NCBI GenBank assembly: GCA_003635315.1
Contig: PYJD01000007.1
Location: 13,400 to 77,399, forward strand
DNA: 64,000 nucleotides
Source: Candidatus Poribacteria bacterium
GTDB taxonomy: Bacteria; Poribacteria; WGA-4E; WGA-3G
Direction: 5' to 3'
Shown: piece by piece, positions 1 to 64,000 of the stretch
Layout: each line of letters starts with the position of its first letter
Position numbering within the stretch: position 1 is the stretch's first letter
Notes under the pieces: generated by a model
Told to the model about the DNA's origin: nothing
Databases searched by the model: none
The model's input: the letters and a program-made list of their open reading frames with translations, nothing else
Made by a program: the position numbers and the translations under genes

Positions 1-2
1 AT

Positions 3-3000
3 AACGCTCGAAACTTTCTCAAGAATCATCAACCTAAAACTTCTCTAAAGTTATTACAGGATCTGAAAAAGCGAACGGGCAAAGATGCTTCGGATGATCT
101 AAAGTTTGGCATTCTAACAAATATGGCAGCTGCTCAGTTTGCCCTAAATAACGAAAAAGAAGCTGCAGAATTGCTTCATGAAGCATTTAAGTATGATTCT
201 GAAAACGAAAAAGCACTTTCTAACCGTGCTTTAGCATATCTCATACAAAAAGAAACGGTAAAAGCTGCTGATTACGCCAAACAGACATTGGCTAAGAATG
301 ATGAAAATACGGATGCTTATGTAATTCTCATTGGAATTGCTGAAGAGGAAGAAACACTTGACGAAGTAATTGCTAAAGTTCCCGACTATTTGCACGATTC
401 CCCACAAATTGCCTACGCTATCAGCGAATTAGCAAAACAACGTGGGAATTTTGAAGCAGCGAAAAGATGGGGTGAAATCATGGTAGACAAGGGAGACGCT
501 CCTGATTTCAAAGCTGCTTACGCAACTATCTTGATTGAGCAAGTTTTAGAAGATAATCTTGCAGTGGGGACCAGTCAACTATATAAAGCACAAAAGGAAC
601 AACTACAACGGGCAATAGAATTACTTACTGAAGCATGGAATAGCATTGCCAATACGGAATTAAGAAATTATAGAGTAGATTGGATCATTAACAGAGGAAT
701 TGCACATTTTCACCTTGGAGAACTGAAAAAAGCATCTGAAGACCTTGATTCTGCCTTAGAAATTGAAGGCTTAAATCCAAGTTTGATTAAAAAACGTGCG
801 TTATTATCTTTTGAGTGTGGAGAAATAGCAGAAGCAATTGAATTATTGCAATCAATACAATCCGCACCAGAAGTTCCAGATGCTCCCATTATCCTTGCTA
901 ATTTTCTCTTAGCAGATGAACGGTTAGATGAGTCTATTACAATACTTAATGATTTTTTGCAGACAGATTTGACACCAGAACTTAAAGAAAAAGCAATGCT
1001 TCTGCTCATTAAAGCATATATTGGTACTGAACGTATTGAAGAGGCAGAGCAAATACTAACACCGATGCTCGAATCATCTCCGACAAGTGTATTAAATCTC
1101 ATTAATGCTGCTCAAATTTCGAGTAAATTGGGAAAAAAGGACAAGGCTGTTTCTCAACTTAAAAAAGCGTACAATTATGCATTAAATAGCAATGATTTTT
1201 TAGAAATAGTGGATTTAGCTTCAGAACTCTTTATCAATAAACAATTCAAAGAAGCTGCTACGTTTTACGAAAAAATTACTGACACAAGCCAGAACTCCCA
1301 ATTGACACAATGGTTAGTACAAAGCTACTATAATTCCGGCGAATTTGAGAAGGCACTTAAGATATGTCAGAAACTTCGTGATAATTATGGTCCACTTGAA
1401 AACATATCCGTGATGGAGGTCGTGATTTATGAGGAAATCGGCGATATGAATCAAGCCGAAACTGTATGTAAAGAGTATATAGAAAAATTTCCAACTGATT
1501 ACGACATGCAAATCCGTCTTGGTATGATTCTCATCCGATCATCTAAAGAGACTGAGGTGGATAATGTGTTAGATACTTTTTCTGAAATCAAAGACTTTTC
1601 ATATGTAAATGATCTTTCTTTGCAAGGATGCTTTGAATTAGCTTTGTTACATCAAATGAGATTTCAACATGAAAAAGCACTCAATATAATGTATGAAGTG
1701 CGAAGAATGCATTTCCATCAACCCGATGCACACCTTTTATATGTCAAGGTTTTCCTTTCAGTTGAAAAGGAAATTCCTGAAGTGCTAAAACCTACTCAAG
1801 TTGAAAAGGATACAGCAGTCAAAATCGACAATTCTGATGAAGACAATTGGTATATCATTGAAAAACGAGAAAATGTAGATCTCAACCGCCATGAATATGA
1901 TGTGAATCACTCTTTTGCTAAAAAATTAACAGGGAAAAACATCAATGACGAGGTGAGTTTCGGTGAAAAAATGTCCGGTATAAAAACTGGAAAGATCGTT
2001 GATATCAAGAGTAAATACGTTCATGCATATCAAGAAACATTAAGAAAATACTCGCATTTGTTTCCATTAGACCAGAACATGGATAATATAAAAATTGACG
2101 ATTCAGATGGAATCGACGATAAAGAAAGATTTGAAAAAATATTTGAATTGATTAGTAAGAGACAAGATGAAATAAATAAATTTGAAAAACTATATAAAGA
2201 AAAAAAACTTACAATCGGTACTTTCACAAAATTCGTCGGAAGTAATAGTTTAGATACATGGGGATCTCTCATGGGTAACCCTGAATTAGGGATTAGATGT
2301 AGTATGGGAGATATTCAGGAAAGAAGCAGTATCCTTAACCGACTTAATGAATCCAAACCTAAACTTGTTGTAGACATTATTTCACTAATCACTTTACACA
2401 GTTTGGATGCTGCGGATATTGTAGTCAATACGTTTGGAAAACTCTGCATTGCTCAATCGACTATTGATGAATTACTGAGTATTATCAGTGAAAGAGAGGG
2501 AATGTGGTTTAATCGCGAGGGAATGGTAGTTGGTAAAAAAGGAAATCGGTATGTAAAACAAATTATCAATCCTGAGGAAATGAAGCAGGGAATAGAATAT
2601 ATAAAAAAGATTGTTCACTGGATTAGGGAGAACTGTGAAGTTGGCGAAGCCACTGTTGGGTCAGAGATGAACCAATTACGCAGGAGGGAACTCAATGACA
2701 TGCTACAACAGCATTTCCTTGATACTATTATTCTTGCAAGCCAACCCGGACACCTACTTTTCTCGGATGATGGACGACTCAGGCATTATGCAAAAACAAG
2801 CCTAAATAACGACGCTGGCACAAACTTTCAAATTGACGGTGTGTGGGCACAAGTTTTATTGGAGCATTGTGTTAAGCAAAATCTCCTTGATAAAGTTGAT
2901 TACAATGAGATGACGATAAAACTTGTTTGTTCAAATTACTATCACACGCAATTTGATGCCGTTTTGTTAATGGAAGTAGCAAAACGTTCAAATTGGAAAC

Positions 3001-3686
3001 TCTCTGAACCTTACAACAGTTTTGTGCTTGCCTTAGGTAGAGAACGCATGAATCTGCAAACAGCATTAGACGTGGCAGTTGATTTTCTTTATAAACTTTG
3101 GGATGAATCAATTTTATTTAGACAAAAAGAATTCTTGACATTGGGTTTATTAACTGGACTTACTTATGGACGGAATGCACACAAAGTATTGAACCGACTT
3201 GAAAATTTAATTCAAAATAAGCATAGACATTTTTTGCCCGTCGAAAACAGTATTCTCAAACGAATCGATGAATTCAAACAAATCTATCCTCTCGAAGATA
3301 ACTTTACGTTTTTGGCAGAAGATGATATTCGTCTTAAAGGAACGCGGGTAGGTATTGAAACTATCCTATACGAATATATTCACAATAGTAAATCACCAGA
3401 AGTAATTGCTGAACGCTACTATCATTCACTCACAGTGGAACAGGTTTACGTCACGATCCTATATTATCTTCAAAATCAAGAAAAAGTTGGTACATATTTG
3501 GATGATTATATTAAATTTTGCCAAACGGCACGAGAAGAACAGGCGAAAAATCCACCACCCGGAGTTATTCGCCTGCGTGAACTTATAGCAGAAAAGGAAG
3601 CAAATTCGTATATACCCGAGCCTACCAATCCAGAAATAGACGCAGCAAGTACTACACAATCCCCAACAGATAATGAATTGGGATAA
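3..3686 (+). CDS. TPR-repeat protein with GreA/GreB C-terminal-like domain, PIN nuclease domain and C-terminal DUF433 domain (5'-partial)
   Basis: The frame is open from base 3 (NARNFLKNHQPK...) into the 123..3686 ORF, so the true start lies before the window. TPR-like helical repeats are followed by a GreAB-C-like segment (HEYDVNHSFAKKLTGKNINDEVSF, ~1790-2010). PIN acidic motifs follow (LVVDIIS, STIDELL, LDTIILA, LFSDDGRLR, ~2355-2810), then DUF433 (DDIRLKGTRVGIETIL...SLTVEQVYVTILYY, ~3291-3603). Confidence 0.8.
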   Translation, partial: NARNFLKNHQPKTSLKLLQDLKKRTGKDASDDLKFGILTNMAAAQFALNNEKEAAELLHEAFKYDSENEKALSNRALAYLIQKETVKAADYAKQTLAKNDENTDAYVILIGIAEEEETLDEVIAKVPDYLHDSPQIAYAISELAKQRGNFEAAKRWGEIMVDKGDAPDFKAAYATILIEQVLEDNLAVGTSQLYKAQKEQLQRAIELLTEAWNSIANTELRNYRVDWIINRGIAHFHLGELKKASEDLDSALEIEGLNPSLIKKRALLSFECGEIAEAIELLQSIQSAPEVPDAPIILANFLLADERLDESITILNDFLQTDLTPELKEKAMLLLIKAYIGTERIEEAEQILTPMLESSPTSVLNLINAAQISSKLGKKDKAVSQLKKAYNYALNSNDFLEIVDLASELFINKQFKEAATFYEKITDTSQNSQLTQWLVQSYYNSGEFEKALKICQKLRDNYGPLENISVMEVVIYEEIGDMNQAETVCKEYIEKFPTDYDMQIRLGMILIRSSKETEVDNVLDTFSEIKDFSYVNDLSLQGCFELALLHQMRFQHEKALNIMYEVRRMHFHQPDAHLLYVKVFLSVEKEIPEVLKPTQVEKDTAVKIDNSDEDNWYIIEKRENVDLNRHEYDVNHSFAKKLTGKNINDEVSFGEKMSGIKTGKIVDIKSKYVHAYQETLRKYSHLFPLDQNMDNIKIDDSDGIDDKERFEKIFELISKRQDEINKFEKLYKEKKLTIGTFTKFVGSNSLDTWGSLMGNPELGIRCSMGDIQERSSILNRLNESKPKLVVDIISLITLHSLDAADIVVNTFGKLCIAQSTIDELLSIISEREGMWFNREGMVVGKKGNRYVKQIINPEEMKQGIEYIKKIVHWIRENCEVGEATVGSEMNQLRRRELNDMLQQHFLDTIILASQPGHLLFSDDGRLRHYAKTSLNNDAGTNFQIDGVWAQVLLEHCVKQNLLDKVDYNEMTIKLVCSNYYHTQFDAVLLMEVAKRSNWKLSEPYNSFVLALGRERMNLQTALDVAVDFLYKLWDESILFRQKEFLTLGLLTGLTYGRNAHKVLNRLENLIQNKHRHFLPVENSILKRIDEFKQIYPLEDNFTFLAEDDIRLKGTRVGIETILYEYIHNSKSPEVIAERYYHSLTVEQVYVTILYYLQNQEKVGTYLDDYIKFCQTAREEQAKNPPPGVIRLRELIAEKEANSYIPEPTNPEIDAASTTQSPTDNELG

Positions 3687-3849
3687 AATAACGCAATAAG
3701 TAGTTTGGGATTGAGGGAAATTTTAGAAAATCGCTCTGTCCCTTAATTTTATTAAGTTTTGGCTTGTTTAATTTAATATTTACATAAAATGGGGCGGTAA
3801 CCGCCACCCCACTCCATGAAACAGAATTGCTCCACAAAGGAAAGTTGCA

Positions 3850-4920
3850 ATGAATTCTTATGAAAGACATGAACTAAAGGATTACGAAAATGCAAAACTA
3901 CGAGTTCCATTTGCCTTTGATGAAGAGAGGTTATGCGCCCCTAAGACAGCAGAGAAGGGGAAACATTATTTTTGTCCAGGTTGTCAAGATACAGTGATTC
4001 TAAAAAAAGGTGAGGTGAAGGCGGCGCATTTTGCTCATAAGGCAAGTAAAACTTGTAATCAGGAAACGATTGTTCATAAGACTGCCAAAAATCTAATTGT
4101 TAAGATGATTTCTGATTGGAAGGCGGGAAAGACTGAGTCACCCAAATTGAGAAGGAAGTGTGGATTTAAATTTGATTTTGGCCTTTATGGTGAGAAAACT
4201 TGTGAAGAAACCTGCGATCAACCTATGCCTGATAAAGTAGAGCAAGCGGTTACAGAATATAGGATGTCTAATGGATTTATTGCAGATGTCGCTTTAATGG
4301 TTGAAAACGAACCTGCTCTTGCAATAGAAATCAGGGTCACACATGCTGTAGATGAAAATAAGGCACATTCGCTTTCAGTGCCGTTTATTGAATTGGATGG
4401 ACACACAGTCTTAGAAAAACCTAATCATTTTGATCCAATTCGTGACAACAAATTGAACCCATTTACTTGTAATACATGCAAGCATGCTGAACCCAAATTT
4501 GAGGACAAAGTTACCAAGGTTGTCAAGCAAACTCGTATAAAACTCCCTGACCGTGATAGCTGTTACTACCGATATGGAATTGATAAATGCTGGAATTGTC
4601 AACGCGAAATTATCTTATATACTTGGCCTGGAGATGACTGGGATACCTCACCCCCTAAGAAAAAACCGATCCCACAAACGATTAAATTTTGTTATTCACG
4701 AACTATTGGTCACAAGTATTGGGCTAACACTTGTCCATGCTGCAAGCGGATTCAAGGGGATTTTTTCCTATATGGATCTAATTTGTTTCCTTTTTCCAGA
4801 AATGACATGGTGGATTCGCCAGATGCATATCGTCAAGACATGCAAAAGATCGTGTTTTGTGCCAGGTTTAACAGGATGCTTGAAAAAACTAATCCCGCAT
4901 CTACTCATTGCGTAAAATAA
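3850..4920 (+). CDS. CoiA-like PD-(D/E)xK nuclease family protein with Zn-binding motifs
   Basis: N-terminal FCPGC...HFAH and ETIVHKTAK; nuclease core EYR...IADV...AIEIRVTH; C-terminal CWNC and CPCC Zn-ribbon motifs. Confidence 0.7.
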   Translation: MNSYERHELKDYENAKLRVPFAFDEERLCAPKTAEKGKHYFCPGCQDTVILKKGEVKAAHFAHKASKTCNQETIVHKTAKNLIVKMISDWKAGKTESPKLRRKCGFKFDFGLYGEKTCEETCDQPMPDKVEQAVTEYRMSNGFIADVALMVENEPALAIEIRVTHAVDENKAHSLSVPFIELDGHTVLEKPNHFDPIRDNKLNPFTCNTCKHAEPKFEDKVTKVVKQTRIKLPDRDSCYYRYGIDKCWNCQREIILYTWPGDDWDTSPPKKKPIPQTIKFCYSRTIGHKYWANTCPCCKRIQGDFFLYGSNLFPFSRNDMVDSPDAYRQDMQKIVFCARFNRMLEKTNPASTHCVK

Positions 4921-5903
4921 TGTCAGATAATCCTCTCGTGAATCTTGAAGGTTTAACAAAACCTGTTAGCGACCTGGGTATAGCTCTAATTGATAAAATA
5001 GGGGATGCTACAGGCATACTTTATGAACCTACACGCATCAAACGAAGAGCTAAAGCTGAAGCCAAAGCTGCAATGATTCAAGCTGAAGCCAAAATTGAGA
5101 TAACCGATCTGCAACAACGCGCAGTACGTCGTTGGATTGAAGAGGAAGTACAACGTCAGGAAAGCATTGAAAACATCATTACAAAATCATTCAACAAGTT
5201 AAACGAAGATGCAGATCCTAATGCAATAGAGGACGATTGGATAATCAAATTCTTTGATAAATGTCGATTAGTAACCGATGATAATGTGCAAGATTTATGG
5301 GCAAGCATTTTAGCAGGTGAAGCCAATAGTGCGGGATCTTATTCACCTAAGACCTTGACAACTTTAGCAGATATGAACCAAAAAGATTTGATCTTATTTA
5401 ACACTTTTTGTTCGTTATGCGTCGTGTATTTAGAAAACCCTGATGTATTTCTGAAGTCGCCATCTACTTTTAAAATTAGAACGGCGAGAGTTCCTGTATT
5501 AAGAGGCAGTATAACCGATGTGGCTACCCTTACGGGTCGTCCTAATCAGGATATGGATAAATTTGCTCGAAAATCTAAGTCTATATATCAAGAATATGGT
5601 TTTGGTGCTGACGAGTTTCAATTATTGTCAGAACATGGACTTATCCTAGATGAAACCTATAGTGCATACTCACATTTTTGGTATAATAACGAACTCTATT
5701 TACCTGTGAATCCATCTGCTAATTCCCCATTTAATGAAGAAGATTACCAACAGATTAATATAACAGGATATTGCTTATCTTCCGTTGGGAGAGAGTTATT
5801 CCATATCACAAAACGTGACAACCCACCTGAATATCTTAAACATCTAATTGATTTTTTACAAGAATATTACAGTGTAAAAATAGTTAAGATCTCTAAATCG
5901 TAG
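4920..5903 (+). CDS. DUF2806 domain-containing protein
   Basis: Motifs EEVQRQESIENI, DDWIIKFFD and LWASILAGE...GSYS..TL..L. The ATG at 4920 overlaps the upstream TAA (TAATG); the track starts at 4908. Confidence 0.7.
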   Translation: MSDNPLVNLEGLTKPVSDLGIALIDKIGDATGILYEPTRIKRRAKAEAKAAMIQAEAKIEITDLQQRAVRRWIEEEVQRQESIENIITKSFNKLNEDADPNAIEDDWIIKFFDKCRLVTDDNVQDLWASILAGEANSAGSYSPKTLTTLADMNQKDLILFNTFCSLCVVYLENPDVFLKSPSTFKIRTARVPVLRGSITDVATLTGRPNQDMDKFARKSKSIYQEYGFGADEFQLLSEHGLILDETYSAYSHFWYNNELYLPVNPSANSPFNEEDYQQINITGYCLSSVGRELFHITKRDNPPEYLKHLIDFLQEYYSVKIVKISKS

Positions 5904-6044
5904 AATTTTACACAACAGATTTTTTAGAAAGAAGAGAAAGCTGATTAAAATGGGTCTTGATGAAAAACACAAACTAAGAATTGATATGAGAATTAGAAAA
6001 GCCAGCTATCAGTGATTTTTTATGATTCTTATCGAAGACATACA

Positions 6045-7280
6045 ATGAAAAATATGAATTTACCAGAGCATTGGAAAGTCATACGACTATCGAATCAAGA
6101 TTTATTCAGTTTTGAAAATGGTATTTGGAAAGGAAAAAAAGCACCATTTGAAGAATGTGCTGTTGTAAGAAACACTAATTTTACCAGTGACGGATACCTT
6201 GACTTAACAGACGTAGCAGTCTTACCTATAGAACAAAGGTATTTGGATAAGAAAAAACTGAAATGGGGTGATATTGTTATTGAACGATCTGGAGGCGGTC
6301 CTGAGCAACCCGTTGGTAGAGTAGTGTTCTTTAATATTAAAGATGGTATATATTGTTTTAGTAATTTCACAAGTCGGTTGAGAGTAATTGATAAAAACAC
6401 AATTACCCCTATTTACCTATTTTTCTATCTTCTGTATTTGCATGATTCAGGTCAAACAAGGAAATTGCAAAAACGTACGACAGGGATACGTAACTTAATT
6501 TTTGGAGATTACAAAGAATCCGAAATCCCCCTTCCTCCACTCCCCGAACAACGCGCCATTGCCCACATCCTACAAACAATCCAAGAAGCAAAGTTCACCC
6601 GAAAACGCGAAATTGAATTAGAACGGGAACGCAAAGCAGCGTTGATGGATTATCTCTTTACACACGGCACGAAAGGTGAACCCCACAAGCAGACGGAAAT
6701 CGGCGAGATTCCTGAGAGTTGGCAAGTGACAAAGTTGGGTGACTTAGTAAAGTTGAAAAGTGGGGAGTCACGTCCAAAGGATATAAAAAATAAACCCGAT
6801 TCCGAGCGAACTATTCCAGTATATGGCGGAAATGGCATTTTAGGGTATACAACCAAAAAGTTCAGCGATCAAAGGCTTCTTGTAATTGGACGTGTTGGCG
6901 CATATTGCGGTTGTGTCCATATAGCGGAGTGCCCTAATTGGATTACTGATAATGCTTTATATCCAGAGAAATGGTTTTGCAATGAAGTTTCTCTTGATTT
7001 TCTTGCAGAACAATTAAGGCACTGTAATTTGAATAAACTTCAAAGGAGAGGAGGACAACCATTGATCACACAGAGCATTCTTCATCAATTCAAAATACCG
7101 CTACCCCCACTTTCAGAACAACGCGCGATTGCCGAAATATTACAAAACTTTGAGAATAAAATTGCAGCCCTTGAACGAGAAGTTGAACTCATAGATGAAC
7201 TCTTCCACGCCATGCTTGAAGAACTGATGACAGGACAACGGTCTGCTGTCCCACTGATTGATACCAAATTGCCGAACTAA
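6045..7280 (+). CDS. hsdS: Type I restriction-modification specificity subunit
   Basis: Two TRDs, each followed by the conserved PLPPL.EQRAIA motif, with central KQTEIGEIPESW. Likely ATG at 6045 (track GTG 6012). Confidence 0.95.
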   Translation: MKNMNLPEHWKVIRLSNQDLFSFENGIWKGKKAPFEECAVVRNTNFTSDGYLDLTDVAVLPIEQRYLDKKKLKWGDIVIERSGGGPEQPVGRVVFFNIKDGIYCFSNFTSRLRVIDKNTITPIYLFFYLLYLHDSGQTRKLQKRTTGIRNLIFGDYKESEIPLPPLPEQRAIAHILQTIQEAKFTRKREIELERERKAALMDYLFTHGTKGEPHKQTEIGEIPESWQVTKLGDLVKLKSGESRPKDIKNKPDSERTIPVYGGNGILGYTTKKFSDQRLLVIGRVGAYCGCVHIAECPNWITDNALYPEKWFCNEVSLDFLAEQLRHCNLNKLQRRGGQPLITQSILHQFKIPLPPLSEQRAIAEILQNFENKIAALEREVELIDELFHAMLEELMTGQRSAVPLIDTKLPN

Positions 7281-7491
7281 CAGATGTCCTCGACAACAAA
7301 CGTGGTCTTGTAAAAATAATATTACATAATGATTGTGTGCTTCCACTTTCGCAACTGAATACCTCTGGTGAGATGTTGTAGTCGGTTGCGATTTTGGGTA
7401 TGATATGCTAAAATTCCACACAGGATTTTAGTAGACGACCCAATTAACAGCAGAACGCTTGAAATTAATTGAGGATGGGATAGACAGCAAA

Positions 7492-9075
7492 ATGAGATGT
7501 TTTGAAACGCGTGGTCCTGTATATCCTGAAGATAACTACGTCGTTGCACGCACAGACGAACTTTCGGATTTTGTCAATCGGTTGGAAAAGGGACGGTATA
7601 TCGTCCTTTTTGCCCCACGGCAGACAGGAAAAACCACGTTCTTCCGCAGTGCTTTAGATAAGCTCGCAGCCGAGACGTATTTCCCAATTCAGATTGATTT
7701 TCAAGCGTCCAACAACCTTGAACCTTTCGAGTTTTATGAAGGCATTTACGACGATATTCGCGAGGAGATAGAGAATGTTTTTCAAAGACGCGGCAGCATG
7801 CCTTCTGAAGCTTTAGAGCAACTTTTAGACAACACAAAACTCACCAACCATCTTTCTATGCGAAGGTTTTTTAGGCGACTTTCAGATGTGCTGGAAAATC
7901 AGAAGGTTGTCCTGATCATTGACGAATTTGACGGTATCCCCCGGACGGTTGTAAGCGATTTTCTATATACACTCCGCCACATCTACCTCTCCAGAAAGCA
8001 TCGATCCCCACATACCGTCGGCATCGTCGGGGTCAAGAGTATTACCCAGCTGAACTACGATCGCTCTATTTCTCCCTTCAACATCCAGGATGAGTTCAAA
8101 TTGCCCAATTTCACCCTGGATCAGGTGCACGAGCTGCTTTCGCAATACACAGAAGAAGTGGGGCAGCCCTTCGATCCCGCGGTTATTGAATCTATTCACA
8201 AACAGACTGCTGGACAACCCGTACTCGTCAATCGATTCGCGCAGATCCTTACAGAGGAATTGGACATTGCCAAAAGTGACCCAATCACAATGCAACACTT
8301 TTCAAAGGCACATGTCCAACTTCTTCGCGAAGGACATACGAACATTGATCACCTGATAACCAATATCCGTAGGAATCGACGGTTTGAGTCGCTCCTTATG
8401 AAAATCGCATCTTATGATGAAGGCACAGAATTCAACCTTTACAATGAACTCATCAATGAACTCGCCACTTATGGTGTCATCGCCGAAGGGGATGACGGTA
8501 TGTGTGAAATTGTCAATCCGATTTATCACTATTGCATCATACGGGCATTCAAACCGATAGTTAATGGATTGGAGCAGGAATATTTACCAGAAGACAATCG
8601 CGCAGGATTTCAGGACTACCTCACACCGGATGGTCAGATTCAGATGGCAGCACTTCTTGACAACTTCCGTGACTTTATTGCACGCGCAGGCTTCAAGATT
8701 CTACAAGTGCCAGACACACCCCGAGAATATGTTGGGCAGCACCTTCTCTTTGCCTATCTGGAGCAGTTTGTACAGATTGTGGGTGGGACGTTATATTTAG
8801 AAGTACAAACAGGACGCGGCAGAATAGACATCCTTATCCTTCATCATCAAAGAAAATACATCGTTGAAACAAAGATCTGGGGAGGCGAAATACGTTATCA
8901 GGCAGGTAAGACACAACTCGCTGCGTACGTTAAACTCGAAAAGGCAGTAGACGGATGCTACGTCGTGTTTGACCATCGTAAAGAGCCAGAACCCCGCGTA
9001 GAGACAGAGATACTCGACGGCTCTACAATTCGGAGTTATGTGATTCCAGTAATACAAGAACGTCCATCGACTTGA
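7492..9075 (+). CDS. AAA-like (AAA_35-type) ATPase with C-terminal PD-(D/E)xK nuclease-like domain
   Basis: Walker A FAPRQTGKTT, Walker B LIIDEFD, C-terminal EVQTGRGRIDIL...IVETK. ATG at 7492 gives the family-typical N-terminus MRxFxTxGPV. Confidence 0.8.
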   Translation: MRCFETRGPVYPEDNYVVARTDELSDFVNRLEKGRYIVLFAPRQTGKTTFFRSALDKLAAETYFPIQIDFQASNNLEPFEFYEGIYDDIREEIENVFQRRGSMPSEALEQLLDNTKLTNHLSMRRFFRRLSDVLENQKVVLIIDEFDGIPRTVVSDFLYTLRHIYLSRKHRSPHTVGIVGVKSITQLNYDRSISPFNIQDEFKLPNFTLDQVHELLSQYTEEVGQPFDPAVIESIHKQTAGQPVLVNRFAQILTEELDIAKSDPITMQHFSKAHVQLLREGHTNIDHLITNIRRNRRFESLLMKIASYDEGTEFNLYNELINELATYGVIAEGDDGMCEIVNPIYHYCIIRAFKPIVNGLEQEYLPEDNRAGFQDYLTPDGQIQMAALLDNFRDFIARAGFKILQVPDTPREYVGQHLLFAYLEQFVQIVGGTLYLEVQTGRGRIDILILHHQRKYIVETKIWGGEIRYQAGKTQLAAYVKLEKAVDGCYVVFDHRKEPEPRVETEILDGSTIRSYVIPVIQERPST

Positions 9076-9177
9076 TGGAAGTTGCCTTGACACAGTATCT
9101 GCCATATAATCTAATAGTTGAATAAGATGAGTCATATTAGACGGCATCGTTACAATATTCACACTTATCAATTTTTC

Positions 9178-9206
9178 TTGACAAACGAAATTATCAGTGT
9201 TAATAT
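9178..9206 (+). promoter_or_regulatory. Sigma70-type promoter upstream of hicA
   Basis: TTGACA (9178-9183), 17 nt, then TG-n-TAATAT (9201-9206). A second candidate is TTGCCT-N17-TATAAT at 9082-9110. Confidence 0.55.
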
Positions 9207-9302
9207 TATTATCACACAGAAAACAATTTGGGTATACAAGCGTAACGCGCTATTGTATCTGTACAACGCTGCAGTTGTAAGAACGTTGGATAGACTGGGG
9301 TT

Positions 9303-9488
9303 ATGAAGTATAGAGATGTCATAAAACTTATCGAAGAAGATGGGTGGTATTATACAAAGACACGAGGCAGTCATCGCTATTTTAAGCATCCAACAAAAGT
9401 GGGAAAAGTGACAGTTTCAGGTAAAATGGGCAAAGATGTTCCAAAGGGTTTACTCAACCGCATTCTAAAACAAGCAGGACTCAAGTAA
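9303..9488 (+). CDS. hicA: HicA family toxin (type II TA mRNA interferase)
   Basis: 61 aa with the family pattern ...GWYYTKTRGSHRYFKHP...GLLNRILKQAGL; the catalytic GSH histidine is retained. Confidence 0.92.
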   Translation: MKYRDVIKLIEEDGWYYTKTRGSHRYFKHPTKVGKVTVSGKMGKDVPKGLLNRILKQAGLK

Positions 9489-9502
9489 TGAGGGATAAAC
9501 GA

Positions 9503-10885
9503 ATGGAATATGTTGTAATTTATGAAAGAGGAGACACCAGTTATGGTGCTTATGTTCCTGATCTCCCAGGATGCTTTGCTGTAGGTGATACATTGGAAGA
9601 AGTCCAGACATTAATTGATGAAGCAATCGAATTTCATATTGAAGGATTACAAGAAGACGGTGACGATGTTCCTGAACCCTCTATAAACATCCCTGTTCAG
9701 TATGATATTCCATATCTTGGTAAACACAAAGTCATTGAAAACTATGTATATAATGATGATCCTGCTCTTTTTTCTTGTAAGAACTCTGCCGGACAACTCC
9801 ACCTTGTAGCTGTTGGGAAAAACGATCAACATAAAACATGGCTCCGTGTTGGCATCTCTAATGTACGGTTTAATTATATCCGCTCTGGTGGATTAGAACT
9901 ACGTAGTGTTTTCACCGATGCTGGGTATGGTACTCTACTGCAGGTAAGAGTGCCACACGACGATTCTATAAAACCTTCACTGGAGGTCATCCATCCCAAT
10001 GAAATCCCTGAGGACCTACTCCCGCTTCCAGGTGAACGACTCGGTCTAAAAACCGAAACTCTTCCAGCACTCAGCAATGCACAAGAAATAGCTTCATCCA
10101 GTGCCCGAGAACTTGTGAATTTTGCCTTCAATTTTGGTGGAATTTTCAGAACAGAAGCACCGGTCGACTTTTTAGGTAATATTCTAACCGGATTACAACA
10201 AGTTATTAACAGAATCGGTGCGAAGTGTGTTAATTCAACATCTAAAAAGATACCTGAAGACATCAAAAGCAGTATGGGGATCTCACTATTAGAAGTTGGT
10301 GCAGGTTCATTTGAGATTCAACTTGCATCGACAGAGTATGTTGGTATATTGAAAGAGTCTGAACTTGGAAATTCAATAAATGAATTTGTCAAAATCCTGA
10401 ATTCTGGTTCTAACGAAGACGAACTAAAATCACTCATGGATCAATTTGGACCAAGAGTTGCAAAGGGGTACACTAATTTCCTCAAACCACTGAGTGAATC
10501 CGTTATAGACACCAAATTCACTTGGACATCTCCACATCCCGACCGTGGTGGAACAGCAAAACTTACGCAATCCCAAATAATAAATGCGATTGATATTCTT
10601 GAGAAAATTCAAGAAGAAACATCTGAAAAAATCACCATACGCGGCACTTTAGTAGGTATCTCTGTCAGAGATAAAACATTTCAGTTAGAAACGTCTGATG
10701 ATAACTATTATGAAAGAGATTTCTTTAAAGGAAAGATCACGGATGAAGCTTTTGAGACTGAAATCGTTAAGAATGCTACAGTAAACAAGCAATATACTGC
10801 AGAAATACAAGGATTCGCTCAAATTGGCGAGACCAAAGATGAAACCAATATTAAATTCAGACTACTTAGTCTCAATAAAAAGTAA
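9503..10885 (+). CDS. hicB: HicB antitoxin domain fused to a DUF6575-like domain and an uncharacterised C-terminal region
   Basis: Residues 1-60 are canonical HicB (YGAYVPDLPGCFAVGDTLEEV...EAIEFHIEGL...VPEP). The frame then continues about 390 aa without a stop. The segment LGKHKVIENYVYNDDPALFSCKN...WL..IS..R resembles DUF6575. Start is 9488 (TAATG overlap) or 9503 (GAGGGA RBS). Confidence 0.75.
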   Translation: MEYVVIYERGDTSYGAYVPDLPGCFAVGDTLEEVQTLIDEAIEFHIEGLQEDGDDVPEPSINIPVQYDIPYLGKHKVIENYVYNDDPALFSCKNSAGQLHLVAVGKNDQHKTWLRVGISNVRFNYIRSGGLELRSVFTDAGYGTLLQVRVPHDDSIKPSLEVIHPNEIPEDLLPLPGERLGLKTETLPALSNAQEIASSSARELVNFAFNFGGIFRTEAPVDFLGNILTGLQQVINRIGAKCVNSTSKKIPEDIKSSMGISLLEVGAGSFEIQLASTEYVGILKESELGNSINEFVKILNSGSNEDELKSLMDQFGPRVAKGYTNFLKPLSESVIDTKFTWTSPHPDRGGTAKLTQSQIINAIDILEKIQEETSEKITIRGTLVGISVRDKTFQLETSDDNYYERDFFKGKITDEAFETEIVKNATVNKQYTAEIQGFAQIGETKDETNIKFRLLSLNKK

Positions 10886-10909
10886 TCCGACTGCACCTTA
10901 GATATAGAT

Positions 10910-13783
10910 ATGTCTGAACGTTCCGTAGTCCAAGACCCACTCTTCCAATACGCCAACGAAATCGGCTGGACACAAGTCACCCGCACAGAAGCCATGCAGA
11001 TGCGGGGAGGAAATACTTCCGCACTTTATTTTCAAGAGACATTAAAATCACAACTCATAAAACTAAACAAAGGAATCATAGACGACTCCAATTGTGCCGA
11101 CGTAATACGCATACTCAACTTGCTGAAACCCACACTTGAAGGCAATCAGGATGCACTTGCTTGGATACACGGAGAAAAATCAACCTTTGTTGCAAGTGAG
11201 AACCGAGAACGTAACGTTACCCTGATAGATTTTGAAAACCCCGACAACAACCAGTTCCATGTCACCGATGAATGGGAACAGCAAGGCACAGTCCACCGCA
11301 ACCGCGCCGATGTAGTTTTTCTAATAAATGGCATCCCTATAGCAATCGTAGAAGCGAAATCTGTACATAAACGTGACGGATTAGCACTCGGTGTTGAGCA
11401 GATACATCGTTATCACAACGAAACACCAGAACTGTTCACAACAGCACAACTCTTTGCTGTCACACAACTCACGGATCTATTCTATAGCGTAACGTGGAAC
11501 ACCAGCAGAAAAAATCTGTTCAACTGGAAAACTGACGAACCGACCGACTATGAACAGAAGATAAAGACATTTTTCGACCGCGACCGGTTGCTCCAGACAC
11601 TGCAGCAATCCATCGTATTCCAAAGTAGAGATGACCAACTCACCAAAGTTGTGTTGCGTCAACATCAGAACCGTGCCGTGGAAAAGGTAATCGAACGGGT
11701 GAACGATCCTGACAAACGACGTGGTCTTGTTTGGCACACACAAGGCAGTGGTAAAACCCTTACAATGATAACGATTGCAGCACAACTCCTGCGTGGCGGA
11801 ACACAGACAGAAAAACCGACCGTGCTCATGCTTGTTGATCGCAATGAATTAGAAAGCCAACTCTTTAAGAACATCACCGGATACGGCATCACATCGCCGA
11901 GAGTTGCACAGAGTAAAGATGATCTGGAAGATATTCTATCCAAAGATTATCGCGGTTTGGTCGTGTCAATGATACATAAGTTCGACAAGAGACCCGCGAA
12001 CCTTAACACCCGTGAGAGTGTGGTTGTGTTGGTAGACGAAGCACACCGAACAACCGGCGGGGATTTCGGTAATTACCTGATGGGTGCTCTTCCAAATGCG
12101 ACTTATATCGGATTCACCGGTACACCCATTGATAGTCTGAGCAAAGGTGAAGGCACTTTCAAAGTATTCGGCAGTGATGACGCACAGGGGTATCTCGACA
12201 AATACGCAATCACAGAATCTATTGAAGACGGCACAACTGTTAAATTGAATTACATGCTTGCCGCCTCCGATTTACGGGTAGATAGAGATGTATTAGAAAG
12301 CGAATTCCTAAACCTCGCAGAAGCAGCAGGCGTTAGCGATCCTGATGAACTAAATGCAATCCTTGACCGTTCTGTTCGGCTAAAGGAGATATTAAAAGCA
12401 CCTGCACGTATAGAACGAATAGCCGAGTGTGTTGCGGAACACTTTCAAAATACTGTAGAACCGATGGGATTCAAAGCCTTTTTAGTTGCTGTTGACCGCG
12501 AAGCATGCGCGTTGTATAAAAAAGCACTTGATAAATACTTACCCGCTGAATACTCGGAAGTCGTCTATTCAGATGACAACCGAGATTCTGAGTTAATGAA
12601 ATCGTTTCACCGCACATCGGAGCAGGAAAGGGAGGTCCGTAAGCGATTTGTCGATAAGGGTGCACAACCGAAAATACTGATTGTAACACAGAAACTACTC
12701 ACAGGATTTGATGCACCGATTCTTTATTGCATGTATCTTGATAAACCGATGCGCGACCACGTGTTGTTGCAATCTATTGCGCGTGTCAACCGTCCCTATG
12801 AGGATGCGGACGGACTGGTAAAACCTGCCGGATTTATATTGGATTTTGTCGGTATCTTTGAAAACATGCAGAAGGCACTCGCTTTCGATTCTGATGAGGT
12901 GGAGAGCGTTATTCGGAATATTGATCTGCTCAAGGAAACATTCACGAGGATGATGTGCGAAGATGCTCAACAGTATTTGCCGTTAGCAACGGGTTCGGAC
13001 GATAAAGCCAAGGAACAAGCAATTGTACATTTTGAGGATAAGGATGTTCGGGAAACATTTTTCACGTTCTTCAAAACATTGCAAAATCTCTATAACATCT
13101 TGTCCCCCGATGCTTTCTTACAGCCGTTTATAGCGGATTATCAGGCACTCACATCTCTTTTTGGACTCATCCGCAACGCATTTTCTACACAACTTTATGT
13201 CCACAGGGAGTTGACAAATAAGACACGAAAACTCTTGCAAGATGAAACTGAAGGTGAACTATTTGCATTACCAAACGAGGTATATGAATTGAATGAAACC
13301 ACCTTGCAGAGATTAGATCAGAGCGATATGTCTGACACATTAAAAGTCTTGAACTTGGCAAAAGCAGTACGTCAAAAGGTTACCGAGGAGGGTGAGTCAA
13401 AACCTTTTTTGATTTCTATTGGTGAACGTGCAGAAGCAGCTATAGAAATATACGACAGTCGTCAATCAGAAACAAAAGACGTACTCACCAAACTACTTAA
13501 TGAGGCAGCAACAATTTCACGCGCTGAAAGAGAACAACCCCGAATGGGATTAGATGACAATTCTTATGCAGTCTATACTGTTATGAGTAATGCTATGGAG
13601 ACTGTTACACCGGAACAGGCGCGGTCCGTTAATCAAGTATTTGAACAGTTTCCCGATTATCAATGGGATCAACATCAAGAAAGTGAGTTAAGAACGACAC
13701 TCTATAAGACATTGGAACCATCAGTTGACTTTCGCACCAAAATAGAAATAACGAACAAATTGTTGGATTTACAGCGTCTATGA
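10910..13783 (+). CDS. hsdR: Type I restriction enzyme R subunit
   Basis: Nuclease motif RADVVFLINGIPIAIVEAK, Walker A WHTQGSGKT, DEAH box, and helicase motifs GFTGTP, LLTGFDAP and QSIARVNR. Confidence 0.95.
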   Translation: MSERSVVQDPLFQYANEIGWTQVTRTEAMQMRGGNTSALYFQETLKSQLIKLNKGIIDDSNCADVIRILNLLKPTLEGNQDALAWIHGEKSTFVASENRERNVTLIDFENPDNNQFHVTDEWEQQGTVHRNRADVVFLINGIPIAIVEAKSVHKRDGLALGVEQIHRYHNETPELFTTAQLFAVTQLTDLFYSVTWNTSRKNLFNWKTDEPTDYEQKIKTFFDRDRLLQTLQQSIVFQSRDDQLTKVVLRQHQNRAVEKVIERVNDPDKRRGLVWHTQGSGKTLTMITIAAQLLRGGTQTEKPTVLMLVDRNELESQLFKNITGYGITSPRVAQSKDDLEDILSKDYRGLVVSMIHKFDKRPANLNTRESVVVLVDEAHRTTGGDFGNYLMGALPNATYIGFTGTPIDSLSKGEGTFKVFGSDDAQGYLDKYAITESIEDGTTVKLNYMLAASDLRVDRDVLESEFLNLAEAAGVSDPDELNAILDRSVRLKEILKAPARIERIAECVAEHFQNTVEPMGFKAFLVAVDREACALYKKALDKYLPAEYSEVVYSDDNRDSELMKSFHRTSEQEREVRKRFVDKGAQPKILIVTQKLLTGFDAPILYCMYLDKPMRDHVLLQSIARVNRPYEDADGLVKPAGFILDFVGIFENMQKALAFDSDEVESVIRNIDLLKETFTRMMCEDAQQYLPLATGSDDKAKEQAIVHFEDKDVRETFFTFFKTLQNLYNILSPDAFLQPFIADYQALTSLFGLIRNAFSTQLYVHRELTNKTRKLLQDETEGELFALPNEVYELNETTLQRLDQSDMSDTLKVLNLAKAVRQKVTEEGESKPFLISIGERAEAAIEIYDSRQSETKDVLTKLLNEAATISRAEREQPRMGLDDNSYAVYTVMSNAMETVTPEQARSVNQVFEQFPDYQWDQHQESELRTTLYKTLEPSVDFRTKIEITNKLLDLQRL

Positions 13784-14148
13784 AAACCGAGGACGTATTA
13801 AACAATACTACAGATTTGAAAAGTGAAGTGTGGCGGTGGGCAGACTGCCTCGGTGTTAAGGTGCACGAAGTTCACGTACGTCAGATGCGACGGAAATGGG
13901 CGTCTATATCAACCAATGGTAGATTGACACTCAACACAGAATTACTCAATCTGCCCGCGCAATTAGCGGAATTTGTCATTGTGCATGAATTGGTGCATCT
14001 ACTTGTACCGAATCATGGGAAATTATTCAAAGGATACATGTCAGCATATCTCCCAGATTGGCAGGAACGACAGAAGTGCTTGAACGAAGAAGGAATAACT
14101 GGTTTAGGTAAGAGTTTAGAAGCGTGTAAGACCTTATCGTGTGAATAG
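13780..14148 (+). CDS. Short M48-like (YgjP/DUF45) zinc metallopeptidase family protein associated with type I RM
   Basis: RQMRRKWAS...VIVHELVHL..PNH motif; overlaps the hsdR stop (ATGA). Confidence 0.85.
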   Translation: MKTEDVLNNTTDLKSEVWRWADCLGVKVHEVHVRQMRRKWASISTNGRLTLNTELLNLPAQLAEFVIVHELVHLLVPNHGKLFKGYMSAYLPDWQERQKCLNEEGITGLGKSLEACKTLSCE

Positions 14149-14234
14149 GGTGTTGTATGTGAGTGTGTCCTATCCGTGAAATCCACTATTCAAACAAGAA
14201 AGCATAAAATACTTCTTGTCAATGAATACAGATC

Positions 14235-15209
14235 TTATCCAAGAGAATTCTCAAGCTCCTTAATCATCTTTGGAACTTGTAGCATCATATTATATTGCTT
14301 CTTAAGTGAATTCTGATGGGATGAAACCCAAGAAAGGGCATTCGCTACATCATAGATGTTCTCTGCAGGTTGTGCCCCAGGAACAATACCTTCCAAAGAA
14401 ATTCTAATCATATAACTATCTTTATTCTCTTCGGTATTCTTATCTTTAAATCTTGTAATCTTGGCATCTTGCCCTGTTTCTAAAATACTATATACTCTTT
14501 CAGCATTCCTGCGTCCCCATCTATCAGATACTATAGTATCAATCCAGTTCTGTAGTATTTCTACATCTGTATCAGCATTTAGTTTTTTCTGATTCCATTT
14601 TGTATATACTTCTTTTTCTCGTTGAATTTTTGAGAGGTTTTCACTTAGATATTCAACAAATAATCCTGGATTTAAAGACTTGGTATGGCGTTTACTAAAT
14701 CTACTCTCTGTCTCTAAACACATAAGTCCGTTCATACAAATCAGTCTATACCATGATAACTCAAAAGCTAATGGGGCTGTTCCATCTACGGAGTTCCTAA
14801 CATGCAACTGAGGTATGAGTACATGACCATCGCCGGGATCAAATTTAAATCCCTTTGAGATTTGTATTTTCAACCACATACACTCACCGTATTCAGTTAG
14901 ATACAGGTTGCACTCGGTTTCATCTATGTTATAACCCAGCTTTTCAAATGCTATATGAATAATCTGAAGTATCTCGGAATGTTGAATTAGAGAATATGAC
15001 TTAGATACTGTTGCGACAGGTGTGCCACCGTCTGAAGTATTTACGACTACATCAAAGTGTTTATTCTCTGCACCATCTACATTGAAAGGTCGTTTCGTAA
15101 AAACAGATATATACTCTGCAATGTCTACAAGATTACCTTTATGCTCATTAACTAATCTACTGTCCCATTTGAAATTATTTAGATGGTATGTATTATCTAA
15201 AGTATTCAT
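14235..15209 (-). CDS. DUF932 domain-containing protein
   Basis: VATVSKSYSLIQHSEI, RNSVDGT and YRLICMNG motifs typical of the DUF932 family. Confidence 0.75.
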   Translation of the reverse strand: MNTLDNTYHLNNFKWDSRLVNEHKGNLVDIAEYISVFTKRPFNVDGAENKHFDVVVNTSDGGTPVATVSKSYSLIQHSEILQIIHIAFEKLGYNIDETECNLYLTEYGECMWLKIQISKGFKFDPGDGHVLIPQLHVRNSVDGTAPLAFELSWYRLICMNGLMCLETESRFSKRHTKSLNPGLFVEYLSENLSKIQREKEVYTKWNQKKLNADTDVEILQNWIDTIVSDRWGRRNAERVYSILETGQDAKITRFKDKNTEENKDSYMIRISLEGIVPGAQPAENIYDVANALSWVSSHQNSLKKQYNMMLQVPKMIKELENSLG

Positions 15210-15327
15210 GGTAATTTTCCTGTTCTAATTTATTTGCTTCTCTGACTTCTTCAATAATATCGTACATGATTCAATCTCCAGTAGTTTTATAGCATTCACA
15301 CAACCTATACCTAACCGTGTAATCCGA

Positions 15328-15360
15328 CGAATTCCATAAGCGGATTCGGCGTTGATTTGG
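15328..15360. repeat. Dispersed 33-nt repeat, copy 1 (copy 2 at 20912-20944)
   Basis: CGAATTCCATAAGCGGATTCGGCGTTGATTTGG versus CGAATTCCACACGCGGATTCGGTGTTGATTTGG, 3 mismatches; both fold as hairpins. Confidence 0.75.
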
Positions 15361-15465
15361 CGATTCAGAAATATAATCTCTGCTACAGATTCACCATATG
15401 TTCAAATAGCAAAAAAATAAATTGAAGAAATATGAAAAAACAAACATCACATATATGAAAAGACC

Positions 15466-15494
15466 TTGACATAAGAATAAACATACGTTACAAT
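15466..15494 (+). promoter_or_regulatory. Near-consensus sigma70 promoter with no convincing adjacent CDS
   Basis: TTGACA, 17 nt, TACAAT. Confidence 0.5.
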
Positions 15495-16084
15495 AACATA
15501 TAGAGAATAAGCTTGATACTCATGCTAATACCGAACTAAGTAAATCAATATGATTAAAGAAAGTATATACACATTTATACAAATTTCAATATTTTCTTAC
15601 ATTTTAATGGAGAATACGGTGTTAAGGAATCCATCAAAAACATTTTTTAATTTTTTAGCACAAATTCGTAAATTGCCTTTAAACATAGGTGGCTACTCAC
15701 CTGACAGCGACTATACTAAAATTGGGGTGACAGAAAAAAGTTACGATTTCGTAACTTTTTCACATAAAACAGGAGACTATTTTATCACTATCCAATACAT
15801 TCAAAATCATCAAAAAATAAAAAGCACCAAAACATGCAAAAGTCTATATTGGATAAACATCAGAAAAGGAAAGGAAGACCCAAAATAACACAAACTCGAG
15901 AATTTTATAATTCTAAAAAAAAACACCGATAAACACAGACTGTGACAGGGCGAACAGCCGTTTTTCTAATGACACACAATGTGTCAAAAAGTGTAACATT
16001 TTAATCGTTATGGTAATTTATATATTACTATTGTTAATAGATATTAAGACATAAATTTACAGAAAATTACCTTATATGTGTGAC

Positions 16085-16113
16085 TTGACCAAACATAGTT
16101 CATGTGATAACTT
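16085..16113 (+). promoter_or_regulatory. Sigma70-type promoter of the 16148 gene
   Basis: TTGACC, 17 nt, TG-n-TAACTT, followed by the AGAGGGA RBS. Confidence 0.45.
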
Positions 16114-16147
16114 GTTAACATCATAGGTGTAAAGAGGGAAGCAGTTG

Positions 16148-17581
16148 ATGAACCCAGAAATAATAATCGCAAAGATATGCAATGCAGTCGATCTTATGAT
16201 CGAACGTAGCACCCAATACAAAGGGATATTCCCGTCTATTCTTCATCCTGAAACAGGTGAGATGTTGATGGATAAACCACCTAAGATTCCGGGACAACGG
16301 GATGGTGATCGCGCACATCTCGGCTGTAATCTGATTCACGATGAACCCCTACTCCAGACGATGATCGCACTTGCGGAGACCCAGTCCAATCCGGCATACG
16401 CCTATGCAGTTGATCGCTACTTAAACCATTTTGCCAGAAATTGTACAGATACAACCACAGGATTGTTTCCATGGGGAGAACACTCATTTTGGCAGGTTGT
16501 AGAAGAACGGATCGGGTGTTCACGAAACCCTGATGGTGGTACAGCAATACATGACCATCTTCGTCAAGTTCCACACTGGTTATGGATAAAGTTAAATCAA
16601 TATAATCCCGCATGTATTCAAGGTTTTGCCGATGGACTGGATTATCACTGGACAAACGGAGAAGGCTTTGAATATATCCGTCATGCAAATATTGAAATTG
16701 ACGCACAACTGGAACGGGGTGGACGTTCATGTGATTTCCCACGACATTCAGGATTTTATATCTTTGATTTATCGTTTGCCTACACACAAAACCAACGTCC
16801 TGAAACATTACAGCAGATAGAGAATTACCTTGAATATTGGTGGGAGAAACGAGATGAAAAAGGACTCCTCCTCATTGAAAGTCGATCCCCTAAAGAGGAT
16901 GAACGGTTTTACGGAAACAATGCACCTACACAAACACTCTCTTTAGGAATAAGTTTATTGGAATCTGCTGAGTTAATTGAAACATACGTACCAGACTTAG
17001 CAGATAAGATGATGCAATACGGTTCGGTTTATGTTGACGGTTTTTTCAACGCACCCCACAATCTGGAAGAACGGATATTCGTGAGTTTATGCGAAAGCGT
17101 AACGGATCGTGTTGTAGATAATATGTCTGTCTGGGGAAGTGTTTATGGTGCAGGAACTTCATGCAGTACAGGTGTGTTATGTCTCGGGGGATGGCGATTA
17201 ACACAGAATGAGAGATTTATGGAATTTGCACGTGCGATTGGTGAAACCTATCTTGATGAGGACTTTCCCGTTGATCAGGTGCAAACAGAAGAATTCAAGA
17301 TTCCTGCATCAGATATGGGATTAGCACTTGAACTCCTTGCTGATCTATACGACATCACCAATGAATCTAAATGGTTAGAAGGTGCAACGAAGCTATCCCA
17401 AACAGCATTAGATATCTATTTCCCAAAAATCCTCCCTTATGGAGCGTCAGGGATAGACTGGTATGATTCACAAATAGGACCAGCATTCTTGATACACGGT
17501 TTGGCAAGAGTGGCATTGGTAGAAATGTATAAGACGACATCCAACAGTTGTCCTCTACCACCAAATTACACTGCACGGTAA
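16148..17581 (+). CDS. Putative alpha/alpha-barrel carbohydrate-active protein, distantly polysaccharide lyase family 2-like
   Basis: The segment CNLIHDEPLLQTMIALAETQSNPAYAYAVDRYLNHFARNCTDTTTGLFPWGEHSF resembles the PL2 N-terminal region (recalled consensus ...SGLLYWGGH). No signal peptide. Confidence 0.45.
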   Translation: MNPEIIIAKICNAVDLMIERSTQYKGIFPSILHPETGEMLMDKPPKIPGQRDGDRAHLGCNLIHDEPLLQTMIALAETQSNPAYAYAVDRYLNHFARNCTDTTTGLFPWGEHSFWQVVEERIGCSRNPDGGTAIHDHLRQVPHWLWIKLNQYNPACIQGFADGLDYHWTNGEGFEYIRHANIEIDAQLERGGRSCDFPRHSGFYIFDLSFAYTQNQRPETLQQIENYLEYWWEKRDEKGLLLIESRSPKEDERFYGNNAPTQTLSLGISLLESAELIETYVPDLADKMMQYGSVYVDGFFNAPHNLEERIFVSLCESVTDRVVDNMSVWGSVYGAGTSCSTGVLCLGGWRLTQNERFMEFARAIGETYLDEDFPVDQVQTEEFKIPASDMGLALELLADLYDITNESKWLEGATKLSQTALDIYFPKILPYGASGIDWYDSQIGPAFLIHGLARVALVEMYKTTSNSCPLPPNYTAR

Positions 17582-17619
17582 GAAATATTATGACATATAA
17601 ACAACATTCACTCACCCTG

Positions 17620-17643
17620 GTAGGAGCGGTTTGGAACCGCTCC
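17620..17643. repeat. GTAG-type REP-like palindrome
   Basis: GTAGGAGCGGTTTGGAACCGCTCC: GTAG followed by a 9-bp stem with a 3-nt loop, intergenic. Confidence 0.7.
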
Positions 17644-17743
17644 GAATATAATATTTCATGTGAATTTTAGAGAACTATTCATTTAGAAATGGTATTACTT
17701 TTAACTATGGAAATTAAATTTTACAAAAGATGAAAGGTGAATT

Positions 17744-18520
17744 ATGGCAAGAGTACCGATCGGATTAGAGTTATATTCGGTTCGCAATGAGTTATCAGAA
17801 GACGCACGCGGCACAATAAAAGCCGTAGCAGAAATGGGATATGAAGGCGTGGAATTCGCTGGACCACCGCAACATTCAGCAGAAGAATTAAAAGGATATC
17901 TGGATGAATTCGATTTGGTCTGTTGTGGATGGCATACACCCTTTAATATGGTACAAGAAGATGCTCTTGAGGATACCATAGAATTCAACAAAATTCTGGA
18001 AAACCAGTATATAATAATCCCTGGTATTCCCGAAGAACTTCGACAATCTCGTGCGGATTGGTTGAAGTTAGCGAATTTCTTTAATAGCCTCGCAGATAAA
18101 CTGGCTCCACACGGTATGGTAACGGGTTACCATAACCACCATATAGAATTCACGCCGTTGGATGGAGAAATGCCGTGGGATACGTTCTTTGGAAATACAA
18201 ACGAAGGTGTTGTCATGCAGCTGGACATGGGGAATGCAATGTCTGGTGGTGCGGATCTTGTCGAAATACTCAAAAAGTATCCCGGTCGGGGTGGAACTGT
18301 TCACCTAAAGCCTTATACTATCTCCGATAATGAAGATGATGGACATAATGCATTCCGTCCTATAATTGGGGAAGATAGTGTGCCGTGGTCAGAGATATTT
18401 CATATATGTGAAACGACTGGTGGCACTAAGTGGTATATTGTTGAATATGAAAGCGATGCCTACCCACCATTGGAAGCGGTTGAACGGTGTTTAAAAGCAC
18501 TAAAGGAAATGGGAAAATAG
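17744..18520 (+). CDS. Sugar phosphate isomerase/epimerase (IolE/AP-endonuclease-2 TIM barrel)
   Basis: GLELYSVR...GYEGVEFAG, GYHNH, QLDMG, VHLK and YIVEYE motifs. Confidence 0.9.
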   Translation: MARVPIGLELYSVRNELSEDARGTIKAVAEMGYEGVEFAGPPQHSAEELKGYLDEFDLVCCGWHTPFNMVQEDALEDTIEFNKILENQYIIIPGIPEELRQSRADWLKLANFFNSLADKLAPHGMVTGYHNHHIEFTPLDGEMPWDTFFGNTNEGVVMQLDMGNAMSGGADLVEILKKYPGRGGTVHLKPYTISDNEDDGHNAFRPIIGEDSVPWSEIFHICETTGGTKWYIVEYESDAYPPLEAVERCLKALKEMGK

Positions 18521-18549
18521 CAATCATCTGCAAAAACACCCATACCATC

Positions 18550-18580
18550 GCTGGCGAGGATACAATCTTCGCCAGCCTTT
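18550..18580 (+). terminator. Hairpin after the 17744 gene (terminator or REP-like)
   Basis: GCTGGCGAGGA-TACAA-TCTTCGCCAGC, an 11-bp stem, followed by CTTT. Confidence 0.55.
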
Positions 18581-18673
18581 AATTGTAAATAATGCTGCCC
18601 TTTACTATAAGTTTATTTTTGAACCCCGTAGGGGTGATATGTCTGTAGAAGAAGGCATCCCAGGAGTCATAAA

Positions 18674-19432
18674 ATGAGAACATATTGTGCAAGCACACTT
18701 CCATTTTCTCCCTATCCATTATCTGAATTTGTCGGTGAGTTATCAAAGGGTGGTATCACTGCCATAGAACTCGCGCAAACACATTATTCAGACTTAGAAG
18801 CGGATAAGCTCACCAAACTTCATGAGAATACAGGAGCAAAATTTAAGTCATTACTCAGCACGGTATCTGTCGATGCACCTGATGGTCTTGAATCCTTGGT
18901 CTCTATCCTTGACACCGCCAAAAAACTTGCTATTCCAATAGTTAGTATTGCCAGTGGTGGTAAAGAAGATGCTACCGTTGGTGAGATAGAGAAAATTATT
19001 GATCTACTCAAAACAGTTACAACAGAGGCAGAGAAACGAAACCTAACCCTTGCCCTATATGCACATGAGGGAAGTTTGGCTTACAACCTTGAACGTACAA
19101 AGCAACTTCTTGATGCCATACCATCAGATCACTTTACTTTTTACTATAGTCCATTTCACTTTCACCGTGCTGGAGACGATCCTGTCGTAGCTTTACAGAC
19201 ATTATCCGAAAGACTTTCAAGTGTTTATTTTAACTGTGGTGTGGATTCTAATACCGGCAGTGAACCGTTCTGGGGTCCAGAAATGAATTTTCCAGCAATA
19301 TGTAAGGAAATAGATCGGGTCGGTTACAATGATGAGATAATGTTGATTTATCTCGGACTGAATGTGGATACACCTCAACCAATAATTGAAGGTGTCTTAA
19401 ACGCTCGGAAAAAGTTAGATTCCTACTTTTAA
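18674..19432 (+). CDS. Sugar phosphate isomerase/epimerase family TIM-barrel protein
   Basis: ITAIEL...LTLALYAHEG...EIMLIY pattern of xylose-isomerase-like TIM barrels; more divergent than 17744. Confidence 0.7.
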   Translation: MRTYCASTLPFSPYPLSEFVGELSKGGITAIELAQTHYSDLEADKLTKLHENTGAKFKSLLSTVSVDAPDGLESLVSILDTAKKLAIPIVSIASGGKEDATVGEIEKIIDLLKTVTTEAEKRNLTLALYAHEGSLAYNLERTKQLLDAIPSDHFTFYYSPFHFHRAGDDPVVALQTLSERLSSVYFNCGVDSNTGSEPFWGPEMNFPAICKEIDRVGYNDEIMLIYLGLNVDTPQPIIEGVLNARKKLDSYF

Positions 19433-19513
19433 TTGAGGATCACCTCATTTTCTGGTTCCATTGTAAAAATTGATTATTTCGAGGTATAAAGACATAGATT
19501 TTGAAGGTAAACA

Positions 19514-20821
19514 ATGACTGCAAAAATAAAACACACCATAACTGTCTTATTCCTCTTTAGCGTTTTTGCTATCGCTTTTGCTGCCCCACCCAGAGTTAAC
19601 CGTTTTACACTTAGTAATGGTATACGTGTTGTTAATCTCCATGTTAAGGATACCAATGATGTGGCTATTTTCAGCTATTTGCCCCTTCGACTTGTAAGTG
19701 ATGCGAAAGCAAAGGTACAGTGGAGCCACCTTATAGAGCACTTGGTATTACGTACCACTGGTCCCATTAACAGTTATTTGGAACGAAATGGACAAACAAC
19801 ATACCATGGCATGCATCTGGATTTTATAGGTACAATGGATAATTGGAAACAAGGTTTGGAATTACAAGCCAAATGGTTATCCAATTTACCTTTTTCAGAA
19901 CAAGATTTAGTGGAAGAACTCCCAAAAGCTATGAGTGAATTTGACTTTGTTAGTAAAAATTTAAATACAGGTCTGTTCGCAATGGCAGCATGGAATCAGG
20001 CTTTTCGTCACGGAGAAACCGATATCGCAATGCAAGGGGGTATTCAATCAGCGAATTTGAGCGAATTACAGAAGTATAGAGATCAGTACTTAGTGCAAGA
20101 AGATCGTGTTCTTTTGTGTATTATCGGGGGAGTTGATCCAGAAATACTACAATCAACTGTGGAAGAAAAATTCGGTTCTATAACCTTAGCTGATAGCATA
20201 CAGCCAAGTGCAACCGTGACATCACAGAAAAACAAAGATCTAAAGGCGACATGGGACTCAAACGTAACCCATTATATGGAAACCTATGCAATTCCCGCTC
20301 CCACCCACGATGACTATCCCACTCTTTATGTAACGAACGCTATTCTGGGTCAGTCGATTATGATGGACGCAGAACTGAAGAAGTTAACAGGTAGCATTTT
20401 CAGTGGTGCGGATCTCATTACACCCGAACAGACATATCTATTTGTCTCCGCTGCACTCAAACCGGGTTCAGATGTAGAAAAGGTGAAGCAGCGAATTAGA
20501 CTATTAATAAACCATTTTGCGAAACCGGAGAACAATATTCGGGTTGCTATGATCGCAACAGAACTTTCAAAGTACTTTAGTTCACCACTGGATTTTGAGG
20601 TTGTAAAAAAACAAAAAGTACTGGGTATGTCAGAAACTATGATGCTTGGAAGCATTGGTCTACAATGGGGATTACTTGAATTTCAATATGGAGAGAATTT
20701 ACCAAAGATCGCAAAGACGTTGGCGGATGTTTCACCAGAGGATGTGGCAAATGTTGTCAATCGCTATCTAACTGAAGAGGATCGAAAGACATTAATACTT
20801 ACACCGAAGGGATTGGAATGA
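19514..20821 (+). CDS. Secreted M16 (insulinase-like) peptidase family protein
   Basis: Signal peptide, RFTLSNGIRVV start, inverted zinc motif HLIEH, and C-terminal DVSPEDVANVVNRYL. Confidence 0.8.
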   Translation: MTAKIKHTITVLFLFSVFAIAFAAPPRVNRFTLSNGIRVVNLHVKDTNDVAIFSYLPLRLVSDAKAKVQWSHLIEHLVLRTTGPINSYLERNGQTTYHGMHLDFIGTMDNWKQGLELQAKWLSNLPFSEQDLVEELPKAMSEFDFVSKNLNTGLFAMAAWNQAFRHGETDIAMQGGIQSANLSELQKYRDQYLVQEDRVLLCIIGGVDPEILQSTVEEKFGSITLADSIQPSATVTSQKNKDLKATWDSNVTHYMETYAIPAPTHDDYPTLYVTNAILGQSIMMDAELKKLTGSIFSGADLITPEQTYLFVSAALKPGSDVEKVKQRIRLLINHFAKPENNIRVAMIATELSKYFSSPLDFEVVKKQKVLGMSETMMLGSIGLQWGLLEFQYGENLPKIAKTLADVSPEDVANVVNRYLTEEDRKTLILTPKGLE

Positions 20822-20875
20822 AATGAAACGTTTGAAAGAATCCAGGTGATATATCAAACATACCTCTTCTCCTCT

Positions 20876-20997
20876 GTAGGCGGGGAATGCCAATAAGGCA
20901 TTCATACCCACCGAATTCCACACGCGGATTCGGTGTTGATTTGGGTGAATGCTAAACAGCATTCATACCCGGGGAATGTCTAAATGACATTCATACC
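20876..20997. repeat. Cluster of REP-like hairpins (three GAATG-stem-CATTC-ATACC units plus the 33-nt dispersed repeat)
   Basis: GAATGCC/GGCATTC (20885-20903), GAATGCT/AGCATTC (20947-20964) and GAATGTC/GACATTC (20974-20992), each followed by ATACC. GTAG at 20876. Confidence 0.8.
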
Positions 20998-21086
20998 GTT
21001 GATTCCTTGATTCCTTGATTTGAATTCCGATTCCCGATATTCTTTACAACGGTTATTTGAAAACTATTATCAGAAATGATATAACA

Positions 21087-22328
21087 TCAGCTATTCAAAT
21101 TTCCTAAGAGATCAGTAATTTCTTCACGTATCTGTGCTTCTACGGATGGACGTAACGCCAACCTATAAGGTCCTCCTAATGCGTGATTACGCGGACCTGC
21201 TTCATATCCACCCTTTAATCCCAGTTCATAATCCTTTTTGGTGGCTATATAAACTTCACTCCCATTTGTATATCCAAACATGAAGGTATGCTTGAAGGGA
21301 GAGATGTCATCTACGAAAAGTTGATATTCTGCAAAAAGTTCATGTGAGACAGACAGGATGCAAAACGTATTGCCGATAGCGAAAGCACGCATTGGAAAGG
21401 GAAGGGTACGTTTTTCATCACTTTTAGCGACCTCTAATAATGCTACATATCGATTATCATCCGGATGTTCTTCTATTAGTTGCTCACATTCCGCTACAGA
21501 TGGTGGATCTTGAAAGGGTAAATTCATCATGACAGACTGTGCTTTTAACGGTGCTGCAGGTATTGTTTCTGCAGTTTTTAATGCATGTTGCGTGGCAAAC
21601 GCAAGAGAAAAACCTGCAACATCACACGCTTCAAACCCGCCTCGCAACGGATAACCGTTGATATTCGCAGCACATCCTTGAGCAAATAACAGAACACTTT
21701 CCGTTTTTAAATCTATAAAATTGCGTAGATGCTCAACAGCATATCCCGGAAAATCCGCGCCGATCTCCTCACTTGACCAGTGAACAATCACTGGATGGGC
21801 TGCATGTGAGAATAGAACTGCAATGATTCCTCCAAATGAATCGTAAACCCCCAAAACATCAACCCACGGCACAATTGCACCTTCTGGATTGGGTGCCATT
21901 GTAATGTGTCCATTTTCCCGCATCAATCGTCTGTTGTAACCAATTTGAACGGGGGCGCGTCCAACACATAATGTCGCAGGTTCAAGCGAGCCGACTGCCC
22001 TCTTCACCAGTTCAGCAAGACAAGTCGCTAACCATACCTCAGATTCTTCACTTATCCATCTGCCATCAACACCTGGAGCATTGTGTGTATGACTGCAGTT
22101 GATAATTATGTGTTCGGTAGGTATATTCGTCTTTTGTTCAATGGCATCAAGAAGAACTTGGTTATATTGAAGCGGGAATTGTCCAAAGTCAACTGTTACA
22201 ATAGCAAGTTGAATGTTATTATCTGAGAGCACCAATACACGAGCGTATATTTCCGCATATACATCTGGATTGTCCTTAATAGATGTAATCGTTGTTTCTG
22301 CTGCACCTGCTGATAAGTGTGTTTTCAA
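21087..22328 (-). CDS. Neutral/alkaline ceramidase-like amidohydrolase
   Basis: CSHTHNAPG, HAAHP, ADFPG, FAQGCAANIN and FGYTNG motifs. Confidence 0.75.
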   Translation of the reverse strand: MKTHLSAGAAETTITSIKDNPDVYAEIYARVLVLSDNNIQLAIVTVDFGQFPLQYNQVLLDAIEQKTNIPTEHIIINCSHTHNAPGVDGRWISEESEVWLATCLAELVKRAVGSLEPATLCVGRAPVQIGYNRRLMRENGHITMAPNPEGAIVPWVDVLGVYDSFGGIIAVLFSHAAHPVIVHWSSEEIGADFPGYAVEHLRNFIDLKTESVLLFAQGCAANINGYPLRGGFEACDVAGFSLAFATQHALKTAETIPAAPLKAQSVMMNLPFQDPPSVAECEQLIEEHPDDNRYVALLEVAKSDEKRTLPFPMRAFAIGNTFCILSVSHELFAEYQLFVDDISPFKHTFMFGYTNGSEVYIATKKDYELGLKGGYEAGPRNHALGGPYRLALRPSVEAQIREEITDLLGNLNS

Positions 22329-22352
22329 GAAATGCTCCTTACATATCGGTTA

Positions 22353-23411
22353 TTATCCTAAATCCGTAAGTTGGGGCATTACCTCATTCTGGAGGAGTTC
22401 CATAGAATGAATCCACTGTTCCTTCGGTTCCCATTCGTGTCCCATAGCCAATAAAACACCAAATCCCCCAACATCATCATAGAGTTGACGTAAACGATTG
22501 GCAACATGGTCGGGACTCCCCACAATCCAAAGTGTATCCAATAAGTTCTCAAGACAGGATTCTACATCTGGAGTATCGTCGTTCATCTTGAATCTTTCCC
22601 ATCCCCACAGACGGAACCAGTAATCTCGGAAATCTCGACCAAGTGTCCCTTCAATTGCTTCCTTACGTGCCTGTTCATTAGTGTCAGCAACATAAACTTC
22701 TCGGGCAATTCGCCATGTAGATCGGGATGGTTTTTGTCCAGTCTTCTCTGCCCCCTCTTCAACAGCATCCCAATGTGTTTTGATAACAGAAACAGGAGCG
22801 AGATTAATACTCATCGGTATCCATCCGCGTTCCCCCGCAAAAATGAGCGTATCGGATCTGGCGGATGAACCTGCAAGTGCAATGGGTGGATGCGGTTGTT
22901 GGTAGGGTTTCATGTGTATACTTACAATATCTGGATGTCCATCAGGGATTTTAAATTCCCAAAAATCACTCTTATAATGTCCCGGTTTTGGGTCTGTCCA
23001 TATTTTAAGGACAGCATCAATTCCTTCTCGTGTAGCTTTTCTTCTATCCTCCCCTGCCATAAACATCTCTGCATCACTCGGTGTAGAACTTGAACCGACT
23101 CCCCAATGGAACCGTCCATGGGCAAGGTGATCTAACTGTGCAATACGATGTGCAACCACTGCTGGATTGTGGATCGGCATGCACGTTATTCCTGTGCCAA
23201 AAGTGATATTTTCTGTCATGGCAAGTGCCTTGGCAATGAATAGATCAGGAGATGGGATGTTTTCCCAGGTGAAGGTAAAGTGTTCTCCAACATAGGCTTC
23301 CTTGTATCCCATTTCGTCAAGGACTACCATCTGTTCGAGATCGTCATCAAGTGTTTTTGTAGTGTCACTACCTGGTGGATGTAAAGGCATTGTGAAAAAA
23401 CCGAGTTCCAT
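22353..23411 (-). CDS. LLM-class (luciferase-like) flavin-dependent monooxygenase
   Basis: MELGFFTMPLHP...GYKEAYVGEH...PYQQPHPPIALAG...WIVGSPDHV. Confidence 0.92.
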   Translation of the reverse strand: MELGFFTMPLHPPGSDTTKTLDDDLEQMVVLDEMGYKEAYVGEHFTFTWENIPSPDLFIAKALAMTENITFGTGITCMPIHNPAVVAHRIAQLDHLAHGRFHWGVGSSSTPSDAEMFMAGEDRRKATREGIDAVLKIWTDPKPGHYKSDFWEFKIPDGHPDIVSIHMKPYQQPHPPIALAGSSARSDTLIFAGERGWIPMSINLAPVSVIKTHWDAVEEGAEKTGQKPSRSTWRIAREVYVADTNEQARKEAIEGTLGRDFRDYWFRLWGWERFKMNDDTPDVESCLENLLDTLWIVGSPDHVANRLRQLYDDVGGFGVLLAMGHEWEPKEQWIHSMELLQNEVMPQLTDLG

Positions 23412-23567
23412 AAAAAGACTCCTTTATAGGTTCCCAATTTTTGACTATTATATCTGCTCCGTTTTTACATTTTCGATATTCATGTAAAACAGTGGAAAAG
23501 TCAAAAAACGTTTGTAACACTATTTCTTTAGTTATCAATACGGGGATGGAAGGTAAGTCCCCAATGA

Positions 23568-23810
23568 CTAATTGCTTTTACCATGCAAATCAAGCCCCGG
23601 TATTCGGTTTCTGTAATCGGAGTAACGGGGTCCCTCAGTGAGTAAAAGGTGAATCAGAACGTACTCAAGCTCACTAATAGTTTTCTCATCAGGGTAGTTC
23701 TCAAGGTCAAGATCAAGAGCTTCAAGTATCTTATGAACATGGTAATGAATGGGGTCACCGTTAGGCATAATGTAGCTCCAGAGTAAAAATTTGTGTTCAT
23801 CGTCATACAC
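23568..23810 (-). CDS. Small hypothetical ORF, possibly a gene remnant
   Basis: 80-aa GTG-start ORF with protein-like composition but no recognisable motif or RBS; the upstream frames contain stops. Confidence 0.2.
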   Translation of the reverse strand: MYDDEHKFLLWSYIMPNGDPIHYHVHKILEALDLDLENYPDEKTISELEYVLIHLLLTEGPRYSDYRNRIPGLDLHGKSN

Positions 23811-24465
23811 TAAATGCAGAATTGATGAAACGACTTTTTAACATAATCGCAAAAAATATTGTACTTTGAATATTTTAAGATAGGTAAAACTTTTGCTCGG
23901 ATACCGTTTTTTGTAGTATAGGAAACAGTTGGTTTCTTGTGGTGCTTATCGGCAGCTTCAGATATTTTTTTAGTTCTGACGGGTATCATAGGTGAAGAGA
24001 TATCCCGCGATCTTTAAGATTCAACCGAAATGTGATACAAATTATCTAAAATATAGTAATTGTATAATAACAGATCCCAATCAAGTAGTTTCCATAATCC
24101 TGAATCCTGTTTCAGACAATGAACAACTACAATACCTGAATAAAATCTTAACCTTCATTAACCAATATTAAGCAAAAAACTTAGTTTTTAGGAAACTTGG
24201 AAAACAAGAAGACTGACAGTAACGCTGTGTGTGCCATCATCCAGACTTCTAACTTTCCAACCCACTTGGGAATGCAAAACTTGAATATAAATATCTAAAC
24301 TTGATTAAAGCATTAATACTATAATGAGCCAACACCTGTATGTTTAGGAACTTGAAAAAATCAAAGGAATCTGTTATTGTTATCACATGTCTATAGAATA
24401 CTATGGACAGACTATCATAATACTATATTTTATTCAAGCATTTTACATGGAAGGATACTTATCAA

Positions 24466-25659
24466 ATGTACAAAAAATTCTTACTTTTCACATCAATTAT
24501 ACAACTTGCAATACTTAGTATGTTAATAACTGGATGTGAAAAAATAGATCAGATGATCACACCAGATACAACTGTACCTACAATGGATAAAACACTAAAA
24601 ATCGGTGTGATTCAACCATCAAATACTTTTACAACCTTTAGCCAAGGTGCTGAAACCGCCCGTGTTCAAATTAACGAAATGGGTGGTGTACTCGGTATGA
24701 AGGTAGAATTTATCAGTAGAGACAATCAACCTGTGGCAACTGCCCCTCCAACGCCAGAAGCCAGTGTCAGTGCAGCGAAAGAACTTATTGATGTTGAGGA
24801 TGTCTTTGCACTTTTAGGTCCGATTTACTCTACGAATGCTGTCGAAGTCGGTCCGATTGCCCAACAGGCAAAACGGTTGATGCTTCCAGGTTCCAGCGGT
24901 TCAAACGTGCCAGTTGTCGGAGATTATGTTTTTCTCATTACAGTACCGAACCCATTTCAAGGGAAAGTTATGGCGAGTTTCGCTATGAACCCTGACGAAC
25001 TCGGAGCTAAGACGGCCGCAACAATTCACGAAGACGGTGATGTATATTCTAACGACCTTGTATTGGCGTTTGAGGATGCTTTTCAAGGAATCGGTGGAAA
25101 GATAGTTCACAGTGGCACGTATTCCGCAGGTGATACCACCTTCACAAACCTACTCACAGAAATTCACAATACTAATCCTGACGTTATTTTTTGCCCAGCT
25201 TTTCAGCCAGAAGTACCGTTGCTGATAAATGAAGCGCGAAGTATCGGCATCACTGTGTCATTCCTCGGTGGCAGCGCATGGGATGATCGTGAACGTTTCC
25301 TCAGCATCTTAGACGATAACAGTGTTTTGGACGACTGTTATTATCCAACGAATTTCTCGGTAGCGACACCGGATCCAAATGTTCAAGAATTTGTACAAGG
25401 ATACACCGCACTTTTCGGAGGTCCACCAGATGGTATTGCAGCATCGGGTTATGATGCGATGCGACTCTTAGCTCGGGCAATAGATACAGCAGGTTCGCTG
25501 GACAATGAAGCCGTTCGTGATGCATTTGCAGAAACCAGCGGTTACAAAGGGGCAACAACTATTTCGCATTACGATGGAAACCGTCATCCCGTCAAGAGTC
25601 TCGCAATTCAGGTTATCCAGGATGGACAAGTGAAGCACTACAAAGTCGTGGAACCGTAA
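24466..25659 (+). CDS. ABC transporter substrate-binding lipoprotein (LivJ/LivK, branched-chain amino acid type)
   Basis: Lipobox LITGC; LKIGVI...INEMGGVLG...LLGPIYSTNA...GYDAMRLLARAI. Confidence 0.9.
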   Translation: MYKKFLLFTSIIQLAILSMLITGCEKIDQMITPDTTVPTMDKTLKIGVIQPSNTFTTFSQGAETARVQINEMGGVLGMKVEFISRDNQPVATAPPTPEASVSAAKELIDVEDVFALLGPIYSTNAVEVGPIAQQAKRLMLPGSSGSNVPVVGDYVFLITVPNPFQGKVMASFAMNPDELGAKTAATIHEDGDVYSNDLVLAFEDAFQGIGGKIVHSGTYSAGDTTFTNLLTEIHNTNPDVIFCPAFQPEVPLLINEARSIGITVSFLGGSAWDDRERFLSILDDNSVLDDCYYPTNFSVATPDPNVQEFVQGYTALFGGPPDGIAASGYDAMRLLARAIDTAGSLDNEAVRDAFAETSGYKGATTISHYDGNRHPVKSLAIQVIQDGQVKHYKVVEP

Positions 25660-25766
25660 TATGTAGGAAGGATAAATCACCTTACCACATACAAAGCTGT
25701 TCATTAATCTGGATAGATCTCATAATTTAAACACCATATTAACAAAGAAATATCGGAGACACACTT

Positions 25767-26801
25767 ATGACAGAACAACTCATTCAAATCGGTGTCGTTG
25801 GATGCGGATGGGCAGGTCGACAAGCAATCGCTTCTGCCAATGCCACTTCTCGTCTAAACGTCAACGCAATAGCAGAACGTGATCCTACCCGTAGAGAAGA
25901 AGCGGGAGATGAACACTCTGTTCCAAATCGATATGCGGATTATAAAGAACTTCTAAATGATTCAGCCGTCGATGCTGTTTACCTTGCCACCTCTCCAGAT
26001 GTTCGGCTACAACAGGTCTTGGATACACTTGCTGCTGGAAAGCATGTGTTAGTTCAAAAACCCCATGCACTCCGAGCTCATGAGATATTGGAGATGGAGG
26101 AAGCATCACAAAAAGCTCAAAAAACACTCCAATTCTGCTATTTTATGCGACATTTTCCAATTAACCGTCAAATACGAAATACAATAGCAAATGGTGCAAT
26201 TGGAGAACCGTACCATGCACGCGTTTTTGGGAAATTCAATTTCTTACCACCACTTGATACAAATAATCGGTGGTTGCATGTATATGGACAGAAGGGTGGT
26301 TCATTAGGACAACACTTTTCACACGAACTTAACCTTACATGGTGGTGGATGGGATGTCCAAAACCCGAGTGGGCATTCGGTGTGAAGCATGTCCTCTATC
26401 CAAAGTATGACGGTCCGGAAGGTGCAGCCGAAGATTATTTTTCAGGTATCCTCGGATGTGAAGGCGGTAAAACAATCCAGATTGATTGTACTCGGATGGG
26501 ACATACAGAATCCGGAGATATAGTAGAATTCTACGGTACAACTGGGGCAATCACCAAAGGTGGTATCTCTCGTTTCAAGGATGGGGAATATGTGCGAGAG
26601 ACATGTGAAGAGCCAAATGAAATTGATCATGGAGAGATACCTGAAGATCTACCTGTTTTTTATTATGAACTCAACCATTTTGCAATGGCGATTGCAGGTG
26701 AGGTTGAACCGGATGTTTCCGCAGAAAACGCTTATACCTATATGAAAATATTGGATGCGTTCTATGATAGCGCTAAGAGTGGTGAGAAGGTTTATATTTG
26801 A
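25767..26801 (+). CDS. Gfo/Idh/MocA family oxidoreductase
   Basis: Rossmann IGVVGCGWAG; AGKHVLVQKP motif. Confidence 0.9.
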   Translation: MTEQLIQIGVVGCGWAGRQAIASANATSRLNVNAIAERDPTRREEAGDEHSVPNRYADYKELLNDSAVDAVYLATSPDVRLQQVLDTLAAGKHVLVQKPHALRAHEILEMEEASQKAQKTLQFCYFMRHFPINRQIRNTIANGAIGEPYHARVFGKFNFLPPLDTNNRWLHVYGQKGGSLGQHFSHELNLTWWWMGCPKPEWAFGVKHVLYPKYDGPEGAAEDYFSGILGCEGGKTIQIDCTRMGHTESGDIVEFYGTTGAITKGGISRFKDGEYVRETCEEPNEIDHGEIPEDLPVFYYELNHFAMAIAGEVEPDVSAENAYTYMKILDAFYDSAKSGEKVYI

Positions 26802-26909
26802 CAAAAACACCTCTATCTGTTAGTCTATCAACACGAAATTATTGAACAAATTAGCCGTTATTGCTAACTCAATAACAAACTAATACCTTCCTGATTTTGG
26901 AGGACTTAG

Positions 26910-27962
26910 GTGTACAAAAGTGCAATGTTAGGGTGCGGAGGACGCGCCCGAGGACACGCGGAGGCATACCGTTTCGTAAAACGAGGTAAACTTGCTGCAA
27001 TCTGCGATATGCACCAAGAACGCCTAAACAATTTCGGGGATGAATACGCAATTTCTTCGCGTTACACTGACTTGAATGAGATGCTTCAAAAAGAGAAACC
27101 CGATGTCCTCCACATTGTCACAAGCCCCGTTGTGCCGGGTAGCAATGAACGGATCCGTTATCTCTTGATGAAACAGGCATCCAATCACGGTGTGCCAGCG
27201 GCGGTTGTTGAAAAACCAGTCGCTATTGAAGGCGAGGATTGGAAGCAAATTGCTGGGTTAGCAGAAGAGACAAAAACGAAATTTGTCGTCAATACACAAC
27301 TCAATTTCCATCCAAAGAATCTCGAACTGAAACGCGATGTCGCTGACGGGAAAATTGGCGAAATTAAGTTTATTGATGCCAGTGCACGTAGTAGAGCCTC
27401 CGAGCAGGGAGGGCATATACTACAGTTGGCGTCCTCCTACATAGACAACTCCCATCCAATACGGGTTCTTGGACAAGTCTCTGGAACAGAAGATGTAAAT
27501 TCTGCTCCTGGACATCCGGGTCCATTGCATGCAGTCGGACATGTTTTGTATGAGAACGGCGTTCACGTTTCTCTGGCATTTGGATCAGAATTTGGACAAA
27601 TGGTATCTGATGATCCAGGTGTCTACGGACACAAACGTGTTTTTGTTGTCGGAACGAAAGGCTTTGTGCATTGGCGTTTTAACAGTTGGGAACGTTCAAC
27701 ATTGAGTGGCGGGTATGAAAGCGGTCCGATTAACTATGGAGAGCAAGATGTCGTCGCGCAGGCTAACTTCACCGAAGCCATTTTTGATTGGTTAGACGAT
27801 GAGACGAATGTCCATCCGACGCATCTCAAGCAGTCCCTGGTGGAGTCTAACCTTATTTTAGGATTGTATTACAGCGGGTTAACAAATGAGATAGTAGAAC
27901 TACCGTTTGAACCACCCAATGGCTTAATGGACGACCTTGAGAGAAGTTGTAATTTAAATTGA
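26910..27962 (+). CDS. Gfo/Idh/MocA oxidoreductase, tandem paralog 1 of 4
   Basis: LGCGGRARGH...KEKPDVLHIVT...VEKP; GGAGGA RBS before a GTG start. Confidence 0.9.
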   Translation: MYKSAMLGCGGRARGHAEAYRFVKRGKLAAICDMHQERLNNFGDEYAISSRYTDLNEMLQKEKPDVLHIVTSPVVPGSNERIRYLLMKQASNHGVPAAVVEKPVAIEGEDWKQIAGLAEETKTKFVVNTQLNFHPKNLELKRDVADGKIGEIKFIDASARSRASEQGGHILQLASSYIDNSHPIRVLGQVSGTEDVNSAPGHPGPLHAVGHVLYENGVHVSLAFGSEFGQMVSDDPGVYGHKRVFVVGTKGFVHWRFNSWERSTLSGGYESGPINYGEQDVVAQANFTEAIFDWLDDETNVHPTHLKQSLVESNLILGLYYSGLTNEIVELPFEPPNGLMDDLERSCNLN

Positions 27963-27972
27963 AATTTATGTT

Positions 27973-28097
27973 GTAGGTAAGGGTTTCAACCATTACCTAC
28001 TTTACGTTTTGGTGCGCTACTGGCGTGCTACTATAATTAATACCATTTCTGATATATAATGTCTCTCTTGTAGCATAAACTTTCCAGTTTGTGCCAC
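27973..28097. repeat. Two GTAG-initiated REP-like palindromes between paralogs 1 and 2
   Basis: GTAGGTAAGGGTTTCAACCATTACCTAC (27973-28000) and GTAGCATAAACTTTCCAGTTTGTGCCAC (28070-28097). Confidence 0.6.
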
Positions 28098-28172
28098 ATT
28101 CCGCTTCATTTCTAACAATAGGTAATGGGACAAAAATTAATTGAAATGGTATAACATTAGAGGAGACACCTC

Positions 28173-29210
28173 ATGTATAAGAGTGCATTTTTAGGATGTG
28201 GTGGTCGTGCCCGTGCCCATGCGAGTGCTTACAGGTTCGTAAAGGGCGGGAAAATCGGTGCCATCTGTGATATGAACGAAGAATTACTCAATAAGTTCGG
28301 TGATGACTTTGATGTATCTGCCCGATATACTGATTTCGATGAGATGCTTGAAAAGGAGAAACCGGATCTGCTACATATTGTCACTGCTCCGGTATTACGC
28401 GGTACAAATCAACGAATCCGCTATTCACTGATGAAGCAAGCGTCAGATCATAATGTGCCAGCCGCTATTGTGGAAAAACCTATTGCTGTAGAAAGTGAGG
28501 ACTACAAACAGATCGCAGGGTTAGCTGAAGAGACAAGTACAAAGTTTATCGTCAATACACAGCTTAATTTTCATCCCAAAAATCTTGAATTAAAACAGGA
28601 TGTTGCAGATGGTAAAATCGGGGAAATTAAGTTTATTGATGCCAGTGCTCGAAGTACACCTGTTGACCAAGCACCTCATGTCTTGCAGCTGGTATCCTCA
28701 TATATTGACAACTCACGTCCTGTACGGGTATTAGGTCAAATTGCAGGCAAAGAACAATTAGATTCAGCACAACCATCTCCGATGCACGCTGCTGCACAGG
28801 CAATCTATGATAACGGACTTCATGTTTCACTTGCTTTTGGTACAGGCATGGGAACTTTGGCATCTGAGGGTGGAGGAACAGTAACACATAAACGTGTGTT
28901 CGTTGTTGGTACAAAAGGTTTCGTTCATTGGCGTTTTAGCAGTTGGGAACGATCCACACATGATGGTGGTTATGAGGGCGGACCTCTCAATTATGGGGAA
29001 CAGGATATTCAAGCACAAGGCAATCTAACAGAAGCAGCATTTGACTGGCTTGATGATGAAAACAATGAACATCCCACCCATCTAAAACAATCTCTTGCTG
29101 AGTTCAATCTACTATTAGGTATATATTATAGCGGAATTACTAATGAGATTATTGATCTTCCGTTTGAACCACCTGATGGATTAATGGGATCTCTCAAAGA
29201 GGAATTATAA
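28173..29210 (+). CDS. Gfo/Idh/MocA oxidoreductase, tandem paralog 2 of 4
   Basis: Co-linear with paralog 1; AGGAGA RBS. Confidence 0.9.
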   Translation: MYKSAFLGCGGRARAHASAYRFVKGGKIGAICDMNEELLNKFGDDFDVSARYTDFDEMLEKEKPDLLHIVTAPVLRGTNQRIRYSLMKQASDHNVPAAIVEKPIAVESEDYKQIAGLAEETSTKFIVNTQLNFHPKNLELKQDVADGKIGEIKFIDASARSTPVDQAPHVLQLVSSYIDNSRPVRVLGQIAGKEQLDSAQPSPMHAAAQAIYDNGLHVSLAFGTGMGTLASEGGGTVTHKRVFVVGTKGFVHWRFSSWERSTHDGGYEGGPLNYGEQDIQAQGNLTEAAFDWLDDENNEHPTHLKQSLAEFNLLLGIYYSGITNEIIDLPFEPPDGLMGSLKEEL

Positions 29211-29269
29211 ACTGATTATAGACATTCAATTGTCGTAATTAGGTACATACATTCTGATATTGTTTCTTC

Positions 29270-29335
29270 TGTAGGAGCGATCTCCGATTCGCGACCCATA
29301 ACAGGAATGATCGGGAATCAGAGTTCCCTCCTACA
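29270..29335. repeat. Inverted REP doublet (REPIN-like)
   Basis: TGTAGGAGCGATCTCCGATTCGCGAC on + and TGTAGGAGGGAACTCTGATTCCCGAT on -. The inner stems GCGA/TCGC and GGGA/TCCC differ by a compensatory change. Confidence 0.7.
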
Positions 29336-29423
29336 TAAAAGACCTGATATCTTTTATGAATCAATATATCGACCTTACGTTCATGAGTCCAATTTGAACC
29401 AGGACACCAAAGGAGACATTACT

Positions 29424-30467
29424 GTGTATAAAACAGCTATGTTAGGGTGCGGGGGACGTGCCCGTGCACATGCTGATGCCTATCGTTTCGTCAAAAACGG
29501 TAAACTCTCAGCCATCTGCGATATGAATGAGGATTTACTTAAAAGTTTCGGTGATGACTTTGGTATTTCATCACGATACACTGATCTTGATGAGATGCTT
29601 GAAAAAGAGAAACCGGATGTACTTCACATCGTCACCGCACCCGTATTACGCGGTACAAATCAACGCATCCGTTATTCTCTGATGAAACAAGCCTCAGACC
29701 ACAATGTGCCAGCTGCAATCGTAGAGAAACCTATCGCTGTTGAAAGTGAAGATTGGAAGCAGCTTGCAGGTTTAGCAGAAGAAACACAAACTAAGTTCGT
29801 CGTTAACACACAACTCAACTTTCATCCACAGAATCTCGAATTGAAGAAGGATGTCGCAGATGGAAAAATTGGAGAAATTAAGTTTATTGATGCCAGTGCA
29901 AGAAGTACTCCTGTAGATCAAGCACCGCATGTGTTGCAACTTGTTTCTTCATACATTGATAACTCACGTCCAGTCCGTGTGCTCGGACAGATTTCTGGAG
30001 GTCAAGATCTGAATTCTACGCAACCTTCACCGATGCATGCTGCCGCTCAGGTCATATATGAAAACGGTCTGCATGTATCTCTTGCATTTGGAGCCAGTAT
30101 TGGACAAAAAGTGCCTAAAGAACCAGATATGGGGAACCACACACACAAACGCGTCTTTGTCATAGGAACAAAGGGGTTTGTACACTGGCGATTTAGCAGT
30201 TGGGAACGTTCAACACAAGATGATGGTTACGAGAGTGGTCCACTTGATTATGGTGAGCAAGATGTCATTGCACAAGGGAATCTCACGGAAGCTGTTTTCG
30301 ATTGGCTTGATGATGAGAAGAACGTGCATCCAACACATCTTAAGCAGTCACTCGCAGAATTTAATCTACTCCTTGGCATATATTATAGCGGGGTTACGAA
30401 CGAAATAATTGAACTGCCGTTTGAACCACCGGATGGAATCATTGATATACTTCGTGAGAAATTATAA
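29424..30467 (+). CDS. Gfo/Idh/MocA oxidoreductase, tandem paralog 3 of 4
   Basis: GTG at 29424 after AGGAGA (29411-29416) matches the paralog N-termini (MYKTAMLGCGGRA). The track start 29307 runs through the REP doublet. Confidence 0.9.
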   Translation: MYKTAMLGCGGRARAHADAYRFVKNGKLSAICDMNEDLLKSFGDDFGISSRYTDLDEMLEKEKPDVLHIVTAPVLRGTNQRIRYSLMKQASDHNVPAAIVEKPIAVESEDWKQLAGLAEETQTKFVVNTQLNFHPQNLELKKDVADGKIGEIKFIDASARSTPVDQAPHVLQLVSSYIDNSRPVRVLGQISGGQDLNSTQPSPMHAAAQVIYENGLHVSLAFGASIGQKVPKEPDMGNHTHKRVFVIGTKGFVHWRFSSWERSTQDDGYESGPLDYGEQDVIAQGNLTEAVFDWLDDEKNVHPTHLKQSLAEFNLLLGIYYSGVTNEIIELPFEPPDGIIDILREKL

Positions 30468-30541
30468 CTGCTGACAAGTCTTTCCCTGTTGGATTCCATT
30501 TATTTTAATGAGATTAATAGACTATTTTAGGAGACTTTTCT

Positions 30542-31579
30542 ATGTATAAAACAGCTATGTTAGGCTGTGGAGGACGTGCTCGCGCACATGCTGATGCCTA
30601 TCGCTTTGTAAAAAACGGTAAACTCTCGGCAGTCTGTGATATGAATCAAGAATTGCTCAATAATTTTGGAGATGATTTTGGAATTGAAGCACGTTATACA
30701 GATTTAGATAAAATGCTACATAAAGAGAAACCTGATGTGCTTCATATTGTTACCGCTCCTGTCTTACGGGGGAGTAACGAACGGATACGCTATCCATTGA
30801 TGAAACAAGCATCCGATGCTGGTGTTCCTGCAGCGATTGTTGAAAAGCCTATTGCTGTTGAAAGTGAAGATTGGAGACAAATTGCAGGATTAGCGGAAGA
30901 GACGAATACAAAGTTTGTGGTCAACACACAGCTGAACTTTCATCCGCAGAATCTCGAATTAAAGAAAGACGTTGCTGAAGGAAGAATTGGTGATATCAAA
31001 TTCATTGATGCCAGCGCAAGAAGTACACCCGTTGACCAAGGACCACATGTGCTCCAGTTGGTATCATCCTACATTGATAATTCACGTCCGGTACGGGTGC
31101 TCGGACAGGTTTCTGGCAGTGCCCAATTGGATTCCGCTCAGCCATCTCCGCAATATGCTGCAGCCAGAGTTCAATATGAGAACGGATTACATGTATCTGT
31201 TGCGTTTGGAACAGCCATTGCCCCATCTGCATCAGATGATCAGACAGTATACTTTCATAAACGCGTTTTCGTGATTGGCACGGATGGATTTGTACATTGG
31301 CGTTTTAGTAGTTGGGAACGTTCTACACGAGAAGGAGGGTACGAAGGAGGTCCACTCAATTATGGTGAACAAGATGTTATCGCACAAGGAAACCTTACCG
31401 AAGCGGTTTTTGATTGGCTTGATGATGAAAATAAAGTACATCCAACACATTTAAAACAGTCACTTGCAGAATTCAACCTCCTATTAGGGATCTATTATAG
31501 TGGTATTACGAATGAGGTAATAGAACTACCATTCGATCCACCAGACGGATTGATGGATATGCTTAGAGAACGTTTGTAA
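30542..31579 (+). CDS. Gfo/Idh/MocA oxidoreductase, tandem paralog 4 of 4
   Basis: Co-linear with paralogs 1-3; AGGAGA RBS. Confidence 0.9.
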   Translation: MYKTAMLGCGGRARAHADAYRFVKNGKLSAVCDMNQELLNNFGDDFGIEARYTDLDKMLHKEKPDVLHIVTAPVLRGSNERIRYPLMKQASDAGVPAAIVEKPIAVESEDWRQIAGLAEETNTKFVVNTQLNFHPQNLELKKDVAEGRIGDIKFIDASARSTPVDQGPHVLQLVSSYIDNSRPVRVLGQVSGSAQLDSAQPSPQYAAARVQYENGLHVSVAFGTAIAPSASDDQTVYFHKRVFVIGTDGFVHWRFSSWERSTREGGYEGGPLNYGEQDVIAQGNLTEAVFDWLDDENKVHPTHLKQSLAEFNLLLGIYYSGITNEVIELPFDPPDGLMDMLRERL

Positions 31580-31646
31580 ATATTAACGTTATAGCCACTT
31601 ACTTGCAGTGATAAACATACCTATTCAAGATATATAGCATTCAAAT

Positions 31647-31683
31647 AAAAAAGCCTTCGACATACCTTGTCGAAGGCTTTTTT
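31647..31683. terminator. Bidirectional intrinsic terminator
   Basis: AAAAAAGCCTTCGACA-TACCT-TGTCGAAGGCTTTTTT, a perfect stem between convergent genes. Confidence 0.9.
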
Positions 31684-31701
31684 ATTATAGAATCCATACG
31701 A

Positions 31702-32346
31702 TTAACGTGTGTTTTTCAATGAACCCCATGTAGTTGTTAACTTAGCCTTAGGATCTACTGCTGTCGCTGCACTCTCAACAGCCTCAAGTGCACTAAACAT
31801 AGCGTTGAGATCACCCTTACCAGTATCACCATTCCCTGCAAAGTTGAAATCAAGAGTACCATCAGAGACTTCAATAGCATCATATTTCTTAATATCAATC
31901 TCATGACGACCTGGTGTTACATAGAGCGGTTCCACAACTTCATCTTCAATTATTATATCAAAACCACGATTGTTGGGGGACCAGTGTTCACCGACAAGGT
32001 AGGTTACATCAAAAATGCCATTACCTGTTTTGAACTGATACTTCACAGTCGCTGGAAATGCTGCCCAACTCACAGCGTAGAACAGGTCAGCATCGTAGCC
32101 AGCCTCTTGTGCTTGTGCTTGCGCGTCTGCTGTTAATTCCCTGACTTCTGCTGTACGTGGGGCAGCTTCAATCCATCCACCCCAAGATTGGTCAGTCTGT
32201 TGTGCACCCCGCCACACACGACCTTTCGAATCGGTGTAATCATCAGTCTTACCACCCCAAACTCGAAATTCTTCGGCTGATAATAAACACGGTACTGCAA
32301 AGACAGCTATAAAAAGTATGAGCGTTAATATACTTAATGACTTCAT
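31702..32346 (-). CDS. Secreted malectin-like carbohydrate-binding protein with C-terminal VDPxxKLTTTWGxLK motif
   Basis: Signal peptide; YTDSKGRVW...FDVTYLVGEHW...RGFDIIIE...GTLDFNF...FSALE malectin-like pattern; GGAGG RBS. Confidence 0.7.
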   Translation of the reverse strand: MKSLSILTLILFIAVFAVPCLLSAEEFRVWGGKTDDYTDSKGRVWRGAQQTDQSWGGWIEAAPRTAEVRELTADAQAQAQEAGYDADLFYAVSWAAFPATVKYQFKTGNGIFDVTYLVGEHWSPNNRGFDIIIEDEVVEPLYVTPGRHEIDIKKYDAIEVSDGTLDFNFAGNGDTGKGDLNAMFSALEAVESAATAVDPKAKLTTTWGSLKNTR

Positions 32347-32362
32347 ATATCCTCCGTTAGAT

Positions 32363-33013
32363 TTAGTCTCGACGGTTTTCCTTGAGAGTTCCCCAAGTAG
32401 TTGTTAATTTCTGTTTAGGATCAACTGCTAATTTTGAGGGAACTACTTCGATTCCACTAAACATTGCATTGAGATCACCCTTACCAGTCTTCGCATTTCC
32501 AGCAAATACAAGACTCATCACGGTATCCTTAACCTCAATAGCTTCATATCTTTTAATATCAATCTCATCCTTACCAGGTGTGACGTAGAGTGCTTCAACA
32601 ATCTCATCTTCAATCATAATATCAAAACCACGATTGTTTGGGGACCAGTGTTCACCGACCAGATAGGTTACATCAAAAACACCTTTACCCGTGTTAAGAT
32701 CAACCTTGACTACATCGGGAAATGCTGCCCAACTCACAGCATAGAAGAGATCTTCGTCATAACCCTCTTCCTTAGCCAATTTTTTGGCATCAGCCGTCAG
32801 AGTTCTCACTTCTGCTGTTCGTGGCAACTTTTCAATCCAACCACCCCATTCCTGTTTTTCTTTTTGTCCACCATACCAAACGTTACCGTCAGAATCGGTA
32901 AAATCATTGGCTTTTCCACCCCACACACGGATCTCTTTTTTGGCTGGTATCCCATCAAGAACAAATCCTGCTGCGAGTACAAGACACAAAATTATAAAGA
33001 AATAGCGTTTCAT
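32363..33013 (-). CDS. Secreted malectin-like protein, paralog of 31702..32346
   Basis: Long shared blocks (DLFYAVSWAAFP, VTYLVGEHWSPNNRGFDI, TGKGDLNAMFS) and the same C-terminal motif. ATG at 33013 after GGAGG (track start 33055). Confidence 0.7.
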   Translation of the reverse strand: MKRYFFIILCLVLAAGFVLDGIPAKKEIRVWGGKANDFTDSDGNVWYGGQKEKQEWGGWIEKLPRTAEVRTLTADAKKLAKEEGYDEDLFYAVSWAAFPDVVKVDLNTGKGVFDVTYLVGEHWSPNNRGFDIMIEDEIVEALYVTPGKDEIDIKRYEAIEVKDTVMSLVFAGNAKTGKGDLNAMFSGIEVVPSKLAVDPKQKLTTTWGTLKENRRD

Positions 33014-33159
33014 TATTTCCTCCATGACAGCGATTATAAAATAATCTGTATTCAACCAAGGGAATCTCCCTTTGATTTTGCGATAATTATACGAGATTTT
33101 AAAATAAAATTCAATTTTTTAATCTGTTTACCGATAATCTTAAAAGCGACAACATTCCT

Positions 33160-34776
33160 TCAGTCACGTTTTTCCATCACTACAAGTTTCTGATTTACTG
33201 GGATATTATGTATTGTCTGCACAACACCACTGGACCAATGAATAATAATCTTATCAACTATGTTGTGGTTTCCAAGACCAAATTCCACCTCTCGACTATT
33301 TTGTGACAGATAACTACTCCCAGCCGTAACTTCACGAATTTGCTCTGTATCCCCAGCTATTACTTTGATACGCGTTCCAATTCCATCACGATTACTCTCA
33401 ACACCAATTGTATGGATATGGATCCAGTTGTGTTTATTTCCACTATCATTACGGAGGAGTCTCGGTTTTTCGCCGCTATTCACAACAAACAGATCTACAT
33501 CACCATCCGCATCATAATCTGCAGCAGCGACACCTCTACCAACACCGGGAGACTTGAATTCTCTAAGACCAACATGTTCAGAAATATCTGTAAAAGTGCC
33601 ATCTCCATTATTGCGTAAAAGTACATCGGGTTGTCCATGGTCTTCCCATGTTGCTGGGTCAATATGTCCAGCAGAGAAAAATAGATCTAAGTCTGTGTCA
33701 TTATCCATATCAAAGAACACGGCACCCCAACATGTTTTTCCCAGTCCAGATTCAAAAACACCACTCCCAGCAGAAACATCTGTGAAAGTGCCATCTCCAT
33801 TATTTTTATACAGTATATTGTTCTCATCAAGCCAATTTGTCACAAATAGGTCTAACACACCATCGTTGTCATAATCACCCCATGCAATCCCCATGCCTCC
33901 GCGGATATCCCCGGTATGGCTTCTTGCATCGGGTTGATTGGTATTCATAAATGTCATCTCACCATCATTGCGGTAGAGGATATTCTGATCACTATCGTTT
34001 GCAAGGTAAATATCTAAATCACCATCATCGTCGTAATCTGCTGCAGCAACACCAAGTGTCAAATGAAAACCACCGTTTATCTTCGAAGCATTAGTTACAT
34101 CAATAAATCCTCCATCCCCTTTGTTGAGATAGAGCACATTGGTTTGTCCGAAGAAATCGTATGGAAAAAATACTTCATCTCCTTGAGGAACTTTGGTATA
34201 CTCAATATAGTTACCAATGTAAAGTTCAAGAAACCCATCATTGTTATAATCCCCCCAAGAGACACCTGATCCGAAACCTGTGTGACCGATACCTCCTGCT
34301 CCTGATGTGAACCGTTTAAATGTCCCATCCCCCTTGTTTAGATAGAAGACATTCGCTTTATAGTTTGTTACATAAAGATCCGCATCCCCATCATTGTCAT
34401 AGTCAGCAAAAGCACATCCCATTCCCCAACCGGTATCCCCAACACCTGCTACATCTGTTACATCGGTGAATGTTCCATCTCCGTTGTTCCGATAAAGGAC
34501 ATTCTTTGGTAGAATTGTCTCTGGTTCAGGTCTTACAGCAGTGCTATTTACAATATAGAGATCCAATGTGTCATCGTTATTATAGTCACACCACGCTGCA
34601 CCGGATCCAACAAGCGCAGGAACTACACGCAAATCAATACCACCGGAATGTTTAAAATGAATACCTGCCTTTTGAGTAACATCGACAAACTTTATTTCAC
34701 CTGCAGCTTTATTGAGAAAGTAGACAATACTCAGCATTAAAAGTGGTATTACAATAGAAATATGTGTATTCTTCAT
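33160..34776 (-). CDS. CRTAC1 family protein (FG-GAP/VCBS repeats plus ASPIC/UnbV domain), secreted
   Basis: Repeated (W/F)xDYDNDGxxD(L/I)(Y/F)V and LYRNNGDGTFTDV; C-terminal NRDGIGTRIKV...GSSYLSQN...FGLG. Confidence 0.92.
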   Translation of the reverse strand: MKNTHISIVIPLLMLSIVYFLNKAAGEIKFVDVTQKAGIHFKHSGGIDLRVVPALVGSGAAWCDYNNDDTLDLYIVNSTAVRPEPETILPKNVLYRNNGDGTFTDVTDVAGVGDTGWGMGCAFADYDNDGDADLYVTNYKANVFYLNKGDGTFKRFTSGAGGIGHTGFGSGVSWGDYNNDGFLELYIGNYIEYTKVPQGDEVFFPYDFFGQTNVLYLNKGDGGFIDVTNASKINGGFHLTLGVAAADYDDDGDLDIYLANDSDQNILYRNDGEMTFMNTNQPDARSHTGDIRGGMGIAWGDYDNDGVLDLFVTNWLDENNILYKNNGDGTFTDVSAGSGVFESGLGKTCWGAVFFDMDNDTDLDLFFSAGHIDPATWEDHGQPDVLLRNNGDGTFTDISEHVGLREFKSPGVGRGVAAADYDADGDVDLFVVNSGEKPRLLRNDSGNKHNWIHIHTIGVESNRDGIGTRIKVIAGDTEQIREVTAGSSYLSQNSREVEFGLGNHNIVDKIIIHWSSGVVQTIHNIPVNQKLVVMEKRD

Positions 34777-34793
34777 ATAGATGTTAAATTTCT

Positions 34794-34816
34794 GTAGGAT
34801 AGGTTTAGAAACCTAT
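34794..34816. repeat. GTAG-type REP-like palindrome
   Basis: GTAGGATAGGTTTAGAAACCTAT, 8-bp stem. Confidence 0.6.
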
Positions 34817-34935
34817 TTTAGCGTATCATATCTGTGAATTATAATCAATCTTGGGCAGGGTGCAGATTGCAAACTATTGAAGTAGGAATATCGGTTAGTT
34901 TACACTATAATATCTATACTTTAAGGATATGAGAA

Positions 34936-35652
34936 ATGATTAAAGCTATATTCTTTGATCTTGATGGAACACTTTGTGACTCAGATACAGCATGGGATTT
35001 AGCTGTTAGGAATACATTTCAACTTTTTCACAAGAAAGTGGCAAATGTATCAGAAGATCTTCTAATAAAGGTCTGGGATACTGTTCATGCGACTTTATTT
35101 CAACGACTCGACGCAGGCATATGTTCTATGGCAGAGGTGAGAGATTCACGTTACCACTGTTTATTCGATGAACTAAAATTACCTTCAAGTAAACTGGCAG
35201 ATGAACTGAATGACTCTCTCAGTCGACGTTATATTTCCAAGCTAAAACTCTTCAATGATGCTACCGTCCTTGAGCAACTGTCCACTTTTCATGTAGGTAT
35301 CATCACAAACGGTGCACACGATGAACATACTGATAGTCAACTTACTAAGGTCAAAAATCTTGGATTAAATGAGTATATTCAGTCGTTAACTATTTCAGAT
35401 GAAATCGGTTTTAGGAAACCACATTCTGAAATCTTCAAAGTTGCTTGTGAACGGGCAGGTGTATTACTGAATGAAGCAGTTATGGTTGGTGATTCAATTG
35501 AGAATGATATTGTAGGCGCAAACCGAGTGAATATGACCAGTCTCCATATCAATCGAAGTTCAAACGTCTTCATACCAAATAATCTGGATGGTCAACCAGA
35601 CTATTTAATCTCAAATTTATACGACATTTTACACTATTTGACTATAAGATAA
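34936..35652 (+). CDS. HAD-superfamily hydrolase (YjjG-like)
   Basis: Motif I FDLDGTL, ITNG, KP, and motif IV VGDSIENDIVGA. Overlaps the convergent gene by 19 nt. Confidence 0.9.
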   Translation: MIKAIFFDLDGTLCDSDTAWDLAVRNTFQLFHKKVANVSEDLLIKVWDTVHATLFQRLDAGICSMAEVRDSRYHCLFDELKLPSSKLADELNDSLSRRYISKLKLFNDATVLEQLSTFHVGIITNGAHDEHTDSQLTKVKNLGLNEYIQSLTISDEIGFRKPHSEIFKVACERAGVLLNEAVMVGDSIENDIVGANRVNMTSLHINRSSNVFIPNNLDGQPDYLISNLYDILHYLTIR

Positions 35653-36461
35653 TTGCTAATTATCTCAGTGGCGATTTCAGCTTTCGGATTATCTTGATAT
35701 TGTGTATGATAGACAATGGCTATTCTACCACGGTCCCCATCTCTAACAATGATCGGATCTGCTACTGTTGCTTCAGAATTTCCAGTATCCGTTGCAAAAA
35801 TCTTCTCTGCATACCATTCATCTTCGAATTGATCTAAGGGAAAGGGTCTGTCAGATTCGAATCTTTTTAAACTTGGACAAAGTGTCTCGGCTGCTGTTGT
35901 GACGATCATGACTGTGTCGTGTGTGTAGACATCAATCTCAATATCTTCAATGTCCATGAGGTTTTGTAAAGCCCCACGTTCATTTGCCTTACCTTCTGTA
36001 GTATTATAACCTAAATAATCAGCCTGATTCCAAATGGTATCACCATCCTTTGATTCAATCCATTTTTCTGCTATAGACCCATCGGGTTGTGCGTTTCCCG
36101 CTGGATATATCGATGCAGGTAAAACACCATTAAGGATGCAGACATTTACCGAATTGTTTGCAGTTGTTTGTACCATCCAGTCTCTCAAAGAATATTCATT
36201 CCCTGTAATTCCTACTTGTATACCTTTAGCTTCCAATAATTTTTTCGTCAGTTCTGCTTCAGTTCTGGCATTCTCAGGTGTGATCCACCATGTTTTACCG
36301 ATAAAAATTAATACATCCTCAGGTGATTCATATACTACCATCTCTGACGGTTCTAATTCTGTTACTACCGTATCTTGTATTTGTTGTGTCTTATTACAAT
36401 TGACAGAGGAAAGGATACAACTTATGAGAACAATTACAATCAGACTTCTATTTCTTAGCAT
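35634..36461 (-). CDS. Hypothetical lipoprotein-like exported protein, paralog A
   Basis: N-terminal hydrophobic stretch ending SVNC; shares IYxAGNxQxDGSIAEKWIESxDGDTIxNQADYLGY with the neighbouring gene. Confidence 0.7.
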   Translation of the reverse strand: MLRNRSLIVIVLISCILSSVNCNKTQQIQDTVVTELEPSEMVVYESPEDVLIFIGKTWWITPENARTEAELTKKLLEAKGIQVGITGNEYSLRDWMVQTTANNSVNVCILNGVLPASIYPAGNAQPDGSIAEKWIESKDGDTIWNQADYLGYNTTEGKANERGALQNLMDIEDIEIDVYTHDTVMIVTTAAETLCPSLKRFESDRPFPLDQFEDEWYAEKIFATDTGNSEATVADPIIVRDGDRGRIAIVYHTQYQDNPKAEIATEIISNYLIVK

Positions 36462-36515
36462 ATATTATCCTCCAGGAAGAAAGGGTAGTTACGAATATTC
36501 AATATCACATTGAAC

Positions 36516-37328
36516 CTATTTAGCCAAGAGATAATTGATGATTATCTCCGCTGCAACAACACCTTTCGGATTATGTTTATGATGTGTTTGGTGAACCATC
36601 GCAAGTCTACCTCGATTCCCATCTCTGAGAATGATTGGGTCAGCAGATTCTGACTCTGTTTCTCCAGTATTGCTTGCAAATATCTTTTCAGGGTACCACT
36701 CACCATCAAGTTGTTCTAAAGGAAAGGGTCTGTCAGATCTAAACGTCAATAGACTTGGTGTTAATGTTTTACCGTGTTTTGTGATATACATAGGCATTTC
36801 TTCAAAATACTCTACATTAATGTCCAGTTTTGGAAGATCCATAAGGTTTTGTAGTGGTGCTTTGTTGTTTGCCGTTCCATCTGAACTGTAATACCCTAAA
36901 TAATCCGCTTGATTCAAGATCGTATCACCATCCGTTGATTCAATCCATTTTTCGGCTATTGATCCATCGGACTGGGTATTACCTGCGGCATATATTGTAG
37001 TAGGTATGACACCATAAAGGATACAGACATTTGCCTCTCCATTTGCTGTTGTTTCTGACATCCAGCTCTTAAGATTCTCTTCACTTAGCGTAATTCCTAC
37101 TCGGATTTCATTGGTTTGCAAAAGCTTCATTGTCTGTTCAGCTTCTTCTGTTGCATGATCGTATGTGATCCAAGAAGTACTCCCTGTATAAATCAAAACA
37201 TCCGGTTGTTCTGACTTTATTTCATTTGACACAACAGATGTTTGTTCTTTATGTACTTTAGTACAACCTACAAGTGATGCTAAGCAACCAAATATAGGAA
37301 TCATCACTATCCATAGATACTTCCGCAT
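36516..37328 (-). CDS. Hypothetical lipoprotein, paralog B
   Basis: Lipobox LVGC; co-linear with 35634..36461. Confidence 0.75.
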   Translation of the reverse strand: MRKYLWIVMIPIFGCLASLVGCTKVHKEQTSVVSNEIKSEQPDVLIYTGSTSWITYDHATEEAEQTMKLLQTNEIRVGITLSEENLKSWMSETTANGEANVCILYGVIPTTIYAAGNTQSDGSIAEKWIESTDGDTILNQADYLGYYSSDGTANNKAPLQNLMDLPKLDINVEYFEEMPMYITKHGKTLTPSLLTFRSDRPFPLEQLDGEWYPEKIFASNTGETESESADPIILRDGNRGRLAMVHQTHHKHNPKGVVAAEIIINYLLAK

Positions 37329-37530
37329 TAATAGCCTCCATGAGTTTTGAGTGTATTTGGTAAGGATGAAGTTCTGTTTAATTTAACCAATGGGAGTATA
37401 AGTTTTTATGGCTATATGTAATGTCTATTCTAACTATGCTGCTAAACTAACAAAACTTCAATATGAGATTCACTATATTTAACACGTGATAAAATCAAAT
37501 AGGTTTCTAAATGTGTTGAGTTACAATCTA

Positions 37531-37569
37531 TAAAAAAATAATAACACCGCATGTTTCTCACACGGTGTT
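37531..37569 (-). terminator. Intrinsic terminator of the minus-strand 48383-37629 cluster
   Basis: Minus strand AACACCGTGTG-AGAAA-CATGCGGTGTT (11-bp stem including G-U pairs), followed by ATTATTTTTTT. Confidence 0.65.
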
Positions 37570-37628
37570 TCAGGGTTTTGATATTCTGACGGTTATTTTT
37601 CAGAATCAATATATCAAGATGAGATTAT

Positions 37629-38975
37629 CTATTTAATGGCAATCCGTTTGATTTGTCCGTTTTCCCCACCGATAGCAATGCTGTTATCCGTAGGATGTAT
37701 ATTCAACGAGTATGCCCAACCATCAATCCCAAGAATCTCATCAGTAATTTCTACTGAATCAGGATCAATCATACGAACATTGCCATCAATGCATGAAGCA
37801 ATAACTTTTGATCCATCGTTTAGCCATACGACGTTTAAAGGCACTGCATTCAGTCGTGCAAATTTCACCATTCGTCCAATAGTCGGCTGCCAGAGCCGTA
37901 CGGTACGATCATCGCTGGCAGAAGCAATCATCGGAAGACTTGTTGCATTCGGTCTGAGTGCTAAGTTATGAACAGTATGTGTATGATTGTTCATACTGTG
38001 AATTAACTCCCCTGTTGTAACATTCCATACGCGGACATTCTGATCTATTCCCGTACTAACAAGTTGTTCTTTATCTTGTATAAAACAGAGAGAGGACACC
38101 CCGCGAGAATGTCCTTTAAAACGACGAATTTCTGTACCATCCGATAAATTCCAGAGAATAATGTCACGATCCATGCTTCCAGATACAAGTGACGATGCAT
38201 CCCGCCAAGTGACTGTCATAACAGAATCACGATGTCCTCTAAGTATTTTGTGAGAAACACCTTCTGGAAAAGAGAGGATTTCTATGATACCTTCTGCTGA
38301 AGGATTTCCACCACCCACTGCTAACCATTTATTATCAGGTGAAAAAGCAAGATCATGGATATTTCGTGGGGTGACTGATATAGTCTTCTCTAATGAGAGT
38401 GTATGCCATTCATAGATCTGTAATCCGACTTGGGATCCTGCAACAAGATGCTTACCATCGTTTGTAAAAGCAAGAGAAGTGATCGGAGGCATTACTGTTG
38501 GTTGGTGAGAACTTAGGTCAGATTGATGGGTGTCTTTGGTTTGAATCCCTATCCAATCTCCATAGTTTGCTCCATCTTCAATCCATTTTCTAATAAGATT
38601 GGTTTGCTGTATTGTCAAAGGTTTACCTGTACCTGGTGGTGGCATAATGCCATTGTCGTTTTCAGATAAAGTGATGCGTTGATAGAGTAGGGAATCTTCA
38701 GGTTCACCAGTGACTATTACTTCTCCGTATTGACTCTCGGATATACCTTTTACGCTATCCAGTTGGACACCACCCTTTGGTTTAGTTACGGAATCACTCC
38801 GTTCAACCTTCGATGCACTATGACAACTGAAACAACTATTTTGGAGGATAGGCAATACCTCTTTCTCAAAATTAACTGTTGCTTTTGTATCTGAAAATGA
38901 AGACTGGACACCTATCACTATGCAAATACAACTGATAAAGAGCAGCGCGAAATATGGCTTACATTTCAGGTTCAT
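37629..38975 (-). CDS. Planctomycete-type cytochrome c domain plus WD40-repeat protein
   Basis: VNFEKEVLPILQNSCFSCH (CxxCH)...MPPPG...IRKWIEDGA, followed by GH...WD-type repeats. Confidence 0.88.
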   Translation of the reverse strand: MNLKCKPYFALLFISCICIVIGVQSSFSDTKATVNFEKEVLPILQNSCFSCHSASKVERSDSVTKPKGGVQLDSVKGISESQYGEVIVTGEPEDSLLYQRITLSENDNGIMPPPGTGKPLTIQQTNLIRKWIEDGANYGDWIGIQTKDTHQSDLSSHQPTVMPPITSLAFTNDGKHLVAGSQVGLQIYEWHTLSLEKTISVTPRNIHDLAFSPDNKWLAVGGGNPSAEGIIEILSFPEGVSHKILRGHRDSVMTVTWRDASSLVSGSMDRDIILWNLSDGTEIRRFKGHSRGVSSLCFIQDKEQLVSTGIDQNVRVWNVTTGELIHSMNNHTHTVHNLALRPNATSLPMIASASDDRTVRLWQPTIGRMVKFARLNAVPLNVVWLNDGSKVIASCIDGNVRMIDPDSVEITDEILGIDGWAYSLNIHPTDNSIAIGGENGQIKRIAIK

Positions 38976-38994
38976 CAGACAATTTCCTATATTG

Positions 38995-41232
38995 CTAATG
39001 GTTCATCACAAATTCGTTGCAGGTGAGTAGACTCCACACCATATCCTCAAGCACCCGTTGTTGGGAGGCTGCGGAGGCATAATCGTCAATATGTTGCTTC
39101 CAGAATACCCGTTCCTCTACAGTAGGATTTCTACTCAACGCAGCCAGATAGAAAGCATCAAGTATTTCCATCGGAAATTTCCCGGATTCAATTAATGTAT
39201 CCAGTCGACCACCAATAACACCGATACGGGCATTGAGAAGTTCACCATTAAATAGGTGAAGTTTGCGTTTAAGTCCATCAGTTGATGCGTTTGCCGTTTC
39301 ACATGAGGATTCACGGACACATCTACCCAATATATCGAGTGCTTCTGACTCTGTATCCGGATCAATTAAAGCAACAGCACGTGTTCCTTCAGGTTCATCA
39401 CCATAGAGATCTGGAACATTAAGGACATCTGAAATAGCATCCGCTAATACTTCAGGGGGAAGTTGTTTTTTAAGTGCGTGTGAATAGAAACGATCATCGT
39501 TCACATTTTCGGGTAGTGTATTGACGCTTCGTGCGTAAGCATCACTCATAGCGATACGTTTGAGAGTGTGGCGTAAATCGTATCCGTTCTTGACAAAGTC
39601 TTTAGCCAAATCTGCTAACAATACCGGGTGTGTAGCAGGATTCGTGGATCGGAAATCGTCAACGGGTTCAACGAGCCCGCGTCCCATCATAGCTTTCCAC
39701 AAGCGATTAACAATTGCTTTTGCAAAATAGGAGTTGTCAACACTTGTTAACCAGTCCACCAATTCAGCACGTCCATCAACATCAGATGCTAAATATCGAT
39801 CACCCGGAATACGTGGGATAGCTGTTTCACGCGTTGCAGGATGGATAACTTCCGCTTTTGGTTTTACCTTGACAACTTGATCATTTCCGTTTACTTTCGC
39901 GAGGATCGCAGTTAACCCGTGATAATCGTCCTGTGTCCATTTATCCAGTGGATGATTATGACAATTGGCACATCGTAAACGTGCCCCCATGAAGAGTTCA
40001 CTCATGAATTCTGCTTGTTCACCAGCACTTTTAGTCGTACGGTAGAAATTCGCAGGACCGACTTGATGGGAATCACCTACTGCCATAATAATTGATCGCG
40101 TAATCTGGTCATAACCTACACCATTTTGAATTTGTTGTTCGAGCCATCTATGATATACAAGTGTGCCTTGTGAGTTTCCATTCTGCCCACCAATCCTAAG
40201 TAGCTTTGCCAATTGTAATGTCCAATATTGATTGAATTCCTCTGATTGCAGGAGTGTATCTACCAACCTTTCTCGTTTTGTTAGGTCTTTGTCTGCAAGA
40301 AAGGCAGTTACATGATCAGGAACTGGGAGACGCCCTGTTAGATCAAGTGTTACCCTTCGCAGGAAGGTTGCATCGTCGGCAGCAGCTGATACAGGTATCC
40401 TTAGTGTCGCAAGTAATTTGAGAATTTCACTATCAATCACTGTTGTATTCCCAGATTGAGATGAAGTTCTATCTAAATTAGTATTATCAATAGGGGTAGT
40501 ATTCAACGGTGAAATGAATTCTATAGGAATTACTTCAGTGAGATAACGCGCAAGTATGATATGTCGACCCGGACGCACCATTTTAGCGGTAGAAGTGGTT
40601 GTATCAATTTTAATAGTCGATGTATCCTCTGGTGTAAAGACTGTCCATCGTGTTACATCTTTGGTAGTTCCATCAGAAAAATAAGCTATTGAACGAAGTT
40701 GTATGGATGCTTCAAGGTCCTGTATTATCTGTTTTTTTGGTGTTATTTCAACACGGTCCAATTCACGTTGTGTGTTAAAACGCGCACCCTGTTTAATCCA
40801 GTTGAGGAGTAATTCCACTGCTTCTTCATTCTCATTCAGGACTTGTCCACCACCATGTTTAGTTTGTGCTGTTGGTTTTAATATAACAAGGCTTTCGTCA
40901 GGATATATTAGGTTAATCCTACGTCCTGAAAATTGTCGAACAATTGCTTGATAGTCAGCTTGTGGATTACCCCCAAAGAGTGATAGATTTAGTTCTCCTC
41001 TACCTGCAGCGGAACCGTGGCATGCCCCCGCATTACAACCGAACTTGGTGAAGATAGGAATCAAATCATTTTCAAAATCAACAACATACGTAGAATCTGA
41101 AGTGTTTGCTTGCGATGGCACGATATGAGAAGAATATTCGTCTGCAAAGGATATATTGGGTAATACCAGACAATACACAAATAGTATTGTGGTTAATATG
41201 GACATGATTTCTACTGATTGTCTTTTCTTCAT
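38995..41232 (-). CDS. DUF1549/DUF1553 (PSD1/PSD2) domain protein with Ig-like domain
   Basis: GCNAGACHG, FLRRVTLDLTGRLP, CANCHNHP, AIVNRLWKAMMGRGLVEPVDD, and C-terminal EDMVWSLL...EF..NH. Confidence 0.9.
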   Translation of the reverse strand: MKKRQSVEIMSILTTILFVYCLVLPNISFADEYSSHIVPSQANTSDSTYVVDFENDLIPIFTKFGCNAGACHGSAAGRGELNLSLFGGNPQADYQAIVRQFSGRRINLIYPDESLVILKPTAQTKHGGGQVLNENEEAVELLLNWIKQGARFNTQRELDRVEITPKKQIIQDLEASIQLRSIAYFSDGTTKDVTRWTVFTPEDTSTIKIDTTTSTAKMVRPGRHIILARYLTEVIPIEFISPLNTTPIDNTNLDRTSSQSGNTTVIDSEILKLLATLRIPVSAAADDATFLRRVTLDLTGRLPVPDHVTAFLADKDLTKRERLVDTLLQSEEFNQYWTLQLAKLLRIGGQNGNSQGTLVYHRWLEQQIQNGVGYDQITRSIIMAVGDSHQVGPANFYRTTKSAGEQAEFMSELFMGARLRCANCHNHPLDKWTQDDYHGLTAILAKVNGNDQVVKVKPKAEVIHPATRETAIPRIPGDRYLASDVDGRAELVDWLTSVDNSYFAKAIVNRLWKAMMGRGLVEPVDDFRSTNPATHPVLLADLAKDFVKNGYDLRHTLKRIAMSDAYARSVNTLPENVNDDRFYSHALKKQLPPEVLADAISDVLNVPDLYGDEPEGTRAVALIDPDTESEALDILGRCVRESSCETANASTDGLKRKLHLFNGELLNARIGVIGGRLDTLIESGKFPMEILDAFYLAALSRNPTVEERVFWKQHIDDYASAASQQRVLEDMVWSLLTCNEFVMNH

Positions 41233-41250
41233 TCTTTTAGTCCTTTGGGG

Positions 41251-42624
41251 TTAAGACTTATCCTCAATACAATATAGATGTGTCTCAGAACGTAGGATGA
41301 GAGTATCACCCGCAACCGCGCCTGATGCAATGAATCCGTCGGGGAATTCGTTTTTAGATAGCAAATTAAACTCGCGATCAGCAGAAATAACTGAAACTCG
41401 TCCATCAGTGTTGAAAAAGTAGATATTTCCACCCGCATATACTGGTGATGCCCAATACTTCCCACCGATACGATTTCTCCACACAAGATTACCATTTTCT
41501 GCTTCTACACAAATAACAATGCCACCCTCATTTACCATAAAAATCAAGTCATCTATAACCAGTGGAGATGGAATTTCAGGAGCACCTTTACGAACTTTCC
41601 AAACAATATGTGATTCGGTTACATCTCCCGTGCCGGAAGGATCTACTGCTAATAACACTTTCTCTATACCTGTGGTAAAATAGACACGGTTATGGGCAAA
41701 AATCGGTCTACATGCAACGTTCCATCCCCATCCTTCATGACGAACCCGCCACAATTCATCTCCTGATGCAGGATCATAAGATATAGTTACCTCTGCTGCG
41801 GGACTGATCAGTTGCTTCTTTCCTTGATAGGTAATAATTGTAGGTGTGGCGTAGGATTTCCTATTGTCATTCGGTTTCTCTTTTTGTGTCTTTTCTGTAT
41901 CCTTAATCCCTTTAGCTTTAAGAACATCCTCAAAATTCGAATCCACCTTACGATGTTTCAACCACAATGTATCCCCGTTATTTTTATCTAATGCTGCAAT
42001 AAACTGAGCATCGACACCATCGAATGTAAGGAACAACCGATTCTCATCAAGAATAGGGGATGAAGCCGGTCGTACTCGGTGGTCGCAATTCAGATTTCTC
42101 CGTTCCCAAAGAATATCACCCGTTTTTGTGTCTAAACATGCAGTTCCATAAGTTCCGTAATGCACGTAGATCCGTCCTTCCTCCACAATTGGGGTCGGAG
42201 AAGCATGACTGTTTAAGCCAGGATGTTCAACTTGTGGTTCTACTACATCAAACACTTTTATATCGTGTATGATGTTGCCACTCTCTAAGTCAACACAGAT
42301 TGCAAAGAGTTCCTTTCCATCACGCCGTGCGGTTGTCAACCAAATCTGATTTCCCCAAACTACAGGAGATGAATATCCTTCATCGTGGATCGGTGTCTTC
42401 CAGCGTATGTTTTTCGTTTCATTGAATTCAATTGGAAGATTGGATGCTGGTGATTGACCATCTCCGTTCGGACCCCGGAATTGATTCCAATACTTCATTT
42501 CATTTTCGTTTTGACCATACAGAGAATAAGATAAGACAGTCATACCGAGAAATAAAAGAATTAGGATAGTTGTAGATACACGTTTCATATATACCATTAT
42601 ATTTTTCAAATAGAGAGAAATCAT
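41251..42624 (-). CDS. PQQ-binding-like beta-propeller protein (BamB-like), secreted
   Basis: WNQFRGPNGDG, GYSSPVV, ASPTP and YWASPV repeats. The start may be at 42588. Confidence 0.85.
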   Translation of the reverse strand: MISLYLKNIMVYMKRVSTTILILLFLGMTVLSYSLYGQNENEMKYWNQFRGPNGDGQSPASNLPIEFNETKNIRWKTPIHDEGYSSPVVWGNQIWLTTARRDGKELFAICVDLESGNIIHDIKVFDVVEPQVEHPGLNSHASPTPIVEEGRIYVHYGTYGTACLDTKTGDILWERRNLNCDHRVRPASSPILDENRLFLTFDGVDAQFIAALDKNNGDTLWLKHRKVDSNFEDVLKAKGIKDTEKTQKEKPNDNRKSYATPTIITYQGKKQLISPAAEVTISYDPASGDELWRVRHEGWGWNVACRPIFAHNRVYFTTGIEKVLLAVDPSGTGDVTESHIVWKVRKGAPEIPSPLVIDDLIFMVNEGGIVICVEAENGNLVWRNRIGGKYWASPVYAGGNIYFFNTDGRVSVISADREFNLLSKNEFPDGFIASGAVAGDTLILRSETHLYCIEDKS

Positions 42625-42820
42625 TTTTTTCTGTTATACCATTTCTAAATGATGATTACTCATTCAGGTTTTAGACTATGCAGATATTTCTCTTGAGAAT
42701 ATTCTTCAATTGCTGATATTTCTGATGATTAGAAGATCGAAAAAAACAGACATTACACCCTAAACATCACAGATCAAAATTACACAGATTACTTTCACAG
42801 ATATTCGGTATAAAATTGAC

Positions 42821-44191
42821 CTATACGAATAATTCTGTAACAACTTTTGCACCGTCTGGTGCAACGCGAACTGGACGTCCGTCACTTGTATGAAGTTCTA
42901 AACTGGGGTCAATACCGAGGAGTGTGTAGATTGTAGCCGATAAATCTGAGGGAGTTACAGGACGTTCTTTGGGAAATTCACCAAGTGTATCACTGCTTCC
43001 GATAATTTGTCCACCCTGCACACCACCCCCAGCCAACATCACACTAAATACATTTGGCCAATGATCGCGTCCACCTTGTGAGTTTATTTTCGGTGTACGA
43101 CCAAACTCACCCATGACTATGACAAGTGTTTCATCCAACATTCTCCGGTCACTAAGATCTTGAATCAAGGCACTTAATGCGCGATCGAGAGAAGGTAAAT
43201 GTGCATTTCGATCTGTAGGATAACGTTCTTTCAACTGGAAGATATTTTGATGCGTGTCCCAACCGGTATGATTAACTGTCACAAATGGAACTCCCCGTTC
43301 TACCAACCTACGTGCAAGTAAACAACTATGTCCAATTCCATTCACGCCTCCTGATCCATATCGATTCCGTACATCTCGATGTTCATCAGATAGATTGAAG
43401 GCACCCTTTGCTTCTGGAGAAGTAATTAGATTGTATGCACGTTCCAATTCTGGATCCGCTACCGATTCTGTATCAGCATCTTTAGCACTGCTAAATTCAT
43501 TAAGTGCGTTGACAAATTGTCTACGTCGTGAAAGCCGATCAATATCAAGACCTTGGTAGAAGTCCAGATCTCGAACCTTGAATTGTCCTCTTTTTTCTTT
43601 TTCGGAATTACCGACCACAGAAAAGGGAGTTGTGGAGATAGGTAAATACCCATTACCTGACACTTCACCTGTGAAGTTTGGTACAGCAATGTTTGGGGGT
43701 AATGCGGATAGTGATTCCCCGGAACTGTCCTTAATATTTTGAGATCTGACATAAGTGACAGTTGCACCATAGGTTGGATATTCAAGGGCAGGAGTAGGTT
43801 TGTATCCTGTCATGAGATACTGTGTGCCGAGACTATGTTCACCAAGGGGTGAAGTCATTGAGCGGATAATAGCAATTTTATCCATGGTTTGCGCGGTTTG
43901 ATCCAAACATTCACTAATACGTACACCGGTGATATTCGTAGAAATGGTATTCAATGGACCACGTACTTCCTGGGGTGTATCTGGTTTTGGGTCGAATGTT
44001 TCCAGATGACTGGGACCGCCATCAAGCCATATTAATATGCATGATTTTGCTTTTGCTGTGAGTGGATTGGTATTGGCATTAGCGCGTTGGATAAGAAAAA
44101 AGTTTCCTAACCCTAAACCCAACGCTGTCAATCCACCGACACGTAAGAAATTACGACGGCTAATACCATCACATCTTTTTGTAATATCCAT
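42821..44191 (-). CDS. DUF1501 domain-containing protein (Tat substrate)
   Basis: Twin-arginine SRRNFLRVG; LIWLDGGPSHLETFDPKP, LARRLVERGVPFV, GWDTH and GEFGRTP. Confidence 0.92.
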   Translation of the reverse strand: MDITKRCDGISRRNFLRVGGLTALGLGLGNFFLIQRANANTNPLTAKAKSCILIWLDGGPSHLETFDPKPDTPQEVRGPLNTISTNITGVRISECLDQTAQTMDKIAIIRSMTSPLGEHSLGTQYLMTGYKPTPALEYPTYGATVTYVRSQNIKDSSGESLSALPPNIAVPNFTGEVSGNGYLPISTTPFSVVGNSEKEKRGQFKVRDLDFYQGLDIDRLSRRRQFVNALNEFSSAKDADTESVADPELERAYNLITSPEAKGAFNLSDEHRDVRNRYGSGGVNGIGHSCLLARRLVERGVPFVTVNHTGWDTHQNIFQLKERYPTDRNAHLPSLDRALSALIQDLSDRRMLDETLVIVMGEFGRTPKINSQGGRDHWPNVFSVMLAGGGVQGGQIIGSSDTLGEFPKERPVTPSDLSATIYTLLGIDPSLELHTSDGRPVRVAPDGAKVVTELFV

Positions 44192-44211
44192 TATGTTTCT
44201 CCTCTGATTAC

Positions 44212-47200
44212 CTAATCGGAATCCTTGCTACGTTGTTCTTGGGATTTGTTAGAATCCATACTTTTATCTTTAACCCGACTAAGATCGAATACAATTTTAT
44301 CAATACCTGCTTCTTTGGCAATATACATTACCTTGACGATTTGCTCATGTGATACTCCTCGTTCTGCTTCGATAATAAGCATAGATTCTGGTACTTCAGG
44401 AAAGCTCCGAAGGAACGTAAGCAATACATCAAACTGTATCACTGTCTCATCTAAGTCCACGACACTTTCGTTTAATACAAACGATCCCTTTAAGAACATT
44501 TTGCCATTTTCTTCTCTCTTAGAAGGATTCATAATTTTGATTATAGGAATCTTGATATTTAACCACTCTTCCAAGGTAGCAGGCTTTTCTCCAATTAACT
44601 CGCTAATGGCACCAAGCACATACGGGTCTGGAGATAACATAGGTTGTGCTAAAGGGAAGTTGTGTAACACTATTCCATTTTTGGCAACAATTACCGTTTG
44701 TGCCATGTTACGATTCAGACCGTAATTCCCCGGTCCTTCACGTCCATCGGGAGAAATGCCGAGTAGTATATTTTCTGGTATATGTGGCACTATCTTACTT
44801 GCTTGTTGGAATAACGCTTCTGGTGAATCACCTAAAAATACTACCTGTACTTGGAATTCGTGTTTAGATTTTTGGGATATCTCTTCCAATATGCGGGTAA
44901 ACCCAACTAATCCACGTAAACCGAGAGGTGTTTCATCCTGTATGACAAGTATGTGTGACTTTCCATTAGCGTTTGCAATAAAATCAATTGTTTTTCCTTC
45001 ATCATCACCGTTAATAACCGTAGCCATTAAAGATGGTAGTTTCTCCGACGGTTGGGGTCCAGAAAATAAAACTTTTTCTCGATTCCTATTAAACTCATCG
45101 GGATCTTTTACCTCAACCTTCCTTCTACGATTTCGATTTTGGTTTTTACCACTTTCCAACATACGCTGGACAGTCATTCTTTCTTCTTCGTTTAGTATTC
45201 CATCCTTGTCTTTGTCAAAAAGTTTCACGAGTAATTCTGGAGACAAAGCAGACTCTTTTTCGCGATCACCATCCCGTTCCATTCGTCTACCTTCGAGGTT
45301 GTTCTCGCGCCGACTTCGTTCTTCTGCTGAGGGTTCACCTTCTCTTTCACGTATTCTCTCTTGATTCATTTGCTGTCTTTGGCGTTGCATTCGTGTTTGT
45401 TCAGCGGGTTGCTCGTTTAGCCAATTTTCTGCAGAATCTGGATCTATACCAAGCGTTTGTACAATGGCACCAAGAACATGTGGGTCAGCATATACGGTGG
45501 GTTGTGTCAGTGCGAAATTATACAGGACTTTTCCTTCTTTGGCAATTATGACTGTTTGTGATACATTTCTGTTCAAACCGTAGCTACCCGGTCCCTCTCG
45601 TCCATCATGCGAAATGCCAAAAAGGATCTCGTTAGTTCCATTTTCGACTATCCTCTTTGCAACGCCACTCACTCTTTGGGTTAACTGTTCAGGATCATCA
45701 CCGAGAAATACAACATTCATATGTAATTTCTGTTTTGATTTGCTTATAATTGTACCGATCATGCGTGATGTGTCATACAATCCCCGCAATCCAGCACCAT
45801 TACCATCTTGCATGAACAGAATGAGTGGGTGTTTACCTGCTTTTGATATGAAATCGAATGATCTATCTTTTGATTTACCAGAAATACTTGTGGCTTTTAG
45901 TGGTGGAAGTTTCTCACCCGGTTGCGGACCTGAGTATATCTGCTTTTCTTCAGGTTTCTTAAAATCTGCAGGGTCAGATAATTTAACCTGCCGTTCATTA
46001 CGGTATCTTCTACTGTCCATCTTTGGAGATGCATCTTTTGTTTCATTGAGGAGTTTTGCGGTCCTTTCTGGATTGATTCCCAAATCCTCAAGTTTTATTT
46101 TTGCTTCCTCCTTTGACATCTTCCCGTTCATGAGTGCTTTTTCAATTTCTGACACGTAATATTCAGTAGATTTTTGATCAGCACCCATTTTCATTTTTTG
46201 GTTCGCAGATTTCTGATTCAACCATTTTTCCATCGTGGACGGTTCCACTCCAATTGCCTGTGAAACAGCACCCAAAACATAAGGGTCTGTGTATAGCATA
46301 GGTTGTGTGAATGCGAAATTGTGAGTGACTTTTCCATCTTTAGATATCAAGATCGTCTGAGCAACATTCCGATTCAACCCATAACTTCCTGGTCCTTCAC
46401 GACCACCAGGAGACATACATACCATTACACCCATTTCTGACCATACTTTAAAATCATCTACTGACCACTCAGGCAGTGCATCCACATTATCAATGAGGAA
46501 TATAACACCTATTTGTAGTGATTGATTGGTATCTTCATTATTTGCTTGTTGTATCTGGTATTCAGCGATCCTTAATAACAGATTGATTACCATACCAAAC
46601 CCTTTTACCCCAACTTCACTGGCATCCTGAACGAATAGCATGAGAGGTTGTCTGTCTGTTTTAGTTATATCGAATGTCTTTCCTTCAATTTCACCATACA
46701 TACCAGTAACATTAAAGGAGGGTAGTTTTTCTCCTACTTGTGGTCCTGAGAATATCCTCTTCTCTTCGGAACTAATAGAAAATGTTGGATCTTTTACTTC
46801 TATCAGCGAGTAATCTTTGTACATTTTTTTCTTTTTGTTTTCAGTTTCCGTCTTCAGCATCTTCTGATTCTGAGTTTTATCAATTGGTTTTTCAGCCTTT
46901 TCAGATGTTTGAGCAAAAAGTGATACGGGTACAGTCCTTATAGGTATCAACTGTGCCATTGAGAGTAGAGGTAAACAGATAATCAGGAATGAAGCTGCTA
47001 AGATGAGAATGCGAGGTTTCATAGTTAAGTCTATTCTACGATTATGTTTCAGGATGGAATCAATTCGTGATTCTAACCACGATGGTTTATTGAGTGACAA
47101 GGCAAGCGGGATTGTTCCATTCTCGTGTCGCGCTAAATCTAACAAACATTGTGCATACTTTTTCCTTGATCCTGTCAATTGGATTACCCAGTCATCACAA

Positions 47201-47976
47201 ATTTGTTCACGTAAATGCACAAGCTTTTGGTTCAACAGATGATAAATTGGATGAAAAAAGAATACAACCCCGACAACTTGTGAAAACAGATTTATCAACC
47301 AATCAAGTCTTTGTATATGTGCTAATTCGTGTGCTGCTACCATTTCAAACTGTTCAAATGTCAAATCTCTTGGAATCAGGATATGTGGAGCTAACCAACC
47401 AAATGAGATTGGGGATACCACATCATCCGAATAACATACAGTGACAGGTCGTCTAATGTTAAATTGTTGTGCTAATCTCTTACAAATTAGCTGATAACCC
47501 TCCTCGGCAGTTGAGGTACGACTTCTAATCCTACTGATTCTATAAAAGCCAAATACGATCCTTATTAACATACTGAGTGTTCCAATTCCCCATATTCCAA
47601 GTATTAGGTGCGTAATTGACAATTTAGAATAGAACGGGTTATTCGAAGAAATGTGTTGGTTAGATAGTGTTTGGTTTTCAATTGATACAATCGTTGAAGG
47701 ATTAGACTCTTGGATATTAGACTCTTGGATATTTAAACTTGACACCTCCAAGGATTGTGTGGCAATTAATTTAGATTCAGCTTGTACGATAGAGAGTCCA
47801 GGAATAAATTGATTTAATGCGAATAGAATTGGTAAGCTGATTAAAAACAATAACCATAGTAAATGAACTGTGTTGTTTGATTGATGGAATCGTCTGGTTA
47901 TAAGCCATGTTAAACCACCTAATAATCCCCATTGCCATGAACAATTGAGCAATGAAAGTAGGATTTGATGAGTCAT
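44212..47976 (-). CDS. BlaR1-like M56 peptidase with three internal thioredoxin-like repeats, an EF-hand-like motif and a C-terminal ExbD/TolR-like domain
   Basis: TM helices and HELAH zinc motif (M56); SGPQxGEKLP...GREGPGxYGLNRN repeated three times; FDKDKDGILNEEE; LIIEAERGVSHEQIVKVMYIAKEAG. Translationally coupled to the upstream regulator (TGATG). Confidence 0.85.
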   Translation of the reverse strand: MTHQILLSLLNCSWQWGLLGGLTWLITRRFHQSNNTVHLLWLLFLISLPILFALNQFIPGLSIVQAESKLIATQSLEVSSLNIQESNIQESNPSTIVSIENQTLSNQHISSNNPFYSKLSITHLILGIWGIGTLSMLIRIVFGFYRISRIRSRTSTAEEGYQLICKRLAQQFNIRRPVTVCYSDDVVSPISFGWLAPHILIPRDLTFEQFEMVAAHELAHIQRLDWLINLFSQVVGVVFFFHPIYHLLNQKLVHLREQICDDWVIQLTGSRKKYAQCLLDLARHENGTIPLALSLNKPSWLESRIDSILKHNRRIDLTMKPRILILAASFLIICLPLLSMAQLIPIRTVPVSLFAQTSEKAEKPIDKTQNQKMLKTETENKKKKMYKDYSLIEVKDPTFSISSEEKRIFSGPQVGEKLPSFNVTGMYGEIEGKTFDITKTDRQPLMLFVQDASEVGVKGFGMVINLLLRIAEYQIQQANNEDTNQSLQIGVIFLIDNVDALPEWSVDDFKVWSEMGVMVCMSPGGREGPGSYGLNRNVAQTILISKDGKVTHNFAFTQPMLYTDPYVLGAVSQAIGVEPSTMEKWLNQKSANQKMKMGADQKSTEYYVSEIEKALMNGKMSKEEAKIKLEDLGINPERTAKLLNETKDASPKMDSRRYRNERQVKLSDPADFKKPEEKQIYSGPQPGEKLPPLKATSISGKSKDRSFDFISKAGKHPLILFMQDGNGAGLRGLYDTSRMIGTIISKSKQKLHMNVVFLGDDPEQLTQRVSGVAKRIVENGTNEILFGISHDGREGPGSYGLNRNVSQTVIIAKEGKVLYNFALTQPTVYADPHVLGAIVQTLGIDPDSAENWLNEQPAEQTRMQRQRQQMNQERIREREGEPSAEERSRRENNLEGRRMERDGDREKESALSPELLVKLFDKDKDGILNEEERMTVQRMLESGKNQNRNRRRKVEVKDPDEFNRNREKVLFSGPQPSEKLPSLMATVINGDDEGKTIDFIANANGKSHILVIQDETPLGLRGLVGFTRILEEISQKSKHEFQVQVVFLGDSPEALFQQASKIVPHIPENILLGISPDGREGPGNYGLNRNMAQTVIVAKNGIVLHNFPLAQPMLSPDPYVLGAISELIGEKPATLEEWLNIKIPIIKIMNPSKREENGKMFLKGSFVLNESVVDLDETVIQFDVLLTFLRSFPEVPESMLIIEAERGVSHEQIVKVMYIAKEAGIDKIVFDLSRVKDKSMDSNKSQEQRSKDSD

Positions 47977-48383
47977 CAGTCTCTCCTTGTAGATGTTACT
48001 TCTTCCGGTTGATAGTCATTGATAAGTTGTTGTAAACGATTCAATTCATCAGAACTTGTTTGTCTAACTTCAAGAAGAGTATTTACCAGTTTTTCGGCGG
48101 AATTGTCAAAAAGACGTTCAAGTAAATCGATCAACATTGTATGTGTAATTTCAGTTTCTTTGACCAATGGTTGGTAAACGAAGGTTCTACCTTCAACTTG
48201 ATGTGATAGAACCCCTTTTTTCTCAAGACTCTTCATGGTCGTAGCGATAGTGGTATAAGCAATTTTACGGTCAATAGCATCAAGCACATCATTGACAGTG
48301 GCACGCTCAAGTTTCCAGATTGCTTTCATAACTTCAAGCTCTAAATGGTGTAATCTGTTGGGTTTCATCCCTTTAATCCTCAT
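47976..48383 (-). CDS. BlaI/MecI/CopY family transcriptional repressor
   Basis: LELEVMKAIW...ATVNDV...AYTTIATTMKSLEKKG...GRTFVY. Confidence 0.93.
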   Translation of the reverse strand: MRIKGMKPNRLHHLELEVMKAIWKLERATVNDVLDAIDRKIAYTTIATTMKSLEKKGVLSHQVEGRTFVYQPLVKETEITHTMLIDLLERLFDNSAEKLVNTLLEVRQTSSDELNRLQQLINDYQPEEVTSTRRD

Positions 48384-48487
48384 TTAAGTCCAATAGGTTT
48401 TCAATTATCAGATGTTTGATACAGTAGAATACCCTTAATTATAATAAAACAAAGCTTGCATAATTCACTTCTATAATACGGAAATCA

Positions 48488-48546
48488 AATACTATTTCTA
48501 AATACGGAGTAATAGTATTGTACATAATTATAATTCTATTTGTCAA
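48488..48546 (-). promoter_or_regulatory. Promoter and candidate operator of the BlaI/BlaR1 cluster
   Basis: Minus strand TTGACA (48546-48541), 18 nt, TACAAT (48522-48517). The perfect inverted repeat AATACTATT-N14-AATAGTATT (48488-48519) overlaps the -10/+1 region. Confidence 0.55.
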
Positions 48547-48594
48547 GGAACAAAAGAAAAAGTTCGGGTTTTAATGAAATATTGTAAATGTAGT

Positions 48595-50568
48595 TTAGAA
48601 TTTCCCAAACACGCGTACAAATATCTCCATATAATTCTGGTCGTTAACATCACCGATTGCACGTTGGTCAATGTACCGTGCTCCTATATGGAGAAACATC
48701 TGCTTACGATAAGCAACGAAACTCTTTTCCATTTCTGCTAACAGTGCTTGACGAACAAAGTCATTATCATCTTTCAGTAAATCATTAAAAAGGAGTAATT
48801 GTCCACCCCCTGTAAGTTTAATCGTCTTTGTAAACTGATATACTATTTTAAGAATAAGAGCAGGTGTCATATCTCGGACATGTGCTTGCTCAATATGCCG
48901 TAATCTTAGTTCACGTGTGACATCTCTACCGTCAATCTCTCCTCTTAATTTTAGGTAATCCAGTCTATCCTCTGCCATACGGAAACCATTCCGAATGGTA
49001 TACTTAAACATAGGACTGATTTCCAGTGATTTTGATGGACGTAGTCGGTATAACGTTTTAAAGATTCCGACTTCGTAGTGCTCATTATCATTATCAAAAT
49101 CGATATCATATTGTATTTTTGCGCGGGCAGTGGTAACCATTCGTCTGATTCCCAGATACTCCCATGTAAGTTTCGCAGTGTTGATGAGATCATTCTGCAT
49201 CAGCAATGGATCAATTCGTCGTTTTTCGACTTCCGCACCACCATCAACGTAAAAGAACTGTAAATCATTGTCTTCCAACATATCTTGAATGTGTGGTTGT
49301 CTTTTAAACAGATCTTCATCCTGTCTTCTTAAGAAACCAGCATAATACCAAGTTTCATCCGGTATTTCATCTTTCACCAGTTTGAGTTCATTCTCAAGTA
49401 TAAAAGTAGAAGCTCGTGCAAGCTGCCGTTTGTATATCATAGTACCATACGCTTTACTTGATCTTGGAATATTACGATATCTATGGTTTTCCTCTATTTG
49501 CATACCAAGGTCTAAATCGATGACGCTCTGTTTATGGTATATCTTTCGATTCATGAAGAATCGTATGCCTTGTAGTCCAACATCAAACTCGTAATTTGGG
49601 TCTTTATCATTTTCCTCTTCATCTCGTATCCCGTTGTTGTTTTGATCACTTTCGTCAAGAAAATCCTCATCGACATCAAACAGTAGGATATCGTCCTCAT
49701 AATCAAAAGTTCCGTTATTGTTTTTATCGAGGTCACCAGGAATAATTAGGGAAGGTGGATCAGGAAATGTGTTATCTGAATACCTGTCCTGATCATCATT
49801 ATCCCCTACTGACCGAGAAGCATCAAAACGCGGACCGACCCGATATGCCTCAGCTTGTAGAAGTGTATCGCCGACAGTTCGGAAAGCTTTGAAAACAGTT
49901 GTCGTCGCGTCAAACCGTGAATTCAGATCTTTATATAGAGCGTTTTTAGGTGTGACGGCTATCTCTGCTTTTAATCCATAGTTGGCGAAGTTCGTTTCCA
50001 TGTCTATTGCCCAAACAGGTGTTTCCCGAAAATACCAAGAAAGTCCAAGTTGTGATTTGCCAAATTTAGTAACCTCCCGCAACCCCATTCCTGAACCCTC
50101 TATTCGTCTTCCTTGCCCACTTAACCGGTTCAGTGTTCCCGGTACCATCAGGATAGTCCAATCTGTTCGGTTGGAACGTACCTCCCATCGCACTCCGCTC
50201 ATATCTATTTGATCAAAGGTGAATTTCGTGAATGTTGTGGGAACTTCACCGAGACTCAATATATTATTTACTGTACCTGCCGTTTCTTCAATAACCAATA
50301 CACTATGAAACCCACGTCTGAAAAGACGGTCAAAATCAAAATTATCTTGTCTGACACGTTCATCCTCTGTGTCGGCAAGAAAGTTACGTCTATTGGTAAA
50401 ATCATATTCTACACGTCCCGAAAGGAATAGTTTACCGAATAGACTGTATACATCCTCAGCGTTAACATGGAAGAAGGGAGAACAGAGGAAGAAAAAAGTG
50501 AAAGGTAGTAGAATGGATTTAATTACAGTACGATGCCTAATAGAACTTTTTGAGAAGGTATTATGCAT
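48595..50568 (-). CDS. Predicted outer-membrane beta-barrel protein with acidic Dx(D/N)xNG Ca-binding-like insert
   Basis: Signal peptide; amphipathic strand pattern with a terminal Phe (FVRVFGKF); insert GDLDKNNNGTFDYEDD...DQNNNGIRDEEE. Confidence 0.6.
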   Translation of the reverse strand: MHNTFSKSSIRHRTVIKSILLPFTFFFLCSPFFHVNAEDVYSLFGKLFLSGRVEYDFTNRRNFLADTEDERVRQDNFDFDRLFRRGFHSVLVIEETAGTVNNILSLGEVPTTFTKFTFDQIDMSGVRWEVRSNRTDWTILMVPGTLNRLSGQGRRIEGSGMGLREVTKFGKSQLGLSWYFRETPVWAIDMETNFANYGLKAEIAVTPKNALYKDLNSRFDATTTVFKAFRTVGDTLLQAEAYRVGPRFDASRSVGDNDDQDRYSDNTFPDPPSLIIPGDLDKNNNGTFDYEDDILLFDVDEDFLDESDQNNNGIRDEEENDKDPNYEFDVGLQGIRFFMNRKIYHKQSVIDLDLGMQIEENHRYRNIPRSSKAYGTMIYKRQLARASTFILENELKLVKDEIPDETWYYAGFLRRQDEDLFKRQPHIQDMLEDNDLQFFYVDGGAEVEKRRIDPLLMQNDLINTAKLTWEYLGIRRMVTTARAKIQYDIDFDNDNEHYEVGIFKTLYRLRPSKSLEISPMFKYTIRNGFRMAEDRLDYLKLRGEIDGRDVTRELRLRHIEQAHVRDMTPALILKIVYQFTKTIKLTGGGQLLLFNDLLKDDNDFVRQALLAEMEKSFVAYRKQMFLHIGARYIDQRAIGDVNDQNYMEIFVRVFGKF

Positions 50569-50612
50569 ATCTATGTTAATATATTAATGGTAGACTACAT
50601 GCTAACCGATAT

Positions 50613-53600
50613 CTATCTTACGATATCTTCAGGACCGTAGGCTTCGGTAAATGTTGTCCAGATACCTGACCGCTTATCATAACGGCTTAAACCCCGATAT
50701 GTACCGAACCAGACGTACGTATTGTCTATAGACATTGATAGAATACCGTTGTGGGATAAACCTTCATCTCTTGTGTAAGTTTTCCAAGTATCTTCTAATT
50801 GATCGAATCGACTGACACCAGCGTTGTATGTGCCTATCCAGACATCATTACCATCTACACCGATGGTTGTTATTTTATTACTTATGAGTCCATTTTCTGT
50901 GTTATAGATACGCCAATCTTCTGTGTCTTCATTATAGAGTGCTACACCTTGGTCACTCCCGAACCAAACACGAGTTCGATCAATAGCAATACAACTAATT
51001 TCGTTGCTAACGAGTCCATCCTCTTTAGTGATAGTTTTCCAGATATCGCGACCAATGTCGTATTTACTCACGCCTCGACGTGTTCCGACCCAAACGTTCT
51101 TTTTGCTTGCTGTTATTGTCCATATTTCATCCGTAACAAGTGATTCGGCAAACTCCTTAGATACCGCTGAGGGTTGAATTTCACTGCCGGAGGTATACGC
51201 GATCCAAGCATTCAGGTCATCCGCGGTACGAGGGTATTTGCCAATACCTGAATTTGTACCTACCCATATATTATTTCCATCTGTACTGACAGATGTTACA
51301 TTATTCGCGGGTAATCCGTGTTCGGTTTTATATTGATCCCATCGGAGTGCGATTTTATCAAACCTGTTTGCACCATCTCTTGTACCTACCCACACATATT
51401 GTTCATCAACGACAATTGAACTCACAGCGTTATCTGAGAGCATCCCGCGTGATTTCGGTCTATGGCGATGCCAATGTCCGTCGTGTGTAGCAATTTCCTC
51501 AGAACCGCCAGTCTGTCTATAGTTCTTCCATGTACCCAATCCTTTATCATAACGGGATACACCACTGTCCGTTCCAATCCATACGAATCGTTCGTCTGCA
51601 TCCACAGTCCGTACAGTCCGTCCTGATAGCGTTGGTAAAGGAATGAAAGGTGTCCAAGATTCCTTGTGTTTATCATACCGGGATAGACCGCGTATTGTAC
51701 CTACCCATACATAATCTTTATCAACTGCCAGACCATATTCTCCTACGTGGTTATGTAGTAATCCTTCAATATCTTTGAATGCTGACCATGTCCCCGAAGC
51801 GAAATGAAATCGTCTGAGACCGTTATTTGGAACAGCCAACCAGAGATAGTCTTCATCTGCTGCAAGTTCAAGGGTTCCACGTTCAGATTTGATTGTCGTC
51901 CATTCTTGATTGAGTTTATCATATCGGGTTACTGCATTATCCCATGGTCTGTATTGAATCCATACATCGTTCTTTGTAGAAATAATCCGTTTTATAGTCT
52001 TATGTGCGAGAACATCATTTGTGGAAAATGTGTCCCATTTTTTGGTCTTTTTATTGTATCTGGATAGTGGACGATTACTATGTCTATCCCATTCGGATCG
52101 AGCCACCCAAACAAAATCTTCGTCGATTGTAATCCATTCAGCACCCCTGCCAGCTAAACCGTCCTTTGGTCTATAACCTTTCCATTCTTCTGTATCTTCA
52201 TTATACCGTATCAAAGCATCTCCGGTACCGAACCAAATTTCAGATCCGTCAACCGCAATTCCTCTGAGTCTTTCTCTTTCATCTCTCCGATCTGGTTGCC
52301 TCACAATCTTCCAGGTACCAGTTTCTTTATCATACCGATTCAACTCCTGTCCAGTCATTGCAATTATCCACACCGCTTTATCGCTAACATCAATTTTGTG
52401 CAGATCGTCTGAAGCTAATCCATCCTTCATAGTAAAATGTTGCCATACATCTTTAGCTTTATCGTATCGTAGTACACCGTAGTCTGATGTGAACCAGACT
52501 GCATCATCATCTACATAAGTCCAACGGAGTACAGTCATCGTCTTTTTCAATGTAGACTGAAAAATATCCAATCGTGTGAACCGTTGCCAGGTTTTTGATG
52601 GACGATGGAAACGTAAAATACCTCCATTGCGAGAAGATCGCCAGTTAGAAAACCAAATATAATCACCGTCGAATTTGATCTGGGAGGTTTTCTTCTCAAG
52701 TAAAGGTTCACGTACTGGTCGAGACTGATGTAAAACTTGTTCACCATTTTGGAGTTGATGTTCAATCAGACCGGTATTGGTGGCTATCCATAGTCTATCT
52801 TTATCGCAAATGATATCACGTACATTGTAAGTTTTTTCGTTCGGTATCCATTCCTCTGTTGCTATTGAATAACTACCAATTCCTTGGGGTGTACCAATCC
52901 AAAGGACACCATTTTGATAATCGAGGGCGGTTATATTCAGAGGAGCATGCTTCCCGTCAGTACTATTTTTTAACGGTATGGGTTTCCATTGCTGTGATGT
53001 ATTCTCAAATCTTGCTAACCCAGTTTGAGTGCCTGCCCAAATTGTATTTTCTGCAGATACAAGTAAGTTTACATAGGGTTTTTCAAGTCCATCTGTGAGA
53101 CGAGACATCTGCTTATCGGTAATTGAATATCGCCATATACCTTCCACACCAGTAAACCATACACTTTCATCATGAATAAAAACGGATAATATCAAGGGAT
53201 TCTTAGGGGTATCTGGGAGGGTAAGTTTTGTCCACTGTTTTGTATCCACGTCAAATACTGCAGGTCCAACATTTGTACCGAGCCAAATTTTATCTGCACT
53301 CTGAGATGTATCAAAGGACTTGTCTTGTATAGCGACAGCAGTCACAAAAGCTTCTCCTTCAGATGGTCTATAAAATGTCCACTTTTCACCGATATAGTCA
53401 CACGAACCGAGTCCTCTTGCAGTTCCAATCCAAATCTGTCCTTTACTGGATAGGACATTGGAGATCTCATATAATTCATTCTGATCAGTTTTGGGTGTCT
53501 GTGCTTTAACATCAACGGACATAATGTAAGGAGTGGGGAGACCGTCTTCCTTAGAGATTACTTCCCAAGTTTTTGTTGAGGGTGAAAATATCGAGAGTCC

Positions 53601-54836
53601 AGCTACTGTGGCAATCCAAAGGTTGCCATCCGTATCCCGTGTTATATCTCTTACATCATTGTCTGCAAGAAAGTCAGCTTGTTTATAATTAGTCCATTCT
53701 CCGCTAACCTTATCGAATCGACTTACACCATCTTCTTTACTGGCAAACCAAACATCGTTGCCTTGTGTTGTTATCCAACTCACATTATTACTTGTAAGTC
53801 CATCTGCTTTTGTGTAATGTACCCATGTGTTAACGGGTTTGATGAATCGATGAACACCAGAATTAGCCGTTCCAAACCAGACTTGGAAGCCATCTGTACG
53901 GATCGAGGTAATGAAATTGCTTTTTAGGAGGTCTGTCTTTGTATATGTCTTGATAAATGTCTGGTCAACTTGATTATATTGACTAACCCCTCTGTGTTGT
54001 GTACCAAACCAAACACTGTCATCATCTACAGCGATTGTTGCGATTTCATTGTCAATTAAACCATCTGATTTCGTATAGTTATTCCAGGAATCTGTGTCTC
54101 GGTGATACCGGCTTACACCACCTCTACTAAATCTCGGATCTTCATCCCATCCATGTGGATCAGGATTTATCTCACGATCAGTTCCAACCCACACATATTC
54201 AGGTTCAACGGCTATTGTCGTGATAATCCTGCTAACTAAACCGTCTTTTCGAGTTCGAACAGCCCAACTATCGATCGTTTTGTCGTAACGGTTCAGACCG
54301 TTTGATGTGCCAAACCAGACATAGTTGCCATCAACAGCGATGGATGATACTTTATCACTTGCCAGTCCGTCAATAGTACGAAATGTAGAAAAGGTATTTG
54401 TTTGAATGTCCAATCTACTGACACCCTCATTTGTGGCGAACCACACCGATTTTCCTTCAATGGCAACAGCGTTGACCATATCATTTGCCAATCCATCTTC
54501 CATGGTATAGTGTAGCCATTTATCTTGCGTTCGAATCCAGCGAGAGACACCTTTTGCTGTTGCAATCCATACATTATCTGAATCCGCTGCAATACAGTTG
54601 ACTTCATTACTGATAAGTGTCCGTTTAACGGTCCATGTCTGTTTGGGTTTAGCATTTGGATTGGATTCACCGTAAGGCGTATCGGCTTCAGGATCGTGCG
54701 TTCCTAACGGACCACATCCAGACATAAAGACTGAGATTACATAGATACTACATATCAATATAAGTAAGTAGAGATTTCTGAAAGTCGCGATTCTGGGAGG
54801 TATGATTATTCTCTGCGTATGCATACGAATTGACAT
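50613..54836 (-). CDS. 1407-aa lipoprotein of two-component-regulator-type (Reg_prop-like) beta-propeller repeats
   Basis: Lipobox FMSGC; many WxxYTxxDGLxxNxVxxIxxDxxxVWxGTxxGVSRYD repeats; no kinase or output domain. Confidence 0.85.
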   Translation of the reverse strand: MSIRMHTQRIIIPPRIATFRNLYLLILICSIYVISVFMSGCGPLGTHDPEADTPYGESNPNAKPKQTWTVKRTLISNEVNCIAADSDNVWIATAKGVSRWIRTQDKWLHYTMEDGLANDMVNAVAIEGKSVWFATNEGVSRLDIQTNTFSTFRTIDGLASDKVSSIAVDGNYVWFGTSNGLNRYDKTIDSWAVRTRKDGLVSRIITTIAVEPEYVWVGTDREINPDPHGWDEDPRFSRGGVSRYHRDTDSWNNYTKSDGLIDNEIATIAVDDDSVWFGTQHRGVSQYNQVDQTFIKTYTKTDLLKSNFITSIRTDGFQVWFGTANSGVHRFIKPVNTWVHYTKADGLTSNNVSWITTQGNDVWFASKEDGVSRFDKVSGEWTNYKQADFLADNDVRDITRDTDGNLWIATVAGLSIFSPSTKTWEVISKEDGLPTPYIMSVDVKAQTPKTDQNELYEISNVLSSKGQIWIGTARGLGSCDYIGEKWTFYRPSEGEAFVTAVAIQDKSFDTSQSADKIWLGTNVGPAVFDVDTKQWTKLTLPDTPKNPLILSVFIHDESVWFTGVEGIWRYSITDKQMSRLTDGLEKPYVNLLVSAENTIWAGTQTGLARFENTSQQWKPIPLKNSTDGKHAPLNITALDYQNGVLWIGTPQGIGSYSIATEEWIPNEKTYNVRDIICDKDRLWIATNTGLIEHQLQNGEQVLHQSRPVREPLLEKKTSQIKFDGDYIWFSNWRSSRNGGILRFHRPSKTWQRFTRLDIFQSTLKKTMTVLRWTYVDDDAVWFTSDYGVLRYDKAKDVWQHFTMKDGLASDDLHKIDVSDKAVWIIAMTGQELNRYDKETGTWKIVRQPDRRDERERLRGIAVDGSEIWFGTGDALIRYNEDTEEWKGYRPKDGLAGRGAEWITIDEDFVWVARSEWDRHSNRPLSRYNKKTKKWDTFSTNDVLAHKTIKRIISTKNDVWIQYRPWDNAVTRYDKLNQEWTTIKSERGTLELAADEDYLWLAVPNNGLRRFHFASGTWSAFKDIEGLLHNHVGEYGLAVDKDYVWVGTIRGLSRYDKHKESWTPFIPLPTLSGRTVRTVDADERFVWIGTDSGVSRYDKGLGTWKNYRQTGGSEEIATHDGHWHRHRPKSRGMLSDNAVSSIVVDEQYVWVGTRDGANRFDKIALRWDQYKTEHGLPANNVTSVSTDGNNIWVGTNSGIGKYPRTADDLNAWIAYTSGSEIQPSAVSKEFAESLVTDEIWTITASKKNVWVGTRRGVSKYDIGRDIWKTITKEDGLVSNEISCIAIDRTRVWFGSDQGVALYNEDTEDWRIYNTENGLISNKITTIGVDGNDVWIGTYNAGVSRFDQLEDTWKTYTRDEGLSHNGILSMSIDNTYVWFGTYRGLSRYDKRSGIWTTFTEAYGPEDIVR

Positions 54837-54889
54837 CCTTTACAACTGTGTTGAATTCATCGAAGGTGTAATCTAAGTAAGTGATTATA

Positions 54890-57220
54890 TCATTTATTCT
54901 GGGTTATGTTATACTTTATTTTCGCTTCATCTAATCCGATAAATCGACTGTAGATTGCGATATTATTTAGTCTGCCAATCCAACTTCTACTACCATTTAC
55001 TTCATCACCAAAAAGTAGTATAGAAGATTCCCAATTGCTAAAGTTGCCTTGAATGCTTTTACTTGTATAGACCAATTCTCCATCAAGATAACAGTATGTA
55101 TTTCCTTCAAAATAACTTACGATGATGTGTAAAGGAATAGTTGATTCAATCTTTCCAAAAGAGAATTCACCACCCATTCCATTTTCACCGGTACGAGGTG
55201 TACGAATACGTACTGCGATGCGGTTACTCTCCTGCCCCAAGGTGAAGTTTCGATGTGTGATATCGTTTGAGAACGTAATAATCCTGGCGGGACCAGACTG
55301 ATTCAAGTTTTCTGTAGTTATAAGACATTCAAGAGTAAATTGGTTGCTTTTTTGGCATTCATTCAGAAGGATTTCATTCACATTCTTGGGAAGAATAGTT
55401 CCGTTTGACACATCCAACTGACCGTCAACTGTAATTGCAGCCCCATCCAAGAGTTCGATTTCATTGCTCTGCTCAAGTGAACCGTTCCATAAAAAGACAA
55501 GTCCATCTTTCGAACCTGGGAATTCTTTGTATGTACCCATGTCTACGGGTGTTTTGGGTAATACGTCAATCTTAAATGCTGTCGTTGATGTTGTGCCTTC
55601 TGCATCAGCAACCTTTAAGTTTACTGTGTATTGTCCCATATCTTGATAGGTGTGGGTAGGATTTGATTCAGTGGATGTTGTGCCGTCGCCAAAATCCCAA
55701 CTATATGACAAGTTACCTTCTGCAGAAAAGTTTACTGTAAGAGGAGCACTTCCTTGAACAATATTTGCGGTTGCTTTTACCTGAGGACGGATTTTTTCAC
55801 CTGTGACATACGGTGTAAATCGATATGCAAAATCAGGGTGTGGTGAAGTAAAGGTATACTCTCCAGGTTGTGCCGTGCCGATAGGAAGGATTTTCATGTT
55901 CCATGTATCAACAGCATCAATTTTGTAGGGTTGGTCTCCGCTTAGTTCTATGGTGATATCCTGTGGTTCGGTTGTGTAGACAAGATAGTATTCACCCTGT
56001 TTAGCAAGGATATATCGTCCGGCATCATCACCAACAGGTTCAAGTGTATCGAAAGGTGGTGCATCTGCCATGAATTCTTTTAGAAAAGCAATGCGTGGGG
56101 GACTATCACCACGTAGAATACCACCTTTTGCCCACCAGAGTAGGTCTTCAGGATGTTCATAAGTTTCACCGTGACCCACATAGCATCCTGAAAGTGTTCC
56201 AGACCAAAAACGATGCACCATTTGTTGAGCATTGATGTTTCCCCATCCATGTGGTATATTTCCTTCATACTTACATTCATCATAGATGACAGGTTTGCCG
56301 TATTGGCATCGGTAGCGAATGCCGTGTTCCATGTTGGATGTCTGGATACTGGTATGCGTTACCCATGGTTTCGAATGATCATACCAACCTCTGCAGTTAT
56401 GTATTCCTCGTAAACGTTGATATGGGTCGTGATAACGGATTATTTGGAAGAAACGGTTCCAATCGGTTTCATCCTTTGATGGCATGATGTCGTATTCATT
56501 GGCAAGTGACCACCAGACATTACGGTAGGCTGCTAAACGGGCAACCGCGTAACGGATATAGCGATCATCGCTTTCGGCGTCCATGTTCTCAAAATCCCAC
56601 CTATCATAAGTATGGAAGAGTATAATGTCTGCTTCTATACCAAGATTTAATAGATCTTGAACACGTTTTTCAAAGTGCTGCCAAAATACTGGGTTGAATC
56701 TGGTGAAATCCCAATCTGTGAGTGGCTTGCCTTCATAAGGGTAATAGAGGGGTTCATTTTTATTGTATACATAGTCTTTTGGAAAGATACACATCCGTAG
56801 TTTATTGAATGGGGCATTTTGGAGGGTCTTTAACGTTTGTTCCTCCATTGCATTCCCTTGATGTGTCCATGCATAGCATGTTGTGCCAAATTGATGATAT
56901 GGCGTTCCGTCCGCATACTGTAAATAGAAATCTTTATGAATTTGTATGGGACCGTGATTTTCCTTTGAAGGTTCAACACACGTAAATTGTCCGATTTTAT
57001 TATTTAGTTCTGTTATATTACTTTTTGTTGTGTATGTCCATTCCCCAATTTCGTTAGGCATGAATCTGATTTTATAGATACCGTTCCCATCATAAAATCC
57101 ATGCGGAATAAAGGTATTATTTTCGTGTTTAAATTCGGCTGTTAATTCTACCTCTACGAACGGGTTCCCTGAATCTGGACCATTCAGTGATATTTCATAT
57201 AGTCCCCAACAATCAACCAT
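54890..57220 (-). CDS. DUF5060-DUF4038-DUF5605 (apiosidase-like) glycoside hydrolase candidate with PKD and LamG-like domains
   Basis: SGNPFVEVELTAEF...GFYDG; YADGTPY...GTTCYAW; WWSLANEYD; YDECKYEG; PKD YSWDFGDGT; LamG-like FTLECLI...GPARII. Confidence 0.8.
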   Translation of the reverse strand: MVDCWGLYEISLNGPDSGNPFVEVELTAEFKHENNTFIPHGFYDGNGIYKIRFMPNEIGEWTYTTKSNITELNNKIGQFTCVEPSKENHGPIQIHKDFYLQYADGTPYHQFGTTCYAWTHQGNAMEEQTLKTLQNAPFNKLRMCIFPKDYVYNKNEPLYYPYEGKPLTDWDFTRFNPVFWQHFEKRVQDLLNLGIEADIILFHTYDRWDFENMDAESDDRYIRYAVARLAAYRNVWWSLANEYDIMPSKDETDWNRFFQIIRYHDPYQRLRGIHNCRGWYDHSKPWVTHTSIQTSNMEHGIRYRCQYGKPVIYDECKYEGNIPHGWGNINAQQMVHRFWSGTLSGCYVGHGETYEHPEDLLWWAKGGILRGDSPPRIAFLKEFMADAPPFDTLEPVGDDAGRYILAKQGEYYLVYTTEPQDITIELSGDQPYKIDAVDTWNMKILPIGTAQPGEYTFTSPHPDFAYRFTPYVTGEKIRPQVKATANIVQGSAPLTVNFSAEGNLSYSWDFGDGTTSTESNPTHTYQDMGQYTVNLKVADAEGTTSTTAFKIDVLPKTPVDMGTYKEFPGSKDGLVFLWNGSLEQSNEIELLDGAAITVDGQLDVSNGTILPKNVNEILLNECQKSNQFTLECLITTENLNQSGPARIITFSNDITHRNFTLGQESNRIAVRIRTPRTGENGMGGEFSFGKIESTIPLHIIVSYFEGNTYCYLDGELVYTSKSIQGNFSNWESSILLFGDEVNGSRSWIGRLNNIAIYSRFIGLDEAKIKYNITQNK

Positions 57221-57677
57221 TTACTTCTCCATGTTCTGTCTTTATTTATATGTACAGTAAGTCTGATTAAAATGAGCTTAATAATGAGAAATATAAAGTA
57301 AAACCGTAAATTTGTTATACCCTATTTCAATTTCAAATATCCGAGTTATGGGATATTATCTATAACGGATAGACGTTAGGGTAATCTTAATGTTTATTGG
57401 GAATATTCATCAAAAGGAATGTAGAACTATCAATTGAAGGATAGTACAATGGTTGACGGATATACTGTTCATAATATGGACAGTTTTGTATATATTCATA
57501 TAATAGAATTAATGGAATATCTAAAGGTACCGTGAGTTCGATAATAGTATGTATCGGCTGAAAACTGTTTATGATGCATATATTGCTTATTCCGTTGTTA
57601 TGTTAGTTTAATTTATTGGCATATATATTGCTTACATTTAATTAGAAGAGTACGAAATCTAATTTGGAGGGAAGAAT

Positions 57678-58094
57678 ATGAACAGATGGAAATATATAAT
57701 CCTTACACTACCATTTTTATTTTTGACGGGGTGTGCAGCACTTTTTGCAAAACAGGAATATGTCCTTATTGACAAACCAATTTCAGAAAAGGCTGTTTTC
57801 CACGGCATGATTTATGCTATGCCTGAAATAGCACAGGTTCGAAAGGTCGTTTTTCAAGGTGAAGGAAAATATTCCAATTTTCAAATACACGTACGGGATA
57901 GTAAGAAACGATGGAAACCGTATAAAAAGATAGCGAATGCAATTACATTCCCACATGAAGTCTTTGTTAGTGCTAAGACGGATGCAATCAAAATCATCAA
58001 ACCAAACACAACAGGTTCGGGTCGTATTTGGTCTGTAGAATTCTATACAATCAGAGACAAACCCCAAGTAGAGCAAAATATGGATGAAAATTAA
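57678..58094 (+). CDS. Small hypothetical lipoprotein, paralog A
   Basis: Lipobox LTGC; GGAGG RBS. Confidence 0.75.
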   Translation: MNRWKYIILTLPFLFLTGCAALFAKQEYVLIDKPISEKAVFHGMIYAMPEIAQVRKVVFQGEGKYSNFQIHVRDSKKRWKPYKKIANAITFPHEVFVSAKTDAIKIIKPNTTGSGRIWSVEFYTIRDKPQVEQNMDEN

Positions 58095-58246
58095 TGACAT
58101 AGAATTTTTCATTCCTTATGTCTTATTTGCATATCAACTTCAGCATTGGCTAATGCATTATCACCACTTTCGCTGGAATGCTAACTATTATAAACGATGT
58201 AGTTAATCAGTCCTGAGACCCATTATACGTAGATTCAGGAAGTATT

Positions 58247-58630
58247 ATGAATAAATGGACGTTAGTATTAATTTTGTTGTTCTGGTTTTCTTTAGGAGGT
58301 TGTGCCACACTTTTACAGGAGCAGGAATATGTATTAATTGACCGACCAGTTATTAATGATCATACATACTATTATGATATTTTTTCATTACCTGAAATTG
58401 CGAAAATACGAAAAATTAGACTGATAGGTGAAGGAAAGTTAAGAAACATCGAAATCTATGTCCGTGATACAAAACAGAGGTGGCAACTGAAGCAAAAAAT
58501 ACATCAAATCAATCAATTGCCATTTGATATTCCGCTCGTTGTCAATACAGATGCTGTAAAAGTGAAAAAATTCCATACTACAGTATTTGGAGAAATTGAA
58601 ACCATTCAGTTTTTCACTGTAGCAGATTAA
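58247..58630 (+). CDS. Small hypothetical lipoprotein, paralog B
   Basis: Lipobox LGGC; shares QEYVLID.P, PEIA..RK...GEGK and YVRD with paralog A. Confidence 0.75.
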   Translation: MNKWTLVLILLFWFSLGGCATLLQEQEYVLIDRPVINDHTYYYDIFSLPEIAKIRKIRLIGEGKLRNIEIYVRDTKQRWQLKQKIHQINQLPFDIPLVVNTDAVKVKKFHTTVFGEIETIQFFTVAD

Positions 58631-58912
58631 GATAACAACATATTTTAAAAACACCTTTCTTGGTTATATATCCTACTACCCATACAATACCAGATTGTTG
58701 GAAATGTAAACTGGGTGGTTTATCTCTCTCGGTTGTTATTTGTTGCCCCAAAATGTGCATTGGTATTCTTAGCTGCCCATTTTCGTGCCAATTTATAGTC
58801 CTAACCGAATGTGAAAATACCTAAAATTGAATAAAACTTTTTATCCTGATCTTACTCATAGGTTTATATATGTATCAAAATACTGCAGTCTATCAGATGG
58901 AATACCCAGCGA

Positions 58913-61900
58913 ATGAATAAGTTTAAACTGGTTGTAAATTGTGCTTTAATGCTGTTTTGGATGATAGGAATGTTCGTATTCTTTGGCTGTGGGGCACAAA
59001 GTCTCGGTCCGTATGAACCTTTATTGCCTGCTATCGAAGGAGCTGATAAGTTCTCAGATAGATTCCAATTGGACGAAGAACCCAACTTTTACTATGATCT
59101 CTATGGTACAGAAATTGTTGAAGGGACAGAACTCAATAGATATTCTGATGAAAAACAATTTGATAAGAACGGTAAATTGGTTGTGGGGTGGACAGGGCAA
59201 CTTGATAGTCTGCGTTTCACTTCGCAATTAGAACGGACTATAATAGTTGAAGAAACTTTTCTTGGAAGATTTACTGAGTTTGCTATAGGGGATCACTTAC
59301 GACTAAAACCTTCTACTTTGTTTCCAAATCGATATATTATATATAAGACAGAATTCGATGGTTTGCGATGGGATATTTCTTTTGCTCAAGAACACCATCT
59401 ATTTTCACTTATCCACTCACGGATCTCTAATCCCATTCGAATTACAGACGCTATTCCAGGACAAAGACTGGGTGGAGAACTCGGTCGAAGAAATGGGTTG
59501 AACCAGTTATCTGGTGTCAGGAATATTGAAAATGCAAGATTGGTTGGGTTTCGTGGACAAGGATTGATAGGTGAGTTATTTCGTGTAGGTTTTACGTATG
59601 TTAATATGCATAAGGAACATCCAGAACGATTAATTGGATCATTGATGGGAACCGTTGCAAATACACCACCCGAAGTAATATCTATTGTTTTTCGTGATGA
59701 CTCACCCGAAGATAACCATACAGACCTATTAACAGATTTTGACAATTATGATGCAGCTTTACATGGGGATAGTATTCAGGAAGGGGTTGGTGTTGCATTT
59801 AAGAGCATGAAGATCACCATCGTTACACAAGAACTTGAAGAATTGACACCTGAAGATATCAAAGAGGGAATTGAACCAAAACACCTACCAGAAGAAACAC
59901 GCTACATTGAAGTCAGTGCGGACCAGATCGTTCCTGTTAATCACGCTGGAGGCCCTTCAGTAGTACGGAATTCAGTAGACGGGAAATGGAGAATCGTTAG
60001 TGGTTTCAATAAGATGAAATACGACTTGATTCTCACTGATCAAAGAATAGATATTGACCCACGAACTGTTAGATCTGTTGTGTTTGATATGGTAGTTGCG
60101 GGGGATTACAACATTGCTGTCATCGGATTTAGCGAAGCAAATAAATCTGAATCAAATCCGTCATTGCAAGAGTGGATTAAAACCGACGATGGACATATTC
60201 AAATTCCCTATCGTGATATTATACAAGCTCCTGGTAATTATGGACAATCTGATGAATATATTTCTAACAGAAGAAAACTTGCTGACAATCCCAGTGAGTG
60301 GAAGGGTGAAGGAAGACCTCGGAAAGTAAGATATCGTTATGGTAGTGCAAGAGCTGCCACTTTATACGGAATTGATATTGAAGGAACGGTCAGTAATGTC
60401 CGCATCAGAGCACAGTATTCTATTAACGGCAAATATAAACAGTATCCAACAGTTCCAAAAGACAAGGTAGGATTTAGTCGTAAGGAGACTACAGTAAAAA
60501 CCCCCACTGGAGAAGAAGAAACAGGTGTATCCCTTGATAGACGAACTGGACTCTATGTAGATGCACAGGGGATTCCCACTTACTCGGAAACGGAAGGTGA
60601 ACGGTTTGAAACTTTATTGGGAGGGGACGGAACTGAAGAGGATGGAGATGGTATTCTCGGTAGAGAAAAGGCATGGTTTATCCAACTTGAATCCCGCTTT
60701 GAAAAACTTCACTTAGAGGGTGCAATATATCATATTGATCCTGGCTACACAACCAACTACCAGAATTTTGGTGCACATCCGGGGAGAGGTCAAATTTATA
60801 CAATTGGTCCACCCCAAGGTAATAACCCAATTCCTCCTGAAGTAGAATCATGGGATGAAGGCATTTACAATTTGGTTGAGGATGACGATGATGGGGATGA
60901 CTGGCCCGATGACATCGACTTTGATGGACTCATTCCACTCGCAGATGACAGAGACCAGAACGGTGTATTAGATTTCCAAGAGGACTTTCTTATTTTTGAT
61001 GCTGACCCACCTGTGTTCACAAACATTACTGACTTAAACAATAACGGCATTGTTGATTCCATTGAAGATAACTACGAACCAGAATACGAATATGGAATAG
61101 ATCGTAAAGGGTACCACCTTAAAGCAGAATACGATATACTTGACAATCTCGCACTCAAAGTTGGTTGGATAAACGAACGGGAGATTTCAAGCAGACGGAA
61201 AAACAACTCCAAATACATACATCTCACCTATGAACGCGACATCCCCGATTTTGGTAGTTTTTTCTTTCAAAATAGATATGTTAGAGCACAAGATGATATT
61301 CCGGAATACACAATTGCCTTACCTGTTGGAGAATTGGAACCGATCCATTTTAATGATGAGCTTGATTATTACAACGCGCGTAGGAATACAACAACTTTCC
61401 AACTCATATATACTGCTGTGAAGAATTTGACGCTTGAAGCCAAGGCATTAGTTTTTATGCATAAACAATTTGAACAGGATGTTGAAAAAGCACTGTTTAC
61501 AGATATTGAATATGATCCTGGAACAGAGAATTTTGAACCTGATGAACGTGTTGATTTTATGGTGCCAATAGATCAGGTGCGTTCTGTTAACAGAAGAAGA
61601 TATTACCCTTTCTATCCAGATCACGGATTAAATGCTCTTGATCCAAGCGATACAGGTTTAATTTATGATGAATCAAACTGGAAGAAACGCCGTTATGCGG
61701 AACAGATTATATACAATCAACTGACAATTCTTAAAGCAAGATACGAAATTCCCTTGGGTAATCTTCCATTTATCAGAAAACATAGTGAAGGTTTCTCACT
61801 TACCCCGATGGTAAAATATGTTTGGGAACGCGCTTTTGATAGAGATGGTGATGAAATACCCAAAATACTTAACCCTAAATTGTATTCACCAACCGATGAT

Positions 61901-62254
61901 CAGACAGTCGAATATTTACGGTTCAATAAAAGAAGTCGCGAGGATATTCTCGGTTTTCGACTGGATTATCAGTTTACACAGAGATTTAAAATTCTCGGTG
62001 GATTTCAATATAGGAAATTTACCAACCGAAATAAGATCTTTAAGAACTATTTACGGAATTTTCCTGTTGATACGGAAATCCCATATTTACATCGTCCCGA
62101 CCTACGCACCCGTATTTTTGAAATTCAAGCTATCAATAGGGGAAGTTGGCTGGGGTTCTATATTGTAGTACTTTCCGGACACCGTATAACAAACAATCTG
62201 TTCCGGCATACGATAAGTAATACCACCTATGTTCGTGCAATGGTTGGATTCTAA
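58913..62254 (+). CDS. Large predicted outer-membrane beta-barrel protein with acidic Ca-binding-like insert, paralog of 48595..50568
   Basis: Possible lipobox FFGC; terminal YVRAMVGF; insert EDDDDGDDWPDD...DRDQNGVLDFQED...DLNNNGIVDSIED. Confidence 0.6.
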   Translation: MNKFKLVVNCALMLFWMIGMFVFFGCGAQSLGPYEPLLPAIEGADKFSDRFQLDEEPNFYYDLYGTEIVEGTELNRYSDEKQFDKNGKLVVGWTGQLDSLRFTSQLERTIIVEETFLGRFTEFAIGDHLRLKPSTLFPNRYIIYKTEFDGLRWDISFAQEHHLFSLIHSRISNPIRITDAIPGQRLGGELGRRNGLNQLSGVRNIENARLVGFRGQGLIGELFRVGFTYVNMHKEHPERLIGSLMGTVANTPPEVISIVFRDDSPEDNHTDLLTDFDNYDAALHGDSIQEGVGVAFKSMKITIVTQELEELTPEDIKEGIEPKHLPEETRYIEVSADQIVPVNHAGGPSVVRNSVDGKWRIVSGFNKMKYDLILTDQRIDIDPRTVRSVVFDMVVAGDYNIAVIGFSEANKSESNPSLQEWIKTDDGHIQIPYRDIIQAPGNYGQSDEYISNRRKLADNPSEWKGEGRPRKVRYRYGSARAATLYGIDIEGTVSNVRIRAQYSINGKYKQYPTVPKDKVGFSRKETTVKTPTGEEETGVSLDRRTGLYVDAQGIPTYSETEGERFETLLGGDGTEEDGDGILGREKAWFIQLESRFEKLHLEGAIYHIDPGYTTNYQNFGAHPGRGQIYTIGPPQGNNPIPPEVESWDEGIYNLVEDDDDGDDWPDDIDFDGLIPLADDRDQNGVLDFQEDFLIFDADPPVFTNITDLNNNGIVDSIEDNYEPEYEYGIDRKGYHLKAEYDILDNLALKVGWINEREISSRRKNNSKYIHLTYERDIPDFGSFFFQNRYVRAQDDIPEYTIALPVGELEPIHFNDELDYYNARRNTTTFQLIYTAVKNLTLEAKALVFMHKQFEQDVEKALFTDIEYDPGTENFEPDERVDFMVPIDQVRSVNRRRYYPFYPDHGLNALDPSDTGLIYDESNWKKRRYAEQIIYNQLTILKARYEIPLGNLPFIRKHSEGFSLTPMVKYVWERAFDRDGDEIPKILNPKLYSPTDDQTVEYLRFNKRSREDILGFRLDYQFTQRFKILGGFQYRKFTNRNKIFKNYLRNFPVDTEIPYLHRPDLRTRIFEIQAINRGSWLGFYIVVLSGHRITNNLFRHTISNTTYVRAMVGF

Positions 62255-62371
62255 TCCCATTTCTATTTGCAGGGAAAGAGAACCATCTAAATATAATTGA
62301 TGAAATAGGTCTGAATAAAACCTATATACATCTCCCAGTAAGATTACTATAGGAGCAATAGGAGATTTATC

Positions 62372-64000
62372 ATGAATACCAACCCCACTCATTTAAGACG
62401 TAGATTATTGTTATATGGTACACTTTTATGGATTTTAGGTATACCTCGGTTTATTAATGCCATTGAACCAATTGCAACAATTGGACAACCAACCCCACTA
62501 CAGCACGCTTTTCTTACAAATGACACATTTGTCCGCGTTGTACCAACACATATTCAAATCGTGAATGCCGATACAGGTTTAGTGATAGATGAATTTGCTA
62601 AGCTAAATGAATATGATGATGTTGTCTTTAGTTCAGAAACCACGCATTGTGCAATTCAGAAATCGTTAGATAATCCCAGGGGATATACTATAGAGATTTG
62701 GGATGTTAATGCACGTGCGCAAATTTCTCAATGGGATATTGAAGATGATTTTCGTATCGCTGCCTTCAGTCCTACTGAACCAATATTTGCAGCAATTATT
62801 AGCAACAAAGTTAATCTATGGAATTGGCAAACAGGTGAACAAATTGGCATGATGGTAGATGCCCGACGTCCAGCTAACCCATGCTATACCTATACATATC
62901 CTGACGGAAGGGGGACAAGTCGTACCTGTCTCAGTCCTGCAGGCGAGAATAAAATGGTGTTTACACCAGATGGAAAATTTCTATTTGTGGCATCACAACG
63001 ACCAGATATAGAGGTGTGGAACATCGAAACACGCACATTAGTTGAGCACATTGAAGGACACACAGGTGACTGGGTTGATGGTCTGGTTATCAGTTCTGAT
63101 GGAAAGTACTTGGCTTCGTTTGAAAGCATCGCAGGCATAGTTTATATATGGGATGTGGCAACAAGACAACTATTATGGACAACCAAGAACGGTAATGGAT
63201 ATATTACAAGCATTGCCTTTAGTCCGAATAGTCAACATTTATATGTTACCACGACAACAGCAAGGTTCTGGAGGTCTGGACTTAATCCATGGGAAGGATG
63301 GGATGAAAAGGTCAGAGTCTGGAATGTTAAGTCGAGTGAACAAATTGATACCATTGAGACGAAGTTTCGTAGTTTAAGCAGAATAGAAATATCTCCAGAC
63401 GGGAAAACATCACTAATTGAATATTCTGATGGGATTATACTATGGGATATAGAGAAAAAAGAACCGGTGCATGAGTGGACAGACTTTGCAGGACGTTGGT
63501 TCTGGGAACTCCCTGATTTGAGTCCTGATGGAAAAACGGTAGTCTCATTATCTCGTCATTTTATAAAGACTTGGGATGTATCAACACAACAGATGGGATT
63601 ACTAATTTCTGCAGAGGATTATAGATTCGAAGGATTGGCAATTTCACCGGATAGTAAAAAGATTGCTGTTGGCAAAGATCCGTGGATTGATATTCTTGAC
63701 ATTCAAACAGGTAATGTTGAAACCCAAATTCCTCCGAAGTTTGTTTGGTCTATTGAAAAAATTGCATTCAGCCAAACAGGTAGGTGGCTTGCTGTATCAG
63801 ATGGTAATGATGATCTTGCAATTGTGGATATGAATAATTCTGATAAATCCCAGAATCTCAAACAAGATGATGTCCCAGTTGGTATAAAAGGATATAGAGA
63901 ATTTGCCTTTAGTGAAAATGATACCTACTTTGTAGCTTCAGGACGAACCGGTAATAACAATAATTATCAATATTGGATCCAATTGTGGAAACCTATAAAC
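62372..64000 (+). CDS. Secreted WD40-repeat beta-propeller protein (3'-partial, absent from the ORF track)
   Basis: ATG at 62372 after a GGAG RBS; I translated the frame and found no stop to the window end. Signal-like N-terminus; repeats such as EGHTGDWVDGLVISSDGKYLAS...WDV and AFSPNSQ...VWNV. Confidence 0.88.
   Translation, partial: MNTNPTHLRRRLLLYGTLLWILGIPRFINAIEPIATIGQPTPLQHAFLTNDTFVRVVPTHIQIVNADTGLVIDEFAKLNEYDDVVFSSETTHCAIQKSLDNPRGYTIEIWDVNARAQISQWDIEDDFRIAAFSPTEPIFAAIISNKVNLWNWQTGEQIGMMVDARRPANPCYTYTYPDGRGTSRTCLSPAGENKMVFTPDGKFLFVASQRPDIEVWNIETRTLVEHIEGHTGDWVDGLVISSDGKYLASFESIAGIVYIWDVATRQLLWTTKNGNGYITSIAFSPNSQHLYVTTTTARFWRSGLNPWEGWDEKVRVWNVKSSEQIDTIETKFRSLSRIEISPDGKTSLIEYSDGIILWDIEKKEPVHEWTDFAGRWFWELPDLSPDGKTVVSLSRHFIKTWDVSTQQMGLLISAEDYRFEGLAISPDSKKIAVGKDPWIDILDIQTGNVETQIPPKFVWSIEKIAFSQTGRWLAVSDGNDDLAIVDMNNSDKSQNLKQDDVPVGIKGYREFAFSENDTYFVASGRTGNNNNYQYWIQLWKPIN

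Follow-up and report, generated by a model that had tools for sequence, protein, structure and literature searches.

[quoted passage not shown]

What does an antitoxin-like protein do at the end of a putative defence protein when no toxin gene stands next to it? The locus that raises this question belongs to Candidatus Poribacteria, a sponge symbiont, and was analysed as a 64-kb stretch of DNA (hereafter, the window), in which the putative defence protein is encoded by an open reading frame (ORF) of 1227 codons at positions 3–3686, on the + strand like all features given below. This ORF is open at its 5' end and comprises the last 1227 codons of a TPR-GreA/B-C-PIN (TGP) protein of ~1470 aa, full-length homologues having 1465–1475 aa; the first ~245 codons of the gene precede the window start, and amino acid numbers refer to the window ORF throughout. 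The gene sits as cargo within a type I restriction-modification locus. We consider it fairly probable that a DUF433 antitoxin became fused once to this TGP protein, that the resulting tail most likely neutralises a DUF5615 toxin encoded downstream, and that the toxin was lost in the window.

The initial annotation, made from the letters alone, had described the ORF as a TGP-type putative defence protein, and the domain analysis bore this out. Several Pfam TPR families (TPR_19, TPR_14, TPR_2, TPR_1 and TPR_16, together with ANAPC3) matched across aa ~1–590 (positions 3–1772), upstream of the core. A GreA/B C-terminal-like domain (aa ~600–690; positions 1800–2072) had no Pfam match in the ORF and was recognised by Foldseek on an AF2 model of aa 600–1095 (mean pLDDT 89.5), where a stretch of ~70–75 residues resembled the C-domains of GreA, GreB, Gfh1 and Rnk. 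The corresponding PDB matches (2PN0, 1GRJ, 2P4V, 3AOH, 2EUL and 3BMB), all at a probability of 1.00, covered 70–79 columns, mostly at ~2 Å rmsd, with 5.7 Å for Rnk (3BMB); the Foldseek output carried no query ranges, and the position of this stretch, ~aa 600–675, was read from the secondary structure of the model. A linker that is helical in the AF2 model and conserved in the TGP family (aa ~691–788; positions 2073–2366) leads to the TGP-type PIN domain (aa 789–931; positions 2367–2795), which matched Pfam PF20698 'PIN-TPR-GreABC' with 96 bits against a cut-off of 27.8 (E 3e-27). Column conservation in a 41-sequence family alignment showed that its acidic residues D791, D822, D907 and D922/D923 are conserved in the family and intact in the window, and the same held for T797, S921 and R927. 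The canonical TGP end is formed by an all-helical domain in the AF2 model (aa 932–1096; positions 2796–3290), and representative TGPs of ~1300 aa align up to query position ~495 of 628, that is, aa ~1095, and no further.

At the other end of the protein, the N-terminal ~245 aa, after which the window begins, start in the relatives with a hydrophobic, Gly-rich segment, and this region had neither a Pfam nor a PDB match and resembled no known effector or EAD. PADLOC held no model for the TGP protein, and NCBIfam returned only sub-threshold matches of the TPR type. The ORF is confirmed as a TGP conflict-system protein.

Beyond the canonical end, and in frame with it, an additional tail begins at aa 1097 (nt 3291). 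Its core (aa 1097–1158; positions 3291–3476) consists of a beta-hairpin and a three-helix HTH-like bundle, and was assigned to DUF433 on the basis of PF04255, stand-alone homologues, the AF2 model, Foldseek and HMM searches. It continues into a C-terminal extension (aa 1159–1203; positions 3477–3611) of two long helices, H74–97 and H101–117 in the AF2 model of the tail, which include EEQAKNPPPGVIRLREL; this extension is shared with stand-alone DUF433 proteins of 111–150 aa and, by analogy with type II antitoxins, is the predicted toxin-binding region. The protein closes with a disordered Ser/Thr/Pro-rich end (aa 1204–1227; pLDDT <50) that occurs in stand-alone homologues too and, with the TAA stop (3684–3686), occupies positions 3612–3686.

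Taken alone, the window tail scored 21.8 bits against PF04255, just under the cut-off of 23.6, and the tails of relatives scored 18.8–23.6 bits; the three stand-alone homologues tested (111–150 aa, 60–65% identical to the tail) reached 33–38 bits, above the cut-off. The tail is 57–84% identical, over 75–100% of its length, to 1683 proteins of 100–210 aa, a set that probably includes partial calls of TGP genes among its longer, closest members, P0121 having proved to be such a case. The alignment opens at residue 2–3 of the stand-alone proteins (MQIEDYFNFLAEDD versus PLEDNFTFLAEDD) and extends through the C-terminal extension. With regard to structure, the top Foldseek match of the tail model was PDB 2GA1 (probability 0.95, TM 0.53), which identifies the DUF433 fold, and its other matches were HTH regulators. 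The same entry was the top match in an HMM-versus-PDB comparison, at a weak E of 0.16, and was reached by profile search only, as phmmer of the tail against the PDB gave none; NCBIfam had no match for the tail. Taken together, these results support the earlier description of the tail as a whole DUF433 antitoxin, of the DUF433/COG2442 (VapB-like) kind.

The junction shows neither a stop nor a frameshift, which the initial annotation had named as a possible flaw near nt 3290; this holds for the window, for the ten loci whose junction a motif scan displayed and for 120 tail-bearing homologous proteins, and metagenome contigs span nt 3290 gap-free. Production of a free antitoxin from an internal start was considered and rejected: the junction codons are CTC/CTT, and there is no conserved ATG, GTG or TTG.

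The suggestion that the fusion might be a recent accident did not hold. All of the 120 close homologues listed carry the tail, versus 4 of 150 TGP representatives at the 50% identity level, all four being fragments of the same Poribacteria clade; the fusion is thus not limited to one assembly, and the remaining 146 representatives have the same PIN without DUF433. In a tree, 128 fused tails were monophyletic with respect to 82 stand-alone proteins (support 0.88). Pairwise dN/dS of the tail was ~0.28–0.30, which indicates purifying selection; the values given are medians, since the longest-ORF rule took the wrong gene in loci L008 and L012. Its conservation, the single clade of tails and this constraint together speak against a recent origin of the fusion, which is clade-specific (the clade has ~300 members) and, by this tree, arose once, at the antitoxin's own start codon.

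The partner that the window lacks is found in its relatives. In 15 of 15 related loci, a gene for a DUF5615 PIN-like toxin begins 2 nt past the TGP stop, in the arrangement TAA, 2 nt, ATG (L003–L012, L025, L026/L027, L028 and L029; one further locus came from the metagenome scan), and in all loci the toxin frame differs from that of the TGP gene. The predicted toxin matched PF18480 (DUF5615) with 31.8 bits, over the first half of the model only, and has a conserved LIDEN motif that includes Asp7. Likewise, sponge metagenome contigs from runs X1, X7 and X9 continue past nt 3687/3688 into ATGCG(T/C)CGG.., the beginning of MRRFLIDENI; the X9 contig reads GATACG.. there, so that its start codon differs and its support is weaker. 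The TGP gene and the toxin gene also move together as a two-gene module, being found in L003 and L028 in a context without restriction-modification genes. The same genomes that hold the relatives' fusion also encode a stand-alone paralogous pair of DUF433 and toxin, in which the toxin is ~75% identical as judged by eye from the alignment. DUF5615 is likewise the partner of the tail's stand-alone homologues, and there are also orphan stand-alone DUF433 paralogues without a toxin (P0136 and P0166).

In the window itself, no DUF5615 or DUF433 partner was found by tblastn anywhere in the 64 kb, in line with the initial annotation, according to which no separate PIN partner follows; an adjacent, co-oriented toxin gene is thus absent here. 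Between the TGP stop and hsdS there is instead a 2.35-kb cargo (positions 3689–6039), which replaces the toxin gene and its flanking spacer (0.42 kb in relatives). In blastn comparisons with the relatives, synteny breaks at 3687/3688 and returns at ~6040, around hsdS, the specificity subunit gene of the type I restriction-modification system (positions 6012–7280; PADLOC Specificity_I E 1e-39, blastn and alignment). No related locus contained a homologue of 3687–4910, and no remnant of the toxin was detected in the window. The cargo encodes a CoiA_N-like ORF of zinc-finger/nuclease type (356 aa; positions 3850–4920; PF25164 CoiA_N E 7e-14) and, overlapping it by 13 nt, a DUF2806/TIGR03899-like ORF (331 aa; positions 4908–5903; PF10987 E 6e-31, TIGR03899 below cut-off). 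In sponge metagenome run X7 the former has a 94%-identical copy, which lies in a different context on a contig of its own, and homologues of the latter occur in other Poribacteria in unrelated contexts; PHROGs and NCBIfam contributed no decisive evidence about either ORF. The sequence GCAATAAGTAGTTTGGGATTG, at the left cargo edge, was considered as a candidate repeat and rejected, as it does not recur, either in the window or among the loci retrieved. No public run included the window's junction between TGP gene and cargo, the best ones containing relatives only; an exact-match scan of genome contigs with the 60-nt junction gave no match, and a look-up of the CoiA-like protein returned no record. 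Because positions 3689–6039 stand in the place of the toxin gene, the absence of the toxin is best explained as a secondary loss, through what seems to be a clean replacement by the cargo.

We also asked what became of the tail after this presumed loss. In the window it carries only three changes in columns with ≥95% conservation, and for conserved-column changes the window ranks 4th–9th among the 120 sequences across its TPR, PIN, helical and tail parts. Neither pairwise dN/dS nor counts of lineage-specific changes marked the window's tail in particular as undergoing decay, measures that have little power if the loss is recent. The orphaned tail might be vestigial, or might still neutralise paralogous DUF5615 toxins from other loci. 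A tail that is intact despite the lost toxin may also have a toxin-independent role, which would speak against the explanation proposed below.

What the tail does in the clade is suggested above all by gene order: because the toxin gene lies 2 nt after the stop in relatives, the tail is most likely the antitoxin of the DUF5615 toxin and not a brake on the internal PIN. According to this explanation, a type II antitoxin of the DUF433 family was fused once to the C-terminus of a TGP protein while the cognate toxin gene stayed directly downstream; the tail would bind and neutralise that toxin, so that the 1470-aa defence protein would itself be the antitoxin. Two modes of action are conceivable: triggering or degradation of the sensor protein could set the toxin loose as an additional effector arm, or else the pair could work as an addiction lock against loss of the immune gene. 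In the window, the two cargo ORFs would have taken the place of the toxin gene, leaving an intact TGP protein with an orphaned tail. Points that weigh against this explanation are the PF04255 score of the tail, slightly short of the cut-off, and the restriction of the toxin's DUF5615 match to half of the model.

The initial annotation had offered, as one of two options, restraint of the protein's own nuclease: the DUF433 tail would fold back onto the TGP PIN and block its activity for as long as the TPR/GreA-like sensor is not triggered, with no need for a separate toxin. This would account for a tail that is intact, apart from the three changes given above, in a window with no other PIN partner, and both candidate partners are PIN-like nucleases. 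We nevertheless regard it as very unlikely and such a brake as unnecessary, given the 146 TGP representatives that have the same PIN without DUF433 and the cognate, translationally coupled DUF5615 toxin kept by all 15 tail-bearing relatives; furthermore, PF20698 and DUF5615 are different PIN families, and it is with DUF5615 that the stand-alone homologues of the tail pair. The retention of the toxin in 15 of 15 relatives also speaks against the idea that the tail is now mainly a toxin-independent DNA/RNA-binding HTH module, serving in autoregulation of the locus or in the engagement of nucleic acid or transcription complexes by the TGP protein. DUF433 is a three-helix DNA/RNA-binding fold, the Foldseek matches besides 2GA1 are HTH regulators, VapB10 binds its own promoter (PMC3834315), the paralogues P0136 and P0166 do without a toxin and the window tail persists without one. 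However, the C-terminal extension, typically the toxin-binding part of antitoxins, has been conserved along with the core, and the antitoxin no longer has the original toxin-antitoxin promoter in front of it, which leaves this role improbable as the main one.

A different objection is that the toxin is missing through an assembly artefact, or that it has moved elsewhere in the genome, and that the system is really of the ordinary two-gene form. The source is apparently an assembly from an uncultured organism, the junction of the window is in no public run or collection, and the absence of the toxin refers to the 64-kb window. Yet the 2.35-kb segment is flanked on both sides by sequence syntenic with the relatives' locus, TGP on the left and hsdS on the right, so that an artefact would take two compensating mis-joins; moreover, in relatives L025 and L026, too, the interval from the toxin gene to hsdS contains variable cargo. 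We accordingly give this objection a very low probability, and secondary loss of a DUF5615 toxin presumably once neutralised by the tail is the reading that we retain.

A further-reaching form of this reading, which we hold to be doubtful, sees in the arrangement a 'completion lock' or dead-man switch, in which the antitoxin makes up the final 130 residues encoded by a 4.4-kb immune gene and a translationally coupled toxin gene follows. If so, the toxin would be neutralised only when the whole sensor protein is made and intact. Shut-off by a phage, or destruction of the TGP protein, would leave free toxin and cause abortive infection, and any nonsense mutation, frameshift or deletion in this costly gene would kill the cell. 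The window would then be a natural escape, in which the toxin was deleted first and the gene carries the first signs of relaxed constraint.

For the window, the best explanation of an antitoxin in cis without a toxin is a sober one, namely secondary loss of the toxin gene, and the locus represents a natural toxin-less variant, which shows that the fusion does not depend on its partner to persist. The site directly behind the TGP gene is a slot for the exchange of defence cargo. If the proposed pairing is correct, a toxin-antitoxin pair was recruited either to supply a further effector or to guard an immune gene against loss, and a TGP protein turned antitoxin of a PIN-like toxin would make toxin release a simple genetic read-out of the loss or triggering of the sensor.

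TGP conflict systems were described by Kaur, Iyer, Burroughs and Aravind (2021, eLife, PMC8195603) and are represented by Pfam PF20698. The family is widespread, and anti-phage activity has been shown for one member only, Agp, which acts with Bab in the Bab/Agp abortive-infection system of E. coli ECOR25 (bioRxiv 10.1101/2024.11.07.622273). The Poribacteria clade shares with published TGPs the TPR repeats, the GreA/B C-domain, the family-specific PIN with its conserved acidic residues and a place in a defence island; its members other than the window show a variable N-terminal region (~245 aa). Published TGPs have mostly been described as stand-alone genes with a variable effector at the N-terminus, whereas the N-terminus of the Poribacteria clade matches no known effector or EAD, and the C-terminal DUF433 antitoxin, with the coupled DUF5615 toxin gene in relatives, is found in this clade only.

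Type II pairs of DUF433 (COG2442) and PIN proteins are known from VapBC10 of Synechocystis, in which the DUF433/COG2442 protein was shown experimentally to neutralise its PIN toxin and is degraded by ClpXP (PMC3834315). In addition, VapB45 (Rv2018; PDB 5AF3) pairs with the product of the PIN family gene Rv2019 (PMC5499597, PMC2701414), and Ava_0674, the protein of PDB 2GA1, belongs to DUF433 (PMC2701414). As in these pairs, the tail is a full-length homologue of stand-alone antitoxins, and the relatives' DUF5615 toxin gene follows at tight toxin-antitoxin operon spacing. Unlike them, the fused antitoxin lacks its own start codon and promoter and is produced solely as the final part of the large protein, and in the window the toxin is absent. 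CapRel(SJ46) is reportedly a toxin-antitoxin fusion that recognises the capsid protein of a phage. The Poribacteria system would resemble it in idea, in that an antitoxin part is joined to a larger sensing protein and toxin release could answer infection; it differs in that the antitoxin sits on a separately recognised multi-domain defence protein with a nuclease of its own, and the toxin is a separate gene.

[quoted passage not shown] TPR repeats, matched by many Pfam TPR families, occupy aa ~1-590, and the PIN domain associated with the TPR-GreAB-C-PIN system, PF20698, was recognized at aa 789-931 (E 3e-27, 96 bits, cut-off 27.8 bits); no Pfam model matched the stretch between them. A 41-sequence family alignment gave a confident AlphaFold2 model of aa 600-1095 (mean pLDDT 89.5, pTM 0.78), in which a stretch of ~70-75 residues was matched in Foldseek by the C-terminal domains of GreA, GreB, Gfh1 and Rnk (PDB entries 2PN0, 1GRJ, 2P4V, 3AOH, 2EUL and 3BMB; probability 1.00), with an rmsd of mostly about 2 A and of 5.7 A for 3BMB. 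Judged from the secondary structure of the model, this GreA/B-C-like domain probably corresponds to the beta-rich ~75 residues at the start of the model. Across the aligned family, PIN residue D791 is invariant and D822, D907, D922/D923, T797, S921 and R927 are near-invariant, all of them being present in the window. Pfam, the structural matches and the alignment thus bear out the TPR repeats, GreAB-C segment and four acidic motifs proposed in the initial annotation.

Since full-length homologues are mostly 1461-1475 aa long, ~245 N-terminal residues of the gene lie outside the window. In the relatives of this clade (loci L003, 984-1720, and L028, 5001-5735), the corresponding region has a hydrophobic, Gly-rich start (MxILxLVFxxYxIVGTGFSIAGGI) and continues with helices and a coiled-coil-like stretch. 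In TGP systems, this is the place of the variable effector or EAD; no match to the region was found among Pfam families and PDB sequences.

The TGP frame continues directly into a C-terminal tail starting at aa 1097 (nt 3291, + strand). On PF04255 (DUF433), the tail alone scored 21.8 bits, slightly below the gathering score of 23.6, the tails of relatives 18.8-23.6 bits, and three re-scanned stand-alone DUF433 proteins 33-38 bits. With the 131-aa tail as query, 1683 proteins of stand-alone size were retrieved, the best 120 of which were 100-210 aa long and shared 57-84% identity with the tail across 75-100% of its length; most of these were pre-annotated with PF04255 and some were named 'DUF433 domain-containing protein', with the caveat that some of the closest stem from gene calls that cover only a fragment of a TGP gene (e.g., P0121). 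The alignment sets in at residue 2-3 on the stand-alone side (MQIEDYFNFLAEDDIRIKGTR against YPLEDNFTFLAEDDIRLKGTR) and spans the C-terminal extension (EEY/QxKNPPPGVxRLRxL), reaching the Ser/Thr/Pro-rich end; in the DNA, the fusion has TAT-CCT-CTT/C-GAA-GAT where the stand-alone genes read ATG-CAA-ATT-GAA-GAT. In the model of the tail (pLDDT 76.8), a beta-hairpin precedes three short and two long helices, and the end is disordered; the top PDB match of the model in Foldseek was 2GA1, a DUF433 protein, at probability 0.95, ahead of HTH regulators, and a tail-family profile also placed 2GA1 first, at a weak E of 0.16. Alignments, model and structural match agree with the original description of a complete DUF433 antitoxin devoid of its start codon. 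No conserved internal start codon was found at the junction in the loci examined, so the antitoxin would be made only within the full-length protein.

A search with aa 600-1227 returned 318 proteins, the best 120 being 72-82% identical across the whole query, tail included, and mostly 1461-1475 aa long; the clade carrying the fusion lies within Candidatus Poribacteria, sponge symbionts. An exhaustive search of 1.84 billion 50%-identity representatives yielded 2551 TGP relatives, where ordinary TGPs (about 1200-1450 aa) match the query to position ~495 (aa ~1095) and then stop. Counting homologues with and without the tail, as initially suggested, a local HMM of the tail matched 120 of the 120 best close homologues versus only 4 of the 150 best TGP representatives, all four being fragments from the same Poribacteria clade. 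In a phylogenetic tree, 128 fused tails formed one clade (support 0.88), apart from 82 stand-alone proteins, and the tail is under purifying selection (dN/dS ~0.28-0.30). The frame was unbroken across the junction in every locus examined, and metagenome contigs crossed nt 3290 with no indels, which leaves neither a stop nor a frameshift there. The fusion is therefore not confined to one assembly, nor is it the recent accident that had been considered; as judged from sequence comparison, it is a single, old event maintained by selection.

For the top 'stand-alone' match, P0121, the gene call spans just the end of a 1472-aa TGP-DUF433 ORF, directly after which lies a 118-aa DUF5615 gene. In 10 out of 10 loci (L003-L012), the TAA stop is followed by 2 nt and then by the ATG of a 116-119-aa ORF ('MRRFLIDENISPEYR...') scoring 31.8 bits on PF18480 (cut-off 23.8), a putative PIN-like toxin. 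The same arrangement was observed in the window's closest overall relatives (P0055, P0004 and P0001; L025-L028) and in the single JGI metagenome locus found (L029), so that this tight spacing of 2 nt is conserved in 15 of 15 distinct loci. Contigs from sponge metagenome runs X1, X7 and X9 align to the tail and continue past nt 3687/3688 into ATGCG(T/C)CGGTTTCTCATAGACGAAAAT, although X9, with GATACG.. at the start codon, provides weaker support for the toxin. Both genes move together, mostly within a type I restriction-modification system, flanked by hsdM and hsdS, and in L003 and L028 as a two-gene module between a DUF6785 gene and rpe. The same genomes also harbor orphan DUF433 genes as well as stand-alone pairs, made up of a 150-aa DUF433 gene and, starting 2 nt behind its stop codon, the gene of a 119-aa toxin that by eye shares ~75% identity with the TGP-linked toxins. 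In several Poribacteria genomes, stand-alone tail paralogues of 111-150 aa are clustered immediately behind an Eco57I-like restriction-modification gene (L001, 4001-4399; L015, 1577-1903 and 3001-3815; L016, 3001-3336), some with a DUF5615 partner 2 nt past the stop and others orphan. These genomes encode the TGP fusion as well, so that antitoxin-toxin cross-talk is conceivable.

In the window, no DUF5615-like sequence was detected by tblastn over the 64 kb, in line with the earlier observation that no separate PIN partner follows the tail. Nucleotide synteny with the relatives ends at nt 3687/3688, behind the TGP stop codon (3684-3686, + strand), and picks up again at ~6040, the hsdS start; these points are 0.42 kb apart in relatives, toxin gene included, versus 2.35 kb in the window. 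There, the toxin gene is replaced by a CoiA_N-like zinc-finger/nuclease-type ORF (3850-4920) and, overlapping with it, a DUF2806/TIGR03899-like ORF (4908-5903), neither of which was found beside TGP in other loci. DUF2806 homologues in other Poribacteria lie in unrelated, mobile-looking contexts (in L019, next to GIY-YIG and ParA genes), and a 94% identical CoiA-like gene was found on a separate contig of run X7, whose TGP contigs go on into the toxin. Elsewhere, the CoiA-like and DUF2806 genes occur apart from each other. The contents of the hsdM-hsdS gap vary (window 1-15000; L004, L005, L025, L026), comprising the TGP-toxin module alone or with cargo, which between toxin and hsdS consists of DNA methylase, GHKL ATPase and Mrr genes in L025, and in L026 of an FRG-domain gene along with unknown genes. 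These comparisons indicate that the gap is a cargo exchange slot, and that an exchange in the window removed the toxin. The spacer that separates the TGP stop from the CoiA-like start contains an imperfect inverted repeat rich in G+C (GGGGCGGTAACCGCCACCCC; 3793-3815), with no T-run after it. Directly past hsdS, a 538-aa ORF (7459-9075) combines an AAA_35/AAA_22-type ATPase with a C-terminal NERD/PD-(D/E)XK-like nuclease domain, and is kept in L004 at 89% nucleotide identity.

That the missing toxin is an artefact, or was relocated to a part of the genome beyond the 64 kb, appears improbable. Both cargo flanks are syntenic with relatives, which makes a simple assembly chimera unlikely; the TGP-cargo junction of the window was not found in the public runs searched. 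Within the window, the tail is left without its cognate partner, and no tail-specific decay was seen. Over the whole protein, changes at conserved columns were somewhat above those of most relatives (rank 4th-9th of 120 in four regions); possible explanations are a long branch with sparse sampling (best identity 78.6%) or mild relaxation. A toxin-independent HTH role of the tail is a less probable reading; it would account both for its persistence in the window and for the orphan stand-alone DUF433 genes. We also consider it improbable that the tail restrains the internal PIN domain in cis, as initially proposed, this being unnecessary given that tail-less TGPs are the rule and that the tail has an evident cognate toxin.

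Proteins of the COG2442/DUF433 family are predicted to act as antitoxins to PIN toxins (PMC2701414, PMC5499597). Among these, VapB10 forms a complex with its PIN toxin and thereby neutralises it, binds its own promoter and is degraded by ClpXP (PMC3834315). By analogy, the tail in this clade would keep the DUF5615 toxin inactive, and the toxin would then serve as an additional effector or else as an addiction lock for the immune gene. For TGP systems, it has been proposed that GreA/B-C docks on RNA polymerase, PIN cuts transcripts and the variable N-terminal effector serves as back-up (PMC8195603), and Agp, a TGP protein, is a sensor of phage T5 that triggers its partner, Bab (bioRxiv 10.1101/2024.11.07.622273). 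In the literature searched, neither a paper describing a TGP-DUF433 fusion nor a mention of 'DUF5615' was found, and DUF433 is absent from the main text of the TGP paper (PMC8195603). TGP proteins and DUF433-PIN pairs are each already known, and what the window itself adds is their fusion in a form that lacks the toxin.

Follow-up and report, generated by a model that had tools for sequence, protein, structure and literature searches.

Genes and features of the locus

The window, i.e. the whole stretch of 64,000 nucleotides that was analysed, contains a type I restriction-modification (R-M) operon with a two-gene cassette upstream of hsdR. The cassette consists of hicA and of a fusion gene in which a HicB N-terminal domain (HicB-N) is joined in frame to a large second protein, hereafter B. 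In window coordinates, the genes and features are:

6012..7280, + strand: hsdS, type I R-M specificity subunit; upstream edge of the cargo slot
7459-9075: AAA_35/NERD ATPase gene, between hsdS and hicA
9154-9173 / 9188-9207, + strand: 20-nt imperfect inverted repeat enclosing the promoter-like site
9178-9206, + strand: promoter-like site TTGACA-17-TAATAT, a consensus-level match only
9303..9488, + strand: hicA, 61 aa, HicA-family RNase toxin with GSH motif (His24); PF07927
9488..10885, + strand: hicB-N::B fusion gene, 465 aa (460 aa from the alternative ATG at 9503)
9512..9682, + strand: HicB N-terminal domain (HicA-binding, partial RNase H-like), aa 9-65; PF15919
9695..10087, + strand: DUF6575 N-domain of B, aa 70-200, a beta-rich domain plus linker; PF20215
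10088..10612, + strand: alpha/beta domain in the middle of B, aa about 201-375; leading part of the region that resembles PDC-M63B
10625..10879, + strand: OB-fold barrel at the C-terminus, aa about 380-464; strands beta1-3, short helices and strands beta4-5 in the AF2 model
10910..13783, + strand: hsdR, type I R-M restriction subunit; downstream edge of the cargo slot

A preliminary description of this DNA had placed the pair between hsdS and hsdR. The downstream neighbour is indeed hsdR, but hsdS is not adjacent because the AAA_35/NERD ATPase gene intervenes. The defensive context that it had asked for is present in the form of the R-M operon, which carries further cargo. The gene order hsdS-[hicA-fusion]-hsdR-ygjP-like recurs in synteny at more than 15 Poribacteria loci. 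In one locus (L011), hicA and the fusion gene are present outside any R-M operon, which indicates that the pair moves as a unit. The host belongs to uncultivated Poribacteria that are sponge symbionts. With regard to expression, public runs contained at most 10% of the words sampled from this stretch, and none of these runs was RNA.

HicA and the region upstream of hicA

The hicA gene is intact, as had been proposed, and its 61-aa product, with the GSH motif (His24), matches the full Pfam profile HicA_toxin (E 1.1e-21). It also matches HicA of B. pseudomallei (PDB 4c26/6g26; E 4e-10). His24 aligns opposite an alanine of the deposited 4c26 chain, which we take to be the H24A catalytic mutant of HicA. 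Orthologues with 70-77% identity occupy the same position in loci L001, L008-L011, L040, L041, L044/45 and L048. In an alignment of HicA from eight genomes, 32 of 61 columns were invariant, which argues that hicA is under selection where it is present.

The claim that hicA has a promoter of its own was only partly upheld. A match to TTGACA-17-TAATAT exists at the consensus level, and the stretch is not conserved in relatives. About 60 nt preceding the hicA ATG are conserved in the relatives, which do not have the AAA_35 insertion, and the promoter-like and repeat segment cannot be aligned there. Conservation of a promoter/operator was dropped as an argument, as the upstream region of the window is unalignable with relatives except for these last ~60 nt. 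Positions 9154..9207 may possibly represent the promoter/operator of the cassette.

The HicB N-domain and its fusion to B

The ATG of the fusion gene at position 9488 overlaps the stop codon of hicA (TAATG). A second ATG at 9503 is preceded by GAGGG, and the N-terminus MRDKRM is kept in orthologues. Residues 9-65 match HicB_lk_antitox (PF15919; E 1.1e-14), with the match ending at position 59 of the 123 profile positions. HicB-N is related to the N-domains of HicB3 (4p78) and of B. pseudomallei HicB (6g1c, 6g1n) with E values of 2e-6 to 1.5e-5, and Foldseek matched its model to chains of 4p78 and 6g1c/6g1n. An RHH/HTH domain was not found in the fusion protein by Pfam search. A HicB N-domain thus follows hicA directly and is continued by an extension in place of RHH/HTH or a stop, in agreement with the preliminary description. 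HicB-N is joined to B through a linker of ~10 residues.

The combination of HicB and DUF6575 Pfam domains is shared by 46 other protein clusters of 446-469 aa, several of which are located on complete long-read chromosomes. Hence, the fusion is no assembly artefact. Separate neighbouring hicB and DUF6575 genes, which had been named as the case that would speak against a genuine fusion, were found in no relative. The fusion is real and conserved in dozens of genomes, and hicA lies directly upstream of it wherever hicA is intact.

The extension as a member of the PD-T4-10B/PDC-M63B family

Two parts of the extension had been distinguished previously, a DUF6575-like domain and a further ~260 aa. 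Both are present, but together they form one complete and widespread protein. As judged from profile and family matches, the ~395-residue extension is a complete PD-T4-10B/PDC-M63B family protein with DUF6575 N-domain (DUF6575N), middle domain and OB fold. This family comprises 1106 clusters at E<=1e-3, and its members are normally free-standing proteins of ~390-410 aa; among the best 150 clusters, 126 are 370-430 aa long and align over their whole length. Across the wider family, the C-terminal parts attached to DUF6575N differ. B family genes were found in defence and prophage contexts, as is the case for PD-T4-10. A tblastn search with a B relative gave no match in the phage collection, and in the plasmid collection tblastn detected six DUF6575 genes; both of those inspected have gene A (see below) upstream.

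Residues 75-244 of the fusion protein match DUF6575 (PF20215) with an E value of 6e-20. A first AF2 model had a pLDDT of 74; with a deeper alignment, the model of residues 70-465 reached a pLDDT of 94.6 and a pTM of 0.85. The DUF6575 N-domain is modelled with a pLDDT above 90, and Foldseek found no PDB analogue of it. The OB fold aligned over 85-107 columns in Foldseek with Teb1 OB-B (3u4z, E 2e-3), SSB, Rim1, RPA and the anticodon-binding domains of AspRS/AsnRS. Further, a catalytic fold was sought for B and rejected: a PDB profile search returned only spurious de novo proteins, and Foldseek searches with two models yielded matches for the OB fold and the HicB N-domain alone. All near-invariant residues of the family are kept in the window protein (E84, D90, W118, R127, E146, R207, Q237, S274, F275, W346 and Y436). 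In the alignment, the middle domain carries the family-invariant Q237, S274-F275 and W346, whose retention suggests that the original activity of this domain is kept in the long form.

Replacement of the A gene of PD-T4-10-type systems

PD-T4-10 of E. coli ECOR65 consists of the overlapping genes A (antitoxin) and B (DUF6575 toxin) and provides validated abortive-infection defence against T-even phages; PD-T4-10B is toxic, and A neutralises B (Vassallo et al. 2022, Nat Microbiol; PMC9519451). The window protein itself did not match the PADLOC model PD-T4-10_B at E<=1, and the link between the two was therefore made through Pfam DUF6575 and through relatives. Relatives of B with 23-53% identity match PD-T4-10_B over profile positions 25-122 at E 3e-14 to 3.5e-5 (e.g. 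L032, E 2.9e-14; L024, 1e-9; L012, 1.8e-8). A genes upstream of relatives align with almost all of the PD-T4-10_A profile (E 1.4e-6 and 4.4e-5). As the window B has low identity to the E. coli protein that was tested, its toxicity is an extrapolation from PD-T4-10B.

Unfused loci with enough sequence were searched by tblastn with two A proteins. A PD-T4-10A-like gene of ~130-150 aa, abutting or overlapping B, was present directly upstream of B in L002-5, L016, L018, L022-26, L028, L029, L032, L033, L035, L036 and L038, and also on Oscillatoria and Rahnella replicons. The sole exception among unfused loci was L012, in which no upstream A was seen. With the same two queries, and within the loci, an A gene was found neither in the window nor at any fused locus. 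By these searches, A and hicA/HicB-N are mutually exclusive upstream of B.

In a phylogenetic tree the fused proteins group in a single clade with support 1.0 that is nested among free-standing B proteins of Poribacteria, which implies a single origin of the fusion. The reconstruction drawn from gene content and tree is that in one Poribacteria clade, in a single event, hicA took the place of gene A together with a short hicB that became joined in frame to B. The possibility that A is itself a HicA/HicB-like protein, with the fusion as a permutation, was rejected at the sequence level (profile-profile probability of A versus HicA, 0.07). A has no sequence relative in the PDB; its conserved residues include R26, S60 and H105.

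Taken together, the parts of the cassette are already known as defence components, and what is new is their arrangement. We consider the identity, architecture and evolutionary origin of the hicA/HicB-N::B cassette, as described here, highly probable. Whether it works as a chimeric two-gene toxin-antitoxin/abortive-infection unit, carried as cargo of the type I R-M operon, we would put at even odds.

Variants, decay and selection in sister genomes

Sister genomes carry long, short (OB-only) and Uma2-nuclease variants of the fusion gene, each of them with an intact hicA in at least one genome. In the short variants (clusters P0052-55) the middle domain is deleted in frame with the junction PQE|EET, and the Uma2 fusions (P0101/104/105/114) are likewise in frame. 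In L001 and L039, Uma2 is encoded by a downstream gene of its own. Intact hicA stands beside shortened or Uma2-tailed proteins in L040, L044/45 and L048. In L040 and L048 it is the middle domain of B that is deleted, so HicB-N with a reduced tail suffices alongside HicA. Conversely, in L007 and L039 hicA is dead and the full-length fusion is intact; fused B is thus tolerated without HicA and, at the locus, without A. This tolerance fits a B that is gated in cis and fits a non-toxic B part equally well. Co-decay of hicA and the extension, which held in the first 11 loci, was abandoned as a rule in view of L040, L044/45, L048, L007 and L039. The cassette decays in many sister genomes by loss of hicA or by truncations and is hence dispensable.

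Ratios of dN/dS were 0.07-0.19 for HicB-N, 0.20-0.46 for DUF6575N and 0.18-0.49 for the C-terminal part, with dS up to about 1, which indicates purifying selection on all three parts. In short variants lacking the middle domain, omega was 0.07/0.31/0.26, and N-domain and OB fold are under purifying selection. Median omega values of HicB-N and DUF6575N were 0.086 and 0.228 in loci without hicA versus 0.093 and 0.235, though losses of hicA may be recent and pairwise omega may then mostly reflect the time before the loss. In 16 of 16 loci, codons 1-178, which encode HicB-N and DUF6575N, have stayed intact irrespective of the condition of hicA or the C-terminal part.

Proposed mechanism and alternative explanations

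The mechanism that we consider most likely, with a probability of roughly 0.35-0.4, is that HicB-N neutralises HicA and at the same time gates the B effector in cis. To judge from homology, HicB-N would bind and neutralise HicA as in canonical HicAB systems. Being attached to DUF6575N, the portion of B that is invariably accompanied by A, HicB-N would take over the role of A and restrain the effector of B (its middle domain and OB fold), which probably acts on nucleic acid. By analogy with PD-T4-10, phage infection might disturb the complex and free HicA, B or both, whereupon the infected cell would be halted. More broadly, HicB-N plus DUF6575N might be a portable control head that is wired to exchangeable effectors and replaces A of PD-T4-10-type systems, a generalisation that we regard as doubtful.

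The preliminary description had interpreted the extension as a sensor of infection that releases HicA. HicA would then be the sole effector, and the B-derived extension, for example its OB fold, would sense phage nucleic acid or protein. B has no recognisable enzymatic fold and shows a binding-type OB fold alone, and the short variants keep N-domain and OB fold under selection, some of them next to an intact hicA (L040, L048); to this extent the interpretation was supported. Moreover, fused toxin-antitoxin proteins are known in which the antitoxin part senses a phage protein, e.g. CapRel SJ46. However, instead of an unknown sensor domain the extension is a complete PD-T4-10B/PDC-M63B protein, the long form retains the family-invariant residues of the middle domain, and the prototype B of the family is itself toxic (PMC9519451). 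A pure sensor for HicA would be useless in L007 and L039, where the fusion remains full-length despite a dead hicA, and selection on HicB-N and DUF6575N is unrelaxed in loci without hicA. Sensing by the extension is thus less favoured by the evidence than a cis-gated B toxin, and we consider it unlikely.

The equal selection in loci with and without hicA, together with the intact first 178 codons, would also be expected if HicB-N had been co-opted, independently of HicA, to serve in cis as the regulatory head of a modular defence protein made as a single chain, with hicA as a dispensable co-passenger. HicB-N plus DUF6575N would then be the conserved core of this protein, and middle domain plus OB fold, OB fold alone or Uma2 nuclease would be its interchangeable C-terminal effectors. 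Recurrence of three in-frame C-terminal architectures across several clusters agrees with such modularity, as do the different C-terminal parts joined to DUF6575N in the wider family. Yet for every architecture there is at least one genome in which hicA is intact and conserved, the omega values may largely predate recent losses of hicA, and deletion scars are an equally good reading of the Uma2 and truncated forms, given that Uma2 is a separate gene in L001 and L039. A co-opted head independent of HicA therefore seems quite improbable to us. Finally, an ordinary HicAB addiction module that merely stabilises the R-M island, with B as an inert passenger, would agree with the frequent decay of the locus and with the lack of a defence phenotype of the related PDC-M63AB (PMC12409345), but is very improbable in view of ~395 stop-free B codons under the selection described above, the retention of every residue that is a hallmark of this family with its more than 1100 clusters, and maintenance of the fusion in 47 clusters.

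Significance of the cassette

The cassette shows that a PD-T4-10-type toxin can exist in the absence of its cognate antitoxin if a HicB domain is fused to DUF6575N, and this points to DUF6575N as the control site of the toxin. Covalent linkage of an antitoxin domain to the toxin of a different system, as seen here, is rare. If HicB-N plus DUF6575N did act as a control head, the Poribacteria cassettes would be a natural domain swap, and DUF6575N would serve the entire PD-T4-10 family as its regulatory adaptor; A could then be substituted by a type II antitoxin domain whose own toxin, HicA, acts as co-effector or trigger. The long, short and nuclease-tailed variants, each with and without hicA, form a series of ready-made constructs on two-toxin gating. 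The significance is limited in that the hosts are uncultivated sponge symbionts and that the cassette is often decaying.

Comparison with known systems

With PD-T4-10 the window cassette shares the DUF6575 N-domain of B, and the unfused relatives keep the A-then-B operon that matches both PADLOC models. It differs in that A is absent, with hicA and a HicB domain in its place, the latter covalently fused to B, and in that the part following the N-domain fits the model PDC-M63B instead of PD-T4-10_B. In addition, PD-T4-10 was tested in E. coli, whereas the window cassette is known from sequence in uncultivated Poribacteria. PDC-M63 is a candidate two-gene system of PADLOC-DB v2; PDC-M63AB was tested in its native host E. 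coli NILS69 and gave no phenotype (PMC12409345). Window residues 206-458 match positions 57-304 of the 309 positions of PDC-M63B (E 3.8e-14), but PDC-M63B has neither the DUF6575 N-domain nor the HicB domain of the window protein. PDC-M63A found no match in HicA or in any neighbour of the window gene by PADLOC.

As in the HicAB systems HicA3B3 of Y. pestis (4p78) and HicAB of B. pseudomallei (6g26), hicA precedes hicB with overlapping stop and start codons, and a HicA with catalytic-type His is combined with a HicA-binding-type HicB N-domain. Unlike HicB of the classical Classes 3/4, the window HicB has no RHH/HTH and instead carries ~395 residues of an unrelated toxin family. Fourteen gene contexts of HicA were catalogued by Gerdes (2024, mBio; PMC10865869); the arrangement of the window is absent from these 14 classes, to which the cassette adds a fifteenth context. 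Class 1 HicB proteins are small and have no DNA-binding domain (PMC10865869). The window HicB domain resembles them, and a Class 1-type HicB is the probable donor of the fused HicB-N. A compact relative (L034) consists of hicA and a 71-aa hicB. Class 8 HicB proteins (342-356 aa, hicBA order) contain an unknown domain and a LysRS-like domain that precede the HicB fold (PMC10865869) and are, by this description, a possible parallel in which gene order and domain order are reversed relative to the window.

The analogy with toxin-antitoxin-chaperone systems drawn in the preliminary description found no support, as no SecB-like domain was found in the ten flanking genes and the extension is a full PD-T4-10B-family protein. 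A likeness exists to fused toxin-antitoxin proteins of defence such as CapRel SJ46 (Zhang et al. 2022) and to combinatorial antitoxin domains such as Panacea/PanA (PMC10440598), in that antitoxin-type and toxin-type domains share one polypeptide and an antitoxin domain has been recombined with an unrelated toxin. These proteins have no sequence relationship to the window protein, whose antitoxin domain derives from HicAB and whose toxin derives from another system, with the cognate HicA still encoded separately.

Organization of the hicA cassette and its genomic setting

The two ORFs located between hsdS and hsdR were as the preliminary description had them: hicA matches the full toxin profile, and the next ORF starts with a HicB N-domain (HicB-N) followed by DUF6575.

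Features of the region and of the fusion protein
123-3686, +: TPR-GreABC-PIN protein, 1187 aa; weak DUF433 match in the C-terminal 287 residues (E = 4e-4, under the Pfam cut-off)
3850-4920, +: CoiA_N-like protein, 356 aa, upstream of hsdS
4908-5903, +: DUF2806 protein, 331 aa, upstream of hsdS; overlaps the CoiA_N-like gene
6012-7280, +: hsdS, upstream flank
7459-9075, +: AAA_35/AAA_22-type ATPase, 538 aa, with a weak C-terminal NERD nuclease match; between hsdS and hicA
9303-9488, +: hicA, 61 aa; Pfam HicA_toxin, whole profile, E = 1.1e-21
9488-10885, +: fusion ORF, 465 aa; its ATG overlaps the hicA stop
10910-13783, +: hsdR, downstream flank
13780-14148, +: YgjP-like gene, 122 aa; overlaps the hsdR stop
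Fusion residues 9-65: HicB N-domain (PF15919, E = 1.1e-14; PDB 4p78, 6g1c, 6g1n)
Fusion residues 75-244: DUF6575 match (E = 6e-20)
Fusion residues 206-458: match to PADLOC candidate PDC-M63B (E = 3.8e-14)

The GSH motif and His24 are present in HicA, which matched structures of B. pseudomallei HicA (E = 4e-10), and 32 of the 61 HicA columns are invariant in eight genomes. The promoter previously assigned to hicA is a match to the consensus, inside an inverted repeat, and relatives do not conserve it. An alternative fusion start (ATG at 9503, preceded by GAGGG) would yield 460 aa. Domain searches detected no RHH or HTH domain in the fusion protein.

The hsdS-hsdR slot holds the cassette in more than 15 loci, and the YgjP-like gene after hsdR is kept in all syntenic ones; of the 207 positions of the YgjP-like metallopeptidase model, its product aligns only with the C-terminal half (114-206). 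hsdM does not lie within the window. Relatives have it either immediately ahead of hsdS or upstream of the TPR-PIN cargo (L008:14-1336, L010:4677-6311, L040:1057-2688), so this restriction-modification operon is probably complete, its hsdM lying shortly beyond the 5' edge. At locus L011 hicA and the fusion stand alone among housekeeping genes, so the cassette can move as a two-gene unit.

The AAA_35/NERD gene was present only in the window and in L007, where it is truncated to 359 aa. Its product, which had no PADLOC match below 1e-5, may be further ATPase-nuclease defence cargo. The CoiA_N-like and DUF2806 genes could form another two-gene cargo system; the CoiA domain is also listed as newly defence-associated (Vassallo et al. 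2022, PMC9519451). A DUF5615 (PIN-like) gene directly follows the TPR-PIN gene in L006 and L039; none was seen in the window.

The extension is a complete protein of the PD-T4-10B family

An exhaustive HMMER search with fusion residues 70-465 retrieved 1106 clusters at E ≤ 1e-3, 555 of them at E ≤ 1e-10. Among the best 150 clusters, 126 are 370-430 aa long and aligned from residue ~8 through to the C-terminus. The 390 extra residues are thus an entire protein, belonging to a widespread family whose members are free-standing and which is here called B. N-domains of B relatives matched the PADLOC profile PD-T4-10_B (E = 2.9e-14 in L032, 1e-9 in L024, 1.8e-8 in L012 and 3.5e-5 in L002). DUF6575 is among the new defence domains listed by Vassallo et al. 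2022, in whose work PD-T4-10B is toxic and neutralised by PD-T4-10A, the pair protecting against T-even phages by abortive infection (PMC9519451). The other PADLOC relative, PDC-M63AB, had no defence activity in the E. coli strain that natively carries it (PMC12409345).

AlphaFold2 modelling of the B part (109-sequence alignment; pLDDT 94.6, pTM 0.85) predicted a beta-rich N-domain (residues ~70-170 of protein cluster P0002), an alpha/beta middle domain (~200-375) and a C-terminal five-stranded barrel of OB topology (~380-464). In Foldseek searches of the PDB the last 90-100 residues matched OB-fold proteins only, i.e. Teb1 OB-B (E = 2e-3), SSB, Rim1, RPA and the anticodon-binding domains of AspRS/AsnRS; the N-domain and middle domain had no solved analogue there. 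Full-length relatives also occur among predicted viral proteins, for instance one from Leptospira phage LE1 and an uncultured siphovirus 'DUF6575 domain-containing protein' (E = 5e-21). In metagenomes B has other additions at its N-terminus: P0222 (710 aa) carries a CHAT (caspase-like) domain ahead of B, and in P0231 (529 aa) the DUF6575 N-domain is duplicated in tandem.

hicA and HicB-N occupy the place of the partner gene

Reading the DNA upstream of unfused B genes revealed a conserved gene, A, of ~125-138 aa with the motifs WPxxYPxxCPP, G.VYR, CG.SV and SHH.WW.P. By tblastn it lies directly upstream of B in L002-5, L016, L018, L022-26, L028, L029, L032, L033, L035, L036 and L038. An Oscillatoria plasmid and a prophage-like region of Rahnella also carry A-B pairs, the latter between a Q antiterminator and a holin gene (hhalign probabilities of these upstream genes as A, 99.9 and 98.5). 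Two A proteins aligned to almost the full PADLOC PD-T4-10_A profile (E = 1.4e-6 and 4.4e-5). Invariant or nearly so (alignment A4; e.g. L002:5589-5963) are Y25, R26, S60, H105, W108 and W109 as well as C12 and C57, the two cysteines being missing in the Rahnella homologue.

No A gene was detected by tblastn in the window or in any locus with a HicB-bearing B, and A showed no similarity to HicA. The canonical A-B operon and the arrangement of hicA with the fusion are therefore mutually exclusive at the locus level, and hicA and HicB-N occupy exactly the place expected for A. One MAG, Plut_88891, carries both L015 (short fusion without hicA) and L016 (canonical A-B, with B divided between two ORFs). 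A single genome can thus contain both the fused and the canonical system, and A could act in trans.

A single fusion under continued selection

All close relatives of the fusion came from Candidatus Poribacteria MAGs, and 47 clusters of 446-469 aa contain both Pfam domains. The tree of B sequences places the fused proteins in a single clade (support 1.0) nested among free-standing Poribacteria B proteins, so the fusion arose once. The junction is clean: HicB-N stops where small HicBs stop, and B begins within a few residues of its usual N-terminus. A compact hicA and 71-aa hicB pair (57-59% identity) was found in another metagenome (L034).

Four architectures were found in sister genomes.

Architectures of the fusion and state of hicA
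Long (middle domain and OB fold), ~460 aa: hicA intact in the window, L001, L008-11 and L041; dead or absent in L007 (5' deletion) and L039 (nonsense codon)
Short (N-domain and OB fold), 270-297 aa: intact in L040 and L048; dead or absent in L015 and L046/47 (L040:5001-5858, L015:8013-8867, L046:3001-3855, L048:3001-3813)
Uma2-nuclease tail, ~381 aa: intact in L044/45; dead or absent in L006 and L017 (L006:6001-7161, L017:8001-9161, L044/L045:3001-4146)
Truncated, ~200 aa: intact in none seen; dead or absent in L014 and L019-21

The fusion ORF of L041 (a 4x contig) is frameshifted, and the truncated L013 sits at a contig edge where hicA is not scorable. The short form arose by in-frame loss of residues ~201-375, with the same PQE|EET junction in P0052-54 and L015; its dN/dS (omega) values of 0.07, 0.31 and 0.26 indicate continued purifying selection, with N-domain and OB fold kept. 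In the Uma2 form (four clusters) a deletion that extended to the downstream Uma2 gene has joined HicB-N and the N-domain of B (DUF6575N) in frame to a Uma2-family (PD-(D/E)xK-type) nuclease domain; in L001 and L039 Uma2 remains a gene of its own, just downstream. Joint decay of hicA and the extension is ruled out by intact hicA beside short or Uma2 forms (L040, L048, L044/45) and dead hicA beside the long form (L007, L039).

Pairwise comparison of eight full-length orthologues gave omega values of 0.07-0.19 for HicB-N, 0.20-0.46 for DUF6575N and 0.18-0.49 for the C-terminal part. All residues nearly invariant across the family (E84, D90, P92, W118, S124, R127, E146, R207, Q237, S274, F275, W346, Y436) are present in the window protein. 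Given these selection data, the B part is very improbable as an inert passenger. All 16 loci compared keep the first 178 codons of the fusion intact, and median omega without and with hicA was 0.086 and 0.093 for HicB-N and 0.228 and 0.235 for DUF6575N. Both results count in favour of HicB-N as a regulatory head independent of HicA, a reading that is still considered unlikely.

Proposed mode of action and relation to known systems

The cassette brings together a toxin of the HicA type, a domain of the HicA-binding type and a PD-T4-10B-family protein that is complete and conserved but lacks its antitoxin. HicB-N would neutralise HicA and might also stand in for A in restraining B, because it is attached to the B domain that A always accompanies; infection would then free one effector or both. 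L007 and L039 tolerate the fusion in the absence of both HicA and A, and L040 and L048 tolerate hicA beside a protein lacking the middle domain. These natural experiments agree with the dual-restraint model without proving it. The sensor-gated HicAB of the preliminary description, in which the extension senses infection and releases HicA, draws partial support from the binding-type OB fold of B and its retention in short forms, but the extension is a complete PD-T4-10B-family protein, and we regard this idea as doubtful, if less so than the regulatory head.

None of the 14 HicA gene contexts catalogued by Gerdes (2024; PMC10865869) places a gene for a HicB-N/DUF6575 fusion after hicA. The likely donor is Class 1 HicAB, whose small HicB has no DNA-binding domain. 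Class 8, in which the order is reversed and HicB is a large protein of three domains including a LysRS-like one, may be a loose parallel. The main value of the cassette lies in the natural handle it offers on the control of PD-T4-10-type toxins. It is a variant of HicAB and PD-T4-10, new in its arrangement and built from two systems that were already known.

Follow-up and report, generated by a model that had tools for sequence, protein, structure and literature searches.

Two neighbouring genes in the stretch of Candidatus Poribacteria DNA analysed here (64,000 nucleotides, referred to below as the window) raise the question of why two small exported proteins share almost the same short basic ending, and whether that ending is a part of their fold, an inherited family end or a signal that is read in trans. 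The features of the two genes are as follows:

31702..32346, minus strand: malectin/CBM57-like exported protein 1 (ORF of 214 aa; AlphaFold2 and Foldseek)
31705..31761, minus strand: tail of protein 1, AVDPKAKLTTTWGSLKNTR (last 19 codons; stop codon at 31702-31704)
32275..32346, minus strand: signal peptide of protein 1 (approximately residues 1-24, ...CLLSA/EE; the cleavage site is inferred)
32363..33013, minus strand: malectin/CBM57-like exported protein 2 (216 aa from the ATG at 33013; signal peptide and TTWG tail)
32366..32428, minus strand: tail of protein 2, AVDPKQKLTTTWGTLKENRRD (last 21 codons; stop codon at 32363-32365)

The two proteins are paralogues that share 64% identity. The initial annotation had assigned an N-terminal signal peptide and a conserved C-terminal tail to both of them, which agrees with the ORFs and with the scores of a profile HMM of the tail (30.2 bits for protein 1 and 30.9 bits for protein 2). 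The N-terminus of protein 1 is hydrophobic (MKSLSILTLILFIAVFAVPCLLSA; H = 3.42 in a hydrophobicity heuristic), and its residues 2-21 form a helix that precedes the domain in the AlphaFold2 model. Protein 2, for which a TTG at 33055 is an alternative start that gives 230 aa, begins with a hydrophobic, signal-peptide-like segment (MKRYFFIILCLVLAAGFVLDG). The architecture of protein 1 comprises the signal peptide, a beta-sandwich domain (approximately residues 25-191), a short linker and the TTWG tail. In its model (mean pLDDT 87), the domain had a pLDDT above 90, while residues 192-214 had values of 44-64. Because the pLDDT is low in the tail and high in the domain, the tail can be placed beyond the folded domain, after a linker of approximately 5-8 residues, as had been noticed from the sequence. 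The model has a malectin-like fold (Foldseek E 1e-7 to 4e-7, TMq 0.54-0.65); its top matches in the PDB were the CBM57 of Bacteroides beta-glucuronidases (6d8g/5uj6), the plant ANX/FER ectodomains (5y92/6fih/6a5b) and human malectin (9ikp). The predicted fold therefore resembles CBM57, the malectin-like domains of the plant CrRLK1L proteins and human malectin, but the window domain is a stand-alone exported protein of 215 aa that bears the tail, and its Pfam score lies below the cut-off (Malectin PF11721, E 0.05, 14 bits versus 23 for protein 1; no match to this model for protein 2). A search of NCBIfam at E<=1 yielded no family match for either protein. Protein 1 has 517 homologues; the best 120 of the 517 shared 71-94% identity with it, and among these 120 all those with a named source were labelled Poribacteria. 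K202, W207, G208 and K211 of protein 1 were invariant even among homologues with 31-54% identity.

Both window tails read V-D-P-K-x-K-L-T-T-T-W-G-x-L-K followed by three to five residues, and the general consensus is x-L-x-V-[ED]-P-x-[GD]-K-L-x-T-T-W-G-x-[LI]-K with one to five further, mostly basic or polar residues. With approximately 18-21 residues, a net basic character and no hydrophobic stretch, the tail is basic and non-transmembrane, as it was first described. The pattern TTWG..K occurred 44 times in the six-frame ORFs of the whole genome, and in 44/44 cases it lay no more than six residues from a stop, a placement well in excess of chance. When the tail HMM was run on the genome, and ORFs of at least 100 aa that end no more than 12 residues past the motif were counted, 115 carrier ORFs were obtained versus only one credible internal copy; the number of carriers is a lower bound, because most of the seemingly tail-less small paralogues of the carrier families bear degenerate tails below the cut-off. 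In all 115 carriers the invariant lysine is followed by 0-8 residues, which are polar or basic. A similar observation was made in 119 loci from other genomes, where 131 of 132 strict matches ended 1-8 residues before the stop. At the DNA level, the synonymous codons of the tail match the usage of the genome, and the pairwise identity among tails fell from 0.61 (codon positions 1+2) to 0.39 (position 3) and to 0.29 in the DNA that follows the stop. An origin as a DNA repeat or a terminator artefact was ruled out because neither the third codon positions nor the downstream DNA are conserved; the tail is under selection at the level of the protein and not of the DNA. No Pfam or NCBIfam model matched the tail when C-terminal fragments of ten carriers were scanned at E<=10, and no account of a TTWG tail was found in the literature searched on Poribacteria, type IX secretion and C-terminal signals, which is in line with the earlier remark that no machinery had been assigned to it.

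The 115 carriers of this 4.3-Mb genome fall into 32 sequence clusters (BLAST) and span more than 12 Pfam families, so the motif is not confined to the malectin family. Their domains include Laminin_G_3, PD40, 3keto-disac_hyd (DUF1080), CBM9_1, F5_F8_type_C, NPCBM, DUF4960, He_PIG with LTD, PA14, CBM_4_9, Beta_helix and Ank (with HExxH), and their folds are unrelated (propeller, beta-helix, ankyrin with HExxH, LTD). The largest cluster is a single LamG family with 54 of the 115 carriers; the Pfam assignments and the BLAST clustering nevertheless ruled out the explanation that the carriers are one expanded family. The enrichment in signal peptides, which the initial annotation had proposed to measure, proved to be strong: a signal-peptide-like hydrophobic N-terminus was found in 112/115 carriers versus 1079/2529 (43%) in the background (Fisher p=4e-36), and a possible lipobox in only three of the 115. 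Carriers are mostly small, lectin-like, Sec-exported proteins. An equal occurrence in cytoplasmic proteins or at internal positions is contradicted by this enrichment and by the strictly C-terminal placement, the only exception being tails that stand ahead of a C-terminal domain (CTD) of the T9SS type. The tail is thus a portable, phylum-specific short linear motif on Sec-exported proteins. Among paralogues, one tail-bearing family (family 9) includes tail-less members with lipoprotein-type signal peptides (window positions 35634-37328), and two large proteins, P0123 and P0125, have the same malectin-like domain followed by a CTD and no tail. Such swaps of the tail for a lipoprotein signal or a CTD are anecdotal signs that the three are equivalent as anchors.

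The tail was present in 61/61 sampled Poribacteria genomes from 14 genera, with 14 to more than 150 copies in each, and zero tails were found in the Ignavibacteria and Bacteroidetes outgroup genomes. The claim that the tail recurs on unrelated exported proteins of Poribacteria and related lineages consequently held for Poribacteria, given the 32 clusters and the 61 genomes, and found no support for the related lineages. A scan of GTDB species genomes with a strict DNA pattern gave a comparable result, as 73 of the 80 loci listed were labelled Poribacteria. A match in Ignavibacteriaceae that appeared to combine a tail with a CTD lacks the VEPxGK half, one in Synechococcus is a spurious ORF of 63 aa, and a sponge MAG labelled Pseudomonadota, with four tails in a 1.9-Mb bin, is probably contaminated, at least one of its matches being on a short contig. 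Viral contigs gave no match to the strict tail pattern and one to a longer pattern; this single match is ambiguous, being a LamG-like protein with 31 residues past the tail that is encoded among Fe-S cluster genes. The tag is confined to Poribacteria, and the stray matches represent chance or probable binning contamination. Within the phylum its form varies by lineage: in genome G008 the tails read S-V-[DE]-P-x-G-K...W-G-x-L-K, so that they lack the TT pair, and end in two trailing residues, and in G002 they often have Ser at -8, I or M at +3 and one trailing residue, although the samples (18-24 tails) are limited in size and come from a selection by a profile built from the genome studied here. 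A drift that extends across unrelated carriers of a whole lineage suggests that the tails may be read by one shared reader.

The only other context of the tail is directly ahead of a T9SS-type CTD, where the final lysine lies exactly six residues upstream of N-Y-P-N-P-F in 80 of 81 junctions. One such protein begins in the window:

62372..64000, plus strand: WD40 propeller protein (797 aa in the genome, C7:75741-78131, and therefore extending beyond the window; Pfam WD40)

Its degenerate tail, SVEPKGKQFVTLGQVK, in which W is replaced by L, is located six residues ahead of the CTD. A tail-like motif followed by a CTD was found in three proteins of this genome, and the tail is not needed for the handling of CTDs, since 33 of the 36 CTD proteins have none. 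In an AlphaFold2 model of a protein with both elements, the tail had a pLDDT below 50 versus 91-96 for the adjacent CTD, the ordered part of which begins at about K+3; neither of the two models supported the tail as a piece of the fold of its carrier or of the CTD. Tail-only proteins most often end at the same position, K+3 (59/115 in this genome and 60/132 phylum-wide). The position at which PorU cleaves CTD cargo is taken from Porphyromonas. The equivalence between the K+3 end and the CTD boundary is based on that position and on the AlphaFold2 model, and it indicates that the tail is probably the C-terminus that remains once the CTD has been removed. Because the tail stands in cis with the CTD at a fixed spacing of six residues, it acts alongside the CTD. 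The proposal of a sorting tag analogous to the CTD of T9SS was therefore upheld as regards the general role of a tag, and not as regards a simple analogue of, or alternative to, the CTD.

Taken together, a C-terminal motif that is common to non-homologous signal-peptide proteins of one lineage was found, as in the sorting and docking tags of the Haft type, and we consider the tail to be a tag for sorting, docking or anchoring that is read in trans (probability roughly 0.85-0.9). The mechanism that we favour, at slightly less than even odds, is a retained docking or anchoring peptide. The tail would remain on the mature protein and become ordered only on binding, probably as a beta-hairpin or an added strand, and one shared, lineage-specific envelope receptor, either a protein or a glycan, would bind it and retain an extensive set of binding modules at the envelope. 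Where a protein has both elements, as a few do, the CTD would take it across the outer membrane through a divergent T9SS-like system, and removal of the CTD would expose the tail as a new C-terminus, equivalent to the one that the genome encodes for proteins with the tail alone (Lys +1 to +5). A tag that works on both sides of the outer membrane would need explaining under docking; no signal for passage through that membrane is recognised in the tail-only proteins.

The best-surviving alternative, which we regard as rather unlikely, is that the tail is a cleavable export or sorting signal that is read in the periplasm by a translocon or a shuttle and then cut off, as happens to T9SS CTDs and to PEP-CTERM and LPXTG signals. 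It would be a minimal, non-domain signal, and the pathway could be either a divergent system of the T9SS type or some other passage through the outer membrane, for instance by way of the two tandem secretins that are encoded in the genome. A strictly C-terminal tail on Sec-exported proteins and approximately 115 cargoes per genome, as in dedicated sorting systems, would fit such a signal, as would the occurrence of tails on small proteins and of CTDs on large multidomain proteins, which resembles two signal classes. Candidate machinery is also encoded. Earlier single-cell genomes of Poribacteria revealed only the cargo domains of T9SS (PMC3909097), and TIGR04183 CTDs alone were mentioned by Kamke 2014. 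Beyond these, Poribacteria appear, from profile matches, to have PorU-, PorV- and, weakly, SprA-like genes: two C25/PorU-like proteins matched NF033707 with 319+107 and 257+90 bits over model positions 3-1093, below the NCBIfam cut-off, and Pfam Peptidase_C25 with 269 and 297 bits; two ORFs exceeded the cut-off of the PorV-family barrel model PF19572; and an SprA-like ORF of 2167 aa scored weakly (67.8 bits versus a cut-off of 200). Searches for PorL/PorM (GldL, GldM) matched nothing and were uninformative about the motor, because the Bacteroidetes control was missed as well. However, in the proteins with both elements the tail is internal and would be redundant with the CTD and yet keeps its strict register, most CTD proteins of this genome manage without it, and it is unlike the CTD or the last strands of the CTD. 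Moreover, its 8-10 strongly conserved positions, with a consensus that is kept while the carrier cores diverge to 31% identity, fit a binding motif better than a disposable leader.

A covalent variant, in which a near-invariant lysine or the new C-terminus would be transpeptidated to peptidoglycan, LPS or a protein, seems improbable. It has parallels in the C-terminal lysine of Braun's lipoprotein, which is used by L,D-transpeptidases, and in the PorU-mediated attachment to A-LPS, and it agrees with the conservation of K(+4) in 115/115 tails and of K(-5) in 109/115 and with the short, length-constrained stub that follows K(+4). Each Poribacteria genome tested has two to three transpeptidase homologues of the PorU-like C25 type, which are approximately 2000 aa long, and in proteins with both elements the tail sits exactly where a PorU-type enzyme would act. 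The lysines could, however, equally mediate non-covalent recognition, and the tryptophan, which is also invariant (115/115), together with a hairpin-like pattern suggests binding. Most CTD cargoes have no tail, and the number of tails is not tied to PorU-like or ASPIC genes, since G001 has PorU-like genes and six ASPIC genes and only 14 tails.

A candidate partner of the tail is encoded immediately upstream of the malectin pair and is co-oriented with it:

33160..34776, minus strand: FG-GAP/UnbV_ASPIC (CRTAC1-like) exported propeller (Pfam FG-GAP_3 2.9e-53, UnbV_ASPIC 2e-21)

The order ASPIC, malectin-2, malectin-1 is kept in another Poribacteria genome. In the genome studied here, a tail gene is located no more than 2.5 kb from 5/11 ASPIC-like genes (p<0.0005 versus random genes and p=0.0017 versus secreted-like genes) but from 0/33 CTD genes. 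An ASPIC-like ORF was present in 13 of the 119 tail loci of other genomes versus approximately 2.9 expected, although six of the 13 are not independent, because they are orthologues of the window locus; additionally, the largest family of proteins with both a tail and a CTD (42/81) is itself ASPIC-like. The FG-GAP/ASPIC gene is a linked gene and a candidate partner, and it is better supported than the window barrels at 48.6 and 58.9 kb, which the initial annotation had put forward as components. These were dropped: of six other tail-bearing genomes tested, only three have a clear orthologue of the 657-aa barrel, and no tail-specific link was found for either. It is nonetheless doubtful that the propellers themselves read the tail, binding it on the propeller face as integrin propellers bind short peptides; in this reading the conserved ASPIC member with its own tail and CTD would be exported to the surface. 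ASPIC copy numbers are only loosely related to those of tails (one versus 96 in G002, six versus 14 in G001), outgroup genomes have ASPIC proteins without any tail, approximately 100 tail genes have no adjoining ASPIC gene, and adjacency could mean a shared substrate or function instead of binding. Finally, that the tail is no signal at all (but the inherited end of one family, a side effect of a repeat or terminator in the DNA at gene ends, or a structural element within the carrier) is very improbable, since the large LamG family and the many beta-sandwich carriers of similar size that favour it are outweighed by the unrelated carrier folds, the unconserved third codon positions and downstream DNA, the unpacked tail in the two models and the consensus kept at 31% core identity.

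The tag is borne by approximately 3% of the predicted proteins in a dominant uncultured phylum of sponge symbionts, and the majority of its carriers are small modules of the lectin type, a class to which contact with the host matrix has been attributed. That they have the tag in common implies a shared envelope machinery, and the tag is a sequence handle with which the full cargo of that machinery can be listed in any Poribacteria genome. Approximately 115 'hypothetical proteins' per genome become groupable and nameable, and the tail could be used as a peptide bait for its receptor without culture. More tentatively, and with odds well short of even, Poribacteria may display proteins at the envelope by means of a hitherto unrecognised system with a label of approximately 18 residues, free of a membrane anchor or a fold, that is held by a phylum-specific receptor, non-covalently or by transpeptidation, with CTD-made ends on some cargo and ASPIC propellers in the complex that reads or attaches it. 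If so, the tail would be the first C-terminal signal for sorting or anchoring in bacteria that has neither a transmembrane helix nor a folded domain; each cell would keep more than 100 lectin-like modules of different kinds at its envelope, the T9SS-type removal of CTDs would make the same C-terminus on larger cargo, and the ASPIC propellers of the reading complex would include the conserved protein that combines ASPIC, tail and CTD.

Among known systems, the tripartite signals (LPXTG/sortase, PEP-CTERM/exosortase, GlyGly-CTERM/rhombosortase and PGF-CTERM/archaeosortase) resemble the tail as short, lineage-restricted C-terminal signatures on unrelated secreted proteins that have a basic end and mark a paralogous cargo set, as Haft-type signals do. 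In the tail, however, the motif leads to the basic end without an intervening transmembrane helix, none of the NCBIfam CTERM models matches the tail, and no partner of the sortase, exosortase or rhombosortase type is implied. Dockerins are likewise small C-terminal appendages that plug carbohydrate-active or carbohydrate-binding modules into a common receptor, as the tail may do, but a dockerin is a Ca2+-binding duplicated F-hand of approximately 60-70 residues with a cohesin partner, whereas the tail is a linear motif; no match to dockerin PF00404 falls on any tail, which is too short for it. Braun's lipoprotein (Lpp) shares a conserved lysine at or near the C-terminus of an envelope protein as a possible tether, but in Lpp this lysine is the last residue of a lipoprotein, whereas in the tail it is followed by 1-5 residues and the carriers are not lipoproteins. 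The type A CTD of T9SS (Por_Secre_tail, TIGR04183/PF18962; FlgD_ig-like) is, like the tail, a C-terminal non-membrane tag on unrelated Sec-exported families, with cargoes that number from dozens to hundreds in a genome, and approximately 36 CTD proteins are encoded alongside the tails. The CTD differs in being a folded Ig-like sandwich of 70-100 residues, in contrast to the approximately 18 unstructured residues of the tail; the two have no sequence similarity, and CTD models matched neither the C-terminal fragments of ten carriers (E<=10) nor the two window proteins. Where both occur, the tail is a separate module upstream of the CTD, and most carriers are CTD-free. With the tail, the C-terminal signals catalogued for sorting and anchoring in bacteria gain a type that has neither a membrane helix nor a folded domain.

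The tail was first seen at the C-termini of two adjacent proteins of the window:

31702-32346, minus strand: malectin-like protein 1, 214 aa, C-terminus AVDPKAKLTTTWGSLKNTR
32363-33013, minus strand: malectin-like protein 2, 216 aa counted from the ATG, C-terminus AVDPKQKLTTTWGTLKENRRD

The initial annotation described both as secreted malectin-like proteins, which was borne out by their hydrophobic, signal-peptide-like N-termini and by their fold. A Foldseek search of the PDB (E ~1e-7, TMq 0.54-0.65) matched the domain to human malectin, to CBM57 from beta-glucuronidases of Bacteroides and to the malectin-like ectodomains found in the ANX/FER kinases of plants. Malectin was the sole Pfam match of the pair and fell below the threshold (E 0.05), and an NCBIfam scan of the two proteins gave no relevant match. 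The AlphaFold2 model, which was based on an alignment of 24 homologues, agreed with a tail that follows the folded domain and is separated from it by a short linker; residues ~25-191 had a pLDDT above 90, and residues 192-214, which include the tail, had a pLDDT of 44-64 and were not packed against the domain. The small homologues of the window protein (31-54% identity) all retained the tail, and it was absent from the apparently non-poribacterial homologues and from the large proteins P0123 and P0125, in which the same domain is combined with a terminal T9SS type-A C-terminal domain (CTD). The malectin-like genes converge with tandem, closely related Gfo/Idh/MocA-type oxidoreductase paralogues on the plus strand (29307-30467 and 30542-31579), and similar-sized ORFs lie upstream of the latter at 24466-29210. 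About 3 kb from the malectin pair of a related genome, beside a sulfatase gene, lies the gene for a 311-aa protein that matches Dockerin_1 (PF00404; L214:9388-10323), so Poribacteria may also use classical dockerins.

The TTWG..K motif occurred 44 times in the six-frame ORFs of the genome (4.33 Mb, 50 contigs), of which the window is C7:13400-77399, in each case within 6 residues of a stop. With a tail HMM, 115 ORFs of 100 aa or longer were found to stop within 12 residues of the motif, including those with a W-A variant, alongside a single credible internal copy; the 115 carriers are a lower bound, as most of the "tail-less" small paralogues bear degenerate tails under the cut-off. Once the tails and signal peptides had been stripped, the carriers formed 32 BLAST clusters, with 54 members in the LamG group, 10 in the PD40 propellers and 1-4 in each remaining group. 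Pfam, which was run on one representative per cluster, revealed Laminin_G_3, PD40, 3keto-disac_hyd, CBM9_1, F5_F8_type_C, NPCBM, DUF4960, PA14, CBM_4_9, Beta_helix, He_PIG with LTD (1414 aa) and Ank adjoining an HExxH motif; many representatives had no Pfam match. A hydrophobic N-terminus, as scored by a crude heuristic, was present in 112 of the 115 carriers versus 43% of 2529 background ORFs (Fisher p=4e-36), and only three carriers were possible lipoproteins. The tail thus extends to unrelated domains beyond the malectin family, is enriched on proteins with signal-peptide-like N-termini as had been anticipated, and is not equally frequent on cytoplasmic proteins or at internal positions. 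In the window, two tandem ~270-aa paralogues (35634-36461 and 36516-37328, minus strand) lack the tail; their signal peptides are of lipoprotein type (LISC and LVGC), and they share 33-35% identity with a tail-bearing family of this genome (o17516/o17001). The lipid anchor and the tail may be alternatives, a small point in favour of the docking or anchoring mechanism set out below.

The consensus of the tail was x-L-x-V-[ED]-P-x-[GD]-K-L-x-T-T-W-G-x-[LI]-K, in which, among the 115 Trp-anchored tails, W(0) and K(+4) were invariant and other positions nearly so, namely V(-10) (108), K(-5) (109), P(-8) (77), G(+1) (90, with Ala in 21), T(-2) (79) and T(-1) (71). Beyond K(+4) there were 0-8 residues (mode 3), enriched in R, K and S. 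Judged by its sequence, the tail could form a beta-hairpin that turns at P-x-G/D-K and has a single hydrophobic face; AlphaFold2 gave no committed structure for the tail. In another Poribacteria genome (G002, contig C30; L215 and L229), three adjacent paralogues have the tail followed by a conserved extension of ~30-35 residues (…YPxGHKGTRFEKG…) rather than the protein end, and this extension may be another C-terminal module.

All 61 sampled Poribacteria genomes (14 genera, 8 families) were positive for the tail profile, with 14 to at least 150 matches per genome. The outlier, G001, which belongs to the same order (3.8 Mb, 95% complete), had 14 matches versus 55-150+ in the other sampled genomes and nonetheless has two PorU-like genes and six genes for FG-GAP/UnbV_ASPIC (CRTAC1-like) propeller proteins, hereafter ASPIC. 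The expected recurrence in related lineages was not recovered: the three outgroup genomes (two of Ignavibacteriaceae, one of Bacteroidetes) gave no matches, and one marginal match in Synechococcus was a spurious 63-aa ORF. A strict DNA pattern for KLTTTWGxhK, which was run on a single genome from each GTDB species, gave at least 119 loci, at which 131 of 132 matches ended 1-8 residues ahead of a stop; among the 80 loci listed, 73 were labelled Poribacteria and five came from unlabelled MAGs. The two unlabelled genomes tested had ~145 tails each. A contig classed as viral (IMG/VR IMGVR_UViG_3300020473_001887; phage or misclassified cellular DNA) encodes a 282-aa LamG-like protein (L245:3524-4372) in which the tail SVDPKNKVTTTWGEIK precedes a stretch of 31 basic residues, beside Fe-S cluster assembly, ferredoxin and glutaredoxin-like genes.

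The tails of two distant Poribacteria lineages deviated from this genome's consensus in the same manner across unrelated carriers. Those of G008 read S-V-[DE]-P-x-G-K...W-G-x-L-K, with the TT pair largely gone and two trailing residues, and those of G002 often had Ser at -8 and I or M at +3, mostly with one trailing residue; these were small samples picked with the profile of the present genome, so the differences are likely understated. Judging from the sequences, such concerted change would be expected from a single trans-acting partner per lineage. We consider it highly probable (roughly 0.85-0.9) that the tail is a portable tag that is read in trans.

A T9SS type-A-like CTD (LLxNYPNPFNPETWIPY...) was found in 36 ORFs of this genome, 33 of which lack the tail and three of which have a tail-like motif directly upstream of it. 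Scanning the GTDB species genomes for a tail followed by NYPNPFNP gave 82 loci, all except three labelled Poribacteria or unlabelled. Of these three, only the Ignavibacteriaceae locus L130 was read residue by residue; its VEPxGK half is absent and it looks like chance. The last Lys of the tail stood exactly 6 residues ahead of N-Y-P-N-P-F at 80 of 81 junctions, and in the AlphaFold2 model of a tail-and-CTD protein, the CTD had a pLDDT of 91-96, the tail below 50, and order began at ~K+3. Most CTD proteins lack the tail, the junction is fixed and the CTD is ordered from ~K+3; the tail is therefore a module of its own rather than a degenerate CTD. The tail-only proteins stop near the same point (mode K+3). 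By analogy, if the CTD were removed at its usual boundary, taken from PorU of Porphyromonas, the new C-terminus would resemble the ends of the tail-only proteins. What the tag does is less certain. Tentatively, and at slightly less than even odds, we favour a docking or anchoring peptide, one that would stay on the mature protein and keep numerous small binding modules in place at the envelope; a CTD, where present, would serve export only, and its removal would expose the tail. That the tail is itself a cleaved export signal appears unlikely, and covalent attachment through its Lys is less likely still.

For the partner of the tag, ASPIC propellers were considered. An ASPIC gene lies directly upstream of the window malectin pair, a trio that is kept in another genome, and five of the 11 ASPIC-like genes here have a tail gene within 2.5 kb (null mean 0.9, p<0.0005; against similar-sized secreted-like genes, null mean 1.13, p=0.0017), as compared with none of the CTD genes. 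Moreover, ASPIC-like ORFs accompanied 13 of the 119 independent tail loci versus ~2.9 expected, six of them being orthologues of the window locus, and the largest tail-and-CTD family is itself ASPIC-like. However, copy numbers track poorly (one ASPIC gene and 96 tails in G002, six and 14 in G001), and ASPIC proteins are present in tail-free outgroups. The link between the genes is real; that ASPIC proteins read the tail is, in our estimation, unlikely. That the tail is not a signal can be practically discounted: the mean pairwise identity was higher at codon positions 1+2 (0.61) than at position 3 (0.39) or in the 40 nt past the stop (0.29), and therefore selection acts on the peptide, and synonymous codon choice at the conserved positions followed genome-wide usage.

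Kamke et al. (2014; PMC3909097) described TIGR04183 CTDs in Poribacteria and no T9SS structural genes. The following PorU-like and secretin genes were found in this genome:

C43:80007-86444 and C42:62322-67538: PorU-like C25 peptidases, ~1700-2150 aa, ~2x classical PorU
C28:18583-24739: tandem secretins, 1009 and 1010 aa (PF00263, 124 and 122 bits)

The PorU-like proteins (2146 and 1739 aa) span almost all of the NF033707 model and match Peptidase_C25 (269 and 297 bits), Propeptide_C25 and the FlgD_ig CTD; one has an unassigned ~700-residue insertion between its peptidase and C-terminal parts. Similar-sized proteins occur in 2-3 copies in seven of seven diverse Poribacteria. Two PorV-family barrels exceeded the Pfam cut-off, and a weak SprA-like ORF (2167 aa, C31:95477-101977) lies ~6 kb from the genes for an array of ~850-aa paralogues that each have a terminal T9SS-type CTD (C31:107743-130206). 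Searches for GldL and GldM gave no match here, nor in a Bacteroidetes control. The secretins might offer a further way through the outer membrane, and a few kb away lie two genes of PD40/LamG type whose tails are degenerate. Two barrels of the window, listed here with their neighbours, had also been proposed as components of the pathway:

48595-50568, minus strand: 657-aa barrel candidate, ends ...VFGKF, no Pfam match
50613-54836, minus strand: 1407-aa propeller protein, possible lipobox (Reg_prop 124 bits; PorZ_N_b_propeller 53 bits, cut-off 27)
58913-62254, plus strand: 1113-aa barrel candidate, ends ...AMVGF
62372-64000+, plus strand: WD40 protein, one of the three ORFs with a tail-like motif and CTD; degenerate tail, then T9SS-type CTD beyond the window

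This proposal fared poorly, since the 657-aa barrel had clear orthologues in only three of the six other tail-bearing genomes tested. Both barrels adjoin propeller genes of T9SS flavour, one with the PorZ_N-type match and the other with the CTD and the degenerate tail, in which Leu replaces the otherwise invariant Trp; the pairing of the 657-aa barrel with the 1407-aa propeller recalls PorQ/PorZ.

No model of Pfam (2025) or NCBIfam (June 2026) matched the tail at E<=10, and no description of it was found in the literature searched. If a dedicated reader were found, the tag could prove categorically new. It belongs with the C-terminal sorting and anchoring tags on exported proteins, and its architecture, with neither a membrane helix nor a folded domain, is unusual.

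Follow-up and report, generated by a model that had tools for sequence, protein, structure and literature searches.

Within the window, a 64,000-nucleotide stretch of contig PYJD01000007.1 from a sponge-symbiotic member of the Poribacteria, six co-oriented open reading frames span positions 48383-37629 of the minus strand (Table 1). They code, in this order, for a BlaI/MecI-type repressor, an M56/BlaR1-type fusion protein, a DUF1501 protein, a BamB/PQQ_2-type β-propeller, a PSCyt2/PSD1 protein and a PSCyt1-WD40 protein, with successive gaps of -1 (a 1-nt overlap), 20, 196, 18 and 19 nt. These coordinates agree with the gene order and spacing proposed in the first-pass annotation, and both the promoter with an inverted repeat that it placed at the head of the cluster and the terminator that it placed at the tail were located. 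Promoter-like and terminator-like sites across the region do not exceed in total those of shuffled sequence; the head promoter and the tail terminator are retained because of their position and, in the case of the promoter-operator, also because it is conserved in relatives.

Table 1. Positions, within the window, of the genes, domains and sites discussed in the text
Feature	Position	Strand	Size or residues	Basis
Sigma-70-type promoter TTGACA-18-TACAAT	48517..48546	-		11/12 positions match
Putative BlaI operator AATACTATT-N14-AATAGTATT	48488..48519	-		12-nt inverted repeat, 92% complementary
blaI, winged-helix BlaI/MecI-type repressor	47976..48383	-	135 aa	PF03965
M56/BlaR1-type fusion gene	44212..47976	-	1254 aa	
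M56 (BlaR1-type) membrane zinc-protease domain	46948..47976	-	residues 1-343	PF05569
Thioredoxin-fold repeat 1, cysteine-less	46207..46818	-	residues 387-590	Internal repeat alignment
Thioredoxin-fold repeat 2	45406..45987	-	residues 664-857	Internal repeat alignment
EF-hand-like calcium loop DKDKDGILNEEE	45181..45216	-	residues 921-932	Sequence and position
Thioredoxin-fold repeat 3	44551..45117	-	residues 954-1142	AlphaFold2 and Foldseek
ExbD/TolR-like periplasmic domain, C-terminus	44257..44550	-	residues 1143-1240	PF02472
Tat-exported DUF1501 protein	42821..44191	-	456 aa	PF07394, E 2.8e-101
Intergenic gap before propeller	42625..42820	-	196 nt (about 232 nt with Met13 as the propeller start)	
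Exported BamB/PQQ_2-type beta-propeller	41251..42624	-	457 aa	PF13360, E 7e-25
Exported Cx4CH / Big_2 / PSCyt2 (DUF1549) / PSD1 (DUF1553) protein	38995..41232	-	745 aa	Pfam and fold
Exported PSCyt1-WD40 propeller protein	37629..38975	-	448 aa	PF07635, E 1.5e-10; PF00400, E 4e-33
Intrinsic terminator	37543..37569	-		11-bp stem, then T-run

The repressor and its putative operator

The product of blaI matches the Pfam family Penicillinase_R over nearly the whole profile (E 1.6e-30, positions 4-114 of 115) and its alignment with MecI (1SD6; E 3e-10, MecI residues 8-121) takes in the whole protein. By both comparisons it has an N-terminal winged-helix DNA-binding domain and a C-terminal dimerisation helix. 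Within the aligned helix, KLVNTLLE stands against SLVLNFVE of MecI, so that the Asn is present with no Phe after it, and the Asn-Phe site of BlaI and MecI does not appear to be conserved (VNTLLE versus LNFVE). The genome has a single BlaI/M56 pair, that is, one blaI and one true M56 gene, and the stop of the former overlaps the start of the latter.

The inverted repeat lies directly after the -10 box, the 3' end of which it overlaps. Its palindromic 9-14-9 geometry, placed over what is predicted to be the own promoter of blaI, is found again in relatives: in 26 of 31 related loci a TTGACA-17-TATAAT element followed by the same half-sites at the same spacing is kept upstream of blaI. Moreover, the 4.3-Mb genome contains a single site with the strict operator pattern and this spacing.

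Inside the cluster a terminator scan found none. The gap in front of the propeller gene, a junction that measures 35-219 nt in relatives, could house a second promoter; its RNA does not fold better than shuffled sequence (z -1.43). The first codon of the propeller is probably Met13 (nt 42588) and not the annotated one, because orthologues align only from residues 10-13 and the likeness to an RNA contig ends at 42589. The metatranscriptome contigs, which come from a strain 90-95% identical, give thin coverage and may include DNA, bridge no gene junction.

The M56 fusion protein

The N-terminal part of the fusion protein is a multi-pass membrane domain with an intact HExxH zinc site (Peptidase_M56, E 5.9e-34; HELAH at residues 216-220) and a last transmembrane helix, as judged from hydropathy, at residues 325-343. 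It aligns with BlaR1 of Staphylococcus aureus (8EXS) up to this helix, with HELAH opposite HEYAH. The outer part, of 910 residues, is made up of three thioredoxin-fold repeats, an EF-hand loop and an ExbD-like end, and no transpeptidase or β-lactamase match was found in the protein with Pfam. We therefore rejected the identity of a β-lactam sensor, the outer region being composed of thioredoxin-fold repeats with no penicillin-binding domain.

The repeats gave no Pfam match and no PDB match by sequence. The AlphaFold2 model of repeat 3 (pLDDT 89.6, pTM 0.88), however, has 291 Foldseek matches in the PDB at E<=1e-3, with DsbE, ResA and peroxiredoxins at the top and TlpA also among them; the Foldseek probability is 1.00 against 3GL3, 1SU9, 3DRN and 4NMU. 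The repeats thus share the fold (TM-score of about 0.7, target-normalised) and the compartment of TlpA, ResA, CcmG (DsbE) and the peroxiredoxins, but differ from them in lacking a CxxC or a peroxidatic Cys and in having invariant motifs of their own (FSGPQxGE, EGPGxYGLNRN and NFxxxQP). At the place of the active site, the start of helix 1, there is no conserved Cys; the position reads QDxxxxG in the Poribacteria and VHExxRP in the Planctomycetota. In the genome under study the domain occurs only within the M56 protein, with no free copy. Pfam EF-hand matches are carried by three homologues (P0026, P0060 and P0076).

Over its last 100 residues the protein is similar to the periplasmic domain of ExbD/TolR. 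The match falls below the Pfam cut-off (24.1 bits against 25.4; E 4e-5) and covers only profile positions 67-123; this end is 43% identical to the ExbD encoded by the same genome (contig C48), and a homologue (P0139) scores 52.6 bits against the same profile. In contrast to ExbD and TolR, the domain closes an unrelated protein and has neither the transmembrane helix of its own nor the conserved Asp found in ExbD. Relatives of the M56 protein carry extra domains in exchange, such as LRR, ankyrin, LTD and EF-hand.

The exported proteins

All four downstream products are predicted to be exported, one of them by the Tat route, as first proposed: a Tat motif (SRRNFL) is present in the DUF1501 protein, and the other three products have N-terminal hydrophobic signal segments. 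The DUF1501 protein is probably a hydrolase of the alkaline-phosphatase superfamily, judging from its invariant Ser, Asp-x-His and Asp-His motifs (invariant residues R12, R13, S61, D67, K69, H119, D312, H314, D376 and H377) and from a weak match to a phosphodiesterase family (PF01663). It is 51-60% identical to the DUF1501 proteins linked to the thioredoxin-fold domain in Planctomycetota and 32-46% identical to the paralogues in its own genome, and the domain-linked DUF1501 genes form one orthologous group across phyla. The nearest relatives of the propeller in the PDB are BamB and tetrathionate hydrolase, and its only repeat match is of the PQQ_2/BamB type.

The CxxCH or related Cys motifs that had been ascribed to two of the exported products reside in the WD40 protein (CFSCH at residue 48) and in the PSD1 protein (CNAGACH at residue 66 and CANCH at residue 421). 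The latter matches PSCyt2 (E 5.7e-40) and PSD1 (E 2.6e-34) in Pfam; C421, C424, H425 and H427 are invariant in PSCyt2 and the N-terminal Cx4CH is nearly so, the domain that bears it not being recognised by the PSCyt1 model (E 0.3). In the AlphaFold2 model of the protein (pLDDT 76.8) the Big_2 domain matches LigB (2MOG; E 7e-4). The helical body of the protein has no fold match in the PDB and resembles no known cytochrome.

Distribution and gene linkage

Searched with a profile of the thioredoxin-fold domain, 1.84 billion representative proteins yielded 761 clusters (at 50% identity), among them free-standing exported proteins in Stieleria, Rhodopirellula and other Planctomycetota. Four distant members, without exception, have PSD1 and DUF1501 as neighbours, in a rearranged gene order. 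Outside the Poribacteria, the thioredoxin-fold gene, PSD1, DUF1501 and WD40 are colinear in 19 of 22 loci, and the thioredoxin-fold domain is therefore the fourth conserved part of the module. The four parts are thus a cysteine-less thioredoxin-fold protein, a Big_2-PSCyt2/PSD1 protein, a Tat-DUF1501 enzyme and a PSCyt1-WD40 propeller. The Poribacteria, for their part, have tripled the thioredoxin-fold part, tethered it to the inner membrane and given it an ExbD-like end; in about three quarters of their loci an M56 zinc protease precedes it as part of one fusion protein.

A survey of 48 Poribacteria loci found BlaI/M56 in 34 and none in 11. The anchored repeat/ExbD protein is kept without M56 or BlaI in 11 of 45 loci, and the nearest relative has deleted residues 1-274 of M56 while keeping BlaI; the switch is thus not essential to the module. 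The adjacency is not peculiar to this genome, since 40 of 42 Poribacteria loci have DUF1501 behind the M56/repeat gene, starting within 2.5 kb of the last repeat. Part of this linkage signal may be synteny inherited among relatives, although the variable inserts argue against it.

The β-propeller, in contrast, is an optional accessory. Only 22 of 48 Poribacteria loci, and none of 28 loci from other groups, have it within the cluster, and in many relatives it has moved or been lost. This does not bear out the view that it occupies the slot of a PPC-domain gene; it is the thioredoxin-fold domain, located within the BlaR1-like protein itself, that is conserved as a fourth partner. The inserts that vary among the Poribacteria loci are the propeller, FGE and a fucosidase.

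A four-gene cluster with a PPC component, to which that view refers, is described in the literature: among the DUF1501 modules of PVC bacteria, the most complex cluster, of four genes, has a fourth gene with weak PPC domains, and no regulator was described for it (Kamneva et al., 2012; PMC3542564). As in that cluster, Tat-DUF1501, PSCyt1/Big_2/PSCyt2/PSD1 and PSCyt1/WD40 proteins are found together and all are exported. Here and in the Pirellulales, however, the fourth gene codes for a thioredoxin-fold protein, and Pfam found no PPC domain in any gene of the cluster.

A proposed switch for an exported module

From its sequence, the reading of the locus as an inducible operon is well supported. 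We propose, with a probability of about 0.6, that the six genes form one BlaI-repressed operon for a conserved four-part exported module, in which the repeats fused to M56 serve as the periplasmic sensor. BlaI would sit on the -10 box and the start site, bound to the 9-14-9 inverted repeat, and so shut off all six genes; the periplasmic repeats would report the state of the module, be it the ligand of the module or occupancy by its partner proteins; and the signal would activate the cytoplasmic HExxH protease, which would cleave BlaI and de-repress the operon. Since the genome lacks a free-standing thioredoxin-fold protein, the fusion probably serves as working subunit and sensor alike. As for the chemistry of the module, our best guess is that DUF1501 hydrolyses an ester substrate, helped by partners that may carry haem. 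A more specific version, which we regard as doubtful, is that the repeats of this subunit-cum-sensor, cysteine-less and ResA/CcmG-like, hold the CxxCH domains of the PSCyt proteins, and that the protease reads the filling of these sites and sets operon expression by cutting BlaI. If true, an assembly checkpoint would have been made from a structural part, and the natural switch-less and protease-deleted variants would serve as controls.

The proposed switch resembles the BlaI/BlaR1 and MecI/MecR1 systems of S. aureus and Bacillus licheniformis (BlaR1 structures 8EXP-8EXT) in that the repressor gene overlaps the gene of a membrane HExxH protease, the putative operator is palindromic and lies over the promoter, and the extracytoplasmic sensor follows the last transmembrane helix. 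It departs from them in its sensor, which is penicillin-binding (class D β-lactamase-like) in BlaR1 and MecR1 and here consists of three thioredoxin-fold domains, an EF-hand loop and an ExbD-like domain; in its targets, which are an exported module and not β-lactamase or PBP2a; and in the Asn-Phe cleavage site, which appears not to be conserved.

The loci that keep the repeat/ExbD protein without M56 or BlaI, the deletion in the nearest relative and the swapped domains of related M56 proteins would also fit a fusion that is mainly a membrane anchor, with repeats that are only subunits of the module and with any signalling a response to general envelope or protein-folding stress and not to the substrate or partner proteins of the module. 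We find this rather unlikely, however, because a plain anchor would have no need of the protease and repressor that are kept together in 34 loci; HExxH is intact, the M56 start overlaps the blaI stop, and the promoter-operator is conserved and present once in the genome. That the BlaI/M56 pair regulates only itself, the genes behind it being adjacent through inherited synteny and having promoters of their own, above all the propeller, is very unlikely. The gap of 196-232 nt before the propeller, the mobility of that gene and the RNA contigs that bridge no junction are consistent with it; but M56 and DUF1501 are only 20 nt apart with no terminator between them, DUF1501 keeps its place behind the repeat gene in 40 of 42 loci although the inserts vary, and in another phylum the sensor domain is tied to DUF1501, PSD1 and WD40 in shuffled order. 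The single BlaI/M56 pair, the unique operator, its conservation in 26 of 31 loci and the adjacency in 40 of 42 bear out the suggestion, made in the first-pass annotation, of a regulatory handle on an exported system.

The companion suggestion, of a redox complex, fared less well. The four exported proteins might form a periplasmic haem electron-transfer complex, with the switch sensing a redox signal, and electron transport has in fact been proposed for such modules (Kamneva et al., 2012; PMC3542564). PSCyt2 has an invariant CxxCH, the N-terminal Cx4CH of the PSD1 protein is nearly invariant, PSCyt1 has CFSCH, three genes for cytochrome c assembly are present in the genome, and ResA and DsbE, to which the repeat domain is closest in fold, act in cytochrome c maturation. 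Against this, the repeats are without redox or active-site cysteines, DUF1501 has the invariant residues of a hydrolase and a weak phosphodiesterase-like match, the helical body of PSD1 is unlike any known cytochrome, and in the literature we found no demonstration that PSCyt domains bind haem, for which the only indications are the invariant CxxCH and the assembly genes. A haem complex is, in our judgement, quite unlikely.

Significance

Few orphan families of the Planctomycetota, the Verrucomicrobiota and their relatives are as abundant as DUF1501 and the PSCyt/PSD families. With the proposed BlaI-controlled operon, their module gains a fourth component, a previously unannotated family of cysteine-less thioredoxin-fold proteins, and a regulator, with a short and conserved putative BlaI operator and with the M56 protease as an inducible handle; a reporter-based screen could accordingly look for the signal that induces it. 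The fusion is also a non-antibiotic example of BlaR1-type proteases acquiring new sensor domains. Natural variants are supplied by the Poribacteria, in which the switch is present, absent or deprived of its protease, and the plain four-gene form is carried by cultured Pirellulales usable for genetics, namely Stieleria bergensis, Roseiconus nitratireducens and Roseimaritima sediminicola.

A thioredoxin fold on the M56 protease

The second gene of the six-gene cluster, which follows blaI and precedes the genes for DUF1501, the propeller, the PSCyt2/PSD1 protein (hereafter PSD1) and the PSCyt1-WD40 protein, codes for an M56 family member that is not a beta-lactam sensor. The M56 domain occupies residues 1-343, with the last TM helix at 325-343; in an alignment with S. 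aureus BlaR1 that extends up to that last helix, its HELAH motif (216-220) falls opposite HEYAH. By homology in topology, the other 910 residues would face outward. This part holds three repeats, each roughly 190 residues long, whose starts lie near positions 387, 664 and 954; it also holds an EF-hand loop of canonical form (DKDKDGILNEEE, residue 921) and, at the C-terminus, an ExbD-like end. The repeats have no match in Pfam (E ≤ 1) or, by sequence, in the PDB (E ≤ 10), and it was the comparison of folds alone, not these searches, that identified the domain. With an AlphaFold2 model of repeat 3 (pLDDT 89.6, pTM 0.88), Foldseek returned 291 PDB matches at E ≤ 1e-3, headed by DsbE, ResA, other thiol-disulfide oxidoreductases and peroxiredoxins; this sets the repeat firmly in the thioredoxin fold. 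No cysteine is found at the CxxC position of the repeats, and the invariant motifs FSGPQxGE, EGPGxYGLNRN and NFxxxQP are peculiar to the family. The outer part of these M56/repeat proteins is a domain-shuffling hotspot; LRR, ankyrin and lamin-tail domains and EF-hand pairs are inserted in the related proteins P0029, P0040, P0050 and P0026.

Linkage of the repeat domain to a four-gene module

Searching 1.84 billion representative proteins with a profile placed the repeat domain in 761 clusters, of which 155 matched at E ≤ 1e-30. Many members stand alone as proteins of 230-400 residues that begin with a signal peptide, and those with a named source belong to Planctomycetota (Stieleria bergensis, Rhodopirellula sp. 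and others). PSCyt2/PSD1 and DUF1501 genes adjoin all four distant members that were looked up, in three different gene orders; a WD40 gene is also alongside in three, and the contig of the fourth ends inside DUF1501. A scan of species-representative genomes gave 526 matches, the best 76 of which were analyzed as loci (48 from Poribacteria and 28 from elsewhere). Within these best 76, the thioredoxin-fold gene, PSD1, DUF1501 and WD40 stand in line, in this order, in 19 of the 22 non-Poribacteria loci whose flanking DNA was long enough for them to be counted. The first-pass annotation had proposed a survey of DUF1501 neighbourhoods, and among the same best 76 of 526 a DUF1501 gene follows the last repeat within 2.5 kb in 40 of 42 Poribacteria loci; the linkage therefore crosses phyla. 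The window's assembly (4.3 Mb, 50 contigs), whose homologues bear the name Candidatus Poribacteria, has six DUF1501 genes but just one blaI and a single true M56 gene. The DUF1501 protein of the cluster is 51-60% identical to Planctomycetota copies linked to the repeat domain, but only 32-46% identical to its five paralogues in the same genome, and so belongs to a distinct orthologous module. The thioredoxin-fold gene also occurs in seven loci from MAGs labelled Gammaproteobacteria, Acidiferrobacterales or Alcaligenaceae (L095, L099, L103, L105, L106, L115 and L121), at 46-53% identity to the window's repeat and in most cases with the rest of the four-gene module; these could be mis-binned Planctomycetota contigs or real transfers.

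The switch as an add-on

Among the best 76 of the 526 matches, none of the 28 non-Poribacteria loci has BlaI, M56 or the ExbD-like end, and in Poribacteria both BlaI and M56 are present in 34 of the 48 loci and missing from 11, the other three being cut off. In the switch-less loci the start of the encoded protein lies shortly ahead of the counterpart of the last M56 TM helix, which there acts as a signal anchor. The nearest relative (87% identical; L041:9612-15162, ENA ERZ21830300 ctg717593l) has kept blaI intact and lost M56 residues 1-274, the gene after blaI starting at the equivalent of residue 275, and is a natural variant with the repressor and without the protease. In G040 (loci L034 and L102), a relative that shares the order but not the family, blaI and M56 with only one thioredoxin-fold repeat (639 aa) come before a PSD1 pseudogene, of which three short pieces of the C-terminus are left, out of frame; the cluster seems to have decayed there. 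From the switch-less loci, the deletion in L041 and the decayed copy in G040 it follows that the switch is an addition to the module and was lost on several occasions. In L041, the propeller is a 37-residue remnant matching residues 421-457. The gene for the 657-aa barrel candidate upstream of the cluster has a counterpart that immediately precedes the repeat/ExbD gene in the switch-less loci; in L044, the two are separated by about 4 kb of unrelated genes. A link between the barrel and the ExbD-like end is possible.

Where blaI is present, its upstream region is conserved: 26 of 31 loci have TTGACA-17-TATAAT, and in those 26 the end of the -10 box runs into AATACTATT-N14-AATAGTATT, a putative operator. 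At this spacing the strict pattern occurs once in the 4.3-Mb genome; a loose pattern allowing two substitutions gave 375 genome matches, which is noise, so that only the strict form is informative. The alignment of BlaI with MecI covers both domains, and in it the Asn-Phe cleavage site does not appear to be kept in the window's BlaI.

The propeller and the likely chemistry of the module

The BamB-like propeller, which the first-pass annotation had placed in the slot of a PPC-domain gene, is not the conserved fourth part: among the best 76 of the 526 matches, only 22 of the 48 Poribacteria loci have it within the cluster. None of the non-Poribacteria loci does, the propeller being there a loose neighbour at best, and this distribution rules it out as a core part. 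In L025 (G019:C1:1096894-1098510) its orthologue is broken into three pieces, each 70-73% identical, and so is probably a pseudogene.

The same annotation had also predicted an inducible periplasmic redox complex; the residues are better explained by a hydrolase aided by partners that perhaps bear haem than by a complex with a purely redox role. The invariant residues of DUF1501 (S61, D67, K69, H119, D312, H314, D376 and H377) and a weak phosphodiesterase match in Pfam would agree with an alkaline-phosphatase-type metal site, a reading taken from the known pattern of the superfamily. For PSD1, all 21 sequences compared, distant paralogues among them, share C421, C424, H425 and H427. The PSD1 model has a pLDDT of 76.8, with low confidence in the N-terminal Cx4CH region; against the PDB, its Big_2 Ig domain alone was matched (LigB, E 7e-4), the helical body having no match. 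PDB searches with the DUF1501 and PSD1 sequences gave nothing useful. Attachment of haem is possible, since cytochrome c assembly genes are present in the genome.

An FGE-sulfatase gene lies between DUF1501 and the propeller in seven Poribacteria loci, and an alpha-L-fucosidase gene precedes the WD40 gene in one (inserts at L043:15436-16497, L043:20553-22394 and L044:14289-15380). A function on sulfated glycans, which these genes brought to mind, was dropped because the window's genome has very many FGE paralogues (at least 20 tblastn matches, seven on contig C18) and because DUF1501 has no CxPxR motif.

A proposed working and its relation to known systems

Beyond the gene structure, fold, cross-phylum linkage and conserved operator, which are observed, the working of the cluster may be pictured as follows. 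BlaI would bind the putative operator and repress all six genes. The thioredoxin-fold repeats of the M56 protein, the sole copy of that module part in the window's genome, would join in the module in the periplasm and report its state, be it a ligand or the occupancy by PSCyt partners; the HExxH protease would then cleave BlaI. The regulatory logic is that of BlaI/BlaR1, although no penicillin-binding domain serves as the sensor. The regulated genes correspond to the four-gene DUF1501 cluster that Kamneva et al. (2012; PMC3542564) described; only the fourth gene differs. That paper and one on a Verrucomicrobia MAG both call the function unknown; our literature search found no paper naming both DUF1501 and DUF1553, and the terms PSD1 and PSCyt were masked by unrelated "Psd1" papers. 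The locus does not itself tell what the function is, but it opens a long-standing orphan system to experiment.

Layout and expression of the cluster

The head-to-tail layout described in the first-pass annotation stands, with a 1-nt overlap and then gaps of 20, 196, 18 and 19 nt, and Pfam bears out each of its gene names. Export is likewise supported, by a Tat motif (SRRNFL) in DUF1501 and N-terminal signal segments in the other three downstream proteins, and the Cys motifs CFSCH, CNAGACH and CANCH were found in the downstream proteins.

Features of the cluster, in window coordinates
Feature	Position	Strand	Product
Promoter TTGACA-18-TACAAT	48546-48517	minus	
12-nt inverted repeat, 92% complementary, immediately after promoter	48488-48519		
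blaI	48383-47976	minus	135 aa
M56 gene	47976-44212	minus	1254 aa
DUF1501	44191-42821	minus	456 aa
Propeller	42624-41251	minus	457 aa
PSCyt2/PSD1	41232-38995	minus	745 aa
PSCyt1-WD40	38975-37629	minus	448 aa
Terminator, 11-bp stem	37569-37543	minus	

For the propeller, Met13 (nt 42588) is the more likely start, because its orthologues align only from residues 10-13 and because an RNA contig loses its likeness to the window at 42589. The junctions of 20, 18 and 19 nt are too short for terminators, and none is predicted; the gap of 196-232 nt before the propeller has no terminator either, its fold being no better than that of shuffled sequence (z -1.43), and in several relatives this junction is only 35-90 nt. 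In one sponge metatranscriptome, thin contigs from a 90-95% identical strain touch all six genes and bridge no gene junction, which weakly indicates expression of the cluster.

Upstream, on the minus strand (48595-54836), lie genes for a 1407-aa Reg_prop propeller and a 657-aa barrel candidate, which precede the cluster in relatives too. Directly after the terminator, also on the minus strand (35634-37328), are two paralogous genes (270 and 275 aa) that match no Pfam family; the pair is retained downstream of the WD40 gene in most of the Poribacteria loci examined.
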